Origin: an uncultured Actinomycetes bacterium | Lineage (GTDB): Bacteria; Actinomycetota; Acidimicrobiia; IMCC26256; PALSA-555 | Length of the DNA: 64,000 bases | NCBI GenBank assembly: GCA_963821325.1 | Contig: CAWGDC010000006.1 | Location: 474,060 to 538,059, forward strand | Reading direction: 5' to 3' | Part shown: positions 1-64,000 of the stretch, one piece after another | Numbering within the stretch: position 1 is the stretch's first letter | Layout: every line of letters begins with the position of its first letter | Notes under the pieces: model-generated | The model's input: the letters and a program-made list of their open reading frames with translations, nothing else | What the model was told of the DNA's origin: nothing | The model's database searches: none | Program-made: the position numbers and the translations under genes

Positions 1-112
1 CCGGGACAGCGCCGCGGTAGTAGGTCACCCCCTGGATGAGGCTGCACGCGCAGTTGCCGACTCCGGCGATCGCGACACGCACCGTGCGGGTGGCGTTGGG
101 TTGGGCGGTCAT
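1..112 (-). CDS. ino1: inositol-3-phosphate synthase, N-terminal fragment (gene runs off the window start)
   Basis: Reverse-strand ATG (rc of 110-112) preceded by GGAGGA (rc of 117-122). Hand translation [34 protein letters not shown] matches the VRVAI.GVGNCASSL.QG..YY N-terminus of actinobacterial Ino1. It lies directly downstream of a PadR gene, as in mycobacteria. Confidence 0.7.
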
Positions 113-121
113 CGGTTCCTC

Positions 122-766
122 CTAAACAGCGGGGCGGACGGCCCCCGGGGTGTCCCCGGCGTGGGCCGCCTCCTCCGCGGTGATCAGCTCGTCGACCCAC
201 TCGAGGTCGCGTTCGGTGGACTTCGTCCGGTGCTCCACGAGCGAGCGCGTGTAGCGGTCGTCTCGTGCGGCGCGGCTGTGCCGCTGACGCTCCAGGCGCT
301 CGGCGAGCACCCGGCGTCGCCGGCTGAGCAGCGTCAAGCGCTCGTCGGGTGCCAGGTGCCGACAGAACGCGAGCTTCACGGCGAAGGCCTTCTCGTCGTC
401 GCCGTGCGCGTCGTCGTCCAAGAGCAGCTCGGCGAACAGCGCTTCGCCGGCGGGCGTGATCTGGTACGCCTTGCGGGTCCGTCGACCCGAGCCCGAGAGG
501 CGCCCGGCCATGGTCCGCAGCCGGGCTGCGGCCAGGTCCCCGGTCAGCGACCCGGTCGGCGTCGGCACTGCGACCGGCGGGGCGGCCACGCTCGCGATCG
601 CGCCCGCCCGCTCCAAGCGGCGCAGCGCCGGGTACAGCGACCCGTACGAGACGCCCCAGAGGAACCCGAGCGTCTCGCCGAGGCGCTTCTTCAGCTCGTA
701 GCCGTGCAGCGGCTGATCCTTCAGCAAGCCGAGCACCGCCAGCTCCAGCACAGAGGACTCCTTCAG
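122..766 (-). CDS. PadR family transcriptional regulator
   Basis: ORF 122..958(-). The conserved winged-helix part starts at LKESSVLELAVLGLLKDQPLHGYELKKRL...GSLYPALRRLERAG. A CTG at 766 is chosen as start because the upstream 64 aa are Arg/Gly/Pro-rich and overlap the operator-like AT-rich repeat. Confidence 0.85.
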   Translation of the reverse strand: MKESSVLELAVLGLLKDQPLHGYELKKRLGETLGFLWGVSYGSLYPALRRLERAGAIASVAAPPVAVPTPTGSLTGDLAAARLRTMAGRLSGSGRRTRKAYQITPAGEALFAELLLDDDAHGDDEKAFAVKLAFCRHLAPDERLTLLSRRRRVLAERLERQRHSRAARDDRYTRSLVEHRTKSTERDLEWVDELITAEEAAHAGDTPGAVRPAV

Positions 767-773
767 CGACCGT

Positions 774-796
774 CGATATATCGGGCCGATATATCG
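774..796. promoter_or_regulatory. tandem palindromes CGATATATCG-GGC-CGATATATCG in the PadR / DUF5318 divergent region (putative PadR operator)
   Basis: Read directly: 774-783 and 787-796 are identical 10-nt perfect palindromes. The patch is AT-rich in GC-rich DNA and lies 8 nt upstream of the PadR start. Confidence 0.5.
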
Positions 797-927
797 AACA
801 GCAGTATGGCGGCTCGATGGGCCGCGAGCAAGCCGGGTGCCCGACCTGCCCCTGGGCCGGATCGGGGCCGGCGGCCCGCCAACGATGGCCCCAAGCACGG
901 CGCCTGGCCGTGCGTACACTCGCCCCC

Positions 928-1293
928 GTGCGCCGGCACGTCGACTACGCCCTGGCACGGCGGGCCGTGCTGCGCGACCTCCGCGCCGGGCGCCTCGAGC
1001 GCGACGACGTCTGCGACGCCCACCCCGAGCTGCTGCGGGCCGGCCGCCACATCGGCCAGGAGGCCCCGACCCCCTGCCCGATCTGCGGCCACCGCAGCCT
1101 CCGGCTCGTCTCCTACGTGTACGGCGACGCCCTCGCCCGAGCCAACGGCCGCTGCATCACCTCCCACGACGAGCTCGAGCGACTCGGCGCCACCCACGAG
1201 GAGTTCACCCGCTACGTCGTCGAGGTCTGCCTCGACTGCCACTGGAACCATCTGCAGCGCCACGAGCTGCACGGGCGCCGCCACGCCGGCTGA
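928..1293 (+). CDS. DUF5318-like conserved actinobacterial protein (Cys-rich, PadR-associated)
   Basis: ORF 817..1293(+). The conserved part begins VRRHVDYALARRAVLRDLRAGR and contains CPICG...C.DCHWNH. GTG at 928 is taken as start; the ORF start at 817 is also possible. Confidence 0.65.
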   Translation: MRRHVDYALARRAVLRDLRAGRLERDDVCDAHPELLRAGRHIGQEAPTPCPICGHRSLRLVSYVYGDALARANGRCITSHDELERLGATHEEFTRYVVEVCLDCHWNHLQRHELHGRRHAG

Positions 1294-1363
1294 CCGCCCA
1301 CCGCGGATTACGCTGCGGGTGCCGCCGGGAGCCGTGTGAGCCCTGGACGGTGGAGATGAGGCG

Positions 1364-2243
1364 ATGACCGACCCGACCGCGTCCCGTCGGACGACCGCGC
1401 CCGCGGTGAGCCGCGCCAAAGGCGACGACACGCCCCTCGTGATGGTGACCGCGTACGACGCACCGTCCGCCCGTGCCGTCGACGCCGCCGGCGTCGACAT
1501 GATCCTCGTCGGCGATTCGGTCGCGATGGTCGTCCTCGGCTACGACGACACGCTGCAGGTCAGCACCGCCGACCTCGCCCACCACGTCGGCGCCGTCGCC
1601 CGCACCCGGCCGACGGCGCTCGTCGTCGCCGACCTGCCGTGGATGAGCTACCACCTCGGGCGCCGACGACGCCGTCCGCAACGCCGCCACCCTCGTGCGC
1701 GCCGGCGCGGGCGCCGTCAAGCTCGAAGGCGGCCGCAAGCGGCTCCCCGTCGTCACCGCCATCCTCGACGCCGAGATCCCCGTCATGGGCCACCTCGGCC
1801 TCACCCCGCAGTCGTTCCACACCCTCGGCGGGTACCGCGTCCAAGGCCGCGACCTCGACGCGGCCCGCGCCATCGTCGACGACGCCATCGCCCTCGGCGA
1901 CGCCGGCTGCTTCGCGATCGTGCTCGAGTGCGTCCCCGACGCCGTCGCCCGCCTCGTGACCGACAGCGTCGCCGTCCCGACCATCGGGATCGGCGCCGGC
2001 CGCCACTGCGACGGGCAGGTCCTCGTCTTCCACGACCTCGTCGGCCTCGAGACGCGCGTCACCCCCAAGTTCGTCCGCCGCTACGCCGACCTGGCCGGCG
2101 ACGCCACGGCCGCCGTCACCCGGTTCGCCGACGACGTGCGCGCCGGCCGCTTCCCGTCCAGCGACGAGACGTACCACGCCGCCGACGGGGTCGCCGACGC
2201 GCTCCGCCTCTACGGCGGCTCCCCCGAGCACGCCCCCGCGTGA
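1364..2243 (+). CDS. panB: 3-methyl-2-oxobutanoate hydroxymethyltransferase (apparent frameshift near 1655-1662)
   Basis: The N-terminal part is in the frame of ORF 1364 (PLVMVTAYDAPSARAVDAAGVDMILVGDSVAMVVLGYDDT...LPWMSYHLG). The C-terminal part is in the frame of ORF 1695..2243 (ADDAVRNAATLVRAGAGAVKLEGG...IGIGAGRHCDGQVLV). The two frames join at about 1655-1662. Confidence 0.85.
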
Positions 2244-2725
2244 CGCGGGCCGCGGCCGCGCTCGTCGGTGCCGGCCTGGCGCTGACCCTCCTCGGCGCGC
2301 CGCCCGCCGGGGCCACCGCCCCGCCGGTCAGCAGCGCCGTGCTCGCCGCGACCCCCGCCAGCGCCCCGTTCCCCGACCTGACCGCGACGACCGTCCACCT
2401 CGGCGGGCGGGTGGTCTTCGTCGTCATCGCCCAGACCGAGGGCGAACGCGAGGCGGGGCTGCGTCAACAGGCGACGCTCGGTCCCTACGGCGGGATGCTC
2501 TTCGTGTTCGGCAGCGACAGCAGCGTCGGGTTCACCATGTCGACCGTGCCCGTGGCGCTCGACATCGGCTTCTACGGCGCCAACGGCCGCACCGTCGACC
2601 GGCTCCGGATGCGGCCCTGCCCGCACCCCGAATCCGAGTGCCCCGTGTACCAGGCCCGCCACAGCTTCCGGTACGCCGTCGAGACCCTCGCCGGGCGACT
2701 CCCCCGGGGCACCCTCACTGGCTGA
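2240..2725 (+). CDS. DUF192-like secreted protein
   Basis: GTG at 2240 overlaps the panB stop (GTGA). There is a signal-like N-terminus (AAALVGAGLALTLLGAPPAGA), then GMLFVF...GFTMSTVPVALDIGFY...CP.Y, typical of DUF192. Confidence 0.65.
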   Translation: MTRAAAALVGAGLALTLLGAPPAGATAPPVSSAVLAATPASAPFPDLTATTVHLGGRVVFVVIAQTEGEREAGLRQQATLGPYGGMLFVFGSDSSVGFTMSTVPVALDIGFYGANGRTVDRLRMRPCPHPESECPVYQARHSFRYAVETLAGRLPRGTLTG

Positions 2726-2743
2726 GACGGTCACACCCCGTCC

Positions 2744-2777
2744 GTAGGATCCGTCCCGGAACCGGCAAGTAGGATCC
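2744..2777 (+). repeat. direct repeat GTAGGATCC x2 upstream of rpsF (possible tandem TAGGAT -10 boxes)
   Basis: Read directly: GTAGGATCC occurs at 2744-2752 and 2769-2777 (25-nt period), 130-165 nt upstream of the rpsF ATG. Confidence 0.5.
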
Positions 2778-2909
2778 AGCCCTCGAGCAATCCATGTCCT
2801 GCTCACCGCCCCGGCGTGTCTCACGACACGGCGGCCCCCGGTGAGCCCGCGGGCGATGCGGCGGTCCGCCGCCGCCATCCAGTCCGCCGGTCCGAAGGAG
2901 GCACGGCCC

Positions 2910-3236
2910 ATGCGGCCGTACGAAGTCATGGTCATCTACGACGCCGACCTCGACGAGGCCGACATCCGGTCCGCGGTCGGTCAGGCGACCACGCTGCTCA
3001 CCTCGAAGGGCGCCGAGCTCGGTCCGGTCGACTACTGGGGCAAGCGCACCTTCGCCTACCGGCTCAAGCGGCGCTGGGAGGGCTACTACGTCGTCCTCCA
3101 AGCCCGCGCCGAACCCGACGCCATGGCCGAGCTCGGCCGGACGCTCACCCTCGCCGACGAGGTGCTGCGCCACAAGGTCCTGCGGATACCCGACGGGGTG
3201 TACGGCTCGACGCTCGGCACGCCGGCGGGCGACTAG
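2910..3236 (+). CDS. rpsF: 30S ribosomal protein S6
   Basis: An internal ATG at 2910 is preceded by GAAGGAGG (2894-2901). MRPYEVMVIYDADLDEADI...YWGKRTFAY is a canonical S6 sequence. Confidence 0.95.
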   Translation: MRPYEVMVIYDADLDEADIRSAVGQATTLLTSKGAELGPVDYWGKRTFAYRLKRRWEGYYVVLQARAEPDAMAELGRTLTLADEVLRHKVLRIPDGVYGSTLGTPAGD

Positions 3237-3278
3237 GGAGCGAGCCTGGTCGCGGCCAGGCCGACAGAGGAGGTCCAC

Positions 3279-3755
3279 ATGGCCGACAGCACCGTCACGA
3301 TCGTGGGAAACGTCACCCGTGATCCCGAGATGCGCTACACCCCGAGCGGGGTCGCGAAGGCAACGTTCGGCGTCGCGGTCAGCCGACGCTGGCAGAACCG
3401 CAACACCCACGAATGGGAGGAGCAGACCAGCTTCTTCAACGTCGTGTGCTGGCGCGAGATGGCCGAGAACGTCTGCGAGTCCATCGGCAAAGGCGCACGG
3501 ATCGTGGTGAACGGCCGCCTCGAGCAGCGCTCCTGGGAGACCGAGAACGGCGACAAGCGAAGCGTCGTCGAGATCGTCGCCGACGACATCGGCCCGAGCC
3601 TCCGCTGGGCGACCGCCGAGGTTCGCCGCAACGAGCGCCGCGGCAGCTTCGACAGCGGCGGCGGCGCCGGCGGTGGCGGTGGCGGTGGCGGGGAGCGCGT
3701 GACCGCGCCGGCCGGTGGCACGGGCAGCACGGACGACATGGAGGAACCCTTCTAA
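3279..3755 (+). CDS. ssb: single-stranded DNA-binding protein
   Basis: ORF 3279..3755. It has the OB-fold N-terminus [18 protein letters not shown], a Gly-rich linker and the acidic tail DDMEEPF. Confidence 0.95.
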
Positions 3756-3757
3756 CC

Positions 3758-4216
3758 ATGGCCAGACCACGGCGTCCGAAGCGCGACGCACCCGAACGCA
3801 AACCCAAGAAGAAGGTGTCGATCCTCGACAGCGAGGGCATCGCCTGGGTCGACTACAAGGACGTGGCGCTCCTGCGCCGGTTCATGTCCGAACGGGCCAA
3901 GATCCGGGCGCGGCGCGTGACCGGCAACGACGCGCAGCAGCAGCGCGCCGTCGCCCGGGCGATCCGCGTCGCCCGGGAGATGGCCCTCCTGCCCTACTCG
4001 GTCCGCCAGGTCACCCACCGCAGCAAGGGCAAACGCGATCGCGGCGACGGCGACCGCGGGCCCCGCAGCGACAGCCCGGCGCCGAGCCCGACCGACGCCG
4101 ACGCCCCGCCCCGCCCACCCGACGTCGAGCCCAGCGAGGACGGCGACGTCACGGCGCCGCCGGTCCCGGCCGAGGCGGCCGCCGGGCCGGCGCCCGAGGG
4201 TGAGAGCGCGGCATGA
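3758..4216 (+). CDS. rpsR: 30S ribosomal protein S18 with about 65-aa C-terminal extension
   Basis: ATG at 3758, 2 nt after the ssb stop. The S18 core reads [29 protein letters not shown]...[20 protein letters not shown] and is followed by a D/P/A/E/R-rich tail to 152 aa. Confidence 0.9.
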
Positions 4217-4658
4217 AGGTCGTGCTGCGCGCCGACGTGGAGCATCTCGGCCGCAAAGGCGACCTGCTCGAGGTCACGGACGGCTACGCCCGCAACTACC
4301 TCGTGCCCCGCGGCATGGCCATCAAGGCCACGAAGGGCGCCATCGCGCAGGCGGAGGCGATGCGCCGCAACCGGGCGGTGCGCGACACCCGCGACCGTGA
4401 GTCGGCCGAAGCCGCCGCGGCCCTCCTCGGCGCCCAGCCGCTGCGCATCGCCGCCGCGCCGGCGAGGGCGGGAAGCTGTTCGGGTCGGTGACGAACGCCG
4501 ACGTCGCCGCCGCGGTGCACGACCAGCTCGGGATCGAGCTCGACCGGCGCACCATCGAGCTCGCGGAGCCGATCCGCGACCTCGGGGCCACCGACGTCGT
4601 CGTGCGCCTCCACCCCGACGTCCCCGCCACCCTCCACGTCGAGGTCGCCGCCGAGTAG
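4213..4658 (+). CDS. rplI: 50S ribosomal protein L9 (apparent 1-nt deletion near 4455)
   Basis: The gene opens [36 protein letters not shown]. After LRIAA the frame breaks, and the next frame reads [32 protein letters not shown]...HVEVAAE* ending at 4658. The span is 446 nt, not a multiple of 3. Confidence 0.85.
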
Positions 4659-4716
4659 CCCTGTCACACCCGCGGGCGACGCTCCGGTGGTGCGCCCGCC
4701 CGTTCTCCCCATGCCT

Positions 4717-4741
4717 GGGGATGACCAGCCCCGTCATCCCC
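4717..4741 (+). terminator. GC-rich hairpin after rplI (GGGGATGAC-cagcccc-GTCATCCCC)
   Basis: Read directly: a perfect 9-bp stem with a 7-nt loop lies 59 nt after the rplI stop, and a TTTT run follows about 15 nt downstream. The terminator role is inferred. Confidence 0.4.
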
Positions 4742-4855
4742 CGCAATTCACAGGGTTTTCCGTCTACCGATCCCCAAGCTCGAGCGCTCATGCTGGCGCT
4801 CCTGGCATGGGGTTGAACGTCCGGTAGACGGGCGGCGAACGGGAGCAGGACGCCG

Positions 4856-6211
4856 GTGGTGCAGGCGCTCGAACCAGTGCGGCGCTCCGGGCGCGTCCCG
4901 CCGCACAACCTCGAAGCCGAAGAATCCCTGCTCGGCGCGATGCTGCTCACCCGCGACGCCGTCACCGCCGCCGTCGAGACCGGCGTCGACGCCGGCGACT
5001 TCTACAAGCCGGCCCACGGCCACGTCTTCGAAGCCGTCCTCACCCTCTACGGCCAAGGCGAGCCGATCGACCCCGTCACCGTCGCCGAGGAGCTCCGACG
5101 CGCCGACCTGCTCGAAACCCTCGGGGGCCGCCCGACACTGCTGCGCCTCCAAGCTGCGACCCCCGCCTCGGCGAACGCCAGCCATTACGCCAAGATCGTC
5201 AACGAGCTCGCGCTGCTGCGCCGCCTCATCGGCGTGGCCGGGGACATCGCCGAGATGGGCTACGACGACTCCCAAGACGTCGTCGAGACCATCGACCGCG
5301 CCGAAGCGCTCGTCTTCGAGGTCGCGGAGCACCGCGTCGCCGAGTCCATGGTCAAGATGTCCGACGCGCTGCAAGACACGCTCGACGAGCTCGAAGCGCT
5401 CTACGCGAGCACCGGCGAGATCACCGGAGTGCCGACCGGCTACACCGACCTCGACCGGCTCCTCCTTGGTCTCCAGCCCTCGAACCTCGTGGTGGTCGCA
5501 GCCCGCCCCGGCGCCGGCAAGACGAGCCTGGCGCTCGGCGCCGCCGCGAACGTCGCGATGGTGTCCCGCAAGCCCGTCCTCTTCTTCTCGATGGAGATGG
5601 GCACGCTCGAGCTCACGAAGCGGCTCCTGGCCGGCGAAGCGCGCGTCGACGCCCGACGCCTCCAGACCGGCAACATCCCCGAGCAGGACTGGACCCGCCT
5701 CAGCCACGCGGTCGGTCGCCTCGCCGAGGCCCCCCTCTTCATCGACGACAACCCGCACTGCACGGTCATGGAGATGCGAGCCAAAGCCCGACGCACCAAG
5801 GCCAAGCACGGCGACCTCGGTCTCGTCGTGGTCGACTACCTACAGCTCATGACCCCGATGGGCAAGCGGGCCGAGAACCGCCAGGTCGAGGTCGCCGAGA
5901 TCTCCCGCGGCTTGAAGATCCTGGCCCGCGAGCTGCACTGCCCGGTCATGGCCTGCTCGCAGCTGAACCGCCAGCTCGAGTACCGGCAGGACAAGCGGCC
6001 GATGCTCGCCGACCTCCGCGAGTCCGGCTCCCTCGAGCAGGACGCCGACGTCGTCGCCTTCATCTACCGCGACGACATCTACAACCCGGACTCCGACCAG
6101 CGCGGCACCGCGGAGATCATCGTCGCCAAGCACCGCAACGGACCCACCGGCACCACCCGGCTCGCGTTCGTCGACCGGCTGACGAAGTTCGCCGACATGG
6201 CGCCCGACTAG
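4856..6211 (+). CDS. dnaB: replicative DNA helicase DnaB
   Basis: ORF 4856..6211, 451 aa. It has PPHNLEAEESLLGAML, Walker A GARPGAGKTS, and the SQLNR and ADVV motifs. Its length argues against an intein. Confidence 0.95.
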   Translation: MVQALEPVRRSGRVPPHNLEAEESLLGAMLLTRDAVTAAVETGVDAGDFYKPAHGHVFEAVLTLYGQGEPIDPVTVAEELRRADLLETLGGRPTLLRLQAATPASANASHYAKIVNELALLRRLIGVAGDIAEMGYDDSQDVVETIDRAEALVFEVAEHRVAESMVKMSDALQDTLDELEALYASTGEITGVPTGYTDLDRLLLGLQPSNLVVVAARPGAGKTSLALGAAANVAMVSRKPVLFFSMEMGTLELTKRLLAGEARVDARRLQTGNIPEQDWTRLSHAVGRLAEAPLFIDDNPHCTVMEMRAKARRTKAKHGDLGLVVVDYLQLMTPMGKRAENRQVEVAEISRGLKILARELHCPVMACSQLNRQLEYRQDKRPMLADLRESGSLEQDADVVAFIYRDDIYNPDSDQRGTAEIIVAKHRNGPTGTTRLAFVDRLTKFADMAPD

Positions 6212-6341
6212 CCAGACCACGACCCGCCGCCGGTCGCTTGACTCGTTAGAAATCCCTTGGGGCTACTACCTCGAGAGCCTCCGGCGCCTGTGCGCCACCG
6301 GCACCGGCCAACCGTTCCGCCCCGCGACCTGAAGGACCGGC

Positions 6342-7028
6342 GTGCACCAGACCCGACTCGACGAGCCGTCCGACTACCGCGACCGGCGCGAAGCGCTGCG
6401 CCTCGCTGAGATCGAGCTCATGCGCCAGCGCGAGCGCGTCGCCGCGCTCCGCCGCGCCCTGCCTCCCGGCGCGCTCGTCGACGACTACGTCTTCGAGGAA
6501 GGGCCGGCACGCCTCGACGACGGGGACACGCCGACCACCACGGTCCGGCTCACCGAGCTGTTCCGCTCGCCGTCCCGGCCGCTGCTCATCTACCACTTCA
6601 TGTACGGCAAGGCCCAGACCGAGGCCTGCCCGATGTGCACGCTCTGGATCGACGGGTTCAACAGCGTCGCGACCCACCTGGCCCAGAACGCCGACCTCGC
6701 GATCGCGGCCGCCGCCGACGTCCCGACCCTCCGCGCGCACGCGCGGCACCGCGGCTGGGACCGGCTCCGCCTCCTCAGCTGCGCCGGGAGCACCTTCAAG
6801 TACGACCTCGGCAGCGAGGACCCGGACGGCGTCCAGGACTCCACCATCTCGGTCTTCACCCTCGACCCCGACGGACGGCCGCGGCACACCTACACCGCGC
6901 ACCCGACCATGGCGCCCGACATCAACGAGCGAGGCATCGACCTGCTCTCGCCGGTCTGGCACCTCCTCGACCTCACGCCCCAGGGGCGCGGCGACTGGTA
7001 CGCGCGGCTCGAGTACCCGTCCACCTGA
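6342..7028 (+). CDS. DUF899-type thioredoxin-like protein
   Basis: ORF 6342..7028. It contains YRDRREALRLAEIELMRQRERVAALRRALP...DDYVF and a CPMC motif, typical of DUF899. Confidence 0.75.
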   Translation: MHQTRLDEPSDYRDRREALRLAEIELMRQRERVAALRRALPPGALVDDYVFEEGPARLDDGDTPTTTVRLTELFRSPSRPLLIYHFMYGKAQTEACPMCTLWIDGFNSVATHLAQNADLAIAAAADVPTLRAHARHRGWDRLRLLSCAGSTFKYDLGSEDPDGVQDSTISVFTLDPDGRPRHTYTAHPTMAPDINERGIDLLSPVWHLLDLTPQGRGDWYARLEYPST

Positions 7029-7040
7029 GCGGCCGGCGGG

Positions 7041-7604
7041 TCAGTGCTGACCGGGTCGCACGTCCTGCTCTGATCGGTGCCACACCGGGCTGTCGCCCGC
7101 CGTCTCGACGTTGAAGCCGTAGTCGAACGCGAGCGTGCCGCCGAGCGTGCCGCCGAGGACGGTCAGCGCCGCGGCCGCGAGGCTCAGCCCGAGCGCCACC
7201 CCCGGCGTCGAGTGCTGGCCCGGGTACGCGAGGATCCGCAGGGCGACGTTCACCAGGACGAGCGTCGTCACGGTCAGCATCGTGACGGCGTGCGCGTTGG
7301 CCGTCCGGCGGGCCTGGGTCCCGGCCTCCGTCGAGCGCAGCCAGTCCCAGAAGCCGGTGAGCGCGGCGAGGAGCGACACCGCGGCGCCGCCGACGAGCGC
7401 GAAGGTTCCGGCCCGGTAGAAGTCGCGGGCCCACGCGTTCGTGTGCCCGACGACCGAGACGAGGTCGAACCCGGCCACGAGCACGTACGCGCCGATCGGC
7501 ACGTCGGTCAGGGGCGGGTGCAGCGGCTTCCCGGCCCATCCGCGCAGCCCCTTGAAGGCGCGACCGCGCAGGGTGAGCGCCGGGCGGAACGAGAAGTGAC
7601 GCAT
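7041..7604 (-). CDS. DUF2231-like integral membrane protein
   Basis: This is the C-terminal 187 aa of ORF 7041..8606(-), starting at ATG (rc of 7602-7604) with GGAGG upstream. It has the GKPLHPPLTDVPIGAY motif and several TM helices. The remainder of that ORF overlaps the next gene out of frame. Confidence 0.7.
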   Translation of the reverse strand: MRHFSFRPALTLRGRAFKGLRGWAGKPLHPPLTDVPIGAYVLVAGFDLVSVVGHTNAWARDFYRAGTFALVGGAAVSLLAALTGFWDWLRSTEAGTQARRTANAHAVTMLTVTTLVLVNVALRILAYPGQHSTPGVALGLSLAAAALTVLGGTLGGTLAFDYGFNVETAGDSPVWHRSEQDVRPGQH

Positions 7605-7639
7605 CCGGGACCTCCTCGGGCTAGGCCTCGCAGGGTCGT

Positions 7640-8539
7640 TCAGGCGCGGGACATGGCTTGGTCGACGGCTGGGGTCGGCGGCGCCTGCGCGGCGCGAGAC
7701 CGTGCCAGCGCGATGAGTCCGACCAGCATCGCGAGGGCCGAGGCGGCGATGAGGATCCGGTCGCCATTGCCCCGCGCGTGGAGATGCTCCCGCAGGATCA
7801 CCAGTCCGACGACGGCCGCGACGACCGGCTCGGCGACCTCCATCGACGGCAGCGCGGCCGCGAGCGACCCGGCCTGGAGCGCGCTCTGCACCATCACGAG
7901 GCCGCTCAGCGACAGGACGGCGACGCCGTAGAGCTCCCAGTGCCAGAAGATGGAGATCGGGTTCTGACCCACGATGTGGACGACGACCTTCGTCAGCGCG
8001 GCGTTGACCCCGAAGGTCATGCCGCTCGCCAGTCCGAACAGCGTGGCCCGAGCGGGGCCGTGCACGTGGCGGCGGGTCAGCGCCGCGACCCCGACGACGA
8101 CGGCCAGCACCACGAGGGCGGGAGCCCAGGACGACGCCGAGACGGTCACGCGCCCCTCGCTCGGGGAGGCGACGGCGAGGAAGATCGAGAGGCCCGCGCA
8201 GAGCAGCGCGGCGGCGGCGAGGTCGGACTTGAAGAGCCGCCGATCGTTCACCTCGGCGTCGAGCAGCAGCGAGAACAGCAGCCCGAGCGCGCCGAGCGGC
8301 GCGACGACGAGCAGCGCGCCGAACGCCAACGCCGCGGCCTGGGCGCCGTAGCCGCCGACATCGGCCGCGAACCCGGCCAGCCAGACGGGGCGGCGAGCCA
8401 GGGTCACGAGCAGCTTGGGCCGCAAGGACTCGTCGGCGGGTGCCTGGGCCGCGACGCGCTGCTCGACGACGTTCGACGTCGCGAACAGCAGCGCGGACGT
8501 GAGGGCCAGCACGATCGCCAGCCCCAAGCTGAAGCTCAC
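7640..8539 (-). CDS. DMT-superfamily (EamA/NIPA-like) polytopic membrane protein
   Basis: ORF 7640..8629(-). The hydrophobic repeat structure has about 9-10 TM helices. GTG at 8539 (VSFSLGLAIVLAL...) is chosen as start. The family call is tentative. Confidence 0.55.
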   Translation of the reverse strand: MSFSLGLAIVLALTSALLFATSNVVEQRVAAQAPADESLRPKLLVTLARRPVWLAGFAADVGGYGAQAAALAFGALLVVAPLGALGLLFSLLLDAEVNDRRLFKSDLAAAALLCAGLSIFLAVASPSEGRVTVSASSWAPALVVLAVVVGVAALTRRHVHGPARATLFGLASGMTFGVNAALTKVVVHIVGQNPISIFWHWELYGVAVLSLSGLVMVQSALQAGSLAAALPSMEVAEPVVAAVVGLVILREHLHARGNGDRILIAASALAMLVGLIALARSRAAQAPPTPAVDQAMSRA

Positions 8540-8677
8540 CGCATGTCCCGCACGACCCTCGACACCATCGGGCGCCTTGGTCGGCCGCCCGGTCGGATCC
8601 CCGCACGGTAGCGAACCCGTGGCCCGCACCCCGCCGGTTCAGGGACGCGCGGCCGGGGAACCCACCACCGGCGGGTC

Positions 8678-8920
8678 TCAGTCAGGCGAGTCGCCATCCT
8701 CTGACCCGGGGGTCGGCTGCTCCGGCCGAGCCGACGGATCCGGGCCGTCGTCATCGATGAGCACGTGCAGCTCCTCGTCCAACCGCTCCCGCAACGCCCG
8801 CAGCTCTCGGAGGACCCTGGCCGTCTGGCGCGCGACCTTCGGCAGCTCCTGGGGGCCCAGCACGATCAGGGCGACCGTGAGGACGATGAGGATATGGACG
8901 GGCGACAGCAGGCCCGTCAT
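8678..8920 (-). CDS. tatB: Sec-independent translocase TatB-like protein
   Basis: ATG at 8920. MTGLLSPVHILIVLTVALIVLGPQELPKVARQTARVLRELR is the TatA/B N-terminal TM plus amphipathic helix, and an acidic tail follows. Confidence 0.7.
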   Translation of the reverse strand: MTGLLSPVHILIVLTVALIVLGPQELPKVARQTARVLRELRALRERLDEELHVLIDDDGPDPSARPEQPTPGSEDGDSPD

Positions 8921-8945
8921 GGTCGAGCCGTGCCCCGGACGCGGG

Positions 8946-9131
8946 TCAGGCGTCCTGGCCCTTCGCGTCGGTCTCGTCGCCCTCTTCGTGCAAGCCGCGC
9001 TTGAGCTCCCGGCTCGCCTGGCCGATCGAGCGGGCCAGCTTCGGAAGCTGCGAGCTGCCGAAGAGCAACGCGATGAGGCCGAGCACGAGGAGCGCCTCCC
9101 AACCGATGATCTCACCGAGGATCGGAGTCAT
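8946..9131 (-). CDS. tatA: twin-arginine translocase TatA/E
   Basis: ATG at 9131. The 61-aa protein reads MTPILGEIIGWEALLVLGLIALLFGSSQLPKLARSIGQASRELKRG. Confidence 0.85.
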   Translation of the reverse strand: MTPILGEIIGWEALLVLGLIALLFGSSQLPKLARSIGQASRELKRGLHEEGDETDAKGQDA

Positions 9132-9321
9132 GTGGGGGTCCTCTCTTGCTGACCGTTCGGCACCGGGACCGAGCCCGGACGTGTCCCTACGGTACGCCAC
9201 CCGCAGGGGTCGGCGACCACCGCGGGCGTGGGCCAGCGCTGCCGCGGGGGTGACCCGCCGACGGGCCGCCGGTGAGCCGGGGGCGACCCGGGCCGAGACC
9301 GAGCTCTGGCCGGTCGGGAGC

Positions 9322-9981
9322 TCAGAAGAGGCGCAGGTCGGGCGGCGCGTCGGCGCGCAACCCGTCGAGGTCGACCTCCCGGCACTCGACCCCACGACTC
9401 TCGGCGAACACCCTGGCCTGCGGTTTCACGCGGGTCGCGACGAGCATCGCCCGGATGGGGGCGAGCGAGCCGTCCCGGTCGAGGCGTTCCTTGTAGCGGA
9501 GCAGCTGCTCGACGCCGGCGATCTCGGCGACCCGCTTCACCTCGACCGCGACGGCGGTCCCGTCGCCGTCGCGGCACAACAAGTCGACGGGCCCGACGTC
9601 CGTCGGGTACTCGCGGCGCACGAGCCGCCAGTCGGCCCCGAGGGTCTGCACCTGCGCCGCCAGCAGCGCCTGCAGCTCCGCCTCCACACCGTCCTTCGCG
9701 AGGCCCGGGTCCTCACCGAGCTCGAAGGACGAATCGAAGACCACCTCGTGCAGCTCGACGGCCAGCCGCTCCCCGGCCGGGTTGGTGGCGACCAGCGTCC
9801 CGTCGGTCTCGACGATCGAGCACGGCGGGCTCATCCAATTGAGCGGCTTGTACGCCTTGGCGTCCGCGTGGATCGCGATCGACCCGTCGTCCTTCACGAG
9901 GATGAGGCGCCGCGCCTCGGGCAGGCGGGCGCCGAGCCGCCCGGTGTACACGACCGAGCACCGCGCCACGACCAGCCGCAC
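9322..9981 (-). CDS. nucS: endonuclease NucS (EndoMS)
   Basis: ORF 9322..9981(-). It begins MRLVVARCSVVYTGRLGARLPEARRLILVKDDGSIAIHAD and contains DLLCRD..G..VAVEVKR, matching NucS. Confidence 0.95.
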   Translation of the reverse strand: MRLVVARCSVVYTGRLGARLPEARRLILVKDDGSIAIHADAKAYKPLNWMSPPCSIVETDGTLVATNPAGERLAVELHEVVFDSSFELGEDPGLAKDGVEAELQALLAAQVQTLGADWRLVRREYPTDVGPVDLLCRDGDGTAVAVEVKRVAEIAGVEQLLRYKERLDRDGSLAPIRAMLVATRVKPQARVFAESRGVECREVDLDGLRADAPPDLRLF

Positions 9982-10059
9982 GGCGCGTTCGTACCACGCC
10001 CGCCACGGTGCCGGGATCTACGATGCCCCCGGCCCGACCGCCGACCGGGGGTGAGGCAC

Positions 10060-10578
10060 ATGCTGGCCACCTACAACAGCGACCTCTACAACATCGTGAA
10101 GGTGCTGCACATCCTGTGCGCCATCATCGGGTTCGGGGGTGTGCTGCTCAACGGCGTCTACGGCGCGCAGGCCAAAGCGCCGCGGCGGCCGCGAGGCCGC
10201 CGCGATCGGGCACGCCGTGTTTCGCGTGTCCACGATTGCCGAGTACTTCATCTACGCCGTGTTCCTCCTCGGCCTCGCGCTGGTCGGCCTCGGCAACAAC
10301 CTCTTCGACTTCGGCCAGACCTGGATCTGGCTGTCGATCGTCCTCTTCATCGCGGCGCTCGGCCTCTCGCACGGGGCGCTGCGCCCCGCGTCCGTCGCAT
10401 GAACGCGCTGCTCGACGAGCTCGCCGAGGTCCCCGCCCGTGGCAGCGGCCCGCCGCCGCAGGCCGCCGAGCTCGACGCGATCACGAAGCAGATCGCCATC
10501 GTGGAAGCCATCCTCGACGTGGTCTTCGTCGTCCTCCTGGTCTTCATGGTCTTCAAGCCCGGCGGGCCGCGCCTCTGA
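10060..10578 (+). pseudogene. small 4-TM membrane protein (DUF2269-like, tentative) with two compensating frameshifts
   Basis: ATG at 10060 (MLATYNSDLYNIVKVLHILCAIIGFGGVLLNGVYGAQAK). The sensible middle is in another frame (ORF 10139..10402: REAAAIGHAVFRVSTIAEYFIYAVFLLGLALVGLGNNLFDFGQTWIWLSIVLFIAALGLSHGAL). The C-terminus returns to the first frame (MNALLDELAEV...ILDVVFVVLLVFMVFKPGG*). The shifts are near 10175 and 10395. Confidence 0.6.
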
Positions 10579-10621
10579 CCGCGCCACCGGGCGCCACCGA
10601 CCCCGGCGCTACCGTGCCCTC

Positions 10622-10897
10622 GTGAACTTCTACGGCCAGGTGCTGCTCGAGCTGACGACCGCGCTCGGCGCGGCGCTGTTCGTCGCCAACGCGTACGCGC
10701 TGCTCCGACGCGGCGCGGACCGACAACGCGCCGCGCGGGAATCCGCGTCCCGGTCCCGTCCCGGCAGCCCCGTCCGCAAGCAGGTCCGTGTCGCCACGAC
10801 CGGCAACCTGCCGCAGGCGCCCGTGGCCCGGACCGCGACGTTCATGGTGCTCGGCCTTGGCGTCGCGATCGTCGGTCTCGCCTCGCTCACGCACTGA
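10622..10897 (+). CDS. hypothetical small membrane protein
   Basis: GTG at 10622 in the frame of ORF 10439..10897. Two hydrophobic segments (LLELTTALGAALFVANAYALL and TFMVLGLGVAIVGLASL). No family recognised. Confidence 0.35.
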   Translation: MNFYGQVLLELTTALGAALFVANAYALLRRGADRQRAARESASRSRPGSPVRKQVRVATTGNLPQAPVARTATFMVLGLGVAIVGLASLTH

Positions 10898-11027
10898 CCG
10901 CCCGGATCAGCCGGCGCCGCACCGGCGTTGCACGCCGTCGCCGAGGACGAGGATGATGGCGGACCAGCGACGAACAGGCCCCCATGCCGCGCAGCGAGAT
11001 CGACACCCGCACGGCGCCGCGCTGACC

Positions 11028-12652
11028 ATGCCCCGCGACGTCCTGCACGACCTCGTCACGACCCCCGCGCGCCGCGGCGAGTACCTCCGCCTCGGCCACT
11101 GGGACGACCGCACCCTCGCCGGGCAGGTCCGCCGCCACGCGGCGACACGACCCGATCGTCCCGCCGTGATCGACGACGCCGACCGGATCCACACCTACCG
11201 GGACCTGGCGAGCGACGCCGGCCGCGTCGCGGCCCAGCTGGCGGCGCGGGCGTGGAGGCCGGCGACGTCGTGTCCGTCCAGCTCCCGAACTGGTACGAGA
11301 CCGTCGTCGTCGCGGTCGCCGTCCAGGCCGTGGGCGCCGTCATCAACCCGCTGCTGCCCAACTACCGACGTCGGGAGCTGCACCCACGTCTTCACGACGG
11401 CCCGTCCCGCCGCCATCGTCACGCCCACCGAGTACCGCGGCTTCGACCACGTGGCCCTCGTCGACGAGGTGGTCGCCGCCACCGGTGTGGCCCCCCACCA
11501 CGTCGCGCGTCGGCCCGAGCGGTTCCCGCGGCGTGACCCTGGAGGAGCTCCGCAGCGGGCCCGACACGCCGCTCGGCCCCGGCCCGAACGCCGCGGCGGT
11601 GTCCGAGCTCATCTTCACGTCGGGGACCGAGGCCAGCCCGAAGGCGATCATGCACACCGAGCAGACGGCCAACTTCAGCGTGCGCGTCGCCTACCGCGAT
11701 CTCGGCCTGACCGGCGACGACGTCGTGTGGATGCCGTCGCCCGTCGGCCACTCCACCGGCTTCAACTACGGGCTGCGCTTCGCGCTCTACCACGGGCTGC
11801 CGCTCGTGCTGCAGGACCGGTGGGACGCCGCCGCGGCGATCCGTCTCGCCCGCGACCATCACGCCACCTACACCCTGGCCGCCACCACGTTCCTCCAGGA
11901 CCTCGTCGAGGAGGCCGGCCGGTGCCGCGTGCGGCTCCCCGAGCTGCGCTGCTTCGGCTGCGGCGGCGCGCCCGTCCCGCCGGACCTCGTCCACGCCGCC
12001 GGCGACGTCGGCATCAACGTCCTGCGCCTCTACGGCTCCACCGAGGTGCTCGTCGCGACGTGGAACCGGCCCGGCAGCCCAGCCCGGCAACGCACGGACA
12101 CCGACGGCGTGGCGATGAGCGACGTCGAGGTCGAGATCCGACGACGACGATGGGACGACCGCCCCCACGGGCGAACCCGGCGAGATCTACGTGCGCGGTC
12201 CGAACACCTGCGTCGGGTTCTTCCGCGACGCCGAGCGGACGGCCGCCACCTTCGACGACGCCGGCTGGGTGCGCAGCGGCGACCTCGGGGTGCTCGACGG
12301 CGCCGGCGTCTGACGGTCAGCGGACGCAAGAAGGAGATCATCATCCGCGGGGGCGTCAACATCGCGCCCCGCGAGATCGAGGAGCTGCTCGTCGCCTTGC
12401 CCGAGGTCGAGCGGGCCGCCGTCGTCGGCCTCCCCGATCGCCGCCTCGGGCGAGCGGGGCTGCGCCTGCCTGGTCCTGCGCCCCGGCGCGACGCTGACCT
12501 TCGAGACCCTCGTGGCGCGGCTCCGCGACACCGGCCTCGCGACCTACAAGCTGCCCGAGTCCCTGGCGATCCTCGACGCCCTGCCGACCACCGCGTCCGG
12601 CAAGGTGCAGAAGCACGAGATCGTCCGCGCGCTGACGAACGGCTCCTCGTGA
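11028..12652 (+). pseudogene. acyl-CoA synthetase / AMP-dependent ligase, about 6 frameshifts as written
   Basis: ATG at 11028. AMP-binding motifs are spread over three frames: IFTSGTEASPKAIMHTEQ, GEPGEIYVRGPNTCVGFFRD, SGRKKEIIIRGGVNIAPREIEE and LPTTASGKVQKHEI. Frame switches are near 11245, 11378, 11505, 12145, 12308 and 12460, several of them in short G or C runs. The span is 1625 nt, not a multiple of 3. Confidence 0.85.
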
Positions 12653-13468
12653 CCGCCCGCGACGCCCCGCTCGTCGTCGAGCGCCACGACCTCGGTGACG
12701 GCGCGACCGCGGCGGTGCTGCGCCTGAACCGTCCGGCGTCCCTGAACGCCATCGACTGGGACACGGTGCGCGCCCTCGACGCCGCCATCACCGACGTCGA
12801 CCGACGACGACGGCGTCCGGGTCGTCCTCGTGACCGGCACCGGCCGGGCCTTCAGCGGCGGCGGCGACCTGCAGAGCTACGTGACGCTCCAGCGCGACCC
12901 GGTCGCGTTCCCGCAGTTCGTCGCCGAGCTGCACACCACGTCTTCGGGCGGCTTCGTCGCCTCGCCGAGCCGGTGATCGCCCTCGTCAACGGCGTCACCG
13001 CCGCGGCGGGCCTCGAGCTGGTCCTCAACTGCGACTTCGCGCTCATCGCCCGGTCGGCGCGGATCGGCGACGCGCACCTCAACTTCGGGCAGATGGGCGG
13101 CGGTGGGGTGCTCACGCTCCTGCCGCGGGCGATCGGTCGGGCCCGGGCCACCGAGCTCCTCTTCACCGGCCGCTTCCTCGACGCCGACGACGCCGTCGCC
13201 TGGGGCCTGGCCACCCGCGTGGTCGACGACGGCGAGCTCCTCGACGCCGGCCTCGAGCTGGCGCGGGGCATCGCCGCGAAGAGCGCCCTGGCGCTGGCCA
13301 ACGCGAAGGAGGTGCTCGAGACGGTGTGGTCCCGCAACGCCAGCGTCGACGACGGCCTCGCGTACGAGCTCGAGCGCAACGCCGACTACTGCCTGACGTC
13401 CTACGACGCCCGCGAGGGCCTGGCTCGCCTTCGCCGAGAAGCGAGCACCCCGCTTCGAGGGCCGATGA
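12649..13468 (+). pseudogene. enoyl-CoA hydratase/isomerase family protein, about 3 frameshifts
   Basis: GTG at 12649 overlaps the preceding stop. The pieces are LRLNRPASLNAID, then (shifted) DDDGVRVVLVTGTGRAFSGGGDLQ, then back to PVIALVNGVTAAAGLELVLNCDFALI. The C-terminus GLAAFAEKRAPRFEGR* is in a third frame. The shifts are near 12800, 12945 and 13425. Confidence 0.85.
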
Positions 13469-13867
13469 GCCCCGAGACGGCGTCCGCCGCGCCCGAGGCC
13501 GACGCCGACAGCCAGTTCTACTGGGACGGCCTCCGCCGCCACCAGCTGCTCGTGCAGCAGTGCGCGAGCGTGCGGCGAGCACCGCTTCCCGCCGCTGCCC
13601 GCCTGCCCGGCCTGCGGAACCCCCGGCGGCACCGTCGTCGAGGTGGACGCGCGCGGGCGTGTCTACTCGTGGATCGTCGTGCACCGCGCCCTCGTCGACC
13701 GGTTCGCCGACGAGGTCCCGTACACGATCGTCGTCGTCGAGCTGGAGGCCGGATGCCGCGTGGTCGCACGGCTCGACCCGGCGACCGCGGTCGCCGCCGA
13801 CCTGCCCGTGCTCGGGCACTACGTCGACCACGGCGACTGGACCGAGCTGCGGTTCCGGGCGGCGTGA
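13465..13867 (+). pseudogene. DUF35 Zn-ribbon/OB-fold acyl-CoA-associated protein, 1 frameshift
   Basis: ATG at 13465 overlaps the preceding stop (ATGA). FYWDGLRRHQLLVQQCAS is followed, after a shift near 13570, by CGEHRFPPLPACPACG...RGRVYSWIVVH...VVVELEAG (ORF 13643..13867). Confidence 0.8.
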
Positions 13868-15019
13868 CCCGTCCCGCCCGCGCCGCGATCGCCGGGGTCG
13901 GCTACTCGCCGCTCACGCGCCGCTCCGGTCGCAGCGTCCTGGCGCAGGCCCTCGAGGCGTGCCGCGACGCGCTCGACGACGCGGGCCTCGCCCCGTCGGC
14001 GGTCGACGGCATCGCGAGCTTCATGCTCCTCCACGACTCCGTGCCGGCGCAGGCGGTCGCCACCGGCCTCGCCGTCCCCGGCCTGCGCTTCGCCGTCGAC
14101 GCGCAGCTCGGCGGCCAGGCGCCCTGCTACCTCGTCGGCCTCGCCGCGGCCGCCGTCGAAGGTGGCCACGCCGACGCCGTCCTCGTGTTCCGCGCCTGAA
14201 CGGCCGATCCGGCGCCCGCGTCGGCACGATGGCGTTCCCCGGCCCGGCCGCCCAGTACCGCTACCCGATCGGGTACGACGCCTACCTCATGTACGTCGCG
14301 ATGTGGGCCCAGCGGTTCCTGCTCGAGACGGGGCAAGGCCCCGAGGACCTCGGCGCGGTCGCGGTCGCGCAGCGGGCGTGGGCCGCCGACAACCCGCGGG
14401 CCGTCAAGCGCCAGCCGCTGAGCCTGGACGAGTACCTCGCCGCGCCGCTCGTCGTCGAGCCGTTCCGCGCCGACGACTGCACGACCGAGGTCGACGGCGC
14501 CTGCGCCGTGCTGGTCACCTCGCTCGAGCGGGCCCGGGACCTGCGCCACCCCCCGGCGAGCGTCGCGTCCTGGGCGTACCGAGCCGGCCCCCGGTCCGGC
14601 CTCGACATCGGTGACCATCTGCTGTGGCGGGACTACACGCGCAACTACACGACGTATCTGCGCGACGAGCTCTTCGCGGGGCGGGCGTCGTGCCGGCCGA
14701 CGTCGAGGTCGCCGAGATCTACGACTGCTTCACGAGCACCGTCCTCATGGGCCTCGAAGGGCTCGGCCTCACCGGACGGGGAGAGTCCGGCGGGCTCGTG
14801 CGCAGCGGCAGCACCGCCCGCGAGGGACGGCTACCGGTGAACACCCACGGCGGGCTCCTCGCCGAGGGCTACCTCCACGGGATGAACACCGTCGCCGAGG
14901 CCGCGCTCCAGGTCCAGGGCCGCGGCGGCCCGCGACAGGTGCCTCGTCACGACGTGTGCGTCGTCACCTCCGGCGCGCTCATGGACGGGTCGGCCCTCCT
15001 CCTCACCACGGACCGCTGA
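13864..15019 (+). pseudogene. thiolase-like lipid-transfer (Ltp/SCP-x type) protein, 2 frameshifts
   Basis: GTG at 13864 overlaps the preceding stop. AAIAGVGYSPLTRRSG is followed by shifts near 14195 and 14680. The C-terminus PVNTHGGLLAEGYLHGMNTVAEAALQ is in ORF 14624..15019. Confidence 0.8.
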
Positions 15020-15100
15020 CCGCCGCGGCACTCGGGCCGCGTGTGGCCCCGCTGGCGACGCCCGCGGGTCAGCAGCGCGCGACCTGCAGCGACAGTTTGG

Positions 15101-15177
15101 AGCGGGTGACGGGAATCGAACCCGGGTTCTCAGCTTGGGAACGGGCCACTGATGTGCTGACCTCGCCTACATGCCGC
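15101..15177 (-). pseudogene. degenerate tRNA-Gly copy (3-prime 41 nt nearly identical to tRNA-Gly at 15938-16008)
   Basis: 15101-15141 matches 15938-15978 at 40/41 positions (T-arm through anticodon loop TTCCCAA). The 5-prime half is only loosely related, with about 6 extra nt, and neither the acceptor stem nor the anticodon stem can pair. Confidence 0.6.
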
Positions 15178-15790
15178 CGCGGAACATGATCTGGTTGCGC
15201 ACCGCTCGGGCGATCATCGGCAGCACCGCGGGCTCGGTGACGCCGGCCGGGATCACCTCGCCGGCGACGATGAGCTGGGCACGCTCCATCAGCGGTCCCC
15301 AGGCCGGGGGTTCGCTCCCGGCGTACACCCGCGGGCGCGGCTCTGGGCCGTCGAGCCCCGTCTTGCCCCAGTGCTTGCCGGCCACGAGGATCGCGCCGAG
15401 CGCGGCGTCGCGCAGCGGGGGCGCCTGGCTGCCGCCGAGCGAGGTCTCCATGCGATGGAACACCGCGTCGCGCGCCGCGACATCGCGCACCTTGTAGCAC
15501 GGCAGGTTCCCCGTCGGGATGAGCCCGAGCAGCTTCTTGCGGGGCTCGTCAGCCTCGAGGCGCCCTGCCGCGACCAGCGGGTCGACGACCCGCTCCAACG
15601 CCCGTGAGGTCTCGCGCCGGATCGCGTGCACGAACTCGTCCTCGCTCGGCGCCGGGCCACCGTCCACCCACTCCTCTGCGAGCAGCGCACCGCAGATCGT
15701 GCTCCGCGAGCCGTCGTGTGCATACCCGATCTGGCGCCACTTGTCCGCCGGCAGCATGAGCAGCACCAGCTCGTCGGCGAACTCACCCAT
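15167..15790 (-). CDS. GPP34 (GOLPH3-like) family protein
   Basis: ATG at 15790 inside ORF 15167..16117(-). Key strings are MGEFADELVLLMLPAD..., LVAAGRLEADEPRKKLLGLIPTGNLPCYKVRD and PLRDAALGAILVAG, which fit the GPP34 pattern. Third-position GC is high. Confidence 0.65.
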   Translation of the reverse strand: MGEFADELVLLMLPADKWRQIGYAHDGSRSTICGALLAEEWVDGGPAPSEDEFVHAIRRETSRALERVVDPLVAAGRLEADEPRKKLLGLIPTGNLPCYKVRDVAARDAVFHRMETSLGGSQAPPLRDAALGAILVAGKHWGKTGLDGPEPRPRVYAGSEPPAWGPLMERAQLIVAGEVIPAGVTEPAVLPMIARAVRNQIMFRGGM

Positions 15791-15937
15791 GCGCGTCTCC
15801 TGGGTGGCCCTCGATTCGCATGCCCCGATCCTGCACCGCCGCGCGCGGCGGGCCCTGAGTAGGCGGTACTCAGTCGGCGAAGGCCGTTCCCCCGAATGGA
15901 GAGGGCGCAGCGGAGCGCTCAACCCGTCGTGCAACGG

Positions 15938-16008
15938 AGCGGGTGACGGGAATCGAACCCGCGTTCTCAGCTTGGGAAGCTGATGTTCTGCCGCTGAACT
16001 ACACCCGC
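15938..16008 (-). tRNA. tRNA-Gly (anticodon CCC)
   Basis: Hand fold of the reverse complement: acceptor GCGGGTG/CACCCGC, anticodon arm TCAGC-TTCCCAA-GCTGA, T-arm GCGGG-TTCGATT-CCCGT. 71 nt, no encoded CCA. Confidence 0.9.
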
Positions 16009-16135
16009 GCGTGGCCGGCGAGGCTAGCAAACGGCCTCGAAACCGACTCTTCGTGGTGCAACGCGCGGGTCGTCCGCGTGCCCGGTGGTCGGTCGCTCGG
16101 GCGGGACGCGGGACCAACCGTGGGGGTTGAGGCCG

Positions 16136-16918
16136 CTACCGCGCGGCCGGGTTCGTGACGAACTGACTCATGGGTGTGGTGTCGATGTGGATGAACCCGC
16201 GGAACGGGTAGTCGAGCCCGGCGACGAGGGCGAGCGTCATCGACAGTGCGATGGCGAGGGCCGCCAGGATGAGCAGGTGGGAGCGGCGATGGCGGGTGTC
16301 CATGGCCGCGGCGACCGCGAGCGTGGTGGCGGCGAGCACGGCGAGGATCGCGAACAGGGGAGCGGGGATCGTGGCCGTGGCCGCGTTCGTGAGCCGGCTC
16401 CGCGTCTGTGACACCTGGCCGAGCGCGGTGAGGATCTGCTGGTAGGCGGCCTGGTCGGACGCGGCGTGGGGTTCGATCGTCGCGACGACCCGGTAGAGCT
16501 GGTCGAGCGACGCGTCGGCCCGCGGGCTGGGCTGGGAGGTGCGCTCCAGGTACGGGAGCCCGTCACGCAGGTCCTCCTCGGCGTAGCGAAGCGCGGCGGC
16601 GCGGATGGCGGCGCCGTCCCGCCCGGGGAGGTTGCGACTGTTCTCGACCACGATGCTCAGCTCAGCGGCCTTGTCGGAGACCTGCGACTGGGCGCTGCGG
16701 AGCTGGGTGTACTCGTCGACGATCACGAAGGCGACGAGGACGGCGTAGATCGTCGCGAGCGCCTGCAGGGTGGTCGCCGCCGTCGGACCCGCACGGGCTC
16801 GGACGTCCGGCTGCAGCCGGCGGCGCAGGAGGCTGTCGACGCCGATCGTGAAGAGGAGCGCGCCGAAGGCGAACAGCGTGAAGAGCGCCCAGGCGGGCAA
16901 CGACCCGATCCAGGTCAT
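16136..16918 (-). CDS. DUF4239-like membrane protein
   Basis: ORF 16136..16918(-), 260 aa. TM helices lie at both ends around a soluble helical middle. The family call is tentative. Confidence 0.6.
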   Translation of the reverse strand: MTWIGSLPAWALFTLFAFGALLFTIGVDSLLRRRLQPDVRARAGPTAATTLQALATIYAVLVAFVIVDEYTQLRSAQSQVSDKAAELSIVVENSRNLPGRDGAAIRAAALRYAEEDLRDGLPYLERTSQPSPRADASLDQLYRVVATIEPHAASDQAAYQQILTALGQVSQTRSRLTNAATATIPAPLFAILAVLAATTLAVAAAMDTRHRRSHLLILAALAIALSMTLALVAGLDYPFRGFIHIDTTPMSQFVTNPAAR

Positions 16919-16921
16919 GGG

Positions 16922-19145
16922 TCAGGCAGACGGCGAGTCGGCCCGGGCCGGCTGGCCCGATGTCGAGCCGTGGTCGAGCGCGTCGAGCAGCACCTCGGCG
17001 ATGTCTTGGACCCGGACGTCGTCGTCGCGCTGGGCTTCCTTCACGCCGTCCTCGAGCATCACGTAGCAGAAGGGGCACGCGACGGCGATGCGGCTCGCCC
17101 CCGTCGCCAGCGCCTCCTGGGACCGCTCGGTGTTGACCTTCTTCCCGACGTGCTCCTCCATCCACATCCGGGCTCCGCCGGCGCCGCAGCACATCCCGCG
17201 TGTGCCGTTGCGGGGCATCTCGACGATCTCGATGCCGCGCAGCGACCCGACGACACGGCGTGGAGCGAGGTATACGTCGTTGTGACGGCCCAGGTAGCAG
17301 GAGTCGTGGTACGTCACCCGCTCCTCGAGCGAGGCACCGTCGAGGTTGAGTCGACCGTCGTCGATGAGTTCCATCAGCAGCTGCGAGTGGTGCACGACCT
17401 CGTAGTTCCCACCGAGCTGCGGGTACTCGTTCTTCAGCGTGTTGAAGCAGTGCGGGCACTGGGTGATGACCTTGCGGACGCCGAGCCCGTTCAACACCTC
17501 GATGTTCTGCATCGCCAGCATCTGGAAGATGTACTCGTTGCCCGACCGGCGAGCCGGGTCGCCCGTGCACAGCTCGCTCGGCCCGAGAATCGCGAAGTCG
17601 AGCCCGGCGCGCTGCAGCAGCGTGGCGACGGCCCGGCTGGCCCGCTTGTTGCGGTCGTCGAAGCTGCCGGCGCAGCCGACCCAGTACAGGTACTCGTGCT
17701 CGAGCGGGCCCGACGCGTCGATGATCGGTACGCCGTCGAGGTCGCGGGACCAGTCGGCCCGGTCCCCCTGGTTCATCCCGTAGACGTTCGCCGGAGTTCT
17801 CCATGGACCGGTAGGTGTTGCCCAGCTCGGTCGGGAAGTTGCTCTCCATCAGCGTCAGGTAGCGCCGCATGTCGAGGATCTTGTCGAGGATCTCGATGTC
17901 CACCGGGCAGATCTCGTCGCAGGCCTTGCAGGTCGTGCAGGCCCAGAGCTCGTCCGGCGTGATGCGCTCGAACACCGAGTCGGCACCGATCGTGATGTCA
18001 CGGTCGACGCCGACGGGGGGCGCGACGACCGGGTCACCGGTCGCGGCCATCACCTCCCCGACCTTCAGGACGATCTCGCGCGGGTCGAGCGGCTTCCCGG
18101 TGGCGTGCGCCGGACACACGGACGTGCACCGGCCACAGATCGTGCAGGCGTCCGTGTCGAACAGCTGCTTCCACGTGAAGTCCTCGACGGTCGAGGCCCC
18201 GAACGTCTCGAGCTCGGTCTCCATCAGGTTCGGCATCGGCCGCATCGCACCCTTCGGACGTTCCCGATCCCGCAGGTACATGTTCATCGGTGACGTGAAC
18301 ATGTGGCGCAGCTTCGTGGCCGGCAGGATCACCAGGAAGGCGACGAACGCCGCGGCGTGCACGATCCACATCGTGCGGTGCAGGTCCGACAGGGTGCTGT
18401 GCGACCAGTGCGCCCACAGGGCCGAGAGTCCCCAGCCGACGAAGGACCACTCCTCGAAATGGGGTCGGCCCTCCAGCGCGATCCGGAACCCCTCGATGAG
18501 GAATCCGGTGACCCCGATCAGGAGGAGCGTCCCCAGGATCACCGCGTCCTCGGGCTTGGTCTTGATCCGGATCCGGTAGGGCCGTACCAGGTAGCGGCGG
18601 CCGACCGCCCAGACGAGCCCGATGATGAAGACGATCCCGAAGAGGTTCGCGGTGGCCTTGTACGACTCGTAGACCGTGCCGTGCAGGAACTTCAGCGCCG
18701 GCGGCATCTGGTGGTCGATCTCGAGCACGACCGTCGCCGCGAACAGCACGAGGAACCCGAAGTAGATGCAGGCGTGCATGAGCCCGGCGGTCGGGTCCCG
18801 CAAGAGGGTGCGCATCCACACGCCCGACCGGAAGTCCCGGAGCCGGCGGTGCACGTTCGCACGAGTCGTGCGGCGGTCGTCCGGTCCGCCGCGCAGGTAG
18901 TTGCGGACCCGGGTCGAGGCGAGCCAGGCGCAGACGACGAGCATCACGGCGACGGTGCCGTAGAACAGCCAGTAGACGGGGTCGGGGATGTCGAAGAACG
19001 TCGTGCGGGACACCCGCGAGGTGTCGGTCCACTGCGTCACCCGCGGGATCACGCCGGAGGCGATCGTTCCCGCGGCGACGAGGACGCCAAGGAGGAGGAC
19101 GAGCTGGCTCGGCTTCAGCGGGAAGCGGCGCCGCACGCTGAGCAA
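16922..19145 (-). CDS. fused membrane / 4Fe-4S / CCG-domain iron-sulfur reductase (Rv0338c-like), apparent 1-nt insertion near 17790
   Basis: The N-terminal 450 aa of ORF 16662..19145(-) hold a polytopic membrane domain and two ferredoxin-type Cys clusters (CTICGRCTSVCP, CTTCKACDEICP). The sequence continues after NTYRSMENSG in ORF 16922..17776(-), which has two CCG motifs (WVGCAG, HDSCYLGR, CCGAGG). The span is 2224 nt. Confidence 0.85.
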
Positions 19146-19200
19146 CCTAGCGCCGGCCTGTTGCCGCGGCGGGATGGTGCGGGCGCGGTCGCCCGCCGGC

Positions 19201-19623
19201 TCACTGCGGCGACTTGGCGTCGTACTCGCGCAGGCGGTGGGCCAGGCCGGTCAGCAGCTTGTGCGCGAAGCCCGGCACCTCGTCGATCATGGCGGCGAAC
19301 TCGCGTTGGCCGAGGACCGCGAGGTCCATGTCGGTCTCGGCCGTCACCGTCGCGTTGCGGGGTGCCCGGTCGAGGAGGGCTAGGTCGCCGAAGAACGCGT
19401 TGGGTCCGAGCGTGGCGACCTTCTTGCCGTGGCGGGAGACGGTCGCGGTCCCGTTGATGATCACGAAGAACTCCGCCCCGGCCGCGCCCTCCCGGACCAG
19501 CACCTTCCCGGCGGGCACGTGGACCCGCTCGGTCCGCTTGCCGAGGAGCTCGAGTTCCTTGCGGGAGCAGGCCGAGAAGAGTGGAACCCCGGCCAGGTCG
19601 GGCAGGGCGCTTCGCCGCGGCAT
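19201..19623 (-). CDS. stand-alone cyclic-nucleotide-binding (CAP effector) domain protein
   Basis: ORF 19201..19623(-), 140 aa. It has GKVLVREGAAGAEFFVIINGTATV...FFGDLALLDRAPRNATV and no DNA-binding domain. Confidence 0.85.
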   Translation of the reverse strand: MPRRSALPDLAGVPLFSACSRKELELLGKRTERVHVPAGKVLVREGAAGAEFFVIINGTATVSRHGKKVATLGPNAFFGDLALLDRAPRNATVTAETDMDLAVLGQREFAAMIDEVPGFAHKLLTGLAHRLREYDAKSPQ

Positions 19624-19686
19624 GCCCGAAATCTACCCGCCAGTGTCAAACGGCGCCCGGAGAACGGGAATAGGCCCACCAGCATC

Positions 19687-19713
19687 AAAGTTGATACCGT
19701 CAGACTCAAGATT
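19687..19713. promoter_or_regulatory. HAIR-like HspR operator upstream of dnaK (AAAGTTGAT-N9-CTCAAGATT)
   Basis: Read directly, 21 nt upstream of the dnaK ATG. It shares the AAAGTTGAT half-site and the 9-9-9 geometry with the clpB upstream repeat. hspR is encoded in the same operon. Confidence 0.6.
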
Positions 19714-19733
19714 TTCGACATGGAGGGGCACGC

Positions 19734-21572
19734 ATGCCTAAGGCCGTCGGCATTGACCTCGGCACCACGAACTCGGTCGTCTCGATCCTCGAGGCGGGCG
19801 AGCCGACCGTCATCCCCAACGCCGAGGGGTCCCGCACGACCCCGTCGGTCGTGGCGTTCTCCAAGACCGGCGAGGTGCTCGTCGGCGAGGTGGCGAAGCG
19901 TCAGGCGATCACGAACCCCGACCGCACCATCCGCTCGGTGAAGCGCCAGATGGGCACGTCGTGGACCATCGACATCGACGGCAAGAAGTACACGCCGCAG
20001 GAGATCTCGGCGCGCATCCTCCAAAAGCTCAAGCGCGACGCCGAGGCGTACCTCGGCGACACGGTCAACCAGGCCGTCATCACGACGCCCGCCTACTTCG
20101 ACGACGCCCAACGGCAGGCGACGAAGGAGGCCGGTGAGGTCGCCGGATTGGAAGTCTTGCGCATCATCAACGAGCCGACCGCCGCGGCGCTGGCGTACGG
20201 CCTCGACAAGGAGCACGACCTCACCATCCTCGTGTTCGACCTCGGTGGCGGCACGTTCGACGTGTCCGTCCTCGAGCTCGGTGAGGGCGTCTTCGAGGTC
20301 AAGGCCACCGCGGGCAACACCCACCTCGGCGGCGACGACTGGGACCAGCGGGTCATCGACTGGATGGTCACCGAGTTCAAGGGTGCCCACGGCGTCGACC
20401 TCGCCGCGGACAAGATGGCCACGCAACGACTGAAGGAAGCGGCCGAGAAGGCCAAGATCGAGCTGTCCTCCCTCCAGGAGACCTCGATCAACCTGCCGTT
20501 CATCACGGCGACCCAAGACGGTCCCCTCCACCTTGAGCTCAGCCTCTCGCGAGCCAAGTTCCAGGAGCTGACCGCCGACCTGCTGGAGTCCTGCAAGGGC
20601 CCCTTCGAGCAGGCCATCCGCGACGCCGGCCTGAACGGCGGCGTCGACCGGGTCATCCTCGTCGGCGGCTCCACCCGGATGCCCGCCGTGCAGGACCTCG
20701 TGCGCGACCTGACGGGCAAGGAGGGCGACAAGGGCGTCAACCCCGACGAAGCCGTCGCGGTCGGCGCGGCGATCCAGGCCGGTGTGCTGAAGGGCGACGT
20801 GAAGGACGTCCTGTTGCTCGACGTCACGCCGCTGTCGCTCGGCATCGAGACGAAGGGCCAGATCATGACCCGTCTCATCGAGCGCAACACCACGATCCCG
20901 ACGAAGCGCTCCGAGGTGTTCACCACCGCGGACGACAACCAGCCCAGCGTCGAGATCAAGGTGCTCCAGGGCGAGAGCGACATGGCGTACCGGAACAAGA
21001 TGCTCGGCACCTTCCAGCTGGTCGGGCTCCCGCCCGCACCGCGTGGGGTGCCCCAGATCGAGGTCACGTTCGACATCGACGCCAACGGCATCGTGCACGT
21101 CAGCGCCAAGGACCTCGGGACCGGCAAAGAGCAGGCCATGACCATCACCGGCGGCACCGCGCTCGGCAAGGACGAGATCGACCGCATGGTGAAGGAGGCC
21201 GAGAGCCACGCCGAGGAGGACCGCCGCAAGCGGGAGGAGGCCGAGACGCGCAACAACGCCGACGCGCTCGTCTTCCAGACCGAGAAGCTGCTGAAGGAGC
21301 AGGCCGACAAGGTCTCGGCCGAGGACCGCACCAAGATCGAAGCGGCGCTCGGCGACCTGAAGGCGGCGCTTGCCGGCGCCGACATCGACGCGGTCCGCCA
21401 GAAGCATGAGGCGCTCCTCGCCGCCAGCCAGGAGTTCGCGCAGCGCCTGTACCAGGCGGCGCAGGCCCAGCAGGCGTCAGCGCCGCCGTCGGGCGGCGGG
21501 GCGTCGCAGCCGTCGGACGACGAGGTCGCCGACGCGGAGATCGTCGACGACGGTGAAGAGCGCAGCGCCTAA
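19734..21572 (+). CDS. dnaK: molecular chaperone DnaK (Hsp70)
   Basis: ORF 19734..21572, 612 aa, with [11 protein letters not shown] and [10 protein letters not shown]. Confidence 0.98.
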
Positions 21573-22108
21573 TGCCCGAGTCCGAATCGGTTCACGCAGA
21601 CGAGGACGACGTGCTCGACGCACCCGCCGACTCGGGTGAGGCCGAGGCCGAGCTCGAAGCGGACTTCGTCGCGCTCAGCAAGGAGCGCGACGAGCTGCGG
21701 GGGCTCGCGCAGCGCGTCCAGGCGGACTTCGAGAACTACCGGAAGCGGATGCTCCGCGAGCAGATCGACGCCATCGCGCGTGCCAGCGAGACGCTCGTGG
21801 AGCAGCTGCTCCCGGTGCTCGACAGCGCGTCGTTGGCGCTCGCCCAGCTCGACGACGCCGACGACCGGGTGCGCAAGGGGATCGAGCTGGTCTTCGCCGG
21901 GCTCACCGACGTGCTCGAGAAGGCGGGCCTAGAGCGCATCGACGACACCGACGTGCCCTTCGACCCCAACGTGCACGAAGCGGTCATGCAAGAGGGCGGC
22001 CCCGGCGGCGAGCCGGTCGTCGCCGAGCTGGTCCGCCCCGGCTACCGGCTGAAGGGCAAGGTGCTGCGCCCGGCGATGGTCAAGGTCGGCCACCACACGA
22101 CGGACTGA
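21572..22108 (+). CDS. grpE: nucleotide exchange factor GrpE
   Basis: ORF 21572..22108. It has ADFENYRKR and FDPNVHEAV, and the start overlaps the dnaK stop. Confidence 0.95.
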   Translation: MPESESVHADEDDVLDAPADSGEAEAELEADFVALSKERDELRGLAQRVQADFENYRKRMLREQIDAIARASETLVEQLLPVLDSASLALAQLDDADDRVRKGIELVFAGLTDVLEKAGLERIDDTDVPFDPNVHEAVMQEGGPGGEPVVAELVRPGYRLKGKVLRPAMVKVGHHTTD

Positions 22109-22115
22109 CGCCCCG

Positions 22116-23270
22116 ATGGCACCCCAGCGCGATTGGTTCGAGAAGGACTACTACGGCGTGCTCGGCGTCGAGCCCGGCGCCAGCGACCGTGAGGTCCAAC
22201 GCGCCTACCGGCGTCTCGCCAAGGCGAATCACCCGGACGCGAACGCGGGCGACGCCGCGGCCGAGGAGCGGTTCAAGGAGATCTCCGCCGCGCACGAGGT
22301 CCTCGGCGACCCCGAGAAGCGCAAGGAGTACGACCAGGTGCGTGAGATGGTCGCCTCGGGTGTCGGCCCCGGCGGATTCGGCCCGGGCGCGGGTGGCGGC
22401 TTCGGGCCCGGGTTCGGCGGTGCCACGTTCCACTTCGACGATGGGGGTGGGCTCGGCGACCTGCTCGGGAACCTGTTCGGCGCGCGGCAAGGGGCCCGCC
22501 GGCGCGGCCGCGCCCCGACGGGTCCGGTGCGCGGTGCCGACCTCGACGCGGAGCTGCATCTCGACTTCGTCGACGCGGTCCACGGGGTCACGACCTCGGT
22601 CGGGGTCACCTCCGACGCGACGTGCTCGGTCTGTGGTGGCAGCGGCGCGGAGCCCGGCACGTTCCCGCAGCCGTGTCCGACGTGCGGCGGCACCGGCGCG
22701 GTCGCGGTCGACCAGGGCCCGTTCTCGTTCTCCGAGGTGTGCCCGACGTGCGGCGGTCGTGGCGAGACCATCGAGCATCGCTGCAAGAAGTGCCGCGGCA
22801 CCGGCGTCGAGCGCCGCCGCCGCGAGGTCAAGGTGCGGATCCCCGCCGGGGTCCGCGACGGGCAGCGCATCCGGGTGAAGGGTCGGGGCGCCGCTGGGCG
22901 CACTGGCGGGCCGCCCGGTGACCTCTTCGTGACCGTGCACGTCGGTCAGCACTCGCTCTTCGGCCGGCAGGGCAAGACGAACCTGACCGTCACCGTCCCC
23001 GTCACGTTCCCGGAGGCGGCGCTCGGCAGCCAGGTCAAGGTCCCGACGTTGGACGGACCCGTGACCGTCAAGGTCCCTGCCGGGACCCAGTCGGGCAAGA
23101 CGGTGCGCGTCCGCGGCCGTGGCATCCAGCCGGCCACGGGCAACCCGGGCGACCTGCTCGTCACCTTCGACGTCGTCGTGCCCACGGCGTTGACCGACGA
23201 GCAGCGCGCCGCGGTCAGTGCGCTGGCCGAGCAGCTGCCGGAGAACCCCCGCGACCGGCTCGGCGTGTAG
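22116..23270 (+). CDS. dnaJ: molecular chaperone DnaJ
   Basis: ORF 22116..23270. It has the J domain (DYYGVLGV...HPD), a G/F region and four CxxCxGxG zinc motifs. Confidence 0.95.
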   Translation: MAPQRDWFEKDYYGVLGVEPGASDREVQRAYRRLAKANHPDANAGDAAAEERFKEISAAHEVLGDPEKRKEYDQVREMVASGVGPGGFGPGAGGGFGPGFGGATFHFDDGGGLGDLLGNLFGARQGARRRGRAPTGPVRGADLDAELHLDFVDAVHGVTTSVGVTSDATCSVCGGSGAEPGTFPQPCPTCGGTGAVAVDQGPFSFSEVCPTCGGRGETIEHRCKKCRGTGVERRRREVKVRIPAGVRDGQRIRVKGRGAAGRTGGPPGDLFVTVHVGQHSLFGRQGKTNLTVTVPVTFPEAALGSQVKVPTLDGPVTVKVPAGTQSGKTVRVRGRGIQPATGNPGDLLVTFDVVVPTALTDEQRAAVSALAEQLPENPRDRLGV

Positions 23271-23293
23271 TGGGGTAGGGGGAGGGAGGACCG

Positions 23294-23680
23294 ATGGACG
23301 AGCGGGACCGAGCCCTGTACATCATTTCGGTCGCGGCCGAGCTGGCCGGCGTCCACGCCCAGACGCTGCGGATCTACGAGCGCAAAGGGCTGATCGAGCC
23401 TCGCCGCACCCAGGGCGGGAGCCGCCGCTACTCCGACCGCGACATCAGCCTGCTTCGGCGCATCCAAGAGCTCACCAACGACGGCGTCAGCCTCGCCGGC
23501 GTGCGCCGGATCCTGTCCCTCGAAGCCGACCTCGAGGACGCGCGGGACCGGATCGCCGAGCTCGAGGCCGCGATCGAGCAGCTGCGCGCCGAGGCGCGCG
23601 AGCAGATCGACGCCGTCCACCGGCAGTACCGACGGTCACTGGTGCCGCTCAGCACCGCCGTCGTCCCGGCCCGCCGGTAG
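23294..23680 (+). CDS. hspR: heat-shock repressor HspR (MerR family)
   Basis: ORF 23294..23680. It has YIISVAAELAGVHAQTLRIYERKGLIEPRRTQGGSRRYS and is the last gene of the dnaK operon, as in actinobacteria. Confidence 0.9.
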   Translation: MDERDRALYIISVAAELAGVHAQTLRIYERKGLIEPRRTQGGSRRYSDRDISLLRRIQELTNDGVSLAGVRRILSLEADLEDARDRIAELEAAIEQLRAEAREQIDAVHRQYRRSLVPLSTAVVPARR

Positions 23681-23681
23681 G

Positions 23682-24545
23682 TCAGGACACGATCGACGCC
23701 ACGAAGGCGCGCACGTCCGTGCTGCTCGGCGCGGCACGCGCGTCCGGCACCACGACCGTGACCGTGAGGGGCCGATCGTCGGCGGTGCGTCCGACGATCT
23801 GCTCGACCGAGATGGCCGTCGGCGGGTCCGTGAACTGCAGCAGCCACGCCGGTCCGGCCGCGAGCGTCGTGGCCGCCGAGCTGGTCAGCTCGACCCCCGG
23901 GTAGGCCACCGCCACGTCCGCGGTCGCGGTGCGGGCCAGCTCCGCGACGGGGGGCAGTGGCGCGGAGACCGTCCCGACCGTGACCGACACGGTCGAGCGC
24001 ACCACGCCGTGCGCCGACGCGCCGACGACGAGCTCGACCCCCGTGCCCGGGGTGGCGTGCTCGACCCGCCACGAGGACGGGTAGGTCAACGCGAACCTGC
24101 CCCGGGTGTCGTGGTACGAGCCGACCGCGGCGAGCGACGGGCGCAGCGGGTGCGGCGCGAGCAGCGCGGCGCTGGCGGCCCCCGCGAGGAGAAGGGGAAG
24201 CGCCGCGGCGAGGAGCACCGCGTGACGTCGGCGCCGGCGGGACGGCGCGGCCTCGACCACCGGGACCGTGACGGTGCGGGCGGCGTCGACCGGCTTGATC
24301 TCGAGGCGCGGCGCCTCGGCCACCCGTAGGGTGGCGGTGCCCCAGCGGATCGGGAAGGGGAGGTCCGCCAGCTCCGGACGCCACGCGAGGAACGGCGCAC
24401 TCAGGGACGGCCCGACGACCCACGCCGTCCAGTGCGCGCCGCCCCACCAGCGCAGCCGGTGGGCGGCGGACAGCGGGTCAGGATGCCACGAGGCCCCTGG
24501 GGTTGTTGTGGCGTCGTGTGGGAAGACGGCGTGATCGTCCCACAT
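23682..24545 (-). CDS. DUF2510-like N-terminal domain membrane-anchored protein
   Basis: ORF 23682..24545(-). It has WHPDP...LRWWGGAHWT near the N-terminus, one TM helix (AVLLAAALPLLLAGAASAALL) and a beta-rich C-terminal domain. Confidence 0.6.
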   Translation of the reverse strand: MWDDHAVFPHDATTTPGASWHPDPLSAAHRLRWWGGAHWTAWVVGPSLSAPFLAWRPELADLPFPIRWGTATLRVAEAPRLEIKPVDAARTVTVPVVEAAPSRRRRRHAVLLAAALPLLLAGAASAALLAPHPLRPSLAAVGSYHDTRGRFALTYPSSWRVEHATPGTGVELVVGASAHGVVRSTVSVTVGTVSAPLPPVAELARTATADVAVAYPGVELTSSAATTLAAGPAWLLQFTDPPTAISVEQIVGRTADDRPLTVTVVVPDARAAPSSTDVRAFVASIVS

Positions 24546-24587
24546 CCCTCGAGGAACGACAACGTGGCCGGTCGCCCCAGGGAATAC

Positions 24588-24614
24588 AAACTTGATGCAG
24601 GCGTTATCAACTTT
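24588..24614. promoter_or_regulatory. HAIR-like HspR operator upstream of clpB (AAACTTGAT-N9-ATCAACTTT)
   Basis: Read directly: an 8/9 inverted repeat with a 9-nt spacer, 24 nt upstream of the clpB ATG. Confidence 0.6.
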
Positions 24615-24637
24615 GAAAGATGGGGAGGTAGCCCAGG

Positions 24638-27211
24638 ATGCCCTTGGACCCGAAGAAGTTCACCCGCAAGACCGGTGAGGCGCTGCAGAGCGCGCAGTCG
24701 CTCGCTCAGGCGCGCAACCACTCGCAGGTCGAGCCCGAGCACCTCCTCGCGGCCCTCCTCGGCCAACCCGAGGGCGTGGTGCTGCCCGTGCTCGAGCGCG
24801 TCGGGGTCGCTCCCAAGACACTGATCACCCAGGTCGACGAGGCGCTGGCTCGCCGACCGCAGGTCTACGGCGGTGCCCAGCAGGCCCAGCTGGCTCCCGA
24901 CGCCTTCCGGGTCCTCGAGGCCGCGGACACGGCCCGCCAGGACCTCGGTGACGACTACCTCTCCACCGAGCACATCCTGCTCGCCATGAGCGAGGTCGTC
25001 GGCGGTGTCGGCGACCTGCTGCGCTCGGACGGCGTCACGAAGGACGCCGTCCTCGACGCGCTGAAGGCCGTGCGCGGCTCCCACCGGGTCACCAGCGAGA
25101 ACCCCGAGGACCAGTACCAGGCGCTCGAGCGGTACGGGCGCGACCTGACCGAGGAGGCCCGCCGCGGCCGTCTCGACCCCGTCATCGGCCGCGACGAGGA
25201 GATCCGCCGCGTGATCCAGGTGCTGTCACGGCGCACGAAGAACAACCCGGTGCTGATCGGCGAACCGGGGGTCGGCAAGACCGCGATCGCCGAAGGCCTC
25301 GCCCGACGGATCGTCGAGGGCGACGTCCCGGAGAGCCTCCGCGACAAGCGCCTCATCGCGCTCGACATCGGCGCGATGGTCGCCGGCGCCAAGTACCGCG
25401 GCGAGTTCGAGGACCGCCTGAAGGCCGTCCTCAAGGAGATCACCGACAGCAACGGCGAGGTCGTCACGTTCGTCGACGAGCTGCACACCATCGTCGGCGC
25501 GGGTGGTGCCGAGGGGGCGGTCGACGCCAGCAACATGATCAAGCCGATGCTGGCGCGCGGCGAACTGCGCATGATCGGCGCCACCACCCTCGACGAGTAC
25601 CGCAAGTACATCGAGAAGGACGCCGCGCTCGAGCGGCGGTTCCAGCAGGTCTTCGTCGGCGAGCCCTCGGTCGAGGACACCATCGCCATCCTGCGCGGCC
25701 TGAAGGAGCGCTACGAGGTCCACCACGGCGTCCGGATCCAAGACGCCGCGCTCGTCGCCGCCGCCGTCCTCTCCTCCCGTTACATCACCGGCCGCCAGCT
25801 CCCCGACAAGGCGATCGACCTGGTCGACGAGGCGGCGTCCCGGCTGCGGATCGAGATCGACTCGATGCCCTTCGAGATCGACGTGGTCGAGCGTCGCATC
25901 CGGCAGCTCGAGATCGAGAAGGCCGCGCTGGCCAAGGAGACCGACGACTCGTCCCGCACTCGCCTGGACGCGATCGACGCCGAGCTCGCCGAGCTCGCCG
26001 AGGAACGTGACGCGATGGTCGCCCACTGGCAGAACGAGAAGGACGCCATCGGCGAGATCCGCGAGCTGAAGGAGCGGCTCGAGGCCGCCCGCACCGACGC
26101 CGAGAAGGCCGAGCGGGAAGGCAACCTCGAGCAGGCCGCGTCGCTGCGCTACGGCACCATGCGCGACCTCGACCACGAGATCGCCGCGAAGACCGAGCGG
26201 CTCAACGAGCTGCAGCGCGACGAGCAGATGCTGAAGGAAGAGGTCGACGAGGAGGACGTCGCCGAGATCGTCTCGAAGTGGACGGGCATCCCCGTCAGCC
26301 GGCTCATGGAAGGTGAGATGGCGAAGCTGGTGCGCCTCGAGGAGGTGCTCCACGACCGCGTCGTCGGCCAGGACGAAGCGGTCGCCGCGGTCGCGAACGC
26401 CATCCGCCGGTCCCGTGCCGGCCTCTCGGACCCCAACCGCCCGATCGGGTCGTTCCTGTTCCTCGGGCCGACCGGCGTCGGCAAGACCGAGCTCGCCCGC
26501 ACGCTGGCCGATTTCCTCTTCGACGACGAGCGGGCCATGGTCCGCATCGACATGTCCGAGTACCAGGAGAAGCACAGCGTGTCGCGCCTGGTCGGCGCAC
26601 CCCCCGGGTACGTCGGCTACGACGAGGGCGGGCAGCTCACCGAGGCGATCCGGCGTCGCCCGTACGCCGTCGTCCTGCTCGACGAGATCGAGAAGGCCCA
26701 CCCGGACGTCTTCAACGTGCTGCTGCAGCTGCTCGACGACGGCCGCCTCACCGACGGCCAGGGCCGCACCGTCGACTTCACGAACGTGGCGCTCATCATG
26801 ACGAGCAACCTCGGCGGCGGCGCCGACGAGGCGGTCGTGATGCAGGCCGTCCGGAGCCACTTCAAGCCGGAGTTCCTCAACCGGATCGACGAGATCGTCA
26901 TGTTCCATCGTCTCGACGAGCGCCACATCGAGCAGATCGTCGGCCTCCAGGTCGAGCGGCTCCAGGAGCGCCTGGCCGAGCGGGACCTCGGCCTCGAGCT
27001 CACCCCCGAGGCGCTGGCCCGCATCGCCCAGCTCGGCTACGACCCTGACTTCGGTGCCCGACCGCTGAAGCGGGTCCTCCAACGGGAGGTGGCCGACCCG
27101 ATCGCGCTCTCACTGCTGCGGGGCGACTACCACGAGGGTGACGTCGTCGTCGTCGACGCCACCAGCGACGGGCAGCTGGTCTTCAGCCGACGAGCCCCCG
27201 TCTCCGCCTGA
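24638..27211 (+). CDS. clpB: ATP-dependent chaperone ClpB
   Basis: ORF 24638..27211, 857 aa. It has two AAA+ modules ([18 protein letters not shown]) and a coiled-coil middle domain. Confidence 0.98.
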
Positions 27212-27383
27212 GGTCGTCGCCGGCCAGCGGGTCGGCGCCCCACCGAGGGTCGTCACACGGTGACGCATCGGCGGGCGCCGGGCTCGCCGATTTCGGCGTC
27301 GGCGACCCGCACGCGGTCGACTACCATGCCCGCAACGTGGCTGCTAACGCGCAGACGTGTGCCGATCGCCGCCGGAGGCCGAC

Positions 27384-28676
27384 GTGCCCGGCACGGTGAT
27401 CGTCGGCACCCAATGGGGTGACGAGGGCAAGGGTCGCTTCACCGACTACCTCGCCAAAGAGAGCACGCTCGTCGTCCGCTACCAGGGCGGCCACAACGCG
27501 GGCCACACCCTCGTCGTCGACGGCGAGGTGTTCGCCCTCCAGCTCGTCCCGAGCGGAGTCCTCTACGACCACGTCACCCCGGTGATCGGCAACGGCGTCG
27601 TCGTCGACCCGGGCGTGCTCGTCGACGAGCTCGACATGCTCGAGCACAAGGGCGTCGACACCAGCCGGGTCCGCCTGTCCGGCAACGCCCACCTGATCAT
27701 GCCGTACCACCAGGAGCTCGACCGGGTGAACGAGCGGTTCCTCGGCAAGAACCGGCTCGGGACCACCAAACGGGGGATCGGCCCGGCGTACGCCGACAAG
27801 GCGCTGCGCGTCGGACTGCGGGTCCAGGACCTCCTCGACCCGAAGATCTTCCGGGAGAAGCTCGACCTGGCACTGCGCGAGAAGAACGGCGTGCTGACGA
27901 AGGTGTACAACCGGCTGCCGCTCGACGCCGACGAGATCTGCCACCGCTACCTCGGTCTCGTGCCGCGCCTCGAGCCCCACATCGCCGACACCGTGCACCT
28001 GGTGCACGCCGCGCTCGAGGTCGGCCAGAGCGTCCTCTTCGAGGGGGCCCAGGCCACCTACCTCGACCTCGACCACGGCACCTACCCGTTCGTCACGTCG
28101 TCGAACCCGGTGGCGGGCGGCGCGTGCACCGGCGCCGGCGTCGGCCCTCGGGACATCTCCCGCGTCGTCGGCGTCGCGAAGGCCTATGTGACCCGGGTCG
28201 GCAGCGGCCCGTTCCCGACCGAGTTGCTCGACGACGACCCCGTGGGCAACCGCCTGGTCGAGCGCGGCGCCGAGTTCGGGACCAACACCGGCCGCCGCCG
28301 CCGCCCCGGCTGGCTCGACACGGTGATGCTGCGCCACGCCGTGGCGCTCAACAGCTGCACCGAGCTCGCGGTCACGAAGCTCGACGTGCTGTCCGGCTTC
28401 GACGAGCTGAAGGTCTGCGTCGCCTACGAAGGTGACGACGGGCAGCGCTACGACCATGTCCCGTACCACCAGTCCGTGCTGCACAAGGTGCGGCCCATCT
28501 ACCAGACGCTGCCCGGCTGGCGGGCCGACATCGACGAGGTGCACCGCATCGGCGACCTCCCACCGGAGGCGCGGCGGTTCCTGCAGGTCATCGAGACCGC
28601 AGCGGGCGTGCCGGTGACGTTCGTCTCGGTCGGCCCGGGCCGCGAGCAGACCGTCGTCTTGCCTCGCGCCGCGTGA
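27384..28676 (+). CDS. purA: adenylosuccinate synthase
   Basis: GTG at 27384, 5 nt after GGAGG (27374-27378), inside ORF 27357..28676. It has [14 protein letters not shown] and [11 protein letters not shown]. Confidence 0.95.
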
Positions 28677-29953
28677 CCCGGCGCGCCCTCGTCGTCGGGA
28701 GCGGGGGCCGGGAGCACGCCCTCGCCTGGGCGTTGCGGCGCAGCCCGTCGATCGACGAGGTCGTCGTCGCCCCCGGCAATCCTGGCGTCGAGACGGTCGC
28801 CGAGCGGGTCGACGTCGCCGCGAACGACCCACGCGCCGTCGCCACCCTGGCCGCCCACCTCGAGGCCGACCTCGTCGTGGTCGGCCCCGAGGAGCCGCTC
28901 GTCGCCGGCGTCGCCGACGCGGTGGCCGACGCGGGACGCCTCGTGTTCGGGCCGAGCGCGGCCGCGGCGCGCCTCGAGGGGTCGAAGGGCTGGATGAAGG
29001 AGCTGCTGGCCGGCGCCGGGGTGCCGACCGCCGAGCACGCCACCTTCCGCGCCGACCAGGAGCAGGAGGCCCTCGCCTTCCTCGGCACCCTCGACGGCCT
29101 CTACGTCGTGAAGACCGACGGCCTCGCGGCGGGCAAGGGCGTGGTCGTGACCGAATCCCGCGGCGACGCCGGCGACGCGGTGCGCCGCTACCTCAGCGGC
29201 GACGCGTTCGGCGACGCGGGACGCACGGTCGTGATCGAGGAAGGCCTCCGCGGGCCCGAGCTGTCGCTGCTCGTCGTGTGCAACGGCGACCCGGATGGCG
29301 CGGTGCCGCTCGCGCCCGCCCAGGACTTCAAGCGCATCGGGGACGGCGACACCGGCCCGAACACCGGTGGGATGGGCGCCTACTCACCCGTCCTGGTCGC
29401 CGGGCCCGAGCTCGTCGAGCAGGTCATGGCGGTCGCGGTGCGACCGACCCTGCACGCCCTCGCGGCCCGGGGCGCGCCCTATCGCGGGGTGCTCTACGCC
29501 GGGCTGATGCTCACCGCCGACGGGCCGAAGGTGATCGAGTACAACGTGCGCTTCGGCGACCCGGAGTGCCAGGTCGTCGTGCCCCGGCTCACCTCCGACC
29601 TCGGCGAGCTGTGCACCGCGGCGGCGCGCGGCGCCGCGCTGCCCCCGGTGACCTTCGACGATGACGCGTGCGTGACGGTCGTGCTCGCCAGCGGCGGCTA
29701 CCCGTCCACACCAGCGACCGGCGAGCGCATCACCGGGCTCGATGCCGTCGCCGACCAACCCGATGTCGTCGTGTTCCACGCCGCGACGGCCCGCGCCTCG
29801 GACGGGGCGCTCGTCACCGCAGGCGGGCGGGTCCTCGACGTGACGGCGTGGGGCGCCACCGTCGCGGCCGCCCGCCGACGCGCCTACGAGGCGGCCGCGG
29901 CGATCACGTGGCCCGGGATGCAGTACCGGCGAGACATCGCGGCGGCGGCGTGA
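28673..29953 (+). CDS. purD: phosphoribosylamine--glycine ligase
   Basis: ORF 28673..29953. The start overlaps the purA stop. It has the ATP-grasp motifs and GGMGAYSP. Confidence 0.95.
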
Positions 29954-29961
29954 CCCGCGCG

Positions 29962-30240
29962 CTACCAGCTGCTCGGCGCGCGGGGGTTGGAGCGACGGGC
30001 GCCACGTGTCCGAACGCCCGCGGCGATGAGCGCGCACTCGATGCACCGAGTCGGCTGACGCCTGCGGACGGGCGGGACGAGGCACTCGCCGCAGAACGGC
30101 TCGCCGCACTCGTCGCAGCGGCCGACGGCGCGCTCGTTCCAGTGCTTCGCGCAGGCCCCCAGGCCGAGGGTCGCGTGCTCCCTGCCGTTCACGGGCGCCC
30201 CTCCCGGTGGCTCAACCCTCTCCCAGCTGGCGCCGGTCAC
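29962..30240 (-). CDS. hypothetical small Cys-rich (zinc-ribbon/B-box-like) protein
   Basis: ORF 29962..30240(-), 92 aa. It has CAKHW...CDECGEPFCGECLV...CIECA. It fills the purD-purB gap. No family recognised. Confidence 0.45.
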   Translation of the reverse strand: MTGASWERVEPPGGAPVNGREHATLGLGACAKHWNERAVGRCDECGEPFCGECLVPPVRRRQPTRCIECALIAAGVRTRGARRSNPRAPSSW

Positions 30241-30296
30241 GAACGCGCTCGTGTGTCCGACCGGCCCGTACAGTGTCGACCAGGAGGAAGCCCGCC

Positions 30297-31604
30297 TTGA
30301 TCCCCCGGTACGCGCTCGAGCCGATGGCCCGGCTGTTCACCGACGAGGCGCGGTACGCCACCTGGCTCGAGGTCGAGGTCCTCGCCGTCGAGGCCTGGGC
30401 GAAGCTCGGCGTCGTCCCCGCCGCCGACGCCGCCGCGATCCGCGAGCGTGCCGGGTTCGACGTCGCGGCGATCGACGCACGCGAGCGCGTCACCGATCAC
30501 GACACCGCGGCGTTCGTCGACGTCGTCCAGGACCGGGTCGGCGGGCCCGCGGCCCGGTGGATCCATCACGGGCTCACCTCCAGCGACGTGGTCGACACGG
30601 CGCTGTCCGTCACCTTGGTGCGGGCCTGCGACCTGCTCCTCGAGGCGCTCGACGCGCTCGACGCGGTCGTCGCCGAGCGCGCCGAGGCGTTCCGCGACAC
30701 CCCGATCGTCGGCCGGACCCACGGCATCCACGCCGAGCCGACCACCTTCGGTGCCAAGCTCGCGCTCTGGGCGCTGGCGCTGCGCCGTGACCGGCGGCGC
30801 ATCACCGCGGCGCGAGACGGCATCGCGGTCGGGAAGCTGTCCGGCCCCGTGGGCACGTACTCGAACATCGACCCGGCCGTCGAGGCGTTCGTCTGCGAGC
30901 GGCTCGGTCTGCGGCCCGCGCCCGCGACCCAGATCGTGGGCCGCGACCGCCACGCCGCGGTGCTGTACGCGTGCGCGTCGCTCGGCGCCACCGTCGAGTC
31001 GTGTGCCCTCGAGATCCGCCACCTGCAGCGCACCGAGGTCGGTGAGGTCGCGGAGCCGTTCCGCGCCGGCGCCCAGAAGGGGTCGAGCGCCATGCCCCAC
31101 AAGCGCAACCCCGTCAAGGCCGAACAGCTGTGCGGCCTGGCGCGGGTCCTGCGCGCGAACGTGCAGGCCGGCCTCGAGGATGTCGCGCTCTGGCATGAGC
31201 GCGACATCTCCCAGTCGTCCGTGGAGCGGATCGTGCTCCCCGACTCCCTGCAGCTTGCCTACTACGTCACCGTGCGGCTGCGGGACCTCGTCGACGGGCT
31301 CGAGGTGCACGCCGACCGGATGCTCGCCAACCTCGAGTCCTCCTTCGGGCTCGTGTTCAGCCAGGCGCTGCTCCTCGCGCTCGTCGAAGCCGGCTGGTCA
31401 CGCGACGACGCGTACCGGGCGGTGCAGCGCGACGCCACGCTCGCGTGGGACGAGCAGCGGCCCCTCCTCGACGTGGCTCGCGCCGACGCCGAGGTCCGCG
31501 ACGCGCTCGGCGACGAGCGCCTCGCCGTGTGCTTCGACCTCCCGGCCGCGTTGGCGCACGCCGGCCGGGCCGTCGACGCCCTCGCCGATCCCGACACGCC
31601 ATGA
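30297..31604 (+). CDS. purB: adenylosuccinate lyase
   Basis: TTG at 30297, 9 nt after AGGAGG (30282-30287), in the frame of ORF 30207..31604. It has IPRYALEPMARLFTDEARY and SSAMPHKRNP. Confidence 0.95.
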   Translation: MIPRYALEPMARLFTDEARYATWLEVEVLAVEAWAKLGVVPAADAAAIRERAGFDVAAIDARERVTDHDTAAFVDVVQDRVGGPAARWIHHGLTSSDVVDTALSVTLVRACDLLLEALDALDAVVAERAEAFRDTPIVGRTHGIHAEPTTFGAKLALWALALRRDRRRITAARDGIAVGKLSGPVGTYSNIDPAVEAFVCERLGLRPAPATQIVGRDRHAAVLYACASLGATVESCALEIRHLQRTEVGEVAEPFRAGAQKGSSAMPHKRNPVKAEQLCGLARVLRANVQAGLEDVALWHERDISQSSVERIVLPDSLQLAYYVTVRLRDLVDGLEVHADRMLANLESSFGLVFSQALLLALVEAGWSRDDAYRAVQRDATLAWDEQRPLLDVARADAEVRDALGDERLAVCFDLPAALAHAGRAVDALADPDTP

Positions 31605-32491
31605 CGGGCGTCGCGCTCCCGCACCGGTACACGGGCAAGGTGCGCGACCTGTACGCGGTCGACCGCGACCGGATGCTCATGGTCGCCTCCGACCGGATCT
31701 CGGTGTTCGACGTCGTGCTGGCCGACGAGATCCCCGACAAGGGTCGGGCCCTCACCGCGCTGTCCGCCTTCTGGTTCGAGGAGACCGCCGCCCTCGCGCC
31801 GAATCACCTGCTGTCCGCCGACCCGGCCGACTTCCCGGCGAGCGCGGGCGACGCCGTCCGGGGACGGGCGATGCTCGTGCGCGCCGCCGAGCCGATCCGC
31901 CTCGAGTGCATCGCCCGTGGCTACCTGTTCGGCTCGGCGTGGGACGAGTACGACGCGGCCGGCACCGTCTGCGGGCGGCCGCTCCCCGCCGGGCTGCGCC
32001 GCGCCGAGCAGCTCGCCGAGCCGATCTTCACGACCACCACGAAGGCTGCGCCCGGCGCCGGCCACGACGAGCCGCTCACCGACGCGGCCGCGGCCGATCT
32101 CGTCGGCGACACCGTCTTCGAGCGCTGCCGAGACCTCGCGCTCGCCGTGTACCGCCACGCGGCCACGCACGCCGCAACGCACGGGCTGCTGCTCGCCGAC
32201 ACGAAGCTCGAGTTCGGGACCGTCGACGACGCGGTGGTGATCATCGACGAGCTGCTCACGTCGGACTCGTCGCGGTACTGGGACGCCGAGCAGTACACCG
32301 TCGGCGGGTCGCCGTCCTCGTTCGACAAGCAGTACGCCCGCGACTACTACGCGAGCGTCGGGTGGGACCATCGGCCGCCCGCGCCGCCGCTGCCGGCCAC
32401 CGTGATCGACGGCACCCGCGCGCGGTACGTCGAGGCGTACGAGCGACTGACCGGCCGACGTTTCGACGCGTGGCCCGCGCCCGGCGCGTGA
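31601..32491 (+). CDS. purC: phosphoribosylaminoimidazole-succinocarboxamide synthase
   Basis: ATG at 31601 overlaps the purB stop (ATGA). It has YTGKVRDLY...MVASDRISVFD and LADTKLEFG. Confidence 0.95.
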   Translation: MTGVALPHRYTGKVRDLYAVDRDRMLMVASDRISVFDVVLADEIPDKGRALTALSAFWFEETAALAPNHLLSADPADFPASAGDAVRGRAMLVRAAEPIRLECIARGYLFGSAWDEYDAAGTVCGRPLPAGLRRAEQLAEPIFTTTTKAAPGAGHDEPLTDAAAADLVGDTVFERCRDLALAVYRHAATHAATHGLLLADTKLEFGTVDDAVVIIDELLTSDSSRYWDAEQYTVGGSPSSFDKQYARDYYASVGWDHRPPAPPLPATVIDGTRARYVEAYERLTGRRFDAWPAPGA

Positions 32492-32535
32492 CACCGCGCC
32501 GCGGCGTCTCGCGTCACGGCCGGTAGCATCGCCGC

Positions 32536-32799
32536 GTGCGCTTCGAAGCCCGGATCGAGGTGATCCACCGTGCCGGGGTCCTCGATCCGCAGGGCGCGAC
32601 CGTCGAGCGGACGCTGCCCATGCTCGGCTACGACGGGGTGCGTGACGTGCGCATCGGCAAATGCATCCGCCTGACCCTGGACGCCGACGACCGCGCCGCG
32701 GCCCGAGCCGAGGTCGAGGCGATGTGCGAGCGCCTGCTCGTGAACCCGGTCATCGAGGCCTACGAGATCGAGCTGACCGAGCTCGCGCCGGTCAGCTGA
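32536..32799 (+). CDS. purS: phosphoribosylformylglycinamidine synthase subunit PurS
   Basis: ORF 32536..32799, 87 aa, with GVLDPQG and NPVIE. Confidence 0.9.
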   Translation: MRFEARIEVIHRAGVLDPQGATVERTLPMLGYDGVRDVRIGKCIRLTLDADDRAAARAEVEAMCERLLVNPVIEAYEIELTELAPVS

Positions 32800-32801
32800 C
32801 G

Positions 32802-33498
32802 GTGGGCGCCCGAGTCGCCGTCGTCGTGTTCCCGGGGACGAACTGCGAGCTCGACGTCGCCGCCGCGCTCGAGGCCCTCGGCGGCACCCCCGAGCTCGTG
32901 TTCCACACCGAGACTCGCCTGCCGCGGCGTCGACGCCGTCGTCCTCCCCGGCGGCTTCGCCCACGGCGACTACCTGCGCGCCGGCGCGATCGCCCGCTTC
33001 TCGCCGATCATGGCCGCGGTCGCCGAGCACGCCGCGGCCGGCGGGCCGCTCGTGGGCATCTGCAACGGCTTCCAGATCCTCACCGAGGCCGGGCTGCTGC
33101 CGGGTGCCCTGCAGCAGAACACCGGCCTGAAGTTCCTCTGCCGCACCGTCGAGTGCCGCGTCGAGAGCACGCGCTCCGCGCTGACCCGCGGCGCGCCCGC
33201 CGGCGCGGTGCTGCGCCTCCCGATCAACCACTTCGAGGGCGCCTACCGCTGCGACGCGCCCACCCTCGAGCGGCTGCGCGCCGAGGACCGCGTGGTGCTC
33301 CGCTACGTCGACAACCCCAACGGCAGCCTCGACGCCATCGCCGGTGTGACCAACGACGCGGGCAACGTCGTGGGGCTCATGCCCCATCCCGAGCGGGCAT
33401 CCGACGCGCTGCTCGGCTCGACCGACGGCATCGTGCTCCTCGAATCGCTGCTCGACGCGCGCGACCGCTGCGCCGGTGTGATCAGGCGCCCCGGCTGA
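32802..33498 (+). CDS. purQ: phosphoribosylformylglycinamidine synthase subunit PurQ (apparent frameshift near 32920)
   Basis: GTG at 32802 opens VAVVVFPGTNCELDVAAALEALGG. After HTETRL the frame switches to GVDAVVLPGGFAHGDYLRAGAIA...GICNGFQIL...MPHPER (ORF 33010..33498). The span is 697 nt. Confidence 0.9.
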
Positions 33499-33872
33499 TC
33501 CCCGCCGCGACCCAGCACGTCGGCGGGCACGCCCATCTCGCGCCACGTGGCGTACGCGATCCCCTTGCGCTCGCCGTACGCCTTCGCCACCTTCACGAAC
33601 CCCGCCTCGAGGGTGGCCAGGTCCGCGGCGGGTCCCGACTTGGCTTCGAGCTCGGCCTCCAGATCACGACGCTCCTGCAGCAGCTGCAGCCGCTGCAGCG
33701 ACGCCGCGTCGGCCAGCTCGGCGGCCAGGGCCTCGAGCCGTCGGCGGATCGACTCCGCCGTCCGGGGCCGGCCCCGACGGGGACGCTGCTGCTCCAGGCC
33801 GTCGAGGTACGCCTTCACCGCCCGGCCCTCGGCGCGGCCCGCGGCCATCGCCTCTTTGTGCTCACTCGTCAT
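33303..33872 (-). CDS. hypothetical coiled-coil protein (C-terminus uncertain; possible frameshift near 33515)
   Basis: ATG at 33872 inside ORF 33303..33887(-). It reads MTSEHKEAMAAGRAEGRAVKAYLDGLEQQ...AKAYGERKGIAYATWREMGVPADVL. As written it runs 196 nt into purQ. A 1-nt shift would give ...AAGISRGA* ending at 33482. Confidence 0.5.
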   Translation of the reverse strand: MTSEHKEAMAAGRAEGRAVKAYLDGLEQQRPRRGRPRTAESIRRRLEALAAELADAASLQRLQLLQERRDLEAELEAKSGPAADLATLEAGFVKVAKAYGERKGIAYATWREMGVPADVLGRGGDQPGRLITPAQRSRASSSDSRSTMPSVEPSSASDARSGWGMSPTTLPASLVTPAMASRLPLGLST

Positions 33873-33968
33873 CGGCCTGGGTGCCATTGGTCGTCCTCAG
33901 CGCTCGTCCATTTCCCCAATTCTTGCACCCGGCATTTGCAAAAATCGAGTCGTCGGTAGGCTCGCCAC

Positions 33969-36196
33969 GTGCTGAGCACGGAGCCGCTGCACCGGGCGCT
34001 CGGCCTCACCGACGAGGAGCTGGCGGCCATCGTCGAGCTCCTGGGGCGGGACCCGTCCGAGCTCGAGCTCGCCATGTACGCCGTGCTGTGGTCCGAGCAC
34101 TGCTCGTATAAGTCCTCGAAGGTGCACCTCCGCCGACTGGCGAGCGACGCCCCCTGGGTGCTCGTCGGACCCGGGGAGGGCGCCGGCGTGATCGACGTCG
34201 GCGACGGGCTGGCCGTCGCCGTGCGGATCGAGAGCCACAACCACCCGTCGGCCGTCGAGCCCTACCAGGGGGCCGCCACCGGCGTCGGCGGCATCATCCG
34301 CGATGTCTTCTCCATGGGCGCCCGACCGATCGCGCTGATGGACCCGCTGTGCTTCGGGCCGCTCGATCAGCCCCGCAGCCGGTACCTCTGCGAGCAGGTC
34401 GTCGCCGGCATCAGCGGCTACGGCAACGCCGTCGGGGTCCCCACCGTCGGCGGGGAGCTCACCGTCGACGGGTGCTACGCCGGCAACCCGATCGTCAACG
34501 TGCTCTGCCTCGGCATCGCGCCCCACGAGCGGCTCGTCCAAGCGCGCGCCGGCGCCGCGGGGAACCTCGCCGTGCTCCTCGGCTCCTCCACCGGCCGGGA
34601 CGGCATCGGCGGTGCGAGCGTCCTCGCCTCCGCCGGGTTCGCCGCCGACTCCGACGAGAAGCGCCCCGCCGTCCAGGTCGGCGACCCGTTCGAGGAGAAG
34701 CGGCTCATCGAGACGTGCCTGGCGCTCCTCGACGCCGGGCTCGCCGTCGGGATCCAAGACCTCGGGGCCGGTGGGCTGTCGTGCGCCGCGTCGGAGATCG
34801 CCGCGAAGAGCGGCCTCGGCATGGACGTCGACCTCGCCCGGGTCGCCCGGCGCGAGCCGCACATGACGCCCGTCGAGGTCATGACCTCCGAGAGCCAGGA
34901 GCGCATGCTCGCCGTCGTCGAGCCGCGCCACCTCGACGCGATCGTCGCCATCTGCGACCGGTGGGACGTCCGCGCCACGGTCGTGGGACACGTGACCGAC
35001 CGCGGACGCTTCCGGGTCGTCGACGGCGCGTTCGACGGCGGGCCCGACGAGGCGCTCGCCGACGTGCCCGCCGCCAGCCTCGGTGACGGGCCCGTGTACA
35101 CGCGGCCCCTCGCCCGCCCCGACACCCAGGACGGACTGAACGACGCCGACCCGTGGCCGAGCCTGCACGGCGCGTACCCCGACGGCGCCGACCTCGGCCC
35201 CGAGCTGCTCGCCCTGCTCGCCAGCCCGAGCATCGCCGACAAGTCCTGGGTCTTCGGCCAGTACGACCACCAGCTGTTCCTGAACACCGTCGTCGGACCC
35301 GGCGGTGACGCCACCGTGCTGCGCCTCCCCGGCACCCGGCGCGCGCTCGCGCTGAGCACCGACGGGTCGGCCCGCTTCTGTCGTCTCGACCCGCGCGTCG
35401 GTGGACGGCTGGCCGTGCTCGAGGCCGCCCGCAACGTGGCGTGCGTCGGCGCCATTCCCCGCGCCGTCGTCAACTGCCTCAACTTCGGCAACCCGGAGCA
35501 CCCCACGGTGATGTGGCAGTTCAGCGAGGTCGTCGACGGGATCCGCGACGCGTGCCAGGCGCTCGCGTCCCCGTCATCGGCGGCAACGTCAGCTTCTACA
35601 ACGAGTCCCACGGCGCGGACATCGACCCGACCCCCGTGATCGGCGTCCTCGGGCTGCTCGAGCCGCTCGACACCGTGCCGCCCCCCGCCGCGCTCGGCCC
35701 CGGGCAGGCCGTCGTGCTCCTCGGTGCCACCACGCCCGAGCTGGGCGGCTCGGCGTGGGCCACCCGCCACCAGCTCGGCGGCGGACGACCACCCGCCGCC
35801 GACCTCGACGCCGCGGTCGCGGTGCATGACCTCGTGCGCGGCCTCGTCGCCGACCGGTCGGTGCGGGGGGTGCACGACTGCGCCGACGGTGGCCTCGCCG
35901 TCGCCCTCGCCGAGATGGCGATCCACGGAGCGTGCGGGTGCACCGTCACGCCGTCGGCGACCCACCCGGCCGCCGTCGGGTGCTTCTCGGAGTCGGCGTC
36001 GCGGGTCCTGGTGACCGTCGACCCCCCTACCCTCGACGCGTTGCTCGAGCGGGCGGCCGCCGCCGGGGTCGCTGCCGCCGAGCTCGGCTCGGCCGGCGGC
36101 CGCCGCGTCCACGTCGACGGCGCCCTCGACCTCGACGTCGACGACCTGACCCGTGCGTGGCGCGACAGCCTCCCGGCGACGCTCGAGCAGCCCTGA
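33969..36196 (+). CDS. purL: phosphoribosylformylglycinamidine synthase subunit PurL (apparent 1-nt deletion near 35565)
   Basis: ORF 33969..35639 (EHCSYKSSK, ESHNHPS, GGIIRD) continues after ACQAL in ORF 35441..36196 (VPVIGGNVSFYNE...). The span is 2228 nt. Confidence 0.93.
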
Positions 36197-36214
36197 CGCG
36201 CCGCCGCGCCCGGC

Positions 36215-38926
36215 TCAGGACTGATGCAGGTAGACGCGACGCTCGTCGCTCGTCAGCGTGCGCACCACGCGGCTCCGGGCGAGCCGCAGCGTCGCGTCGA
36301 TCGGACCGCACTCGAGACAGTGCCAGATCCGCACGGTGCCGTCGCTCGTCGCCGTCGCGAACCGGGTGCCGTCCGGGCTGAACGCCACCGAGGTGACCCG
36401 TGCCGGCTGGCGGAACACGACCGGCGGTGTTCCGGGATCGCGCCAGTCCCACAGCGAGGCGGTTCCGTCGCTGCTCCCGGTGAGGAGCTGGCGGCCGTCA
36501 CGGCTGAACGCCACGCTGTTCAGCGCGTCGGTCTGACGCAGGACGACCGGCGCGGCGTGCGAGTTCCGCAGGTCGTAGACCTGCGCGGTGCCGTCGATGC
36601 TGGCGGTCGCGAGGCGTGCCCCGTCCGGGCTGAAGGCGACGCCCTCGATCGCGCCGCTCTGATAGAGGAAGATCGGCGTGGCGCGCGGGTGCTGCCAGTC
36701 CCACACCCCGGCTGAGGCGTCGAGGCTCGCGGTCCCCAGCCGGGTGCCGCGACGGTTGAACGTGACGCCGACCAAGTCGTCGGTATGACCCGTGAGCACG
36801 ATCGGGGCACGCGCGGGCTGGCGCAGGTCCCAGACCCGTGCGTCGTCGTCGGATCCGGCGGTGGCGAGGTCGTGGCCGTCGGGGCTGAACGCCACGGCGT
36901 ACACGGGTCCCGGCTGCGCGAGCAGGAGAGGCGCGGTCGCGGGGTGGCGCCAGTCCCAGACCGCGGCGAGGCCGTCGATGCTGCCCGTCGCCAGGCGCGT
37001 CCCGTCGGGGCTGAACGCCACCCCGAACACGGTGCCACCCTTCGCGCCGACCACCACGGGGGGCGCGGCCGGGTTGCGCGAGTCCCAGACCGACGCCGTC
37101 CCGTCGAAGTTGGCGCTAGCCACGTGAACGCCGTCCGGGCCGAACGCGACGCTGTTCACCGGCCCGCCGGTCGCCGGCAGCGTCACCGGGTCGGTGTCCG
37201 GTCGTGACCGGTCCCAGACCCGCACCGTCTGGTCCGCGCTCGCGGTCGCGATCTCGGTGCCGTCCGGGCTGCACGCGATGCCCAGGACGGCGTCGGTGTG
37301 GCCGAGCAGCGGCGTCGGGTCGAGTGTCGGGTGGCGCCAATCCCAGAGCTGGGCGACGCGGTCGCTGGCGGCGACGGCCAACGTGTCGTCACGGGTGAAG
37401 GCCACACCGGTCGCGGGGCTCGTCAGGTGGAGCACCACCGGTGGCTGGCCGGGCTGCTGCCACGTCCAGACCGACGCGGTCCCGTCCGCCCCCGCGGTCG
37501 CGACGTGGGCACCGTCCGGGCTGAACGCGACGCCGGCGAGCGCCGCGGTGCTCGGCAGGCTCGTCGGCGTGACCTCGGGAGACCGCCAGCTCCACACGGT
37601 CGCCGTGCCGCCGCTGCCGCTCACGGCGATCTCGTTGCCGTCGGGGCTGAATGCCACCCCCGTGAGACCACTGCCCAGCCGAAGGGCGGTCGGCGGCGTG
37701 CCGGGATGCGCCCAGTCCCACACCGACGCGGTCCCATCCGTGCTCGACGTCGCGAGGAAGCGGCCGTCGGGGCTGAACGCCACCCCGGTGACCGCCCCGC
37801 CGGGCCGGAGCACGGTCGGTGCGCCCGTCGGGTGCCGCCAGTCCCACACCCGCGCGGTGCCGTCGGCTCCGGCGGTGGCGAGCTTCGAGCCGCTGGGGTC
37901 GAACGCGACGGCGTTGACCCCGTTGGTGATTGCCGTGAGCACGACGGGCTTCGCGCTCGGGTGATGCCAGTCCCAGATCCGGGCGGTCCCGTCCGCGCTT
38001 CCGCTGGCGAGATGTGCGCCGTCGGGGCTGAACGCGACGGCGCGGACGATGTCGGTGTGCCCGGTGAGGACCGCCCGCTCGCGGTTCTCGAGGGTCGCCT
38101 GGCGCACGGCGGCCTGCGCCTCGACGGTCGGGCGGGTGTCGTCGGCCTGGAGCGCCAAGAGGAGGCTGAGCTGCGGGTCGGCGTTCAGCTGCGCGTTGGC
38201 GCTCGCCGCCAGCTCCCGTGAGAGCGCGACCTGGGCGGTGTTGTGCGCGTGGACGGCTTGGACCACGGCGACGACGGCCAGCGCGGCGATGAGCACCGTC
38301 GCGGTCAACGCGGCCGCCACGACTCGTCGCAGCCGGCCGGTCGCGGACTGGCGGCTCACCAGCACGAACCGTCGCTGCGCCGACGTCGGCGCGGGACGGT
38401 GGTCGGCGTGGAGCTGCAACGCGGCTTCGGCGTCGCTCAAGTCGGAGCCGCGCAGCACGAGGCTGCGGTCCTCGCCCTTCGTCTCCCACTCCAGGGCCCG
38501 CACGAGGAGCCGGGTGTGGGTCTTCACCCATTCGAGGTCCGTGTCGAGGGCCTCGACGATCCGGGGGAGGCTGTTCTCGCGCTCCCGCTTCGTCCGGCAG
38601 AACACCCAGTTGTGCGATGCGACGGCCGGGGGGAGCCGGCGCTCGCCCGGGCTGCGCACCAGCAGCGGGATGATCCGCTTGTTCAGCTCGACCGCGTGGG
38701 CGAGCTCCTCTCGGCAGACCGGCGAGTCCAACGAGTGCGGGGTGATCACGAACACGAAGGCGCCGGAGCCCTCGATCGCGCCGTGCACCTCGTCTCGCCA
38801 CTCCGCGCTCGGGGGGATCCCCTCCCAGTCGACCCACACGTCGCGGGTCTGGCTCGTGAGCACGTCGACCAGCCAACGCACGAATTGCTGGTCCTCGCGG
38901 GCGTACGAGACGAAGACGTCGCTCAC
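36215..38926 (-). CDS. TIR domain - single TM helix - 14x WD40 repeat protein
   Basis: ORF 36215..39379(-). GTG at 38926 is chosen as start (GGAG 8 nt upstream; the upstream 151 aa are Arg/Pro/Gly junk). The TIR domain is about 38654-38920 (VFVSYAREDQQF...FVFVITPHSLDSPVCREELAHAVELNKRIIPLLV). The TM helix is about 38252-38323. Fourteen WD40 units span 36317-38068. The C-terminal tail reads CLECGP...RTLTSDERRVYL. Confidence 0.85.
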   Translation of the reverse strand: MSDVFVSYAREDQQFVRWLVDVLTSQTRDVWVDWEGIPPSAEWRDEVHGAIEGSGAFVFVITPHSLDSPVCREELAHAVELNKRIIPLLVRSPGERRLPPAVASHNWVFCRTKRERENSLPRIVEALDTDLEWVKTHTRLLVRALEWETKGEDRSLVLRGSDLSDAEAALQLHADHRPAPTSAQRRFVLVSRQSATGRLRRVVAAALTATVLIAALAVVAVVQAVHAHNTAQVALSRELAASANAQLNADPQLSLLLALQADDTRPTVEAQAAVRQATLENRERAVLTGHTDIVRAVAFSPDGAHLASGSADGTARIWDWHHPSAKPVVLTAITNGVNAVAFDPSGSKLATAGADGTARVWDWRHPTGAPTVLRPGGAVTGVAFSPDGRFLATSSTDGTASVWDWAHPGTPPTALRLGSGLTGVAFSPDGNEIAVSGSGGTATVWSWRSPEVTPTSLPSTAALAGVAFSPDGAHVATAGADGTASVWTWQQPGQPPVVLHLTSPATGVAFTRDDTLAVAASDRVAQLWDWRHPTLDPTPLLGHTDAVLGIACSPDGTEIATASADQTVRVWDRSRPDTDPVTLPATGGPVNSVAFGPDGVHVASANFDGTASVWDSRNPAAPPVVVGAKGGTVFGVAFSPDGTRLATGSIDGLAAVWDWRHPATAPLLLAQPGPVYAVAFSPDGHDLATAGSDDDARVWDLRQPARAPIVLTGHTDDLVGVTFNRRGTRLGTASLDASAGVWDWQHPRATPIFLYQSGAIEGVAFSPDGARLATASIDGTAQVYDLRNSHAAPVVLRQTDALNSVAFSRDGRQLLTGSSDGTASLWDWRDPGTPPVVFRQPARVTSVAFSPDGTRFATATSDGTVRIWHCLECGPIDATLRLARSRVVRTLTSDERRVYLHQS
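36317..38068 (-). repeat. intragenic tandem array of 14 WD40-coding units (126-129 nt period)
   Basis: Seen in translation: VAFSPDG is exact in 8 of 14 units, and DGTA..W.W-like strands occur in most units. Confidence 0.85.
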
Positions 38927-39242
38927 CCGCGCCGCTCCCGCGACCCAGAGCGAGGGATCGGCACGCGAGCCGGCGGTGCCTGACGCGCGGTGCTCGACGC
39001 CCACGACGACCGCGGGACGTCTCCCCGTGCCTCCCTGCCCACGGCGACCATCTTGGTCGGCGCCGCCGCGCGCCGGCCCGCAGGTGGTTGTCTCGTCGGT
39101 GGGCGTGCGGGAGACTGCGCCCGGCACGAGGGCCGGGCGGCACGGCGGGCGGCGTCGTCCGCCTCGACGTGGGACCGTCGCCGGGGTGGCGGCGGCCGCG
39201 GGGCGCGGCCGAGCAGCAGGTCGGTGGGGGAGCGAGGCCACG

Positions 39243-40727
39243 GTGAGCACCAAGCAGGAGCTCGACGGTGAGCTCCAGAAGGAGCGAGCCCGGATCCGCG
39301 GCGTGGCGATCCGCAGCACGGACATGTCCCGCCAGCTCGACGTCTTTCTCGCCTGCGCGGTCGGCGGCGTCCTCGGCAACCGGTTCTTCTTGGTCTTGAC
39401 CGGCTATCCCCAGGTCGGGAACGGCACGCTCCACATCTCCCATGCCATCTGGGGCGGGCTCATGATGCTGACGGCGCTGGTCATCGCCATCTCGTACATC
39501 TCGCCCGCCGCCCGCGGGGTGGTGGCCGTCCTCGGCGGCGCCGGATTCGGATGGTTCGTCGACGAGATCGGGAAGTTCATCACCCGGGACGTCAACTACT
39601 TCTTCAAGCCGACGCTGGCGCTCATCTACTCGGTGTTCGTGGCGATGTACCTCGTGTTCCGTTCCCTCGAGCGGCGTCACTACCGGCCCGAGGAGGCCAC
39701 GCTCAACGCCCTCGAGGCCATCAAGTCGGCCGCGCTCGGGCGCCTCGACGAGCCGGCGCGGCTGCGGGCGCTGGCCCGGCTCGACGAGACGACGGACGTG
39801 CAGCCCCTCGCCTCCCACGTGCGCGAGCTGCTGCAGGCGGTGCCGACCATCGCAACGCCACCGCAGGGCCGGTGGCACGGGCTGATGTATCGAGCCCTGG
39901 GCGTCTACGAGCGCTGGACCGTCCGACGAGGCTTCACGTTCGTCGTGACCACGTTCTTCGTGGTCCTGGCGAGCTTCGACGTCGCCCAGATCGGCGCGCT
40001 GTACCTCGCCGACACCCGGCTGCACACGTTCTCGCAGTGGGCGACGGCCGGGTCCGCGGTCTTCTCGCTGGCCCTCGTCGTGGTCGGCGCGTGTCTCCTC
40101 CCCCGAGCCCGTCTCACCGCGTTCCGCTGGTTCGAGGCGGGCGTGCTCGTCTCGATCTTCGTCACCCAGGTGTTCCTCTTCGCCGACCGGCAGCTCGCCG
40201 CGGTGCTCAACCTGTTCGTGGCGATCCTCGTGTGGCTCGGCCTGCGCTCGGCGATCCGCCTGGAGGTGCTCGCCCGCGGCGTCCACGAGTCGTATCGGGA
40301 GCGGCGCCGCGCCACGCTGTCCCCCGGGGACTCGGCGCTCGCCGACTGGGACGAGCTCCCGGAGACGCTGCGCGCCTCGAACCGCGATCAGGCGGCCGAC
40401 TTCGTCGCGAAGCTCGAGGCGGTGCAGTGCGGCGTCGTGCGCTACGGAGGCGGCGACCCACCCCCCTTCGTGTTCACGCCCGTGGAGGTGGAGGTCATGG
40501 CTCGGCTCGAGCACGAGCGGTGGGTCGCCGAGCGGACCCGCCAGGGCTGGCGTCTGGGCTCCGACCGCGACCCGGTCGCCAAGACCACCCCGTATCTCGT
40601 CGACTGGAAGGACCTCACCGAGGCCGTCCGCGACCTCGACCGCGACGCCGTGCGGGAGATGCCCAGCCAGCTGGCCCGACGCGGCCTCGCCGTGGTCCGG
40701 CTGGAAACCAGCCCCGCCGCCGGCTGA
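39243..40727 (+). CDS. polytopic (about 8 TM) membrane protein with C-terminal RyR domain
   Basis: In the frame of ORF 38049..40727. GTG at 39243 follows GGAGCGAGG; ATG at 39324 is an alternative start. The hydrophobic helices fall into two groups of four. The C-terminal region (about 40263-40682) has HESYRERR...WDELPETLRASNRDQA and MARLEHERWVAERTRQGWRLGSDRDPVAKTTPYLVDWKDLTEAVRDLDRDAVR, which is the RyR (PF02026-type) signature. Confidence 0.75.
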   Translation: MSTKQELDGELQKERARIRGVAIRSTDMSRQLDVFLACAVGGVLGNRFFLVLTGYPQVGNGTLHISHAIWGGLMMLTALVIAISYISPAARGVVAVLGGAGFGWFVDEIGKFITRDVNYFFKPTLALIYSVFVAMYLVFRSLERRHYRPEEATLNALEAIKSAALGRLDEPARLRALARLDETTDVQPLASHVRELLQAVPTIATPPQGRWHGLMYRALGVYERWTVRRGFTFVVTTFFVVLASFDVAQIGALYLADTRLHTFSQWATAGSAVFSLALVVVGACLLPRARLTAFRWFEAGVLVSIFVTQVFLFADRQLAAVLNLFVAILVWLGLRSAIRLEVLARGVHESYRERRRATLSPGDSALADWDELPETLRASNRDQAADFVAKLEAVQCGVVRYGGGDPPPFVFTPVEVEVMARLEHERWVAERTRQGWRLGSDRDPVAKTTPYLVDWKDLTEAVRDLDRDAVREMPSQLARRGLAVVRLETSPAAG

Positions 40728-40822
40728 CCCCCGCGGGCCGCGACCGCGGCGACGCGAGCAGCTCCGTCCCGGGTCGACACCCCAGAACGGGGCCGCGCGA
40801 CCCCCGTGGGATACTGGACCCG

Positions 40823-42316
40823 ATGGGTGACCGCGGTCTCGGCCACGCCTGCGGGATCTTCGGCGTCTACGCGCCCGGGCAGCCCGTCGCGCAGCTCACC
40901 TACCTCGGCCTCTATGCCCTCCAGCACCGCGGGCAGGAATCCGCGGGCATCGCGGTGAGCGACGGCGAGACCATCACGGTCGTGAAGGACATGGGGCTCG
41001 TCACGCAGGTGTTCGACGAGCGCCGCCTCGCCCCCCTCGACGGTCACCTGGCGATCGGGCACAACCGGTACTCGACGACCGGGTCGAGCACGTGGCGCAA
41101 CGCCCAGCCGGTGTACCGGTCGGTCGGCGACGCCGGGTTCGCGCTGGGCCACAACGGCAACCTCACGAACACCGCGGCGCTCGCCGAGCGGCTCGGGATG
41201 CTGCCCGGCCTCGCCGATTCGTCGGCCGACGTGGACTCGACCACCGACTCGGCGCTGATCGCCGAGCTCGTCGCCCACGAGTACCCGGCCGAGCTGCGCT
41301 CCGACGGACGCGACCTCGAGCTGGCGTTGGAGCGGGTGCTGCCCGGCCTCGCCGGCGGGTTCTCCCTCGTGCTCCTGGACGAGGCCCACCTCATCGCCGT
41401 GCGCGACCGGCACGGCTTCTGGCCGCTCGTCCTCGGCCGGGTCGACGACGGCGGCTGGGTCGTGGCGAGCGAGACCGCGGCGCTCGACATCCTCGGCGCC
41501 CACGTCGTGCGCGAGATCGAACCGGGCGAGATGGTCGTCATCGACGCGTCCGGGCTGCGCGAGCACCGCTTCGCCGACCCGTCACCGTCGCTGTGCCTCT
41601 TCGAGTTCGTCTACTTCGCCCGGCCCGACACCTACCTGTACGGGCGCAACGTCCACGCGGCGCGTCGACGTATGGGCGAGGAGCTCGCGCGGCAGGCACC
41701 GGTCGAGGCCGACATGGTCATGCCCGTCCCCGAATCGGGGATCCCTGCCGCGCAGGGCTACGCGCACGCCTCCGGGATCCCCTACGGCGACGGGCTCGTC
41801 AAGAACCGCTACGTCGGTCGCACCTTCATCGAGCCGAGCCAGCGGCTGCGCAGCGGTGGGGTGCGGCTGAAGCTGAACCCGCTGCCCGAGGCGATCCGCG
41901 GGAAGCGCCTCGTCGTCGTCGAGGACTCGATCGTGCGGGGGACGACCACCCGACAGGTCGTCGCCATGCTCCGCGAGGCCGGCGCCGAGGAGGTGCACCT
42001 GCGCATCTCGTCACCGCCGTACAAGTGGCCCTGCCACTACGGGATGGACACCGGCCGCCGATCCGAGCTGCTCGCCGCCGACCTGTCCGTCGGGGAGATC
42101 GCCGACTACCTCAAGGTCGACTCGCTCGCCTACCTGGAGCTCGACCGGCTCACCCGCGCCACGGGCGCGCCCGCCGACGCGTTCTGCACCGCCTGCCTCT
42201 CCGGCCGCTACCCGGTCCCGGTCCCGGCCGCGGTCGACACGAAGCACGTCCTCGAGGACGGTCGCGTGGCCGACGAGGACCCCTCGCTGCCCGTCGGCCA
42301 CCCCTCGCCGGCGTGA
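40823..42316 (+). CDS. purF: amidophosphoribosyltransferase
   Basis: ATG at 40823 within ORF 39551..42316. It has CGIFGV, the Ntn glutaminase domain, the PRTase motif LVVVEDSIVRGTT and C-terminal Fe-S cysteines. Confidence 0.95.
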   Translation: MGDRGLGHACGIFGVYAPGQPVAQLTYLGLYALQHRGQESAGIAVSDGETITVVKDMGLVTQVFDERRLAPLDGHLAIGHNRYSTTGSSTWRNAQPVYRSVGDAGFALGHNGNLTNTAALAERLGMLPGLADSSADVDSTTDSALIAELVAHEYPAELRSDGRDLELALERVLPGLAGGFSLVLLDEAHLIAVRDRHGFWPLVLGRVDDGGWVVASETAALDILGAHVVREIEPGEMVVIDASGLREHRFADPSPSLCLFEFVYFARPDTYLYGRNVHAARRRMGEELARQAPVEADMVMPVPESGIPAAQGYAHASGIPYGDGLVKNRYVGRTFIEPSQRLRSGGVRLKLNPLPEAIRGKRLVVVEDSIVRGTTTRQVVAMLREAGAEEVHLRISSPPYKWPCHYGMDTGRRSELLAADLSVGEIADYLKVDSLAYLELDRLTRATGAPADAFCTACLSGRYPVPVPAAVDTKHVLEDGRVADEDPSLPVGHPSPA

Positions 42317-43374
42317 AGCCTCGCCGCGGCGAGGCGGCGCGCCTGACCTACGCCGACGCCGGCGTCGACATCGCCGCCGGCGAGAAGGCGGTCGAGCGCA
42401 TCAAGGACCACGTGCGCTCCACGTTCCGGCCCGGGGTGCTCGGCGACGTCGGCGGCTTCGGCGGGCTGTTCGACATCGGGCGGCTCGGCTACCACGATCC
42501 GCTGCTCGTCTCGTCGACCGACGGGGTCGGCACCAAGTCGGTCGTCGCCCGCCAGGTCGGCCGGTACGACACGATCGGGATCGACTGCGTCGCCATGTCG
42601 GTGGACGACATCGCGGCGCACGGCGCCGACCCGCTCTTCTTCCTCGACTACATCTCGGTCGGCCGCCTCGACCCCGACCGGATCGACGACCTCGTCGCCG
42701 GCGTCGCGCGCGGCTGCCGCGACGCCGGCTGCGCGCTCCTCGGCGGCGAGATGTCCGAGCATCCCGGCGTCCTCGAACCCGGCGCCTTCGACCTGGTCGG
42801 CTTCGCCGTCGGGGTCGTCGAACGCGCCCAGCTGCTCCCCGCCGGGGTCACCCCCGGGGACCACATCGTCGGCCTCGCCAGCCCCGGGTTGCGCTGCAAC
42901 GGCTACTCCCTCGCCCGCGAAGCGTTCGACCGCGCCGGGCGCTCCCTCGACGGGGCCGCCTGGCCGGGCGCCCGCCACACGCTCGGCGCCGAGCTGCTGC
43001 GCCCGAGCGTGATCTACGCGCCCGCGCTGGCCGACCTCCGCCGACGCGTCGACGTGCACGCCCTCGCGCACATCACCGGCGGCGGCGTCGCCGCCAACCT
43101 CGCACGCGTCCTCCCCGACCGATGCGACGCGGTCATCCGGCGGGGCGCGTGGGAGGTGCCGAGGATCTTCTCCGTCGTGCAGGCCGCCGGCGACATCCTC
43201 GACGACGAGATGGAGCACGTCTTCAACCTGGGGCTCGGCATGCTCGTCGTCGTCGGCGCCGACCACGGGCACCGGGCCCTCGACGCGCTGCGAGCCGCTG
43301 GGCAGCAGGCCTCGATCGTCGGCACGGTGCAGGCCGGCCACGGCCGTGTCATGTTTTCGGACGCTGCGGGGTAA
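42313..43374 (+). CDS. purM: phosphoribosylformylglycinamidine cyclo-ligase
   Basis: GTG at 42313 overlaps the purF stop (GTGA). It has YADAGVDI, STDGVGTK and GGEMSEHPG. Confidence 0.95.
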   Translation: MKPRRGEAARLTYADAGVDIAAGEKAVERIKDHVRSTFRPGVLGDVGGFGGLFDIGRLGYHDPLLVSSTDGVGTKSVVARQVGRYDTIGIDCVAMSVDDIAAHGADPLFFLDYISVGRLDPDRIDDLVAGVARGCRDAGCALLGGEMSEHPGVLEPGAFDLVGFAVGVVERAQLLPAGVTPGDHIVGLASPGLRCNGYSLAREAFDRAGRSLDGAAWPGARHTLGAELLRPSVIYAPALADLRRRVDVHALAHITGGGVAANLARVLPDRCDAVIRRGAWEVPRIFSVVQAAGDILDDEMEHVFNLGLGMLVVVGADHGHRALDALRAAGQQASIVGTVQAGHGRVMFSDAAG

Positions 43375-43445
43375 CCTCCCCAGGGGAGCGGGGCACAAAC
43401 GCCACAGAACGGACGACCGGCGCCGGCCGAGGATGCGAGCGACAG

Positions 43446-43682
43446 ATGCAACCCACCCCGGAGCACGCCCCCCAGAACCGACGCCCTGCGGCGCCCGAGC
43501 AAGAGGAGCTGCTCACCCCGTCCGAGGTCGCGGCCATGTTCCGGGTGAACCCCAAGACCGTCACGCGGTGGGCCCGCTCCGGGAAGATCTCCGCCATCCG
43601 CACCCTCGGCGGGCATCGCCGCTTCCGCAAGAGCGAGATCACCCGCATCCTCGACGACGGCGGCGACGGCTCCGGCGCCTGA
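43446..43682 (+). CDS. BldC-like / excisionase-family MerR-type HTH DNA-binding protein
   Basis: ATG at 43446 in ORF 43122..43682. It has LLTPSEVAAMFRVNPKTVTRWARSGKISAIRTLGGHRRFRKSEI. Its position after purF-purM matches the BldC neighbourhood in Streptomyces. Confidence 0.75.
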   Translation: MQPTPEHAPQNRRPAAPEQEELLTPSEVAAMFRVNPKTVTRWARSGKISAIRTLGGHRRFRKSEITRILDDGGDGSGA

Positions 43683-43704
43683 GCGCCGTCTCGAGCTGGT
43701 CCGG

Positions 43705-43777
43705 TGGCCGGGGCCGGCGTCGATCCGGCGACCCCGCGCTTTTCAGGCGCGTGCTCTGCCAACTGAGCTACCCGGCC
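43705..43777 (-). tRNA. tRNA-Phe (anticodon GAA)
   Basis: Hand fold: acceptor GGCCGGG/CCCGGCC, D-arm GCTC-AGTTGGCA-GAGC, anticodon arm CGCGC-CTGAAAA-GCGCG, T-arm GCCGG-ATCGACG-CCGGC (A at position 54). Confidence 0.88.
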
Positions 43778-43801
43778 GCGTCGACGCCGCAGCGTCGTCG
43801 G

Positions 43802-43876
43802 CGGTCCTGACGGGATTTGAACCCGCGGCCTCCGCCTTGACAGGGCGGCGTGCACTCCAAACTGCACCACAGGACC
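43802..43876 (-). tRNA. tRNA-Asp (anticodon GTC)
   Basis: Hand fold: acceptor GGTCCTG/CAGGACC, anticodon arm CCGCC-CTGTCAA-GGCGG, T-arm GCGGG-TTCAAAT-CCCGT. Confidence 0.92.
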
Positions 43877-43903
43877 TCGAGGAGCGGCGCGTTCGCCGTC
43901 CCG

Positions 43904-43976
43904 TGCCCCCAGGGGAATTCGAATCCCCGTTACCGCCTTGAAAGGGCGGCGTCCTGGGCCACTAGACGATGGGGGC
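43904..43976 (-). tRNA. tRNA-Glu (anticodon TTC)
   Basis: Hand fold: acceptor GCCCCCA/TGGGGGC, anticodon arm CCGCC-CTTTCAA-GGCGG, T-arm GGGGA-TTCGAAT-TCCCC. Confidence 0.92.
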
Positions 43977-44205
43977 TCAGCTCCCCGGAAGGGCACTGCA
44001 TCGTATCAGCGGCGCCCGCCGATCCACCGGGCCCGACATGCACGCGCACGCCGCACCGCGCACCGCGGCGTCGACCTCGGGAGGTGCTGAGCGACGCGAC
44101 GACGGCGCGCCACATGGTCGCGCACCGCGTCGCGGTGTGCCGCCCCGATACCCTGAACGACGGGTGGTGCCGCCGTGTTTGGCGCTACCACACGTCGTCC
44201 ACCTC

Positions 44206-44278
44206 GGGTCGCTAGCTCAACTGGCAGAGCAACGGGCTTTTAACCCGGTGGTTCAGGGTTCGAGTCCCTGGCGGCCCA
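44206..44278 (+). tRNA. tRNA-Lys (anticodon TTT)
   Basis: Hand fold: acceptor GGGTCGC/GCGGCCC (one G-T pair), D-arm GCTC-AACTGGCA-GAGC, anticodon arm ACGGG-CTTTTAA-CCCGG, T-arm CAGGG-TTCGAGT-CCCTG. Confidence 0.92.
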
Positions 44279-45895
44279 CTCGTGCGCAGCGTCGAGCGCG
44301 CACGCATCCCGCCACCTCTCAGGTCGGTGTCGCCGAGCTCGGCGCCGTGTGGTCCCGATCGGCGGTCTCGCTCGTGGGTCCCTCGGTCGAGAGGCGCGCC
44401 GCTTGGGTGACGAGGTAGCGCCGCTCCCGACGTTCGTCGTCCGGGCCGCGGCGGTCCGGAACTCGGCGATCGCGGCCGTGACGAACGTCTCTTGGGATTC
44501 TCCAGCCAGTGCCGTGTCTGGTTGTCACAAGTGGGTGCTGGTGTTGGGGGGTGCTGTTTCGCACGGCTCGTGTGCAGCTTCGAGTGACGCCGGCGCAGCG
44601 TCGACGGCTCGTCGGGTTGTTGCGAGCGGGTGGGGATGTGTGGGCGGCGCTCATCGAGGTGAACGAGGCTCGGTTCCGCCGCCACGCCAGGCCGATCTTC
44701 GGGTATCAGGCGTGGTGTTGCGAGATCGCCGGCGTGGAGGTTGGGGAGCTGTCGGTGGCGGCGATGCGCTCGGTGGTGCGCCGCTACTCGAGCGCCTGCT
44801 GTGAGGTCGCGAAGCGTAAGCGGGCCGGCGAACGGGCCCGCTACCCGCGCCGCAAACGGGGCCTGGTCCCGCTGCGCTGGTCCACCGGCACCTTCAGCGT
44901 CGAGGGTCGGCGGGTGCGCGTATCGATGGCCCAAGGTGTGGCACCGTGCTGGCTGCGGTTGTCCCGCCCGATCCCGTATCCGACCGCGTCGGTGCGTTCG
45001 GTGACCCTGCTGGTCGACGCGGGGCGCCTCGTCCTCGACGTGACCGCCGGCCTCGAGGTCGAGGACCACGACCTGGACCCAACCCGCGTCGCCGGCGTCG
45101 ATCTCGGGATCATCCACCCCATCGCCGCTCGCAGCGCCGAGCAGGCACTGCTGGTCTCGGGGCGGGCCCTGCGCGCCGAAGACCGCCTGCACCTCGCTGA
45201 CACCAAAGCCCGCCACCGCAAGATGGACCCCAGAAAACCCCGACCCGGGCAGCGAGGCTCGCGGCGCTGGCGACAGCTCCGGGCCAAGCAGCGCCGCGCC
45301 GCGGCCGCGAACCAGCGCCGGGTCCGCCAAGCTCACCACGAAGCCGCCCGAACCCTCATCGACTGGGCCATCGCCCAACGCATCGGCACCCTCGTCGTCG
45401 GCGACCCCAAAGGCATCACCACCAAAGATGCCGGGGCGGTGCACAACCGGCGGCTGCGCAGCTGGCGGCGCACGCATCTCATGGGCGCCATCACCGACAA
45501 AGCCGAACGGGCCGGCCTCACCGTCGAACGCGTCAACGAACGCGGCACCTCCAGCACCTGTCCCCACTGCCGTCACCGGGTCCCCAAACCCTCGGGACGC
45601 AACTTCTCGTGTCCCCACTGTGGACACGACGGGCATCGCGACCTCGTCGCCGCCCACAACATCGCCGCCACACGCGGCGGAACCATCACGACCAGACAAG
45701 TGGTCGTGGAGCACCGTCGCGTCGGAACCCCGACCCAGCGACGTGACCGCCGCCGCCACCACATGGACCAGCGTCGGTCCTGCCCGGCCCCGGGCCGCCC
45801 CGCCACCCCCGACGGGGAGTCGCTCGCAGCACACCACGCCTGCGAGGATCAACCAACCCCGCGCCCTACCAGCGCACACGTTGGCTGACGAGGCA
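44279..45895 (+). mobile_element. solo-tnpB IS200/IS605-family (IS1341-like) element; ends not defined (maximal bounds given)
   Basis: The tnpB ORF with no tnpA fills the interval between tRNA-Lys (ends 44278) and the stop of the next gene (45896). Subterminal hairpin candidates lie at 44331-44344, 44429-44489 and 45823-45846. Confidence 0.5.
44551..45888 (+). CDS. tnpB: RNA-guided endonuclease TnpB (IS200/IS605 OrfB family)
   Basis: ORF 44509..45888; GTG at 44551 or 44509. The split RuvC is present: RVAGVDLGIIHP (D), QAHHEAARTLIDWA (E), GHRDLVAAHNIA (D). The zinc ribbon is CPHCRH...CPHCGH. Confidence 0.9.
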   Translation: MLFRTARVQLRVTPAQRRRLVGLLRAGGDVWAALIEVNEARFRRHARPIFGYQAWCCEIAGVEVGELSVAAMRSVVRRYSSACCEVAKRKRAGERARYPRRKRGLVPLRWSTGTFSVEGRRVRVSMAQGVAPCWLRLSRPIPYPTASVRSVTLLVDAGRLVLDVTAGLEVEDHDLDPTRVAGVDLGIIHPIAARSAEQALLVSGRALRAEDRLHLADTKARHRKMDPRKPRPGQRGSRRWRQLRAKQRRAAAANQRRVRQAHHEAARTLIDWAIAQRIGTLVVGDPKGITTKDAGAVHNRRLRSWRRTHLMGAITDKAERAGLTVERVNERGTSSTCPHCRHRVPKPSGRNFSCPHCGHDGHRDLVAAHNIAATRGGTITTRQVVVEHRRVGTPTQRRDRRRHHMDQRRSCPAPGRPATPDGESLAAHHACEDQPTPRPTSAHVG

Positions 45896-46450
45896 CTACG
45901 CGGGCCGGCCGCTGAAGTTCAAGAGCCGGGTCTGGGCGTCGGCGCCCGGTCGGGGCTCGATCTTCGGCGCGAACCCGCCGGGTCGGCGCAGGGCCTCGTC
46001 GAGGGGCGCGAGGAACTCGCTGGCCTTGGCGACGGCGGTGGGGTTGAGCCGGTCGTCCTGGCCCGTGGCCCGGGCGAGGTCCCAGGTATGCACCAGCGTG
46101 TCGGCGCAGAGGAGCCGGCCCACCAGCGTCTCGAAGGGCTGCTCGCCGAAGGGGCCGCCGCTGATCACGCGTGTGGCCTGGTCGGGGTCGTGCAGCGCGT
46201 CGCGGACCGCGGCCGTCGCCGCTGTCCACCGCGCGGGGAGCTCGGTGTCGGCGTCGGCGGCGGGCGGCTCGGACCCGTCGAGGCCGGCCAGCACCCGGTG
46301 GTGGGTGTCGATCACGTGCGCCACGACCTCGCGGGCGTCCCAGTCGGTGCACGGCGACGGCGCGGCCCAGCCGCCGTCCGACGAGATGCCGGCCACGCGG
46401 GCCGTGAAGCCGTCGGCGATCGTCTCGTACCGGTCGGACACCTCGGTCAT
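45896..46450 (-). CDS. DinB-superfamily / TIGR03086-like mycothiol-maleylpyruvate-isomerase N-terminal domain protein
   Basis: ORF 45896..46450(-), 184 aa. It has PSPCTDWDAREVVAHVI and ADTLVHTWDLARATG. Confidence 0.7.
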   Translation of the reverse strand: MTEVSDRYETIADGFTARVAGISSDGGWAAPSPCTDWDAREVVAHVIDTHHRVLAGLDGSEPPAADADTELPARWTAATAAVRDALHDPDQATRVISGGPFGEQPFETLVGRLLCADTLVHTWDLARATGQDDRLNPTAVAKASEFLAPLDEALRRPGGFAPKIEPRPGADAQTRLLNFSGRPA

Positions 46451-46534
46451 CGCCGGGACCGTACCGCGCCGGCTGCTCGACGCCGGAGGCCGACCGCGAC
46501 GCCCCCGAGAGGGGCACGACGCCCCACCGCCGCG

Positions 46535-47182
46535 TCAGCCCGTGGCGCCGAGCCCCGTCGGGCAGGAGACCCCGGTCCCGCCGAGCCCGCAATACCCGAA
46601 CGGGTTCTTCGCCAGGTACTGCTGGTGGTACGGCTCGGCGTAGTAGAACTCGCCGGCCGGCTCCACGTCCGTGGTGATCGTGCCGCGGCCGGCGTCCGCC
46701 AGCGCGGCCTGATACCGCGCCAGGGACGCGCGCGCCGCGCTCGCCTGCGCGTCGTCGGTCGTGTAGATCGCCGAGCGGTACTGGCTCCCGACGTCGTTGC
46801 CCTGACGCATCCCCTGCGTGGGGTCGTGGTGCTCCCAGAACGTGCGCAGCAGCGTCTCGTACGACAGCACCGCCGGGTCGAACACGACGAGCACCGCCTC
46901 GGCGTGTCCCGTCCGGCCCGAGCACACCTCCTCATAGGTCGGGTTCGGCGTGAAGCCCCCGGCGTAGCCGACCGCGGTCGTGTAGACGCCGGGCAGGCTC
47001 CAGTACTGCTTCTCGGCGCCCCAGAAGCAGCCCATCGCGAACTCGGCGCGGGCGAGGCCGTCCGGGAACGGCGGGACCTGGGGCGTGTCGAGCACGGCGT
47101 GGCGCCCGAGGCCCGGCATGGGCTCCGCTCGTCCGGGCAGCGCCCGATCCCGGTCGACCAGCTTCGTCTTCGCTCCGAACAT
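46535..47182 (-). CDS. msrA: peptide-methionine (S)-S-oxide reductase
   Basis: ATG at 47182 (GGGAGA upstream) within ORF 46535..47239(-). It has [17 protein letters not shown] and YHQQYL. Confidence 0.92.
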
Positions 47183-47493
47183 CGTCGTCTCCCGTTCGCG
47201 GCCGCCCCACGTTACGGCCGTCCGGCCGGGTCTTCTCACCGGCTTCGCGCGCCGTTCACGGGTCGGTCACGCGACCGCAACCGGCGCCGGGCACCATCGG
47301 GGGACCAGCGCGACGCCCGCCGGGCCGGTACCGCTTCCCCCCGGCCGGCCCACGGGCGTCGCCTCCGGTACCGAGGCTCCCCTCGGCCATCGCGACGGCG
47401 ACGGCCCACCTGAGCGGCCAGGTCGGGATCGGGCGGTCCGGATTCGTTGCGCCAGAACGGCCGCGAGACGCCTCGTGCCATGATGCCCGCCCG

Positions 47494-48693
47494 GTGACGC
47501 TCAAGGACCAGGCCGCGATCGTCGGCGTCGGCGCGACGCCGTACTACAAGCGCGGCCGGTCCCTCCCCCAGACGCCGTTCGAGCTCGCGGCGAAGGCGAC
47601 CCTCGCCGCGCTCGACGACGCCGGCCTCCGCGTCGCGGACGTCGACGGTCTGGCCCTCTACAGCGTCGGCCTGGGCGGGGACACGTCCCTGTTCGCCCAG
47701 ACGCTCGGGATCCCCGAGGTGCGCTTCACCGCCATGCTCACCGGCGGCGGCGGCGGCGCCGCCGGGTCGGTCGGGCTGGCCGCGGCCGCGATCCACGCCG
47801 GCATGGCGACCTGCGTCGTCAGCCTCATGACCCTCCAGCAGGCCGCGAGCCGCTTCGGCGCCTCGTACGCGCCGCGGGGCCGGCCCGGCGCGCAGTACTC
47901 CGCGCCGCCGTCCCCCGAGGGGAACTTCATCCAGCCGGCGGGTCTCATGGCCCCCGGGCAGATGTTCGCCGTGCTCGCCCAACGGCACATGCACCAGTAC
48001 GGCACGCAGCGGGAGCACTTCGCCGAGGTTGTGCTCTCGACCCGGGAGAACGCGCGGCGGCGCGAGACGGCGCTGATGCGTGACCCGCTCACCCTCGACG
48101 ACTACTTCGCGGCGCGGCTCATCGCCGAGCCGCTGTGCCTCTACGACTTCTGCCTCGAGTGCGACGGCGCCGTCGCGGTCGTGACCGTCGCCGCGGACCG
48201 GGCAAAGGACCTGCGCCGTCCCCCCGTGTCGATCACCGCGTCGGCGCACGGCGGCCACGGCCGGTGGGGGCAGGCCATCACGTGGATGGGCATGCCCGAG
48301 GAGATCTTCGCGTCGTCCGGGCATCGGCCCGTCGCCCGGCGCCTCTACGAGATGGCCGGCCTCGGGCCGGGCGACGTCGACGTCGCGCTGCTCTACGACC
48401 ACTTCTCCCCGATGGTGATCCTCCAGCTCGAGGACTACGGGTTCTGTCCGATCGGGGAGGGCGGCCCGTTCGTCGCGGACGGCACCATCCGCTGGCCCGG
48501 CGGGTCGCTGCCGGTGAACACCCACGGCGGCAACCTGTCCGAGGCGTACATCATCGGGATGACGCACGTGAAGGAGGCCGTCGAGCAGCTCCGCGGGCAA
48601 GCCGTGAACCAGGTGGCGGGCGCCCGCGTCGCGCTCGTGACCGGCGGCCCGGCGTCGCTCCCCGTCTCGTCGCTGCTGCTGAGCGTGCCATGA
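47494..48693 (+). CDS. thiolase-like lipid-transfer (Ltp/SCP-x type) protein
   Basis: ORF 47494..48693, 399 aa, intact. It has AAIVGVGATPYYKRG and PVNTHGGNLSEAYIIGMTHVKEAVEQLRG. Confidence 0.85.
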   Translation: MTLKDQAAIVGVGATPYYKRGRSLPQTPFELAAKATLAALDDAGLRVADVDGLALYSVGLGGDTSLFAQTLGIPEVRFTAMLTGGGGGAAGSVGLAAAAIHAGMATCVVSLMTLQQAASRFGASYAPRGRPGAQYSAPPSPEGNFIQPAGLMAPGQMFAVLAQRHMHQYGTQREHFAEVVLSTRENARRRETALMRDPLTLDDYFAARLIAEPLCLYDFCLECDGAVAVVTVAADRAKDLRRPPVSITASAHGGHGRWGQAITWMGMPEEIFASSGHRPVARRLYEMAGLGPGDVDVALLYDHFSPMVILQLEDYGFCPIGEGGPFVADGTIRWPGGSLPVNTHGGNLSEAYIIGMTHVKEAVEQLRGQAVNQVAGARVALVTGGPASLPVSSLLLSVP

Positions 48694-49133
48694 CCGACGG
48701 CCCGAACGTCGCGCTGCGCCTCCCCGCCGCCGACCTCATCCACCTCACCCCCGACGTGTGGACCGAGCCCTTCTGGGCCGCCGCCGCGGAGCACCGCCTC
48801 GTCGTCCCGCGCTGCACCCAGTGCGGCACCTTCCGCTTCCCGCCGAGCGCCTTCTGCTGGCACTGCCACGCCCAGGCCGTCGAGTGGGTCGAGCGGCCCG
48901 GTCGCGGCACCGTCTTCAGCTTCACGATCGTGTGGCATCCGGTGCTGCCCGACCTCGCCGACTCCGTGCCCTTCGCCCCCGCCGTCGTCGAGCTGCCCGA
49001 CACCGACCACGTCCGCGTCGTCGGCGCGCTCACCGACGCGACCACCGCCGACCCACGGATCGGCCTCGACGTCGAGCTGGTCTGGCGCGACGTCCGCGAC
49101 GCCGAGACCGTCCCGACGTGGCGGCCCGCATGA
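48690..49133 (+). CDS. DUF35 Zn-ribbon/OB-fold protein
   Basis: ATG at 48690 overlaps the upstream stop (ATGA). It has CTQCGTFRFPPSAFCWHC and GTVFSFTIVWH. Confidence 0.85.
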   Translation: MTDGPNVALRLPAADLIHLTPDVWTEPFWAAAAEHRLVVPRCTQCGTFRFPPSAFCWHCHAQAVEWVERPGRGTVFSFTIVWHPVLPDLADSVPFAPAVVELPDTDHVRVVGALTDATTADPRIGLDVELVWRDVRDAETVPTWRPA

Positions 49134-49206
49134 CCCGGCCCGACGGCGACCCGACACCCGCTCGTGTACCGTCCGCGGTCGTGCCCACCCCGAAGACCGG
49201 CGCCTG

Positions 49207-50130
49207 ATGCCCGGCGCGAAGCCACTCGAGCGCCAGAAGATCCTCGTCACCGGCCCCACCGGCCAGGTCGCGCTGCCCGTCACGCTCGCGCTGGCCGCCC
49301 GCAACGACGTGTGGGGCGTGGCCCGGTTCACCGACGCCGCCGCCCGGGAGCGCCTCGACCTCGCCGGCGTCACCTGCGTCGCCACCGACCTCGCCGCCAC
49401 CGACTTCCGCGAGCTGCCCGACGACTTCGACTACGTCCTCAACCTCGCGGTCGCGAAGGGCGGCGACGACGACTGGGACCGGGACTTCGCCGCCAACGCC
49501 GAGTCCGTCGGGCTGCTCGTCGCGCACTGCCGAGCAGCCAAGGCGATCCTGCACTGCTCGTCCACCGCCGTGTACCAGCATCAAGGACCCGCCCACGAGC
49601 TGCGCGAGACCGACCCGCTCGGCGACAACCACCGCGTCATGTTCCCGACGTACAGCCTCGCCAAGATCGCCGCCGAGGCCGTCGCCCGCACCGCGGCGCG
49701 CGAGCACAACGTCCCCACGACCATCGCGCGCCTCAACGTCCCCTACGGCGACAACGGCGGCTGGCCGGCCTGGCACGTGCTGTTCATGAAGTCGGGGTCG
49801 CCGATCCCGCTCCACCCCGAGCGGCCGAACCGGTTCAACCCGATCCACGAGGACGACATCGTCGCCACGCTCCCCGCGCTGCTCGCCGCGGCGAGCGTCC
49901 CCGCGACGATCGTCAACTGGGGTGGCGAGCCCTCCTCGATCGAGGAGTGGTGCGGGATGCTCGCCGAGCTCACCGGGCTCGAGGCCCGCTTCGACGAGAC
50001 GCCCCACACGATCGGGTCGGTCACGATCGACCGCCACCGGCTGCTCGACGTCGCGCCCGCGCCCCGCGTCGCGCTCGCCGACGGGCTGCGGCGCATGGTC
50101 ACCGCCCGCTTCCCCGACCTCGTGTCGTAG
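49207..50130 (+). CDS. NAD-dependent epimerase/dehydratase family protein
   Basis: ORF 49207..50130. It has the Rossmann motif ILVTGPTGQVA and the catalytic YSLAK. Confidence 0.8.
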   Translation: MPGAKPLERQKILVTGPTGQVALPVTLALAARNDVWGVARFTDAAARERLDLAGVTCVATDLAATDFRELPDDFDYVLNLAVAKGGDDDWDRDFAANAESVGLLVAHCRAAKAILHCSSTAVYQHQGPAHELRETDPLGDNHRVMFPTYSLAKIAAEAVARTAAREHNVPTTIARLNVPYGDNGGWPAWHVLFMKSGSPIPLHPERPNRFNPIHEDDIVATLPALLAAASVPATIVNWGGEPSSIEEWCGMLAELTGLEARFDETPHTIGSVTIDRHRLLDVAPAPRVALADGLRRMVTARFPDLVS

Positions 50131-50132
50131 GC

Positions 50133-51212
50133 GTGGCGCGCCCGACCGTCATCGACGCCGACGGGCACGTCTTCGAGCCCGACGAGCTCTGGGAGCGCTA
50201 CCTCCCGCCCGCGCTGCACGACCGGCGGCCCCGGCTCGTCCGCGACGACCGCGGCACCACCCGCTACCAGCTCGACGGGCACCTCGTCCCGCCCGGCACC
50301 GGCGTCGGCGCCTGGGTGCCCGAGGGGATCGAGGAGGCGTCGGTCAAGCGGGACGGCGCCGTCGACCCGCGCCGGCGCCTCGCCGACATGGACACCGAGG
50401 GCATCGACGTCGCCGTCCTCTACGGGACGGCGAGCCTCGGCTTCTGGGGCATCACCGACCGCGAGCTCGCCGGCGCGTCCTGCCGGGCCTACAACGACTG
50501 GCTCGCCGACTACTGCGCGACCGACCCCACCCGCCTGAAGGGCACGCCCGCGCTCCCGCTCGCCACCCTCGACGACGCGCTCGTCGAAGCCCGCCGCGCC
50601 GTCACCGACCTCGGCTTCGTGTCCCTGACCGTCCCCTGCTGCGTCGGCGACCGCAACCTCGACCACCCCGCCTTCGACCCCCTCTGGCGGCTCGCCGAGG
50701 AGCTCGACGTCCCCGTCGGCGTGCACGCCGGCGGCCCCCGCTTCGCGCACCGACGCTTCGTCGACTCGTACGCGACCCTGCACGCCCTCGAGTTCCCCTT
50801 CGACATCATGTTCGCCGCCGCGACCCTCGTGTGCGGCGGCGTCCTCGAGCGCTTCCCCGCCCTGCGGGTCCTGCTCCTCGAGGCCGGCGCCGGCTGGGGC
50901 CCCTACCTCTTCGAGCGGCTCGACGAGCACCACGAGAAGCGACCCGGCGAGATGCCCGCCATCGTGAAGCCCCCCAGCGAGTACCTGGCCGACGGGCGCC
51001 TCGTCGTGTCCTGCGAGGCCGAGCGCCACCTCGACTACGCCCTCGCCGGGCTCGGCCAGCACGCCGTCGTGTACGCCTCCGACTACCCGCACTGGGACGC
51101 CGAGTTCCCCGACTCGGTGCGCGCCATCGCCGACCGTGCCGACCTCGACGACGCCCAGAAGGCGGCGGTGCTCGGCGGCAACGCCGCCCGGATCTACGGC
51201 TGGTCGACATGA
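50133..51212 (+). CDS. amidohydrolase-2 (ACMSD-like) family metal-dependent hydrolase
   Basis: GTG at 50133 in ORF 49164..51212. It has VIDADGHVFEP, VGVHAG and YASDYPHWD. Confidence 0.8.
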   Translation: MARPTVIDADGHVFEPDELWERYLPPALHDRRPRLVRDDRGTTRYQLDGHLVPPGTGVGAWVPEGIEEASVKRDGAVDPRRRLADMDTEGIDVAVLYGTASLGFWGITDRELAGASCRAYNDWLADYCATDPTRLKGTPALPLATLDDALVEARRAVTDLGFVSLTVPCCVGDRNLDHPAFDPLWRLAEELDVPVGVHAGGPRFAHRRFVDSYATLHALEFPFDIMFAAATLVCGGVLERFPALRVLLLEAGAGWGPYLFERLDEHHEKRPGEMPAIVKPPSEYLADGRLVVSCEAERHLDYALAGLGQHAVVYASDYPHWDAEFPDSVRAIADRADLDDAQKAAVLGGNAARIYGWST

Positions 51213-52027
51213 GCGACGTCGTGCTCGTCGACATCGACGAGCGGGTCGCCACGATCACGCTGAACCGCCCCGAGGTCCGCAACGCCATCAGCGGCGCGCT
51301 CCTCCTCGACCTCGCCCACGCCGTCGGCGACGCGGAGGCGAACGACGAGGTCGACGTCGTGATCCTCACCGGCGCCGATCCGGCGTTCTGCGCCGGCGCC
51401 GACCTGCGCGAGGTGGCCGCCGGGCGGCCCGCCGACGTGTCGGCGCCCGGGACCGACGACCGCTACGCGCGCGACGAGATGGGGAAGTTCCGCTTCCGGG
51501 GGCCCTTCCCGCCCCGCACGAAGCTGTTGATCGGGGCGATCAACGGGCCCGCGATCACCGGCGGGTTCGAGCTCGCGCTCAACTGCGACCTGCTCATCGC
51601 CTCCGAGCGCGCCCAGTTCGCCGACACCCACGCCCGCGTCGGGATCATGCCCGGTTGGGGCCTCACCGTCCTGCTCGCCGAGGCCGTCGGGCTGCGCCGA
51701 GCCCGCGAGCTCAGCGCCACCGGCAACTTCCTCTCCGCGGCCGAGGCGCACGCCTGGGGGCTGGTCAACCACGTCGTCCCCCACGAGCAGCTCCTCCCCG
51801 CCGCCCGCCAGCTGGCCCTCGCCGCGGTGCACAACGACCAGCGCGCCGTGCGTCGCATGCTGCGCACCTACGACGAGATCGCCGGCAGCGTCTACGACCC
51901 GGCCTGGGCGATCGAGGATGGCGTGAACCGCAGCTGGTGGGCGGCCACGTTCGACCCCGCGACGGTGGCCCAACGCCGCGACGCCATCGCGGCGCGCGGA
52001 CGCGACCAGGCCAGTCGGCACACGTAA
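51209..52027 (+). CDS. enoyl-CoA hydratase/isomerase family protein
   Basis: ATG at 51209 overlaps the upstream stop. It has ITLNRPEVRNA, FCAGADL and INGPAITGGFELALNCD. Confidence 0.88.
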   Translation: MSDVVLVDIDERVATITLNRPEVRNAISGALLLDLAHAVGDAEANDEVDVVILTGADPAFCAGADLREVAAGRPADVSAPGTDDRYARDEMGKFRFRGPFPPRTKLLIGAINGPAITGGFELALNCDLLIASERAQFADTHARVGIMPGWGLTVLLAEAVGLRRARELSATGNFLSAAEAHAWGLVNHVVPHEQLLPAARQLALAAVHNDQRAVRRMLRTYDEIAGSVYDPAWAIEDGVNRSWWAATFDPATVAQRRDAIAARGRDQASRHT

Positions 52028-52536
52028 CGCGACGTCGCGCGTACACGCCGCGCTAGAAGCGCACTGCCTTCGCTAAGTGATCGCTAAGGAACTATCGCTT
52101 CGCCACGGCGTGGCTTATCGAGGTGCGGTCGAGTGAAGCGCTCGGGAGCGTGCCATCACTGATCTCATCTACGGGGCGGGGACCTTGGGGTTGTTCGTCG
52201 CCGCCGCGCGTTCGTGTGGGCATGTGACCGCATCATCGGTGACGACGACGCGGCCCTCGCCGAGGAAGGTCCCGACGACGAGGACCTCAAGGCCGAACGG
52301 TCGGTCGCAGGATCGATGGAGGTCTCGTCCGGGGACGTCTCGAGCTCGGTGTCCTCCAGCGGGCGCATGGCCCCCGGAGAGCACTCACTGCGGGGAAACG
52401 GTCGTTGCGATGCTTCGACCGGTCGTTGACGGAGCCGGCGTCGAATCGGCGCGGCGGCGGGTCGTTCGGGTGTGGCCGTCGCCGAGGCTGTAGCGGGCTG
52501 GATGGCTTGAGCACCGGCCGGTTGGAGCGAGTGGCA

Positions 52537-53100
52537 ATGTGGAACCGACTGTGTGATGGGGAGGGAACGTTGCGGGTTGCCAAGACTGCGCTCGGTGTGG
52601 CCGTCGTGGGAGGTCTGTTGTTGAGCGCGGCATCTGCCTCGGCGGCTCCCGCCGTGCCCGGGGGCACCATCAAGCTGTGGGCCGAGAACGGGGGGTTCGG
52701 AGGGACGGTCGTGATCACCGGGGCGATCGGTGACTACGGCAAGGCGGTGAAGGCCAACTCGGCTGGCCGAGCCGACAAGAACGGTCGCTACACCAGCCTC
52801 ATCTTGAGGAAGGGCACGATCCTGATCGACGGGTCCCAGCTGAGGGCAGCGGTACAGAACGGCCTGTCGACCGATTTCAACGATGTGACCTGCTCAGGCT
52901 CGGAAGCTGTCAGTGCCCCGGTCCCGATCGTCAGCGGCACGAAGGCGTACGCGGGGATCTCGGGCTCTCTCACCGCCACGGCGACCTTCGTCTTCATCGC
53001 GCCACTCACGAGCAGCGGCAAGTGCGACACGAGCAACAGCGCCAAGCCAATCGAAGCACTGGAAGCGATTGCGGGCTCAGGTCCAGTGGGCTTCAGCTAG
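52537..53100 (+). CDS. hypothetical secreted protein
   Basis: ATG at 52537 within ORF 52405..53100. It has a signal-like segment (AKTALGVAVVGGLLLSAASASAAPA) followed by a beta-rich 150-aa domain. No family recognised. The surrounding DNA has lower GC. Confidence 0.5.
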   Translation: MWNRLCDGEGTLRVAKTALGVAVVGGLLLSAASASAAPAVPGGTIKLWAENGGFGGTVVITGAIGDYGKAVKANSAGRADKNGRYTSLILRKGTILIDGSQLRAAVQNGLSTDFNDVTCSGSEAVSAPVPIVSGTKAYAGISGSLTATATFVFIAPLTSSGKCDTSNSAKPIEALEAIAGSGPVGFS

Positions 53101-53384
53101 ACCGCGAGAGCGCAGTCACCGCGGTCCGCCCTCCCATCGTGCCAGTGCGAGAGTGCGACGGGCGATCCTGGTTCGGGCAATTTGGTACCACGGAGCCCAC
53201 CCGCCCGATCGCGGATGAAGACTGCACCGGGCTCTCCGAACTCCGCGCCGCGTGCCGCGTTCGCGTAGTTCCCGCACCAACCCGAGGACGGCGCGATCTG
53301 GCGGAAGTCGTGCCAGGACTGTCTCCTTCGCACCGTTGGGAGCGCGCGTCTGCAGCCGTGCCGAGTCCGGCGAGGCAGAGGAGC

Positions 53385-54134
53385 TCAGGCAGAGTCGGGA
53401 GTGATGTCGGACGTGTCCGCGGCGTCCGATGATGACGGAACGACGAACCGGAATCCGGTGCCCGTCTCCGTGAGGAAGTAACGGGGACGAGTGGGGTCGG
53501 GTTCGAGCTTCTGGCGGATCTGGGCCATGAACACTCGCGTGTAGTTGGTCTCGCCCTCGTAGCCCGGACCCCACACCTCCGTGAGTAGATGCGGGTAAGT
53601 GATGAGGCGACCGACGTTGCGACTGAGGAGTTCGACGATTCTCCATTGGGTTCTCGTCAGATGCACGCTCTCCCCGGACGGGTCCCGGACGACCTTGTTG
53701 GCGAGGTCGATCGTGAAGTCGGGTGTCTCGATTACCGCCTCGTCGACTTGGCTATACGAGGTGCGACGCATCGCGGCTCGAAGTCGGGCGACGAGCTCGT
53801 CGATCCCGAAGGGCTTGGCGACGTAGTCGTCGGCGCCGGCGTCGAGTGCAGCGACCTTGTCCTTCTCGTTGTCGCGAGCTGAGAGCACGATGATCGGCAC
53901 CTCGCTCCAACCCCGCAGCCCCTCGAGCACCTCGAGGCCGTCAAGATCCGGGAGCCCAAGGTCGAGGATGACGACGTCGGGCTTGACCCGGGCCGCGACC
54001 GTGAGTGCGCTGCCACCGTCGGCGGCTAACGCGACGTTGTAGCCGCGCGCTCGAAGGTTGAGCTCCAGTGTGCGCCGGATCTGGTGCTCGTCGTCGATGA
54101 CGAGGACGGTGGGCATGGGTGGGGTGTCTGTCAT
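53385..54134 (-). CDS. kdpE: OmpR-family response regulator KdpE
   Basis: ORF 53385..54134(-). It has the receiver domain (VLVIDDE...DLGLPDLDG) and a winged-helix output domain. The start overlaps the kdpD stop (ATGA). Confidence 0.9.
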   Translation of the reverse strand: MTDTPPMPTVLVIDDEHQIRRTLELNLRARGYNVALAADGGSALTVAARVKPDVVILDLGLPDLDGLEVLEGLRGWSEVPIIVLSARDNEKDKVAALDAGADDYVAKPFGIDELVARLRAAMRRTSYSQVDEAVIETPDFTIDLANKVVRDPSGESVHLTRTQWRIVELLSRNVGRLITYPHLLTEVWGPGYEGETNYTRVFMAQIRQKLEPDPTRPRYFLTETGTGFRFVVPSSSDAADTSDITPDSA

Positions 54135-56626
54135 GCGAGAGGCAAGGTGAAGAGCGCCGTGACACCGCCGCCGGGTGTGTCTTCCAGCCGCAGGTCAGCT
54201 CCCATTGACTGCACGAACCCACGTGCCACCGCAAGACCGAGACCGACACCGTGCTGGTGGGCGCTGGGTCCATCGCCGAGGCGCTGAAAGGGCTGAAACA
54301 CGGCCGTCCGTTCGGCTGGCGGGATGCCGGGGCCGCGGTCCACGACGCGCAGTTCCACATGGCCGGCGACGCAGTCCGCCTCGACCCGGACCGGGCGATC
54401 GGGTGGTGACCAACTGAGCGCGTTGTCGATGACGTTGGCGACCGCCCGCTCGAGCAGGGCGGGGTCGGTCGCGATCGGTGGCAGCCCCTCGGGCACGGCG
54501 ATCGCCAGCTCCGTCGTGTCGCGTGACAGGCTCTTGATCGCCGAGAACACCACCTCCTCGGGGGCGGTCGGGCGGAGGGTGATGCTCAGCACGCCCGCTT
54601 GCAGCCGGCTCATGTCGAGCAAGTTGCCGACGAGGCTGTTGAGGCGATCGGCCTCGAGGTCGATCGTCTCGCAGAATCCTTTGACGGTTTCGGGAGGCCA
54701 AGCGACCTCCGGGCTGAGGACGCTGGTGGCGGCGGCTTTGATCGAGGCGAGTGGTGTCCGCAGATCGTGCGAGACCGCGGCGAGCATGGCCAACCGCAGC
54801 TCGTTGGTTTCGGCAAGCGAACTTGCTGATGCCGCGTCGGCCTGGAGGACGATCTGTTGTTGGGCCAATCGGAGCTGGGCGACGAACGTGTTGAGGAGCC
54901 GCCGATCGTCGGCGGAGAGGGAGTGGGTGCCGCGCATGGCGAGCGTGGCGCCGTCGGCCAGCTCAGCCACCGAGTCGGCCTCGTGAGGGCTTCCCGGGGG
55001 GAGGGCACCCGCCGCGGCCTGCATGGTCCAGCCGTCCTCGTTCGGCGTGAGCAAGGCAGCTGCCTCGAGCTGAAATGTCGCCCGCACCTCCTGGACGAGC
55101 TCGTCCAGCGCTTCCGAGCTGGGCATGTCCGAGCGGCTCGCCAAGCGGTTCAGCGTCTCGGCCTCACCTCGTGCCCGGGCGATCTCGAAGCCCCGGCGGG
55201 CGAATCGGTCCGTCAGGACGGCAAACGCTCCCGCGACGGCCAAGAACACGATCAGGACGATGAGATCGTCGGTGTGCGCGATTCGCCAATGGTGAATCGG
55301 TGGCACGAAGTACCAGTCGGCGAGCGCGAAGGCGATCAGCGCGGACGCGACGCCCGGCTTGACTCCCCCGACGGCGGCGACGCACACCATCCCTAGCAGG
55401 AGGAGCAAGAGAACGCTCGAGAGCGACGTACCGCCGCGCAGCGGTATGAGGCCGTAGCAAAGCAGCGGGACGCCCACGAGGGCCAAGAGCCAGCCCGCTT
55501 GGCGACGGGGACGCGACAGGCCCGGATTGGTCGAGCGGCTGTCGACTCCAGAGCCGCGCTCGTCCGTGGTGGAGACGACGTGAACGTCGATCGGTCCGGC
55601 GTGAGTCAAGATGCCTCTGATTACGGAGCCGCTCAGTACCTCGGTCCAGCGGTTCTGGCGACTTGCCCCCAAGACCAGTTGCGTCGCGTTCTCGGCCCGG
55701 GCGAAGGCGACGAGGGAATCAGCGATCCGCTGGCCGCTGATGATCGCGAGCTGGCCGCCGAGTGCGGTGGCGAGGTCTCCGTAGTGGTCCAGCGCCGCTA
55801 CGACGTGTGGGGCTTCCTCGCCGGTCCGGACATGCACGGCAAGGAGATCGGCCCGTGTTCGAGCGGCCATGCGGGCTCCACGCCGCAGCAGGCGCTCGCC
55901 GCCGGGCGCCCCGGTCAGCGCGACGACCACACGCTCGCGAGTGTCCCAGGGTTCGGCCACGCCCTCGGAGGCTCGATAGATCGCGAGGCGCTGCTCGGCG
56001 TGGTCGGCCATCCACTCAAGGGCGAGCTCGCGCAAGGCCCCGAGGTTCTCGACTCGGAAGTAGTGGGACAGTGCGCCGTCGATGCGTTCGGGAGGAAAGA
56101 TGTTGCCGTGCGCCATGCGGCGGCGCAGCGCTTCCGGGGTGAGATCCACGAACTCGATCTGGTCGGCGCGGCGCACGACGGCGTCGGGGATCATCTCTGG
56201 CTCCTCGGCGCCAATGACGGTGGCGACGACGTCGGCGAGAGATTCGAGGTGTTGGATGTTGAGCGTCGTGATGACGTCGATCCCGTCGTCGAGCAGGGCC
56301 TCGACGTCCATCCACCGCTTGGGGTGCTCGCTTCCGGGGGCGTTCGTATGGGCGTAGTCGTCGATGAGCGCGACGCCGGGATGACGTTGCCGAGCCGCCA
56401 CCAGGTCCACCTCGCCGCCAGCGTGCGGAGCGCGAGGCGACCGAGAGCAGAGAGGGTTGAGGCCACCGAGCTGGGCTGCCGTCTGCGGCCGCCCCTTGGC
56501 ATCGACGACGACCGCGACGACATCCGTCCCGCGAGTGAAGCGACGCCGGCCCTCGTTGAGCATCGCGTAGGTCTTCCCCACGCCAGGCGCAGCACCCAGA
56601 TAGATCCGCAGGGTTCCTCGAGGCAT
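54131..56626 (-). CDS. kdpD: sensor histidine kinase KdpD
   Basis: ORF 54131..56659(-). ATG at 56626 has GGAAGGAAAG upstream. It has the N-terminal KdpD P-loop domain (GAAPGVGKTY), a Usp-like domain, 4 TM helices, the H-box (AVSHDLRTPL) and an HATPase domain. Confidence 0.95.
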   Translation of the reverse strand: MPRGTLRIYLGAAPGVGKTYAMLNEGRRRFTRGTDVVAVVVDAKGRPQTAAQLGGLNPLCSRSPRAPHAGGEVDLVAARQRHPGVALIDDYAHTNAPGSEHPKRWMDVEALLDDGIDVITTLNIQHLESLADVVATVIGAEEPEMIPDAVVRRADQIEFVDLTPEALRRRMAHGNIFPPERIDGALSHYFRVENLGALRELALEWMADHAEQRLAIYRASEGVAEPWDTRERVVVALTGAPGGERLLRRGARMAARTRADLLAVHVRTGEEAPHVVAALDHYGDLATALGGQLAIISGQRIADSLVAFARAENATQLVLGASRQNRWTEVLSGSVIRGILTHAGPIDVHVVSTTDERGSGVDSRSTNPGLSRPRRQAGWLLALVGVPLLCYGLIPLRGGTSLSSVLLLLLLGMVCVAAVGGVKPGVASALIAFALADWYFVPPIHHWRIAHTDDLIVLIVFLAVAGAFAVLTDRFARRGFEIARARGEAETLNRLASRSDMPSSEALDELVQEVRATFQLEAAALLTPNEDGWTMQAAAGALPPGSPHEADSVAELADGATLAMRGTHSLSADDRRLLNTFVAQLRLAQQQIVLQADAASASSLAETNELRLAMLAAVSHDLRTPLASIKAAATSVLSPEVAWPPETVKGFCETIDLEADRLNSLVGNLLDMSRLQAGVLSITLRPTAPEEVVFSAIKSLSRDTTELAIAVPEGLPPIATDPALLERAVANVIDNALSWSPPDRPVRVEADCVAGHVELRVVDRGPGIPPAERTAVFQPFQRLGDGPSAHQHGVGLGLAVARGFVQSMGADLRLEDTPGGGVTALFTLPLA

Positions 56627-56944
56627 CGCTTTCCTTCCTACAACTGATAGTGGCGCCACCCGGTGGGGCAGGGAAGGGCCTTTGCGTTTCTTTGGCGCCG
56701 AGGACCCGGGAATTCGCGCTGCCGTAACGGCTGGTCGATCCGAGGCAGTCGACCGCTCGCGGCAACGACAACGAGCTGCCTGATGTGACCGGCGCGGCGG
56801 AGCAAGAAGTTGCGAATTCGGACGGCGTTGCTGTCAAGAAGCCACTAAGTCCCTTGCGCGCTTGTCGACGCAGGCGCAACGTGAGCCATCGGTCCGCGGG
56901 CACCGTGTTCGCGGTAACGAATGACGATGAACGTGAGGAGAGGC

Positions 56945-57106
56945 ATGGCCGATCTGTGGGTGGTTCTCACCGTGATCGGATTCGTTTTGCTCAGCGCTGC
57001 CTTCATCAAGGGGTGTGATCTCATTATCGGCCCCGATGACGCGCCTGATGTCGACGCCGCGCTAGAAGGCGCCGCGCCGGCCAGGTCTGGAAGCGCCGAC
57101 CGATGA
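56945..57106 (+). CDS. hypothetical 53-aa single-TM peptide, translationally coupled to kdpF
   Basis: ATG at 56945 follows GAGGAG (56934-56939). It begins MADLWVVLTVIGFVLLSAAFIKG. The stop overlaps the kdpF ATG (ATGA at 57103-57106). Confidence 0.4.
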   Translation: MADLWVVLTVIGFVLLSAAFIKGCDLIIGPDDAPDVDAALEGAAPARSGSADR

Positions 57107-57189
57107 GTGACAACTACATCGGCCTGATCCTCGGATTGCTGATGTCGCTGTTCCTCTTGGCGGCAATCTTGTTCCCGGAGCGTTTCTGA
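57103..57189 (+). CDS. kdpF: potassium-transporting ATPase subunit KdpF
   Basis: Hand translation gives [28 protein letters not shown], 28 aa, with the KdpF-type ending (L..PERF). The stop overlaps the kdpA ATG. Confidence 0.7.
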
Positions 57190-58901
57190 TGAGCGGTGCA
57201 AGCTGGCTTCAATACGTCGCGTTGATCGCCCTCCTTGCGGTCACCGCGCCGCTGCTGGGGCGCTACACCGCCGATGTCCTCGAGGGCGTTCCCTCACGGC
57301 TCGACCGACTGTTCGGTCCCCTGGAGCGGCTGATCTACCGGACGTGTCGGATCGACCCCGACCGGGAGCAGCGCTGGAGCGTCTACACGCTCTCGCTCAT
57401 CGTGTTCAGCGGCGTCGGGATCCTGTTCCTGTACCTGATCCAGCGGGTCCAAGACGGGCTGCCGTTCAACCCGGTGAACTTCGCGAGCGTCTCCCCGGCG
57501 CTGGCGTTCAACACCGCGACGAGCTTCGTCACCAACACCAACTGGCAGGCCTACGGCGGTGAGGCGGTGATGAGCCACTTCACCCAGATGGTCGGCCTCA
57601 CCGTCCAGCAGTTCATCTCCGCCGCGGTCGGGCTCGCGGTCATGGCGGCGTTCATCCGTGGCCTCTCACGCGCCGGTCAGCGCACGGTCGGCAACTTCTG
57701 GGTGGACCTCATCCGCACGACGTTCCGAATCCTGCTCCCGCTCGCGTTCGTGTTCGCGATCGTGCTGGTGGCGTGCGGTGTGATCCAGAACACGCATGGC
57801 TTCACGACCGTGCACACGGTCGCGGGCGCCACTCAGCAGATCCCGGGTGGCGTCAACGCCAGCATGGAATCGGTGAAGCAGCTCGGCACGAACGGCGGGG
57901 ACTGGTTCAACGTCAACTCGGCGCACCCGTTCTCGAACCCGAACGGGCTCTCGGACTTCTTCGAGCTGTACGCGATCCTGCTCATCGGCTTCGCGATGCC
58001 GTTCACCTTCGGCCGGATGGTCAAGGACAAGCGGCAGGGTTACGCCGTGGTGGCGATCATGTTCGTGATCTTCCTGGCGGCGACGCTCAGCCTTATGTTC
58101 CTCGAGGTCGGCGGGAACCCGAAGCTGACCCAGGACGGTGCCACACAGACGGTCACGGCCACGTCGCCGGGCGGGAACGCCGAAGGCAAGGAGGTTCGCT
58201 TCGGACCGAGCGCGTCGGGCTTGTGGGGGGCCGCGACGACGGGGACCTCGAACGGCTCGGTGAACTCGATGCATGACAGCTACACGCCGGCTGGCGGCCT
58301 GGTGGCGCTGGGCGACATGAAGCTCGGCGAGATCTCGCCCGGTGGGGTCGGCACGGGCCTCAACGGCTTGCTGATCATCGTGATCCTCGCGGTCTTCATC
58401 GCGGGTCTCATGGTCGGGCGAACGCCGGAGTATCTCGGCAAGAAGATCCAGGCCCGGGAGGTCAAGCTCGTTGCCCTCTACGTCTTGGCGATGCCGGCGG
58501 TGGTCCTCGCCGGCACCGCGTTCTCGGTGTTCGTCCAATCGGTGCTGAATAAGTCGATCTACAACCCAGGACCGCACGGCTTCTCCGAGCTGCTGTACGC
58601 GTTCACGTCGGCGGCGAACAACAACGGCTCGGCCTTCGCCGGCCTCACGGCGAACACCGCCTGGCTGAACAGCACCTTGGCGCTCACGATGTGGGTGGGT
58701 CGCTTCTTCACGATCATCCCGTCGCTGGCGATCGCGGGCTCGCTGGCCCGGAAGCGGCACACGCCGGCCACCGCGGGGACGTTCCCGACCTACACGCCCT
58801 TGTTCGTGGTGCTGGTGCTCGGCGTCGTGGTCATCCTCGCGGCGCTCACGTTCCTTCCCGTCCTCGCGCTCGGTCCGATCGTCGAGCAGCTACACATCTA
58901 G
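57189..58901 (+). CDS. kdpA: potassium-transporting ATPase subunit KdpA
   Basis: ORF 57189..58901, 570 aa, with TNTNWQAY and NNGSAF. Confidence 0.97.
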
Positions 58902-58913
58902 GAGCCAAGAACG

Positions 58914-61019
58914 ATGGCCGTAGAAACGATGGCGCAGGGATCCACGAGCAAGGCCCCCGGGTCCCAGACGAAGATGTTCGAACCCGCGCTGATGCGGCGG
59001 GCGATCATCGACAGCTTCGTCAAGCTCGACCCGCGCACCTTGTACCGCAACCCCGTGATGTTTGTCGTCGGGGTCGGGTCGGTGCTCACGACCATTCTGT
59101 TCTTCACCGAGTACAACGCGGCGACGCCGAACGTCAACGTGTTTGTCGGCCTCGTGGCGCTGTTCCTGTGGTTCACCGTGCTGTTCGCCAACTTCGCCGA
59201 GGCGTTGGCCGAGGGGCGCGGGAAAGCGCAGGCCGACACGCTGCGCCAGACCCGCTCCGAGACGATGGCGCACGTCCGGCGCAGCGACGGCCGCATCGAG
59301 GAGGTCGCCAGCGGTGACCTCGAGGTCGGCGACGAGTGCGTCGTGAGCGCCGGCCAGACGATCCCGAGCGACGGCGACGTCATCGAAGGCATCGCGACCG
59401 TCGACGAGTCGGCGATCACTGGCGAGTCTGCGCCGGTGATCCGCGAAGCCGGTGGGGACCGCTCCGCGGTCACGGGTGGCACCACCGTGCTGTCCGACCA
59501 GATCGTCGTGCGGATCACCGCCCGTGCCGGCGAGACGTTCCTCGACCGCATGATCGCCCTGGTCGAGGGTTCCAAGCGTCAGAAGACACCCAACGAGATC
59601 GCGCTCAACATCCTCCTCGCCGGGCTGACGATCATCTTCTTGCTCGTCGTCATGACCCTGCAGCCGTTCGCGATGTTCGCCCAGGCGGAACAGACGATCG
59701 TGATCCTCGTCGCGCTCCTCGTGTGCCTGATCCCGACCACGATCGGCGCGCTCCTGTCCGCGATCGGCATCGCCGGCATGGACCGCCTGGTCCGGCGCAA
59801 CGTGCTGGCGATGAGCGGCCGCGCCGTCGAGGCCGCCGGCGACTGCGCCACGCTGCTCCTCGACAAGACCGGCACCATCACCTTCGGGAACCGCCAGGCG
59901 GACGCGTTCCTCCCCGCGCCGGGCGTGACCGAGCAGGAGCTCGCCGACGCAGCCCAGCTGTCGAGCCTGGCCGACGAGACCCCCGAAGGGCGCTCCATCG
60001 TCGTGCTGGCCAAGGAGCGCTACGGCCTCAGGGAGCGAGAGCTCGCCGGTGCCGAGCTGGTGCCCTTCACCGCGCAAACCCGCATGAGCGGGATCGACTT
60101 CCAGGGTCGCGCGGTGCGCAAGGGCGCGGCGGACTCGGTGCGTCGCTGGGTGGAGGACCAAGGCGGGACCGTGCCCAACGAGCTCGGCACGGCCGTCGAT
60201 TCGATCGCAGCCCAAGGCGGGACGCCACTCGTCGTGGCTGAGACCAGCGCCGCGGGGGGTGCCCCCCGCCCCCCGCGTGCGCTCGGCGTCATCTACCTCA
60301 AGGACATCGTGAAGCCCGGCATCTCGGCTCGCTTCGATGACCTGCGGCGGATGGGGATCCGCACGGTGATGATCACCGGCGACAACCCGCGGACCGCTGC
60401 CGTGATCGCCAAGGAAGCAGGCGTGGACGACTTCCTGGCTGAGGCCACCCCCGAAGACAAGATGGCCCTCATCCGTCAGGAGCAGCAGGGCGGTCGCCTC
60501 GTGGCCATGACAGGGGACGGGACGAACGACGCGCCGGCGCTCGCCCAGGCCGACGTTGGCGTGGCGATGAACACCGGCACCCAGGCGGCCAAAGAGGCCG
60601 GAAACATGGTCGACCTCGATTCGGATCCGACCAAGCTGATGGACGTCGTCGAGATCGGCAAGCAGCTCCTGATCACACGCGGCTCGCTCACCACGTTCTC
60701 GATCGCCAACGACGTGGCGAAGTACTTCGCCATCATTCCTGCGATGTTCGCCGGCTTCGCCAGCGTGAGCGTGCTGAACAGGCTGAACATCATGTCGTTG
60801 GCTTCACCGCGCTCCGCGATCCTCTCGGCGGTGATCTTCAACGCGTTGATCATCGTCGCGCTGATCCCACTCGCGTTGCGAGGAGTGAAGTTCATCCCCA
60901 CGAGTGCCGCGCATCTGCTCCGCCGCAACCTCCTGATCTATGGAGCCGGCGGCGTGGTCGCGCCGTTCATCGGTATCAAGCTCATCGACCTGCTGGTGAC
61001 AGCACTGGGAGTCCACTGA
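58914..61019 (+). CDS. kdpB: potassium-transporting ATPase subunit KdpB (P-type ATPase)
   Basis: ORF 58914..61019. It has [19 protein letters not shown] and TGES. Confidence 0.97.
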
Positions 61020-61021
61020 TC

Positions 61022-61816
61022 ATGCGCCGCCAGATCCTCCCCTCCATCCTCGTGGTGCTCGTCTTCACCGTGATCTTCGGAGCCGCCTACCCGCTCGTGG
61101 TCACCGGCATCGCCCAAGCGTTCTTCAAGAACAAGGCAGACGGGCAGCTCATCACCAGCAACGGCAAGCTGGTGGGCAGCAAGCTCATCGGCCAGGCCTT
61201 CGTCGACAGCAACGGCAACGCGATCCCGAAGTACTTCCAGTCGCGTCCCTCCGCTGCTTCGGGGGCGAGTGCCACGACGTCCAACGGCTACGACGCGACC
61301 CTGAGCAGCGGGTCGAACTACGGCCCGTCCAACCCCCTGCTGGTCGGCTTCATCCCCGGGTTCAACACCGTCGACCTCAACGGCAACTCCTCCAAGACCA
61401 ACCCGTTCGCCACGAAGGACGACCCCTACTGCGTCCCGATGGACAAGAAGACGATGATGCCGGTAACGAGCCCGAGCCCCGGTGAGCAGTTCGCCAAGAA
61501 GAACGGCGCCTACGTCTGCGACTCAAACACCGTTCCGGAGCGAGTCAGCGCGTACCAACAGCTCAACGGGCTCTCGTCCAGCACCCAGGTCCCCGTCGAC
61601 GCCGTCACGGCCTCCGCCTCCGGCCTCGACCCCGACATCTCAATCGCCAACGCACGCCTCCAAGCGCAACGCGTCGCCACGGTACGCGGCCTCCCGCTGA
61701 GCAAGGTCGAGGCGCTCATCAACCAGTACACAACCGGCCGCGACCTGGGCTTCCTCGGAGAAAAGGCCGTCAACGTGCTGGAACTGAACCTGGCACTCGA
61801 TCGCACGACGTCCTGA
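61022..61816 (+). CDS. kdpC: potassium-transporting ATPase subunit KdpC
   Basis: ORF 61022..61816. It has an N-terminal TM helix, YPLVVTGIAQ and SGLDPDIS. Confidence 0.93.
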   Translation: MRRQILPSILVVLVFTVIFGAAYPLVVTGIAQAFFKNKADGQLITSNGKLVGSKLIGQAFVDSNGNAIPKYFQSRPSAASGASATTSNGYDATLSSGSNYGPSNPLLVGFIPGFNTVDLNGNSSKTNPFATKDDPYCVPMDKKTMMPVTSPSPGEQFAKKNGAYVCDSNTVPERVSAYQQLNGLSSSTQVPVDAVTASASGLDPDISIANARLQAQRVATVRGLPLSKVEALINQYTTGRDLGFLGEKAVNVLELNLALDRTTS

Positions 61817-61940
61817 TCCGGGCGACGTGCCCAGCGGGGCGCGGCGGGCTGCGCTGAGCGAACGTGCTCATCGCCCTGCCGTTTCCCTTAACCGTGTGGG
61901 GCACAGACGAAGTTCGTCGCTTCATCGTTCGACACCACGC

Positions 61941-61980
61941 TCCGTCCGGAAGTAGCGGACTCCGTCCGGAAGTAGCGAAC
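61941..61980. repeat. tandem 20-bp duplication (TCCGTCCGGAAGTAGCG + 3 nt, x2)
   Basis: Read directly: 61941-61957 and 61961-61977 are identical 17-mers. The site lies in the kdpC-mrpE intergenic region. Confidence 0.85.
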
Positions 61981-62230
61981 CAGCCTGACCTCGGAGGGCG
62001 CCGCGAGCGGTCTTCGACGCCCACGTGCGCGGGTCTGCGACGTGGCTCGCCTTCGGCGGTTGCGCAGCCTGGATCGAGGTGAGGGCTGGGTCGCCGCGCC
62101 GCGTCCGACCGCGATGGCGACTGTGATCGCCCGGATCTCTCCCGCACGACCGAGCGCGACGCCACTACAGTGCTCGTGGGAGCGCCGGGAAGTCTGGTCG
62201 GCATGTAGACGTCGGTCGCCCGGAGGTCCC

Positions 62231-62791
62231 ATGGCGCTTGAGCCTGCTGACGCGCCCCCGGTCACGGCGCGACGCCTGACCCGTTCCCGGCTGCGCTTCG
62301 GCCTCGCCTGGTGGGCCGTCCTCCTGGCCGTCTGGCTGCTCTTCGTCGACTCGCTCGCGGCGCCCGAGGTGCTCGCCGGCGTCGTCGCCGCCGCCGTGGC
62401 CGCCAGCGTCGCCGAGACCGTCCGAGAGCTCGGCTACGTCCGGTTCGCGCCGCGGCTCCGGTGGGTGCGCCACGCCCCCCGGGTCGGCGGGCAGATCCTG
62501 GTCGACTGCGGCGTCCTCTTCGCCGCCCTCGTCTGGCGGCTGTTCCGGCGGCGGCCCCTTCGCGGCGTGATGCTGCGCATCCCGGTCCGCTACGGCGACG
62601 ACGGCGCCCGCGACGCGGCCCGTCGCGCCCTGCTGAACTTCGGGGTCTCGATCACCCCGAACAGCTACGTCGTCGACCTCGATCAGGAGACGTCCACCGT
62701 CCTGATCCACCAGCTCGTCGCCGGTCCCGTCGACCCGCTGGTGGAGGGGTACGACGAGCCGGCGAGCGCGGGTGACGGGAACGACGGATGA
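62231..62791 (+). CDS. mrpE: Na+/H+ antiporter subunit E (MrpE/MnhE-like)
   Basis: ATG at 62231 follows GGAGG (62222-62226), in ORF 62042..62791. It has two N-terminal TM helices and ITPNSYVVDLD. Confidence 0.75.
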   Translation: MALEPADAPPVTARRLTRSRLRFGLAWWAVLLAVWLLFVDSLAAPEVLAGVVAAAVAASVAETVRELGYVRFAPRLRWVRHAPRVGGQILVDCGVLFAALVWRLFRRRPLRGVMLRIPVRYGDDGARDAARRALLNFGVSITPNSYVVDLDQETSTVLIHQLVAGPVDPLVEGYDEPASAGDGNDG

Positions 62792-63039
62792 CCGTCTGGC
62801 TCGCGGCCTGCACCGCGCTGCTCGTCGGGCTGATCCCGCTCGGCGCCGTCATTCTGCGCCGCTCGGTGCTCGAGGGGCTCGTCGCGCTCGAGCTCGCCAG
62901 CGTGATCAACACCCTCATCCTCATGTTGCTCGCCGAGGCGTTCCACCGGCCCGGGTTCATGGACCTCGCCCTCGCCCTCGCGCTGCTGGCCCTCGCCGGT
63001 GGCCTCGTCTTCGCCCGGCTGGTCGAGCGATGGATCTGA
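62788..63039 (+). CDS. mrpF: monovalent cation/H+ antiporter subunit F (MrpF-like)
   Basis: ORF 62788..63039, 83 aa, 3 TM helices. The start overlaps the mrpE stop. Confidence 0.8.
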   Translation: MTVWLAACTALLVGLIPLGAVILRRSVLEGLVALELASVINTLILMLLAEAFHRPGFMDLALALALLALAGGLVFARLVERWI

Positions 63040-63347
63040 GCGCCGTCGCGGTCTGGGTGCTCGTCGCCTTCGGTGTCGCCGTCGAGCTGGCCTGCTGCGT
63101 CGGCGTGGTCGTCATGCGCGACGTCTACGACAAGCTCCACTACACCGGGCCGGCGACGATCCTCGGGCCGCTCGCGTTCGCCACCGCCATCGTCGTCCAG
63201 GAGGGCGTCGGGCAGGCCGCGGTCAAGGCGCTGCTCATCGCCGGGCTGCTCCTCGTCGCCAACCCCGTCCTGACCCACGCCACCGGCCGTGCCCTCTACA
63301 TCCGCCAACGCGACCACCTGGAGCCCGCACCCGAGGACGGGCCATGA
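63030..63347 (+). CDS. mrpG: monovalent cation/H+ antiporter subunit G (MrpG-like)
   Basis: ATG at 63030 in ORF 62772..63347. It has VVMRDVYDKLHYTGPATILGP, typical of MnhG. Confidence 0.8.
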   Translation: MDLSAVAVWVLVAFGVAVELACCVGVVVMRDVYDKLHYTGPATILGPLAFATAIVVQEGVGQAAVKALLIAGLLLVANPVLTHATGRALYIRQRDHLEPAPEDGP

Positions 63348-63583
63348 ACGTGCTGGTCGGCGCCGCGTTGGTGCTCGTCGGCGCGTCCGGCACGGTCGTG
63401 GTGGTGCTCCGCGACCCGCTGCGCCAGGCCCTCGCGGTGAGCATGTTCGGGATCCTCCTCGGGATCCTGTTCTTCGCGGTGCAGGCCCCGGACGTGGCGC
63501 TGTCCGAGATCGTGGTCGGCGCCGTCGCGCTCCCCCTCATGATCCTGCTCGCCCTGGCCAAGATCCGCGGTGGCGTGCGATGA
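63344..63583 (+). CDS. DUF4040 / MbhD-like (MnhB-related) membrane subunit
   Basis: ATG at 63344 in ORF 62999..63583, 79 aa. It has APDVALSEIVVGA. Confidence 0.65.
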   Translation: MNVLVGAALVLVGASGTVVVVLRDPLRQALAVSMFGILLGILFFAVQAPDVALSEIVVGAVALPLMILLALAKIRGGVR

Positions 63584-64000
63584 CGCGCCGCACCCGCCGG
63601 GTCCTCTTCCTCGGGTCGGCGGCCGTCCTGGCCGTCGTCGTGCTCGCCGGGTTCGGCCAGCTCCCCGCGTTCGGACACCCCGCGGCGACGCTCGGCCAGG
63701 TGCTGAACACCCTCGCCGTGCCCCAGCAGCACATCACCGACGTCGTCACCGCGGTGAACTTCAGCTACCGCGGCGCCGACACCCTCGCCGAGGAGTTCAT
63801 CTTCTTCGCCGCCGTCACCGCCGCCGTGCTGATCCTGGCCCCCCTCGACGACGAGGTCGCGGACCACGCCGCCGACGCGGCCACCGGCCGGTGGGTGCCC
63901 CCGACGAGCGACGCGGTCCGCGTCCTCGCCCTCGCGCTCGTCGGGCCGACCATCCTCTTCGGCCTCTACATCGTGGTCCACGGCCACCTGACGCCCGGCG
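63580..64000 (+). CDS. MnhB/MbhE-like antiporter subunit, partial (continues beyond window end)
   Basis: ATG at 63580 overlaps the upstream stop (ATGA). The frame stays open to 64000. It has VTAVNFSYRGADTLAEEFIFFAAV, which is the MnhB-domain motif. Confidence 0.7.
   Translation, partial: MTRRTRRVLFLGSAAVLAVVVLAGFGQLPAFGHPAATLGQVLNTLAVPQQHITDVVTAVNFSYRGADTLAEEFIFFAAVTAAVLILAPLDDEVADHAADAATGRWVPPTSDAVRVLALALVGPTILFGLYIVVHGHLTPG

Follow-up and report, generated by a model that had tools for sequence, protein, structure and literature searches.

In the window, the 64,000-nt stretch of DNA analysed here, an operon of four genes on the plus strand encodes an AMP-binding acyl-CoA ligase (11028–12652; 540 aa, this and the following lengths being those after correction), an enoyl-CoA hydratase of the crotonase family (12649–13468; 271 aa), a DUF35/ChsH2-type protein with a zinc ribbon and an OB-fold (13465–13867; 133 aa) and an Ltp/SCP-x-type thiolase-like protein (13864–15019; 385 aa). 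Upstream of the operon and on the same strand lie a DUF2269 membrane-protein gene (10060–10578) and, between it and the ligase gene, an intact gene for a 91-aa membrane protein (10622–10897) that is conserved in the relatives L002 and L003. A GC3 frame plot and a seven-state Viterbi segmentation revealed frame switches without stop codons across 11028–15019, every fragment of the operon genes being open in its own frame.

The sites of these lesions were located by DNA alignment to intact orthologous contigs, three with 93–95% nucleotide identity (L002, L004 and L005) and one with 84% (L003). This gave 14 indels between 10179 and 14679, thirteen of 1 nt and one of 2 nt, which together break five genes. 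The ligase gene has six of them (1-nt deletions at 11248 and 12309, 1-nt insertions at 11380, 11504, 12144 and 12448), the hydratase gene three (1-nt insertions at 12803 and 13422, a 2-nt insertion at 12941), the DUF35 gene one (a 1-nt insertion at 13568) and the thiolase gene two (1-nt deletions at 14196 and 14679). All twelve frameshifts that the initial annotation had placed in 11028–15019 were thus recovered, each within 12 nt of its predicted position and with the same count for each gene. The same annotation had described the lesions as concentrated in the operon. The clustering is real, since 14 of the 18 frameshifts detected in the window sit inside 4.5 kb, a roughly 46-fold enrichment in a single stretch (chance P ≤ 3e-11), but the indels respect neither the limits of genes nor those of the operon. 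The cluster extends into the DUF2269 gene, a separate transcription unit, where alignment to L002 and L003 placed one inserted nucleotide at 10179 and one deleted nucleotide at 10384, with 68 codons left out of frame. Insertions outnumber deletions 9:5 in the cluster and 12:6 over all 18 frameshifts of the window. Few of the indels fall in homopolymer runs of at least three bases, contrary to the earlier impression that several sit in short G or C runs.

Once the 14 edits are made, each of the five genes regains the length of its orthologues as a single open reading frame without an in-frame stop, and the operon genes show 4-nt GTGA/ATGA start/stop overlaps, an overlap of starts and stops having been noted from the raw sequence. 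The corrected operon proteins match Pfam families end to end (AMP-binding, profile positions 2–382 of 384; ECH_1; zf-ChsH2 and OB_ChsH2_C; Thiolase_C_1), which bears out the four identities originally assigned, and the corrected DUF2269 protein matches PF10027 over profile positions 2–150 of 150. The order ligase–hydratase–DUF35–thiolase is conserved in relatives. Pairs of Ltp/SCP-x thiolase-like and DUF35 proteins that occur with a CoA ligase and a hydratase are known from the Ltp2–ChsH2(DUF35) system of steroid side-chain degradation and from BbsAB-type systems. The window operon holds the same four domain families, but its proteins all score below the curated NCBIfam equivalog cut-offs, the best being 313 bits against a cut-off of 469 for lipid-transfer protein and 378 against 792 for cyclohexanecarboxylate-CoA ligase, so that no substrate-specific assignment is made. 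A protein search also showed that ligase–hydratase fusion proteins occur naturally in related bacteria.

Outside the cluster, isolated frameshifts break four further genes. On the plus strand, panB (ketopantoate hydroxymethyltransferase; 1423–2241) has a 1-nt insertion near 1657, and its corrected product matches PF02548 over profile positions 9–258 of 259; purQ (32794–33466) has a 1-nt insertion near 32913, and its corrected product matches PF13507 in one stretch; purL (33965–36190) has a 1-nt deletion near 35565, with a motif that spans the break (...DACQALA|VPVIGGNVSFYN...). On the minus strand, a gene for an Fe-S/CCG-type oxidoreductase (16969–19202) has a 1-nt insertion near 17787, again within a motif that continues across the break (...SMENSG|NVYGMNQ...). 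Three essential genes, panB, purQ and purL, carry one frameshift each. The initial annotation had contrasted the broken operon with long unbroken neighbours. This is correct for dnaB, dnaK and clpB, but these four genes show that the remainder of the window is not free of frameshifts. It had also listed kdpD/A/B as unbroken; the region at 39–43 kb is not kdp but encodes a membrane protein, PurF and PurM. A further frame switch called by the HMM, at 46460/46545, is no frameshift but the normal boundary between an MsrA and a DinB-like gene.

A second module on the plus strand (47487–51998) encodes a thiolase-like protein, a DUF35 protein, an NAD-epimerase, an amidohydrolase and an enoyl-CoA hydratase. 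It is intact, as had been claimed. Its proteins are, however, only 33–36% identical to their frameshifted counterparts and have different partner genes (the epimerase and the amidohydrolase), so that it is distantly related rather than the redundant paralogue that had been suggested.

Since the indels of the cluster behave like local consensus errors of a long-read metagenome assembly, the finding most likely reflects data quality and not the decay of an operon. Of the two explanations put forward in the initial annotation, a local assembly-quality problem and the recent inactivation of a redundant pathway, it is the former that is favoured, and a local consensus artefact brought about by low read depth or mixed strains is, in our judgement, highly probable. 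We infer that the source assembly of the window was a long-read one, a reading with which the length of its contig, 0.2–1 Mb, is in line. The genome behind the window would be a metagenome-assembled one of Acidimicrobiia type, with residual Nanopore-type indel errors left in its consensus, for the most part at about one per 15 kb of contig, and the ~4.5 kb between 10.18 and 14.68 kb would be a stretch of poorly supported consensus in which about one error per 320 nt has been retained. The likely cause of this local accumulation would be that read depth drops here, that reads from co-occurring strains are mixed in the pile-up, or both. Four of the nine clustered insertions juxtapose two alleles of a site that is variable among relatives (binomial P = 0.011), as where the window reads CTGC, L002 CTC and L003 CTG. 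This hints at a mixed-strain consensus, although the signal is modest and depends on alignment choices. Mis-polishing from a close repeat was considered and rejected, the rest of the window having no match to the cluster above 70% identity except for a 43-nt tRNA fragment. In the organism itself, the four-gene operon and the DUF2269 gene upstream of it are therefore most likely unbroken and functional.

Frameshift-causing indels are documented in Nanopore consensus sequences (Sereika et al., 2022, PMC9262707), and the Microflora Danica (MFD) metagenome-assembled genomes (MAGs) are Flye assemblies that underwent one round of Medaka polishing without short reads (PMC12313526). The frame-HMM applied to the window was run on 74 homologous loci, 25 from these Nanopore-only MFD MAGs and 49 from short-read or other assemblies. 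The 25 MFD loci gave 112 frameshift candidates in 531 kb (2.1 per 10 kb) and as many as 9 in a single 4.5-kb patch, whereas the 49 short-read or other loci gave 13 candidates in 801 kb, i.e. 0.16 per 10 kb, and never two within 4.5 kb (Mann–Whitney P = 2e-8). By the same criterion, the window has 2.03 candidates per 10 kb and 8 in its patch. Among the 74 loci, patches of 7–9 candidates per 4.5 kb are restricted to Nanopore-only ones, and the patch of the window lies at the dense end of the MFD range (8 against a maximum of 9). The lesions of the window resemble errors in Nanopore-only MAGs in several respects. They are 1–2-nt indels through which gene calls become truncated or fused, they are patchy on the contig, they strike essential genes and, at about 2 per 10 kb, they are as dense as those of the 25 MFD loci. 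They differ from such errors in that most lie outside long homopolymers.

A base-level view of such patches came from L087, a syntenic locus from a long-read-style assembly. Its indels of length other than 3n relative to the locus of an Illumina MAG number, per successive kb, 12, 8, 6, 0, 2, 2, 6, 2, 6, 7, 11, 3 and 2, and comparison of L087 with L006, which is another assembly of its species (97.5% identity), gave a similar number of indels in a similar pattern per kb. Only 20 indels separate L006 itself from the Illumina locus, so that most of the L087 indels are private to L087. This shows that indel patches of the kind seen in the window occur as noise in the same locus and lineage. Since candidates in L087 fall in the same genes as in the window, a locus-specific cause was considered. 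It was rejected, both because base-level alignment shows L087 to be equally noisy at its other end and because the operon holds 35 of the 112 MFD candidates against the 26% expected from the fraction of the locus length that it occupies.

A first alternative is recent and genuine pseudogenisation, in which a dispensable operon would have gathered independent frameshifts that became fixed in the population. The sequence does, after all, contain the indels, most of them in catabolic genes of an accessory kind, and further thiolase, DUF35 and hydratase genes are found in the window, although the supposed back-up is the distant module described above. Several frameshifts per gene in co-directional neighbours are also reminiscent of pseudogene decay in reductive genomes. 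Decaying bacterial pseudogenes, however, tend towards a dN/dS of 1 and accumulate nonsense codons and larger deletions, with a bias towards deletion, none of which is seen here. The corrected frames of the five affected genes contain no nonsense codon, alignment to the orthologous contigs revealed no 3n or larger deletion in the cluster, where no indel exceeds 2 nt, and the balance of insertions over deletions runs the other way. Against the 93–95% relatives, dN/dS is 0.17–0.26 for the ligase, hydratase and thiolase genes and 0.63 for the DUF35 gene, the latter from only 17 changes. The pattern of substitutions is one of normal purifying selection, in line with values of 0.16 between relatives and 0.10–0.23 for flanking genes.

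When lineage-specific substitutions were polarised with L003 as outgroup, the lineage of the window showed 35.5 synonymous and 19.5 nonsynonymous changes and that of its relative 57.5 and 27.5, respectively (Fisher P = 0.72), i.e. nonsynonymous to synonymous count ratios of 0.55 and 0.48. No relaxation of selection on the lineage of the window was thus detected relative to the intact 93–95% orthologues, though dN/dS would stay the same even if real indels had arisen in a burst very recently. Independent neutral indels are another matter, since 14 of them would be expected to come with dozens of neutral substitutions, and under a natural-indel model with at least three substitutions for each, a count of no more than 20 nonsynonymous changes would be most unlikely (P ≤ 3e-6). 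A comparison with orthologous loci in close relatives, which had been proposed at the outset, points the same way. The operon is intact in all the close relatives compared, and those at 93–95% identity lack the lesions. Finally, the decay of a catabolic operon is difficult to reconcile with the broken DUF2269 gene outside it, or with the essential panB, purQ and purL genes being broken likewise elsewhere in the window. Genuine pseudogenisation is, therefore, improbable.

It is also conceivable that all 14 indels are genuine products of a single localised shower in a recent ancestor, e.g. during error-prone repair synthesis over ~4.5 kb of a soil Acidimicrobiia chromosome after a DNA break, and that the five genes were inactivated too recently for a substitution signal to have built up. 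Such an event would account for the tight clustering (P ≤ 3e-11), and the absence of a long-term signal of neutral evolution fits a single recent episode. It would not account for the same kind of isolated indel in four other genes across the window, nor for the fact that similar patches are common in relatives when their contigs are Nanopore-only but absent when they are short-read, the indels of L087 being moreover largely not common to the second assembly of its species. No mark of a break or repair site was found in the sequence. We regard both the shower and the simultaneous, very recent inactivation that it implies as very improbable. Programmed ribosomal frameshifting or transcriptional slippage restoring the frame at each site, for which the only point in favour is that each fragment is open in its own frame, is contradicted by twelve sites of mixed sign (+1, +2 and −1) without a slippery heptamer or an A/T run and by the orthologues in L002–L005 and L007, where each of these proteins is read from one frame throughout, and its likelihood is negligible.

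The distinction between a consensus artefact and gene decay matters for annotation. Taken at face value, this locus would yield four or five pseudogene annotations and imply that a catabolic pathway for lipids or alicyclic acids had been lost, and the frameshifts in purQ, purL and panB would suggest auxotrophies. Before gene decay is claimed, clusters of frameshifts in long-read MAGs thus need a check at the level of reads or a correction guided by orthologues. The tests used here require no reads and can be reused elsewhere, namely lineage-specific counts of synonymous and nonsynonymous changes, the balance of insertions and deletions, the spill of lesions over gene borders and the comparison with short-read assemblies of relatives.

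Copies of the locus from the same strain were also sought. A search with the DUF35 protein returned nothing above 92% identity, and exact look-ups of the 91-aa protein (in two forms), PurS and NucS gave no match, the start codons used in these look-ups being guesses that may be wrong. The one independent sequence of the same strain that was recovered is a Logan contig (L001, from SRR28002808), which aligns to the window over 15973–17461, outside all the indel sites, with one mismatch and no gaps (99.93% identity over 1.5 kb).

The window has a G+C content of 72-73%, which makes the reading frame legible from third-position GC, and both a frame plot and a seven-state Viterbi segmentation (frame-HMM) revealed many stop-free frame switches on the + strand between 11.0 and 15.0 kb. 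Joining the in-frame pieces yields four proteins encoded on that strand: an AMP-binding acyl-CoA ligase (PF00501 profile positions 2-382 of 384, plus PF13193), an enoyl-CoA hydratase of the crotonase family, a DUF35/ChsH2-type protein with zinc-ribbon and OB-fold, and a thiolase-like protein in which Thiolase_C_1 is present. The NCBIfam neighbourhoods of the ligase (medium-chain or cyclohexanecarboxylate-CoA ligases), hydratase (EchA19-like hydratases) and thiolase ('lipid-transfer protein' thiolases) were all reached with scores under the curated cut-offs. Taken together, the genes for CoA ligase, hydratase, DUF35 and Ltp-thiolase make up a conserved catabolic operon of an ordinary kind. Natural fusions of ligase and enoyl-CoA hydratase, ~800-830 aa long, occur in related Actinomycetota (proteins P0223-P0230), which supports a functional coupling of its first two genes.

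A protein search showed that both soil metagenomes and Acidimicrobiia MAGs contain intact orthologues. Three of the homologous contigs (L002, L004 and L005) share 93-95% DNA identity with the window, while a fourth (L003, 84%) carries the complete syntenic locus with every gene intact, in the order NucS, DUF2269, a 91-aa gene, ligase, hydratase, DUF35 and thiolase, the operon genes being joined by 4-nt overlaps. Global alignments to orthologous contigs, a comparison that the initial annotation had proposed, placed the lesions exactly: in the ligase at 11248 (-1), 11380 (+1), 11504 (+1), 12144 (+1), 12309 (-1) and 12448 (+1), in the hydratase at 12803 (+1), 12941 (+2) and 13422 (+1), in DUF35 at 13568 (+1) and in the thiolase at 14196 (-1) and 14679 (-1). 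All twelve frameshift positions originally reported for the four genes were thereby recovered to within 12 nt, and the observation extends slightly beyond them, to the rest of the window and to a separate gene upstream of the operon, DUF2269 (10179, +1; 10384, -1). The 14 edits restore full-length ORFs of 172, 540, 271, 133 and 385 aa with the expected GTGA/ATGA overlaps and zero in-frame stops.

Outside the operon, the segmentation flagged further switches, four of which are true frameshifts in the sequence: in panB (near 1657), whose corrected product spans positions 9-258 of the 259 in the PF02548 profile, in an Fe-S/CCG oxidoreductase gene (near 17787), in purQ (near 32913) and in purL (near 35565). 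A normal boundary between two genes accounts for another flagged switch (46460/46545). Three of the four genes hit outside the cluster are biosynthetic; they are broken by lesions identical to those of the cluster, and otherwise seem fully conserved. In total, 18 frameshifts were detected, 14 of them inside 4.5 kb, a clustering far above chance (P <= 3e-11).

Very probably, the cluster reflects consensus indel errors that gathered locally in a metagenome assembly built from long reads. A local assembly-quality problem was one of two readings offered by the initial annotation, and it is supported by the breakage of DUF2269 and of biosynthetic genes, by normal dN/dS and by a frameshift density like that of the Microflora Danica (MFD) long-read MAGs. 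A scan of GTDB representative genomes gave 80 homologous loci, to which one frame-HMM and one criterion were applied throughout. The 25 MFD loci held 112 frameshift candidates in 531 kb (2.1 per 10 kb), with patches of up to 9 per 4.5 kb (L039 and L085; 7 in L067), whereas 49 loci from isolates or with short-read-style contig names held 13 in 801 kb (0.16 per 10 kb) and never two within 4.5 kb (Mann-Whitney P = 2e-8). The window has 13 candidates in 64 kb (2.03 per 10 kb), eight of which lie in the patch. The MFD MAGs were assembled with Flye from Nanopore reads alone and polished once with Medaka (PMC12313526), and frameshifted gene calls from Nanopore consensus indels are well documented (PMC9262707).

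Indel noise in patches also occurs at this same locus and lineage. L087, a contig with a long-read naming style that is syntenic with the window, shares 97.5% identity with the MFD locus L006. When it is compared with L007, the locus of an Illumina MAG, its non-3n indels per kb number 12, 8, 6, 0, 2, 2, 6, 2, 6, 7, 11, 3 and 2, and against L006 a comparable number follows a nearly identical pattern, whereas L006 and L007 differ by only 20 indels; most of the indels are therefore private to L087. Long-read-style public contigs of relatives (L086, ENA ERZ25039545; L087, ERZ25039570; MFD loci L039, L067, L083 and L085) have 5-19 frameshift candidates per 10 kb and run-on gene calls, for example a 563-aa fusion of DUF35 and thiolase and a 982-aa 'protein' made up of AMP-binding, ECH and DUF35 pieces; products of this kind stand in protein databases as if genuine.

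The other reading, recent inactivation of a redundant pathway, is unsupported, and genuine pseudogenisation in general appears very unlikely. The 'paralogous module' at 47.5-52.0 kb (thiolase-like, DUF35, NAD-epimerase, amidohydrolase and hydratase genes) is indeed intact, but its proteins share no more than 33-36% identity with their counterparts in the frameshifted operon; they are distant family members with a differing gene context and not a redundant copy. Nor is there a sign of relaxed selection. In codon alignments with close relatives, dN/dS of the corrected ligase, hydratase and thiolase was 0.17-0.26 (0.63 for DUF35, a value resting on 17 changes only), which matches relative-versus-relative (0.16) and flanking-gene values (0.10-0.23). 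With L003 as outgroup, the window lineage has 35.5 synonymous and 19.5 nonsynonymous changes, versus 57.5 and 27.5 in the relatives' lineages (Fisher P = 0.72). Bacterial mutation spectra comprise several substitutions for each indel, and had 14 neutral indels accumulated with at least three substitutions each, 20 or fewer nonsynonymous changes would be too few (P about 3e-6). Pseudogenes show a deletion bias, whereas insertions outnumber deletions in the cluster (9 versus 5; 12 versus 6 in the whole window), the longest indel is 2 nt and the alignments contain no 3n-length indel in coding sequence. A real, localised indel shower is more improbable still.

As to how a patch of consensus errors could have arisen, its extent, about that of one long read, would be consistent with locally reduced read depth. 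Alternatively, reads from co-occurring strains might have produced a mixed pile-up. Four of the nine clustered insertions juxtapose both alleles found at that site in close relatives (CTGC versus CTC and CTG; GGGC versus GGG and GGC; CGAC versus CAC and GAC; AGCG versus ACG and GCG), with a chance of 0.107 per insertion (binomial P = 0.011), which is no more than suggestive of the mixed-strain pile-up. No close repeat of the cluster region was found elsewhere in the 64-kb window. The contig from which the window derives measures 0.2-1 Mb. An independent Logan contig (SRR28002808) aligns to 15973-17461 without gaps and with a single mismatch, over a span that includes zero indel sites.

Several neighbouring features deserve mention. 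The NucS/EndoMS mismatch-repair nuclease gene (9325-10006, - strand), directly upstream of the error cluster and on the opposite strand, appears intact. The corresponding NucS call in L087 is cut down to 63 aa, with an HMM frameshift candidate (7192) just upstream. Downstream of the operon, the 3' part of tRNA-Gly(ccc) (15936-16008, - strand) recurs as a 43-nt direct repeat, 98% identical (15099-15141 and 15936-15978), bracketing a ~0.8-kb segment with a GPP34-like gene (15167-15790, - strand), an arrangement suggestive of a small insertion at the tRNA that left an att-site remnant. The thiolase of L006 and L007 has the tRNA directly after it; L004 has the GPP34 gene but lacks the partial tRNA copy; dS between the GPP34 genes of the window and L004 is 0.37, far above that of the operon genes covered by L004 (0.06-0.15). 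The segment 6258-7040, with a DUF899-family gene (6339-7025, + strand), has no counterpart in L006, L007 and L087, which are syntenic; this small lineage-specific insertion separates dnaB from the conserved block that follows. A large protein with a TIR_2 domain and about 11-14 WD40 repeats is encoded at about 36218-38900 (- strand; the longest ORF, 36215-39379, probably begins upstream of the true start), an architecture that may be linked to defence or signalling. A membrane protein, purF and purM, and not the kdp genes, occupy 39227-43345; segments with the lengths expected of putative kdpA, kdpB and kdpC lie at 57214-61793, with zero internal switches by the frame-HMM.

What the first reader, a model, noticed from the sequence alone, without database searches (positions are those of the whole stretch)
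36317..38068. Fourteen highly self-similar WD40 blades predicted to lie outside the membrane: Toll-like-receptor-like logic in inverted order
There are 14 consecutive units of 42-43 aa (126-129 nt period). VAFSPDG is exact in 8 of 14 units, and a DGTA..W.W-type strand occurs in most. The variable residues cluster at the start of each unit (LTGHTDIV, LRPGGAVT, LPSTAALA, LAQPGPVY and others). Established knowledge: highly internally conserved WD40/TPR arrays in fungal and bacterial NLR-like proteins are linked to repeat shuffling and diversifying selection on the binding surface. The single TM helix (about 38252-38323) has RLRR on its N-terminal side. By the positive-inside rule this predicts a cytoplasmic TIR and extracytoplasmic propellers (inference).
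Basis: partly seen in the sequence, partly recalled or inferred. Interest (0 to 1): 0.55.

Follow-up and report, generated by a model that had tools for sequence, protein, structure and literature searches.

The report
Membrane TIR protein with outside WD40 propellers
This gene encodes a single-pass membrane protein with an enzyme-type TIR domain predicted inside the cell and two seven-bladed WD40 propellers predicted outside; the repeats are ordinary old WD40 blades, but the gene is repeatedly paired with a membrane protein carrying a ryanodine-receptor (RyR) domain, a domain recently shown to bind TIR-made cyclic ADP-ribose signals.

Summary
One 903-aa gene (38926..36215, minus strand) has a TIR domain, one strongly hydrophobic helix (aa 202-222, RLRR before it) and 14 WD40 units of 42-43 aa, with VAFSPDG exact in 8.

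"Highly self-similar" is overstated.
- Units are 45% (protein) and 59% (DNA) identical on average.
- Synonymous sites are saturated, and the longest exact DNA match between units is 24 nt.
- All close orthologues also have 14 units.
- Blades still match best by position in the two orthologues that are 70-74% identical in the N-terminal part.
There is no sign of recent repeat shuffling or gene conversion in this gene.

The topology inference holds as far as sequence rules go. 79 of 80 family members have one hydrophobic segment at the same place, with more K/R on its N-terminal side in 64 of 80. The same TM-linker-14-blade-tail cassette also follows Ser/Thr kinases and STAND-type NTPases.

New here: a multi-pass membrane protein with a RyR domain sits next to the TIR gene in the window and in about seven other distinct loci whose outer flanking genes differ. 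RyR-less paralogues never show this. Other family members sit next to SLOG/SLATT genes.

Best reading: an outside-in, Thoeris-like TIR signalling pair. Nothing has been tested experimentally.

The parts
36215..38926 (-). Whole coding sequence, 903 aa plus stop: TIR, helical domain, TM, linker, 14 WD40 units, C-terminal tail
   Evidence: ORF listing and start-codon scan. The N-terminus MSDVFVSYARED matches homologues. Orthologues are 903-905 aa.
38567..38917 (-). TIR domain (aa 4-120); E74 is the putative catalytic Glu in the motif SPVCREEL
   Evidence: Pfam TIR_2 E 1.7e-25. AF2 pLDDT is about 88 and Foldseek matches Hydra TRR-2, SARM1, MyD88, SPARTA and AbTir TIRs. E74 is invariant in A1 and A2 and aligns to the SARM1 'hkEI' Glu.
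38324..38566 (-). Conserved juxtamembrane helical domain (aa 121-201), motif TDLxWVxxHTRLLxRAxEW...S.LLRG.DL..AE; function unknown
   Evidence: Alignment A1. Helices at 113-128, 131-149 and 160-172 in the AF2 model. Structure hits cover about 125-190 alignment columns, consistent with the TIR part of the model.
38261..38323 (-). Single predicted transmembrane helix (aa 202-222), preceded by GRLRR
   Evidence: KD mean 2.63 and the only such peak in the protein. Conserved in 79 of 80 homologues with positive-inside bias. It lies within one continuous predicted helix, aa 182-246.
38072..38260 (-). Post-membrane helical linker (aa 223-285), motif SRELAA...DPQLSLLLA
   Evidence: Conserved in the family and in kinase- and NTPase-linked WD40 cassettes. 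Helices at 251-264 and 268-284.
37184..38071 (-). WD40 units 1-7 (aa 286-581): first seven-bladed propeller
   Evidence: Unit delimitation. The AF2 model gives four strands per blade, and the only low-confidence stretch is aa 577-581, at the unit 7/8 junction.
36296..37183 (-). WD40 units 8-14 (aa 582-877): second seven-bladed propeller
   Evidence: The best PDB match is 2YMU, a repetitive bacterial propeller protein (E 1e-45, 34% identity).
36218..36295 (-). C-terminal tail (aa 878-903); with the CLEC motif at aa 870-873 it forms the conserved ending C..C...L..LA..RV.R.LT..E...YL
   Evidence: The same tail occurs in family members and in kinase- and NTPase-linked cassettes. Helices at 876-886 and 893-900.
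38927..39242 (.). Shared divergent intergenic region between the TIR gene and the RyR-domain gene
   Evidence: Gene coordinates. Promoters were not analysed.
39243..40727 (+). Neighbouring gene: 494-aa multi-pass membrane protein with a C-terminal RyR domain (domain at about 40488-40685); candidate partner
   Evidence: Pfam RyR E 1.1e-12. PDB sequence matches to RyR1 and RyR3 repeats at E 8e-14. A 99%-identical 494-aa protein exists in the database. Paired with TIR-TM-WD40 genes in other loci.

Best explanation
The gene encodes a type II (N-in, C-out) single-pass membrane protein.

Layout:
- In the cytoplasm: an enzyme-type TIR domain with its catalytic-position Glu74, plus a conserved helical juxtamembrane domain.
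- One long helix runs through the membrane.
- Outside: a helical linker, two seven-bladed WD40 propellers and a short helical tail.

Proposed mechanism (inferred):
1. An extracytoplasmic ligand binds the propellers.
2. Binding changes the packing or oligomeric state transmitted along the long helix.
3. The cytoplasmic TIR domains come together and convert NAD+ into an ADP-ribose-derived messenger.
4. The RyR domain of the adjacent multi-pass membrane protein reads or destroys that messenger. That protein then acts as a membrane effector or as a signal terminator.

The 14 blades are old, structurally constrained WD40 repeats. Their loops evolve fast, but they are not recently homogenised or shuffled.

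What is shown: the domain composition, the repeat statistics, the conservation of the hydrophobic segment and its charge bias, the sharing of the cassette, and the gene pairing.
What is inferred: the topology, NADase or signal-generating activity, coupling to the RyR protein, the nature of the ligand, and the biological role (most likely conflict or defence sensing).
For: Domains.

Catalytic Glu: E74 is invariant in A1 and A2 and aligns to the SARM1 and Cat1 Glu.

Topology:
- There is a single hydrophobic segment, KD mean 2.63.
- 79 of 80 homologues have one at aa ~200-210. N-flank K+R exceeds C-flank in 64 of 80, and net charge is higher on the N side in 75 of 80.
- AF2 predicts one continuous helix, aa 182-246.
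- Other C-terminal domains after the same TM include SH3_3 and FGE-sulfatase.
- 108 of the 120 nearest WD40 arrays have one hydrophobic segment 80-140 aa before blade 1, behind kinase, P-loop or TIR modules. They share the same linker and tail.

Repeats.

Partner:
- The RyR-TM gene is adjacent in the window.
- It is adjacent in L004 (convergent) and in L083/L084/L098, L085, L086 and L088 (divergent).
- It is 1.9 kb from the TIR N-terminal match, on the opposite strand, in L095/L096. The layout fits a convergent, adjacent pair, but the gene between was not read out.
- RyR-domain genes lie near the TIR gene in L069/L072.
- Where flanking genes were examined, those outside the pair differ from locus to locus.
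- 0 of 59 RyR-less loci from the metagenome scan carry a TIR gene (most are short contigs), and two RyR-less paralogues with long flanks also lack one.
- Phage RyR-domain proteins bind or cleave 2'cADPR and 3'cADPR made by TIRs (PMC13232231).
- Other family members have LSDAT_prok SLOG and SLATT genes directly upstream. TIR plus SLATT is type VII Thoeris, which signals with cADPR (bioRxiv 10.64898/2025.12.03.692087).
Against: - No topology predictor or experiment was available. The prediction rests on hydropathy and the positive-inside rule.
- C-flanks also carry K/R (mean 2.9).
- Canonical WD40 propellers are mostly known from the cytoplasm.
- PADLOC gives only weak TIR-level hits to ThsB models (E 1.7e-9), and NCBIfam gives a Thoeris ThcB4 hit far below its cut-off.
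- The two closest relatives whose wider genome was examined keep the RyR-TM gene elsewhere on the chromosome, not next to the TIR gene (L082 in the genome of L006, L087 in the genome of L003). L005 has no RyR gene on its contig.
- The His of the RyR 'K.HP' motif is Thr in this protein, so ligand specificity may differ.
- The gene pair sits inside a purine-biosynthesis cluster at normal G+C, not in a recognisable defence island.
Confidence: 0.55

Rival explanations
1. Same protein and same outside-in layout, but the role is not immunity. It would be an envelope, developmental or cell-cell signalling receptor, like the Ser/Thr kinases that carry the same TM-linker-14-blade cassette. The TIR would make a regulatory nucleotide.
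For: The cassette is shared with about 30 kinase and 36 P-loop proteins among the 120 nearest arrays. The gene lies in a housekeeping pur cluster at normal G+C. There is a stable 14-blade count and vertical-looking conservation in Acidimicrobiia.
Against: Recurrent partners in the family (SLOG, SLATT, RyR, TPR-S plus cyclase) are those of conflict systems. The WD region diverges faster than the N-terminal module (55% against 74% with L006).
Confidence: 0.22
2. The TIR is a self-contained NAD+-depleting suicide effector. The RyR-domain neighbour is not a signal receiver but unrelated, or a safety device that degrades stray product.
For: Many bacterial TIRs act by NAD+ depletion (established knowledge). 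The founding RyR-domain enzyme RyDEP is a glycosidase that destroys cADPR isomers (PMC13232231), and the His/Trp of the 'EHERW' motif are kept here. The pairing is absent in L003, L005 and L006.
Against: The RyR domain is fused to a conserved 7-8-TM domain, which looks more like an effector than a soluble hydrolase. Pairing is specific to the RyR-fused form.
Confidence: 0.15
3. The hydrophobic helix does not span the membrane, for example because it is an oligomerisation core or a peripheral anchor. The WD40 propellers would then be cytoplasmic sensors, as in STAND/Apaf-1-like proteins.
For: WD40 sensors of STAND proteins are cytoplasmic (Apaf-1 is among the fold matches). The same cassette follows P-loop NTPases, where a membrane between switch and sensor is unusual. 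One homologue (P0115) lacks the segment and carries a SpoIIE phosphatase.
Against: The 21-22 apolar residues have KD means of 2.3-3.0 and are flanked by Arg clusters in 79 of 80 members. Typical extracytoplasmic domains (SH3_3, FGE-sulfatase) replace the WD40 region in homologues. Kinase-TM-sensor is the standard receptor-kinase layout (established knowledge).
Confidence: 0.1
4. One reading: the blades are highly internally conserved repeats undergoing shuffling or concerted evolution, with diversifying selection, as in fungal NLRs.
For: Within-protein unit identity (0.45) exceeds identity to units of distant family members (0.33-0.38). Some members are much more repetitive (L011 0.65, L007 0.54), so homogenisation or re-amplification does occur somewhere in the family.
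Against: For this gene: 59% nt identity between units, saturated synonymous sites, longest exact match 24 nt, 14 units in every close orthologue, and positional orthology kept with L006 and L004.
Confidence: 0.05

Closest known systems
Thoeris anti-phage systems (ThsB TIR plus effector), especially type VII (TIR + SLATT, cADPR signal)
   Same: An enzyme-type TIR with a conserved catalytic-position Glu. The gene is paired with a protein carrying a domain known to bind TIR-made ADPR signals (RyR here; SLOG/SLATT in other family members).
   Different: Here the TIR is fused through a membrane helix to a predicted extracytoplasmic double propeller. In the Thoeris systems I read about, the sensor was not described as sitting outside the cell. 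The partner (multi-TM plus RyR) is not named in the main text of the 2025 survey (0 occurrences of 'RyR'). Only weak matches to PADLOC and NCBIfam Thoeris models. No defence phenotype is known.
Animal Toll-like receptors
   Same: A repeat-built ectodomain, a single membrane helix and a cytoplasmic TIR. The TIR fold matches Hydra TRR-2 and the TLR1, TLR6 and TLR15 TIRs.
   Different: The ectodomain is WD40 propellers, not LRRs. The order is reversed (type II, not type I). The TIR looks catalytic rather than an adaptor-recruiting scaffold. There is no evidence of common descent for the whole architecture.
Bacterial WD40 Ser/Thr kinases and nSTAND/AAA_16-WD40 proteins of Actinomycetota, Cyanobacteria and Chloroflexota
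   Same: They carry the same TM helix, the SR(E/Q)LAA..DPELSLLLA linker, 14 blades and the C..C...LT..E..YL tail. They are 31-43% identical over the whole 678-aa region.
   Different: The N-terminal cytoplasmic module is a kinase or an NTPase instead of a TIR.
2YMU, deposited as 'a highly repetitive propeller structure', and the 'highly repetitive' WD40 proteins of Hu et al. 2017
   Same: Bacterial WD40 propeller with the FSPDG...DGT.R.WD consensus. It is the best structural match (E 1e-45, 34% identity).
   Different: Those proteins have near-identical blades (>=0.7 internal identity in Hu's HR class). This one reaches only 0.40-0.45, with saturated synonymous sites.
Phage RyDEP and other RyR (PF02026) domain proteins
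   Same: The neighbouring gene's C-terminal domain is a clear PF02026 member and keeps the H..W motif. RyDEP-family domains bind or cleave 2' and 3'cADPR.
   Different: It is host-encoded and fused to a 7-8-TM domain. The conserved 'K.HP' His is Thr. It is paired with the TIR gene rather than opposing it.

Membership tests
TIR domain (Pfam TIR_2, PF13676) | Sequence match above the curated threshold | tested here: met
   90.3 bits against a cut-off of 28, E 1.7e-25, aa 4-120.
TIR domain (Pfam TIR_2, PF13676) | Flavodoxin-like TIR fold | tested here: met
   AF2 pLDDT 87.7. Foldseek TM-score (target-normalised) 0.67-0.83 to TRR-2, SARM1 and MyD88 TIRs.
Enzymatic (NADase or signal-generating) TIRs | Catalytic Glu in the alphaC region | tested here: met
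   E74 is invariant in A1 and A2. It aligns with the Glu of SARM1 'hkEI' and Cat1 'wdEL'. The sequence alignments are weak (E 0.02-0.06).
Enzymatic (NADase or signal-generating) TIRs | NAD+ cleavage or cyclisation activity | not testable with these tools
   Needs biochemistry.
WD40 beta-propeller | PF00400 repeats forming four-stranded blades that close into propellers | tested here: met
   E 1.7e-108. 56 strands make 14 blades in the AF2 model, with a break at aa 577-581. Tandem 7+7 propeller proteins such as Aip1 (1NR0) are among the PDB matches.
Highly internally conserved (HIC) or 'highly repetitive' WD40 arrays | Internal unit identity >=0.7 (Hu et al. 2017), or near-identical DNA units | tested here: not met
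   Internal identity level is 0.40, not 0.45. Mean nt identity is 59%.
Highly internally conserved (HIC) or 'highly repetitive' WD40 arrays | Low synonymous divergence or conversion tracts between units; unit-number variation among relatives | tested here: not met
   Same-codon fraction 0.582 against 0.552 expected. Longest exact match 24 nt. 14 units in L003, L004, L005 and L006, and about 14 in the frameshifted L001.
Type II (N-in, C-out) single-pass membrane protein | One hydrophobic segment of about 20 residues, no N-terminal signal peptide, positive charge bias on the N side | tested here: met
   This is rule-based only.
Type II (N-in, C-out) single-pass membrane protein | Experimentally determined location of the C-terminal domain | not testable with these tools
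   No topology predictor (DeepTMHMM, Phobius) or fusion assay was available.
Toll-like receptors | N-terminal LRR ectodomain, TM helix, C-terminal TIR (type I) | tested here: not met
   No LRR was found. The order is reversed and the ectodomain is WD40.
Thoeris | TIR gene next to an effector gene with a domain that binds the TIR product | tested here: inconclusive
   A RyR-domain membrane protein is adjacent and the pairing recurs. Binding is known only for phage RyR-domain proteins.
Thoeris | Match to curated ThsB or Thoeris models | tested here: not met
   PADLOC ThsB hits cover only the TIR core (E 1.7e-9 and weaker). NCBIfam ThcB4 scores 26 bits against a cut-off of 220.
Thoeris | Phage-induced signal production and protection | not testable with these tools
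   Needs experiments.
RyR domain (PF02026), neighbouring gene | Sequence match above threshold and relation to RyR repeats | tested here: met
   48.5 bits against a cut-off of 27.4. PDB RyR1 and RyR3 repeats at E 8e-14.

The most novel reading that the evidence does not exclude
A two-gene transmembrane TIR pathway. A double WD40 propeller outside the membrane detects an external cue, such as a phage particle, an envelope fragment or a neighbouring cell. This switches on a cytoplasmic TIR that makes a cADPR-type messenger. The messenger gates, through its RyR domain, the adjacent multi-pass membrane protein. That would be a host-encoded bacterial counterpart of the disputed cADPR-to-ryanodine-receptor link in animals, and a bacterial receptor with Toll-like layout.
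Probability: 0.25. Interest if true: 0.85.

Novelty: new variant of a known kind. Interest (0 to 1): 0.6.

Why it matters
From my own knowledge, characterised bacterial TIR defence systems sense infection from inside the cell. A large family puts the sensor outside the membrane: 6,973 50%-identity clusters match at E<=1e-30, and 424 loci were found across 185,579 species genomes. That would mean bacteria can start TIR signalling before or without entry of foreign material.

The repeated pairing with a RyR-domain membrane protein gives a concrete, testable candidate for a host use of the RyR domain as a receiver of ADP-ribose-derived signals. This comes only months after phage RyR-domain proteins were shown to bind such signals. 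It therefore also bears on the old question of whether cADPR acts directly on ryanodine-receptor repeats.

The finding as written (self-similar blades) is ordinary. The value lies in the topology and the partner gene.

Tried and rejected
- Tandem Repeats Finder on 35-40 kb found only a 1.9-copy, 73% array, so the DNA periodicity is weak.
- Per-site dN/dS was not computed. Units differ by 41% at the DNA level and the closest intact orthologue shares only 55% aa identity in the WD region, so synonymous sites are saturated. I used the same-codon fraction as a proxy instead.
- Gene-conversion tracts were tested by the longest exact match between units (24 nt, the VAFSPDG motif region). Rejected.
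- The closest homologue P0001 (79%) looked truncated at 286 aa. Its contig (L001) and L003 carry frameshifts, but both still encode about 14 units.
- Conservation of the purL/purF context was tested against L001-L006 and not found.
- SLOG, SLATT and TPR-S-cyclase homologues were searched for in the window. None were found.
- Burroughs et al. 2015 (NAR) could not be retrieved by PMC id or DOI.
- One literature search was wasted on word-start matches.
- Searches for a prior description of TIR-TM-WD40 or TIR plus host RyR-TM pairs found none in the held library. This is not proof of absence.
- AF2 coordinates could not be read in Python, so variable columns were assigned to propeller faces from the standard WD40 strand order, not from the model.


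Full report
THE GENE. The finding lies in one minus-strand ORF. The longest reading (39379..36215) has about 150 Arg/Pro-rich codons that no homologue shares. The GTG at 38926, with GGGAG about 8 nt upstream, gives MSDVFVSYARED..., which is the N-terminus of all homologues. The product is 903 aa. Pfam finds TIR_2 at aa 4-120 (E 1.7e-25) and WD40 across aa ~284-870 (E 1.7e-108). The gene sits between purL (33969..~36196, plus strand, split in two reading frames in this sequence) and a divergently transcribed 494-aa membrane protein with a C-terminal RyR domain (39243..40727, Pfam RyR E 1.1e-12). Downstream of that gene the purF-containing ORF (ending at 42316) follows. G+C is 0.72-0.75 across the region, the same as the flanks.

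CHECKING THE OBSERVATION. Fourteen units of 42 or 43 aa cover aa 286-877 (38071..36296). VAFSPDG is exact eight times. By my count on the alignment, DGTA is exact in 7 units and W.W is present in 9. A single hydrophobic peak (aa 202-222/225, 38323..38252, Kyte-Doolittle 19-residue mean 2.63) is preceded by GRLRR. The similarity of the units is modest, however:
- Mean pairwise identity is 45% for protein and 59% for DNA, with maxima of 64% and 70%.
- Tandem Repeats Finder detects only 1.9 copies at 73%.
- Hu et al. 2017 define 'highly repetitive' as internal identity >=0.7 and 'moderately repetitive' as >=0.4 (PMC5587647). By their rule this protein reaches 0.40 but not 0.45.
- Variable columns are 4-8 and 10 (the loop before strand A), but also 19-20, 25-26, 31 and 36-41, so every loop varies.

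ARE THE BLADES BEING HOMOGENISED OR SHUFFLED? Four tests say no for this gene.
1. At columns where two units have the same amino acid, they use the same codon in 58.2% of cases. The gene's codon usage predicts 55.2%, so synonymous sites between units are saturated.
2. The longest exact nucleotide match between any two units is 24 nt.
3. Unit number is 14 in the close relatives L003, L004, L005 and L006, and about 14 in L001. L003 and L001 are frameshifted assemblies that still carry the array. Fourteen is also the modal number across phyla, and other counts cluster near 7-8 and 20-21.
4. Against the orthologues L006 and L004 (74% and 70% identical in the N-terminal 285 aa), blades at the same position are 55% and 51% identical. 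Blades at different positions are 43% identical, and the best hit is the positional one for 8 of 14 and 5 of 14 blades. Between L006 and L004 the figures are 64% against 42%.

The shared motif is therefore the structural consensus of bacterial WD40 blades held by purifying selection. Two qualifications apply. The WD region diverges faster than the N-terminal module (55% against 74%, 51% against 70%, 44% against 59%). The fastest columns between positional orthologues are 8 and 10 (D-A loop, top face by standard WD40 geometry), 19-20 and 39-41 (bottom loops). Second, across the wider family, within-protein unit identity ranges from 0.30 to 0.65 and exceeds the identity to units of distant members (0.33-0.40). 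So re-amplification or homogenisation has happened in some lineages such as L011, just not recently here.

STRUCTURE. AlphaFold2 on aa 1-285 (10-sequence alignment, pLDDT 87.7) gives a TIR fold and three further helices. It then gives one continuous helix from aa 182 to 246 that contains the hydrophobic segment, followed by two linker helices. Foldseek matches cover about 125-190 alignment columns, consistent with the TIR part. They include Hydra TRR-2, SARM1, MyD88, SPARTA TIR-APAZ and AbTir. The full-length model (21 sequences, pLDDT 86.1) has 56 strands, which is 14 four-stranded blades. The only low-confidence stretch is aa 577-581, at the boundary of units 7 and 8, so it forms two seven-bladed propellers. 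Two short C-terminal helices follow. The best PDB match is 2YMU, deposited as 'a highly repetitive propeller structure' (E 1e-45, 34% identity). Tandem 7+7 propellers and Apaf-1 come next. Glu74 (SPVCREEL) is invariant in both family alignments. It aligns with the Glu of SARM1 'hkEI' and of Cat1. The sequence alignments are weak, but they agree with the fold match.

TOPOLOGY. No predictor was available, so I tested the rule across the family.
- A scan of one genome per species found 424 loci encoding the N-terminal module. The best 80 span Actinomycetota (Acidimicrobiia are closest), Chloroflexota, Cyanobacteria, Verrucomicrobiota and others.
- 79 of the 80 proteins have exactly one strongly hydrophobic segment at aa ~200-210, with mean length 22.
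- K+R in the 15 residues before the segment averages 4.5, against 2.9 after it. The N side has more in 64 of 80, and net charge is higher on the N side in 75 of 80.
- There is a 200-residue folded domain and no signal peptide ahead of it. If the segment spans the membrane, established knowledge of signal-anchor insertion gives TIR inside and C-terminus outside.
- In homologues the WD40 part is replaced by SH3_3 or FGE-sulfatase domains after the same helix. One homologue without the helix carries a cytoplasmic-type SpoIIE phosphatase.
- Most telling, the 120 database proteins closest to aa 226-903 carry Ser/Thr kinase (30), P-loop NTPase (36), TIR (13) or other (41) N-terminal modules. The classes were assigned by sequence motifs. 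108 of the 120 have one hydrophobic segment 80-140 residues before the first blade.
- In the 13 proteins I inspected from these classes, most share the same SR(E/Q)LAA..DPELSLLLA linker and the same C..C...L..LA..RV.R.LT..E...YL tail. Most of the proteins printed have 14 blades.
- Kinase-TM-sensor is the standard layout of bacterial receptor kinases (established knowledge).

The extracytoplasmic location of the propellers is thus a well-supported prediction, but it remains a prediction.

THE NEIGHBOUR AND OTHER PARTNERS. The window's context (purL, TIR gene, RyR gene, purF) is not conserved in relatives. The pairing with the RyR-domain membrane protein is conserved.
- L004 (TIR 70% identical) has a 71%-identical RyR-TM gene immediately downstream, convergent.
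- In a clade whose RyR-TM proteins are 54-57% identical to the window's, the TIR-TM-WD40 gene (N-terminal part 45-47% identical) sits divergently upstream. This holds in L083/L084/L098, L085, L086 and L088.
- L095/L096 carry the TIR N-terminal match 1.9 kb beyond the RyR gene on the opposite strand. The layout fits a convergent, adjacent pair, but the gene between was not read out.
- L069/L072 carry RyR-domain genes within 4 kb. L072 also encodes a second TIR-TM protein, a standalone RyR protein and a TrkA-like protein ending in a RyR domain.
- Where flanking genes were examined, those outside the pair differ from locus to locus.
- The pairing is absent in L082 and L087. These are the genomes of L006 and L003, which keep both genes but apart.
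- RyR-less paralogues of the membrane domain lie in housekeeping contexts, and none of 59 such metagenome loci has a TIR gene, though most are short contigs.
- A 2026 preprint shows that phage RyR-domain (PF02026) proteins bind or cleave the TIR products 2'cADPR and 3'cADPR (PMC13232231).
- The window's RyR domain matches RyR1 and RyR3 repeats (E 8e-14) and keeps the H..W motif, but the His of 'K.HP' is Thr.
- By loop charges, the RyR domain should be cytoplasmic (rough estimate).
- In other family loci the gene directly upstream is a SLATT (DUF4231) gene, in some loci with an LSDAT_prok SLOG gene; the two clusters cover 9 and 5 loci. In 14 loci a ~600-aa TPR-S plus nucleotide-cyclase protein is adjacent or nearby.
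- TIR plus SLATT is type VII Thoeris, which signals with canonical cADPR (bioRxiv 10.64898/2025.12.03.692087).

MECHANISM. The best-supported reading is an outside-in TIR signalling pair.
1. A ligand binds the extracytoplasmic double propeller (inferred).
2. The change is transmitted through the long helix and the juxtamembrane domain (inferred from the model).
3. The TIR domains assemble and convert NAD+ into an ADP-ribose-derived messenger (inferred from the conserved Glu and the family's partners).
4. The RyR domain of the neighbour receives or removes the messenger (inferred from gene pairing and the phage precedent).

Rival readings:
- The same layout, but with a non-immune role.
- A self-contained NAD+-depleting TIR with an unrelated or protective neighbour.
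- A non-spanning helix with cytoplasmic propellers.

COMPARISON AND NOVELTY. TIR plus WD40 proteins and repetitive bacterial WD40 arrays are long known (own knowledge; Hu et al. 2017). Database annotators already call such proteins 'TIR domain-containing protein'. The family is large, with 6,973 50%-identity clusters at E<=1e-30. Some members carry 2-8 tandem TIR-helical modules before the single membrane helix. In the searchable literature I found no description of the predicted outside location of the sensor in a TIR protein. I also found none of the recurrent pairing with a host RyR-domain membrane protein. I therefore rate it a new variant of a known kind (Thoeris-like TIR signalling). The Toll-like-receptor resemblance is one of layout only.

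VERDICT. Interest is 0.6, carried by the topology and the RyR partner rather than by the repeats.

Noticed in passing
window 39243-40727 (+): A divergent neighbour gene encodes a 494-aa protein with 7-8 TM segments and a C-terminal RyR domain (PF02026). It is paired with TIR-TM-WD40 genes in about seven other distinct loci whose outer flanking genes differ where examined. RyR-less paralogues lie in housekeeping contexts without a TIR gene.
   Followed up: yes
L008 4048-5822; L055 5456-5980; L046 3888-5714; L014, L016, L019, L029, L058, L081: In other family members the gene directly upstream of the TIR-TM-WD40 gene is a SLATT (DUF4231) gene, in some loci with an LSDAT_prok SLOG gene (9 and 5 loci in the two clusters). 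This recalls type VII Thoeris (TIR + SLATT).
   Followed up: partly
L048 4198-5952 (-); L011 8716-10530; also L003, L006, L017, L033, L038 and others (14 loci): A ~600-aa protein with TPR-S repeats and a weak adenylate/guanylate cyclase domain recurs next to or near the TIR-TM-WD40 gene, including in the closest relatives that lack the RyR neighbour.
   Followed up: partly
L072 219-8772: One locus holds a second TIR-TM protein with a different ectodomain (219-1946), a standalone 161-aa RyR-domain protein (2143-2628), a TM/TrkA-like protein ending in a RyR domain (2726-4726, minus strand) and the TIR-TM-WD40 gene (5905-8772).
   Followed up: partly
proteins P0241-P0360: The TM-linker-14-blade-tail cassette is shared by Ser/Thr kinases, nSTAND1/AAA_16 P-loop NTPases and other modules (108 of 120 with one hydrophobic segment before blade 1). 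This implies that many STAND-like NTPases have their WD40 'sensor' on the far side of a membrane helix.
   Followed up: partly
proteins P0361-P0510: The best-scoring relatives of the N-terminal module carry 2-8 tandem copies of the TIR-plus-helical unit before a single membrane helix.
   Followed up: partly
window 33969-36196 (+): purL reads in two overlapping frames (33969-35639 and 35441-36196). This means a frameshift near 35.45-35.64 kb, either an assembly indel or a real disruption. Close relatives from long-read MAGs (L001, L003) also show frameshifts in the TIR-WD40 gene.
   Followed up: no
window 39324-40350 (+), alignment A3: The membrane domain of the RyR protein has invariant motifs (GYPQVGNGTLHISHAIWGG and GGxGxGWFVDExGKFITxDVNYFF) and no Pfam or NCBIfam match. 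It belongs to a widespread Acidimicrobiia family of ~340-aa proteins of unknown function.
   Followed up: partly
window 43703-44279 and 15936-16008; 16-28 kb and 52-62 kb: There is a cluster of four tRNA genes (Phe, Asp, Glu, Lys) just downstream of the pur genes, plus a tRNA-Gly at 15.9 kb. Two stretches have lower G+C (0.65-0.70 against about 0.73) and might be acquired DNA.
   Followed up: no

What the first reader, a model, noticed from the sequence alone, without database searches (positions are those of the whole stretch)
39243..40727. Polytopic membrane protein with a RyR domain as a possible ligand-gated membrane effector
The architecture is 4 TM helices, a soluble linker of about 80 aa, 4 more TM helices, and a soluble tail of about 150 aa. 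The tail has a SNRxQA-containing helical part followed by a canonical RyR repeat (MARLEHERWVAERTRQGWRLGSDRDPVAKTTPYLVDWKDLTEAVRDLDRDAV). I recognise no catalytic motif. A membrane domain coupled to a putative small-molecule- or protein-binding RyR module is what one would expect of a channel or pore effector. The function is unknown (inference).
Basis: inference. Interest (0 to 1): 0.6.

Follow-up and report, generated by a model that had tools for sequence, protein, structure and literature searches.

The report
TIR-partnered membrane protein with RyR sensor
An eight-helix membrane protein carrying a ryanodine-receptor-type nucleotide-binding module sits next to a TIR immune-signalling protein, and the pairing recurs across bacteria; it is probably a new TIR-signal-controlled membrane effector that echoes cADPR control of animal ryanodine receptors.

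Summary
Window 39243-40727(+) encodes a 494-aa protein with 4 TM helices, an ~80-aa helical insert, 4 more TM helices and a ~150-aa cytoplasmic tail. The tail passes the Pfam RyR threshold.

Refinement: the "SNRxQA" part is a degenerate first RyR repeat. [quoted passage not shown]

The divergent neighbour (36215-38926, -) is a TIR-TM-WD40 protein. This pair is kept in 6 of 8 informative loci of RyR-fused homologues, in two orientations and with different flanks. None of 61 loci of RyR-less homologues has a TIR gene; many of those lie after clpX.

The same tail is fused to K+ channel/TrkA_N proteins and to an AAA ATPase, and also occurs alone. These genes again sit beside TIR genes (10 of 23 loci). 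Close relatives of the TIR-WD40 protein pair with RyR proteins or with SLATT.

Two 2026 preprints show that phage RyR-domain proteins bind or cleave the TIR products 2'/3'cADPR. Three of their six contact residues are identical here.

Best reading (0.55): a Thoeris-like two-gene system in which the RyR module receives a TIR-made signal and controls the membrane domain. Pore or channel activity is not shown, and the TM fold matches nothing known.

The parts
39243..40727 (+). Gene for the 494-aa TM8-RyR protein (GTG start; stop codon included)
   Evidence: Open frame and translation. Twenty-five full-length homologues of 53-98% identity share the same N-terminus.
39324..40274 (+). Eight-helix membrane domain (residues 28-344). 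Invariant polar motifs: GNRFF, TGYPQVGxGTLHISHAIWGG, GxGWFVDExGKFIT, NYFFxP, WFE...TQVFLF
   Evidence: Hydropathy. AlphaFold helices, TM-only model pLDDT 82.9. Residues invariant in both RyR-fused and RyR-less homologues. No Pfam, NCBIfam, PADLOC, PDB-sequence or PDB-fold match. The family has 2188 50%-identity clusters at E<=1e-3.
39675..39926 (+). Cytoplasmic helical insert between TM4 and TM5 (residues 145-228)
   Evidence: AlphaFold helices 149-164, 170-182, 188-199 and 210-227. It carries 13 K/R residues.
40260..40451 (+). RyR repeat 1, degenerate (residues 340-403). H348, Y351 and S379-N380-R381-x-Q383-A384 are invariant. It runs on from TM8 as one predicted helix (317-355).
   Evidence: hhalign against repeat 2: probability 96.3%, E 1.8e-9. 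Invariant columns. Continuous helix 317-355 in the full-length model.
40479..40709 (+). RyR repeat 2, canonical (residues 413-489). Pocket positions H424, W427, R442, T449, L465 and D466; the codons of H424, W427 and D466 are 40512-40514, 40521-40523 and 40638-40640.
   Evidence: Pfam PF02026, 48.5 bits. phmmer to RyR1/2/3 and 3NRT. Alignment with phage RyR Tad gp68. Foldseek to human RyR3 Repeat12 and to phage RyR-domain proteins.
36215..38926 (-). Partner gene: 903-aa TIR-TM-WD40 protein, transcribed divergently
   Evidence: ORF. Pfam TIR_2 and WD40. Orthologues lie next to TM8-RyR in L036-L039 and L040-L042.
38567..38917 (-). TIR domain (residues 4-120). E74 (codon 38705-38707) lies in the SxxCxxE[LI] motif.
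   Evidence: TIR_2, 90.3 bits against a cut-off of 28. E74 is invariant in six TIR partners. Its equivalence to the catalytic Glu of TIR NADases is inferred from position only.
38252..38323 (-). Single predicted TM helix of the TIR protein (residues 202-225). Four Arg residues lie on the N-terminal side.
   Evidence: Sequence and alignment. The TIR-inside, WD40-outside topology is inferred from the positive-inside rule.
36317..38188 (-). WD40 beta-propeller region (about 14 repeats), followed by a conserved C-terminal CxxC...LT..E...YL motif
   Evidence: Pfam WD40, 14 stretches. The C-terminal motif is shared with L036 and L099.
38927..39242 (.). 316-bp divergent intergenic region between the two genes
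   Evidence: Sequence. The consensus scan found no sigma-70-like promoter or intrinsic terminator; this is uninformative for a 73% GC actinobacterium.

Best explanation
The two genes form a Thoeris-like, TIR-based signalling pair.

Proposed mechanism:
1. The TIR-TM-WD40 protein is the sensor and signal generator. Its N-terminal TIR domain is cytoplasmic, and its WD40 propellers (predicted to lie outside the membrane) detect a cue such as phage attack or envelope damage.
2. On activation, the TIR domain converts NAD+ into an ADPR-derived signal, probably a cADPR isomer.
3. The signal binds the cytoplasmic tandem RyR (Repeat12-like) module of the 8-TM protein.
4. That module runs on from TM8 as one predicted helix, so binding would switch the activity of the membrane domain. 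The likely result is ion or solute leak or loss of an essential membrane function, followed by growth arrest.

Shown here:
- the domain anatomy;
- the tandem RyR fold;
- conservation of half of the known ligand-contact positions;
- conserved, rearrangement-tolerant adjacency of the two genes;
- recurrence of RyR-TIR adjacency in other architectures and phyla.

Taken from the literature: RyR-domain proteins bind 2'cADPR, 3'cADPR and cADPR.

Inferred: the identity of the signal, the direction of control, the membrane-damaging output and the anti-phage role.
For: 1. Anatomy. Pfam RyR scores 48.5 bits. The tail is two RyR repeats (hhalign 96%). It superposes on human RyR3 Repeat12, including its ATP/ADP/dantrolene complexes, and on phage RyR-domain proteins. 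TM8 and the first repeat helix form one predicted helix, 317-355. The tail and the TIR domain are both predicted to be cytoplasmic.

2. Ligand precedent. Phage RyDEP cleaves 2'/3'cADPR, and 6 of 8 tested phage RyR-domain homologues bind these signals. RyR Tad gp68 binds 3'cADPR with Kd 43 nM, and also 2'cADPR and cADPR. In my alignment with gp68, H424=H129, W427=W132 and D466=D171 are identical and R442=K147 is conservative. H424, W427, R442 and D466 are invariant across 26 fused proteins.

3. Conserved pairing. TIR-WD40 orthologues (35-59% identity) lie divergently upstream in L036/37/43, L038 and L039. They lie convergently downstream in L041/42 and L040. The P0005 locus is syntenic with L041. 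The outer flanks differ between loci: pur genes here; Nfu_N/aldo-keto reductase, MarR/SBP and amidohydrolase/MMPL elsewhere. Pairwise identities of the two proteins co-vary (r = 0.99 over 10 pairs from 5 loci).

4. Specificity. None of 61 loci (392 kb) of RyR-less TM8 homologues has a TIR ORF. Ten of 23 loci (398 kb) carrying the same tail on other proteins do: Fisher p = 4e-7, or 9e-5 after collapsing five related loci.

5. Modularity typical of conflict systems. The TIR partners carry WD40, Pkinase, alpha/beta-hydrolase, Ig or Sel1 domains. The RyR partners carry TM8, a K+ channel (TVGYGD) plus TrkA_N, 2TM plus TrkA_N, or an AAA ATPase.

6. Reverse search. Relatives of this TIR-TM-WD40 protein pair with SLATT_1 (L098), with a solo RyR protein plus SLATT_3 and TIR-kinases (L099), or with a TrkA_N-RyR protein (L100). 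SLATT is the effector of type VII Thoeris. RyR proteins therefore occupy the slot of a known effector.

7. Solo-RyR/TrkA_N-RyR/TIR operons occur in L103 and L104. The L104 operon lies beside Wadjet-like genes.

8. The TIR motif glutamate E74 is invariant.
Against: - No experiment exists on any host-encoded RyR-domain protein.
- Two of eight informative fused loci (L001, L003) have no TIR gene within 10 kb.
- The closest TIR relative (L097, 81% identity in the TIR domain) is frameshifted and has no RyR neighbour.
- Two of the six gp68 contact positions differ here: T449 for His and L465 for Lys. The human Repeat12 domain binds ATP/ADP, so the ligand could be an ordinary adenine nucleotide.
- The TM domain has no similarity to any known pore. 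Its RyR-less relatives look like housekeeping genes.
- In this window the pair sits among purine-biosynthesis genes, not in a defence island, and the two genes are divergent rather than co-transcribed.
- The TIR-WD40 protein has its own sensor domain and could act alone as an NAD+-depleting effector.
- The loci were sampled by homology, not at random, so the enrichment statistics are indicative only.
Confidence: 0.55

Rival explanations
1. Signal sink or off-switch. The RyR module does not gate anything. It sequesters or hydrolyses the TIR-made signal, as phage RyDEP and RyR Tad do. This would set a threshold or reset signalling and protect the cell from its own TIR protein. The real killing would come from NAD+ depletion by the TIR, or from another effector.
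For: H424 and D466 sit at the positions of the RyDEP catalytic dyad. Stand-alone tandem RyR proteins with no effector domain lie next to TIR genes, in L099 together with a SLATT protein and in L103/L104 together with a second, TrkA_N-linked RyR protein. This is what one expects if some RyR proteins are buffers.
Against: The same His/Asp pair is kept in non-catalytic sponges, so it is not diagnostic. A sink does not need an invariant 8-TM domain joined to it by a continuous helix. Nor does it explain repeated fusion to channel-type proteins.
Confidence: 0.15
2. Metabolic regulation. The RyR module senses ordinary adenine nucleotides (ATP/ADP/AMP) or NAD+/ADPR levels and tunes a housekeeping transporter or membrane enzyme. 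The link with TIR proteins would be indirect, for example a response to NAD+ consumption, or part of a non-immune stress or developmental pathway.
For: The human RyR3 Repeat12 domain is solved with ATP, ADP and AMP-PCP bound. RyR-less TM8 homologues are core-genome-like, lying directly after tig-clpP-clpX in 9 loci. The tail is most often fused to TrkA_N/RCK proteins, which are classical nucleotide-regulated K+ transport modules. Thirteen of 23 such loci and 2 of 8 fused loci have no TIR gene nearby. The window context is housekeeping.
Against: This does not explain why the TIR-WD40 gene stays adjacent through rearrangement and changing flanks. It does not explain 10/23 against 0/61 TIR co-occurrence, nor why SLATT and RyR proteins alternate as partners of the same TIR family.
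Confidence: 0.2
3. Chance or merely syntenic neighbours. The TIR-WD40 and TM8-RyR genes are inherited together only because the sampled genomes are related, with no functional link.
For: All fused loci come from related Acidimicrobiia-like metagenome bins. Only about four independent lineages were seen. The genes are not in one operon here.
Against: The outer flanks are not conserved, although the pair is. The orientation changes from divergent to convergent and the pair stays adjacent. The RyR-TIR link recurs in Acidobacteriota, Nitrosomonas, Aminicenantes and other actinobacteria, with unrelated N-terminal domains.
Confidence: 0.05

Closest known systems
Thoeris anti-phage systems, especially type II (ThsB TIR plus a TM-Macro effector) and type VII (TIR plus the SLATT effector ThsH, signal cADPR)
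   Same: A TIR protein sits next to a protein that joins a small-molecule-binding domain to a membrane domain. The partners are modular and swappable. Relatives of this TIR protein pair with SLATT.
   Different: The receiver is a tandem RyR repeat module, not SLOG, Macro, DUF6650 or SLATT. The membrane domain is an 8-TM family of unknown function. The TIR protein is a large TM-anchored WD40 protein. Neither protein reaches any Thoeris model cut-off in PADLOC or NCBIfam. RyR and WD40 are absent from the text and supplements of the 29-type Thoeris survey.
Phage RyR-domain proteins RyDEP (mycobacteriophage DyoEdafos gp78) and RyR Tad (Pectobacterium phage CB1 gp68)
   Same: Same Pfam family (PF02026) and a two-fold symmetric four-helix pocket architecture. 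The His, Trp and Asp contact residues are identical, and Lys147 is replaced conservatively by Arg.
   Different: The phage proteins are small, soluble homodimers that counteract defence. Here the two repeats are in one chain (repeat 1 degenerate: Tyr for Trp, Asn for Asp, loop deleted). The module is host-encoded, fused to a membrane protein and adjacent to the signal-making TIR gene.
Repeat12 (R12) domain of animal ryanodine receptors RyR1-3
   Same: Tandem-repeat fold (Foldseek target-normalised TM-score, TMt, 0.50-0.56 over ~185 columns). The sequence motifs HExW and SNRD are shared. The module is attached to a membrane transport protein and binds adenine-containing ligands.
   Different: None of the other RyR domains (SPRY, MIR, RIH, the six-TM Ca2+ pore) is present; Pfam finds only the RyR repeat. 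The protein is 494 aa rather than ~5000 aa. It is not a ryanodine receptor.
RCK/TrkA_N-regulated prokaryotic K+ channels and transporters
   Same: A cytoplasmic C-terminal ligand-binding module is joined to the last TM helix. The same RyR tail is found on K+ channel (TVGYGD) plus TrkA_N proteins.
   Different: The window protein has neither a K+ selectivity filter nor a TrkA_N domain. Its TM domain is unrelated to these.

Membership tests
Pfam RyR domain family (PF02026; R12-type repeat) | The profile HMM match exceeds the curated gathering score | tested here: met
   48.5 bits against 27.4, residues 416-481. phmmer reaches RyR1/2/3 at E~1e-13 and 3NRT at 1e-5.
Pfam RyR domain family (PF02026; R12-type repeat) | A two-fold symmetric pair of repeats, either tandem or homodimeric, forms the ligand-binding domain | tested here: met
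   Repeat 1 against repeat 2 by hhalign gives 96%, E 1.8e-9. The whole tail aligns to the two-repeat human RyR3 848-1055 domain, probability 1.0.
cADPR-isomer-binding RyR-domain proteins (RyDEP / RyR Tad) | The six ligand-contact positions of gp68 are present (H129, W132, K147, H154, K170, D171) | tested here: inconclusive
   Repeat 2 has H424, W427 and D466 identical, R442 conservative, and T449 and L465 different. Repeat 1 keeps only the His, with Tyr and Asn as substitutes. Some relatives (L024) keep all six.
cADPR-isomer-binding RyR-domain proteins (RyDEP / RyR Tad) | Measured binding or cleavage of 2'cADPR or 3'cADPR | not testable with these tools
   Needs purified protein and EMSA, ITC or TLC assays as in PMC13232231.
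Thoeris (TIR-signalling defence) | A TIR-domain protein with the catalytic glutamate is encoded next to the effector | tested here: met
   TIR_2 scores 90 bits. E74 is invariant; calling it the catalytic residue is inferred from position. Adjacency is conserved in 6 of 8 informative loci.
Thoeris (TIR-signalling defence) | A match to a described Thoeris type in curated ThsA/ThsB or other type-specific models | tested here: not met
   TM8-RyR has no hit in PADLOC or NCBIfam. The TIR protein gives only weak ThsB-like hits (E 1e-9 in PADLOC; 26 bits against a cut-off of 220 for ThcB4). No RyR effector appears in the 29-type survey.
Thoeris (TIR-signalling defence) | Protection against phage that depends on the TIR signal and the effector | not testable with these tools
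   Requires phage challenge of a host expressing the pair.
Ion channels and pore-forming effectors (K+ channel, SLATT, other defence TM effectors) | A recognisable pore domain by profile or by fold | tested here: not met
Animal-type ryanodine receptor | RyR repeats together with SPRY, MIR and RIH domains and a C-terminal six-TM cation pore | tested here: not met
   Pfam finds only one family, RyR, in the protein.

The most novel reading that the evidence does not exclude
The tandem RyR repeat would be an ancient, widespread receiver domain for TIR-made cADPR-type signals. In bacteria it would sit on channel-like membrane proteins: this 8-TM family, and TVGYGD K+ channels with RCK domains. A bacterial 'TIR -> cADPR-like signal -> RyR module -> ion flux' pathway would then be the evolutionary forerunner of the disputed cADPR control of animal ryanodine receptors. 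On this reading, the partner would be a Toll-like-receptor-shaped protein, with an extracellular repeat sensor, one TM helix and a cytoplasmic TIR domain.
Probability: 0.3. Interest if true: 0.9.

Novelty: new variant of a known kind. Interest (0 to 1): 0.8.

Why it matters
TIR signalling with a downstream effector is a known principle (Thoeris). In the literature I could search, RyR-type repeats have so far been tied to it only as phage counter-defence proteins (two mid-2026 preprints).

Host genes that fuse the same module to membrane and channel proteins, and keep it beside TIR genes, would do three things:
- add a new receiver domain and new effector classes to bacterial TIR immunity;
- explain what the many 'RyR domain' proteins of bacteria are for;
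- give a simple bacterial model for testing whether the Repeat12 domain of ryanodine receptors is a cADPR-type sensor, a question open in animal calcium signalling for decades.

It would also assign a first regulatory handle to a large uncharacterised 8-TM protein family.

Tried and rejected
1. I first thought the TIR neighbour was coincidental. The three best long-contig homologues (P0006, P0005, P0013) showed no annotated TIR gene. This was reversed when tblastn showed that genes listed with no Pfam hit on record are TIR-WD40 orthologues.

2. Identifying the TM domain led nowhere.
- Pfam, NCBIfam and PADLOC: nothing.
- Foldseek against PDB: only meaningless MFS matches.
- Profile against PDB sequences: nothing.
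- hhalign of TM1-4 against TM5-8: no internal duplication.
- Source names are 'hypothetical protein', plus two mutually inconsistent, probably spurious labels (YdcZ/DUF606, MnhC).

3. The 634-aa multi-TM protein between the K+ channel-RyR gene and the TIR-kinase gene in L016 looked SLOG/SLATT-like to me by eye. It has no Pfam, PADLOC or NCBIfam hit, so I make no claim about it.

4. The homologue search with the tail alone returned only 17 short proteins. No TIR-RyR fusion in a single polypeptide was found.

5. The promoter and terminator scan of the locus found nothing.

6. Pur-gene synteny is not conserved with the pair, so a purine-metabolism role was dropped.

7. Literature searches for SLATT+RyR, SMODS+ryanodine and RyR domain+TrkA gave nothing relevant.
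Full report
**What is there**

Window 39243-40727(+) is an open frame of 494 codons with a GTG start. Twenty-five full-length homologues of 53-98% identity align from the same N-terminus.

Hydropathy and two AlphaFold models agree on the layout (full length, pLDDT 68; membrane part with a 90-sequence alignment, pLDDT 82.9):
- four TM helices at 28-53, 62-83, 88-113 and 122-143;
- a soluble helical insert at 149-227;
- four more TM helices at 229-256, 263-285, 290-315 and 317-344;
- a soluble tail at 345-494.

Lys and Arg residues concentrate in the N-terminus, the insert, the 286-289 loop and the tail. The tail is therefore predicted to be cytoplasmic.

**The tail**

Pfam RyR (PF02026) matches residues 416-481 at 48.5 bits, against a cut-off of 27.4. 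phmmer against PDB sequences hits the repeats of RyR1/2/3 at about 1e-13, and the bacterial 'putative ryanodine receptor' structures 3NRT and 6UAG.

- A profile of residues 340-403 aligns to a profile of 416-489 with 96% probability, E 1.8e-9. H348/Y351 lie opposite H424/W427, and S379-N380-R381 opposite L465-D466-R467.
- SNRD is also the motif of the second repeat of human RyR3 R12.
- The whole tail superposes on the two-repeat human RyR3 Repeat12 domain (848-1055, including the ATP, ADP and dantrolene complexes) over ~185 columns, with target-normalised TM-score (TMt) 0.50-0.56.
- With weaker E-values, it also superposes on phage RyR-domain proteins.

In the full-length model, TM8 and the first helix of repeat 1 form one helix, 317-355.

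**The membrane domain**

It has no Pfam, NCBIfam or PADLOC match, no PDB fold match and no PDB sequence match. I detected no internal duplication.

It is nevertheless a large family. A profile search of 1.84 billion representative proteins finds 2188 clusters at E<=1e-3, nearly all about 340-400 aa and lacking the tail. Sources call them 'hypothetical protein'.

The RyR-less members look like housekeeping genes. In 9 loci the gene lies 40-60 bp downstream of tig-clpP-clpX; in others it follows a short-chain dehydrogenase.

The polar motifs are invariant in both the fused and the unfused proteins: GNRFF, LHISHAIWGG, GWFVDExGKF and NYFFxP. Whatever the domain does, the fused proteins still do it. 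There is no positive evidence that it is a pore.

**The neighbour**

On the minus strand, 36215-38926 encodes a 903-aa protein with:
- an N-terminal TIR_2 domain (90 bits);
- a helical linker;
- one hydrophobic helix (202-225) with four arginines on its N-terminal side;
- about 14 WD40 repeats.

The glutamate of the SxxCxxE[LI] motif (E74) is invariant in six related TIR proteins. I take it to be the catalytic Glu of TIR NADases from its position only. The positive-inside rule places the TIR domain in the cytoplasm and the propellers outside, which is a Toll-like-receptor-like layout. This topology is inferred.

The pair sits between purL and purF.

**Is the pairing conserved?**

At first it seemed not to be. 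However, tblastn showed that unannotated neighbours are TIR-WD40 orthologues:
- They are divergent and upstream in L036/L037/L043, L038 and L039, where TM8-RyR is 54-57% identical to the window protein.
- They are convergent and immediately downstream in L041/L042 and L040, the 66-67% clade.
- The P0005 locus is syntenic with L041.

The outer flanks differ from locus to locus, and pur genes are never present. Identities of the two proteins co-vary (r = 0.99 over 10 pairs from 5 loci).

Two fused loci on megabase contigs (L001, L003) have no TIR gene within 10 kb. None of 61 loci (392 kb) of RyR-less homologues has a TIR ORF when searched with a TIR HMM.

**Does it generalise?**

The ~150-aa tail occurs on other proteins:
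- K+ channels with a TVGYGD filter plus TrkA_N (Vicinamibacterales);
- 2TM plus TrkA_N proteins (actinobacteria, Nitrosomonas, Bacteroidales);
- an AAA ATPase (L017; a related AAA-type ORF in L035);
- a 1301-aa multi-repeat protein;
- on its own.

In 10 of these 23 loci (398 kb) a Pfam-confirmed TIR_2 gene lies within a few kb. The TIR domain is fused to Pkinase, alpha/beta-hydrolase, Ig-like or Sel1 domains, or to no recognisable domain. Fisher's test against the RyR-less control gives p = 4e-7, or 9e-5 after collapsing the five Vicinamibacterales loci.

I also searched in the opposite direction, starting from the TIR-linker-TM region. Of four long-contig relatives:
- one pairs with SLATT_1 (L098);
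- one pairs with a solo tandem RyR protein, with SLATT_3 and three TIR-kinases nearby (L099);
- one pairs with a TrkA_N-RyR protein (L100);
- one is frameshifted and alone (L097).

Two solo RyR proteins found independently lie in TIR/solo-RyR/TrkA_N-RyR operons. One of these lies beside Wadjet-like genes.

**What the literature adds**

Two preprints from mid-2026 show that phage RyR-domain proteins act on TIR products.
- RyDEP is a glycosidase that opens 2'cADPR and 3'cADPR. Its contact residues are H75, W78, H100 and D117, and most of its homologues are sponges (PMC13232231).
- RyR Tad gp68 binds 3'cADPR at 43 nM, and also 2'cADPR and cADPR, through H129/W132, K147/H154 and K170/D171 (10.64898/2026.06.04.730250).

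I fetched gp68 (L101:2143-2694) and aligned it with the window tail. The window protein has H424, W427 and D466 identical, R442 in place of K147, T449 in place of H154 and L465 in place of K170. H424, W427, R442 and D466 are invariant in the family.

Neither paper describes host-encoded RyR effectors. The 29-type Thoeris survey mentions neither RyR nor WD40 in its text or supplements. Further literature searches found nothing else.

**Interpretation**

The best-supported reading is a Thoeris-like pair. The TIR-TM-WD40 protein senses a cue and makes an ADPR-derived signal. The tandem RyR module receives the signal and switches the attached membrane domain.

Three things are not shown:
- what the ligand is;
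- whether the module gates, sequesters or cleaves;
- what the membrane domain does.

Rivals:
- The tail is a signal sink. The solo RyR proteins and the retained His/Asp dyad make this credible.
- The tail is an ATP/ADP or NAD-state sensor on a housekeeping membrane protein.
- The two genes are merely syntenic, which is now unlikely.

I put 0.55 on the signalling-effector model.

**Novelty**

I classify this as a new variant of a known kind: TIR signalling with a new receiver domain and new effector classes. It is not a ryanodine receptor, and it fails every curated Thoeris model. The most novel reading still open is that a bacterial TIR-to-RyR-module-to-ion-flux pathway is the ancestor of cADPR control of animal ryanodine receptors.

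Noticed in passing
window 33969-36196 (+), junction near 35550: purL (FGAM synthase II) is split between two reading frames: 33969-35639 carries AIRS/AIRS_C and 35441-36196 carries AIRS_C. A 1-nt indel is implied. This is either an assembly error or a pseudogene.
   Followed up: partly
window 43446-45888: An excisionase-type HTH_17 gene (43446-43682), four tRNA genes (Phe, Asp, Glu, Lys; 43703-44279) and an IS605 OrfB/TnpB gene with a Cas12f1-like TNB domain (44509-45888) lie 3-5 kb downstream of the pair.
   Followed up: partly
window 52000-62000: A block of lower GC (0.65-0.69 against ~0.73 elsewhere) holds kdpE, kdpD and kdpABC, followed by an MnhE-like gene. It may have been acquired horizontally. 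A second lower-GC block at 16-22 kb was not examined.
   Followed up: partly
L016 8714-13966 (also L014, L018, L019, L020; Vicinamibacterales): A conserved cluster contains a K+ channel (TIGYGD/TVGYGD) + TrkA_N + tandem RyR gene, overlapping the start of a 634-aa multi-TM protein that has no family match, followed by a convergent TIR-Ser/Thr kinase gene.
   Followed up: partly
L104 2247-9723 (GCA_965185675.1); L103 5295-9845: Three-gene operons combine a solo tandem-RyR protein, a TrkA_N-RyR protein and a TIR protein. In L104 the operon lies next to DUF3323/DUF2399/SbcC-type (Wadjet-like) genes.
   Followed up: partly
L098 6418-8005; L099 1-8194: Close relatives of the window TIR-TM-WD40 protein pair with a divergent SLATT_1 protein (L098). 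In L099 the neighbourhood holds a solo RyR protein, a SLATT_3 protein and three TIR-Pkinase genes.
   Followed up: partly
L021 421-4326 (candidate division WOR-3): A 1301-aa protein has 2TM + TrkA_N followed by several RyR-like repeats spread along the chain, recognisable by repeated EHERW/SNR motifs.
   Followed up: no
window 36215-36320 (-); L036, L099 C-termini: The TIR-WD40 proteins end in a conserved motif, C-x-x-C...L-R-L-A...R-x-L-T-x-x-E-R-x-x-Y-L. It is kept even in a short 397-aa variant with only two or three WD40 repeats. Its function is unknown.
   Followed up: no
L046, L049, L051, L053, L059, L061, L067, L070, L088: The RyR-less 8-TM homologues lie directly downstream of tig-clpP-clpX and upstream of a conserved ~280-aa unknown gene and a Mur-ligase-type gene. 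This is a core-genome-like context for a large family with no annotation.
   Followed up: partly
L010 and L011 (OY970233.1): The complete 3.55-Mb chromosome that carries the RyR-fused P0006 gene also carries two RyR-less paralogues, 68% and 55% identical to the window protein. Fused and unfused copies therefore coexist in one genome.
   Followed up: no
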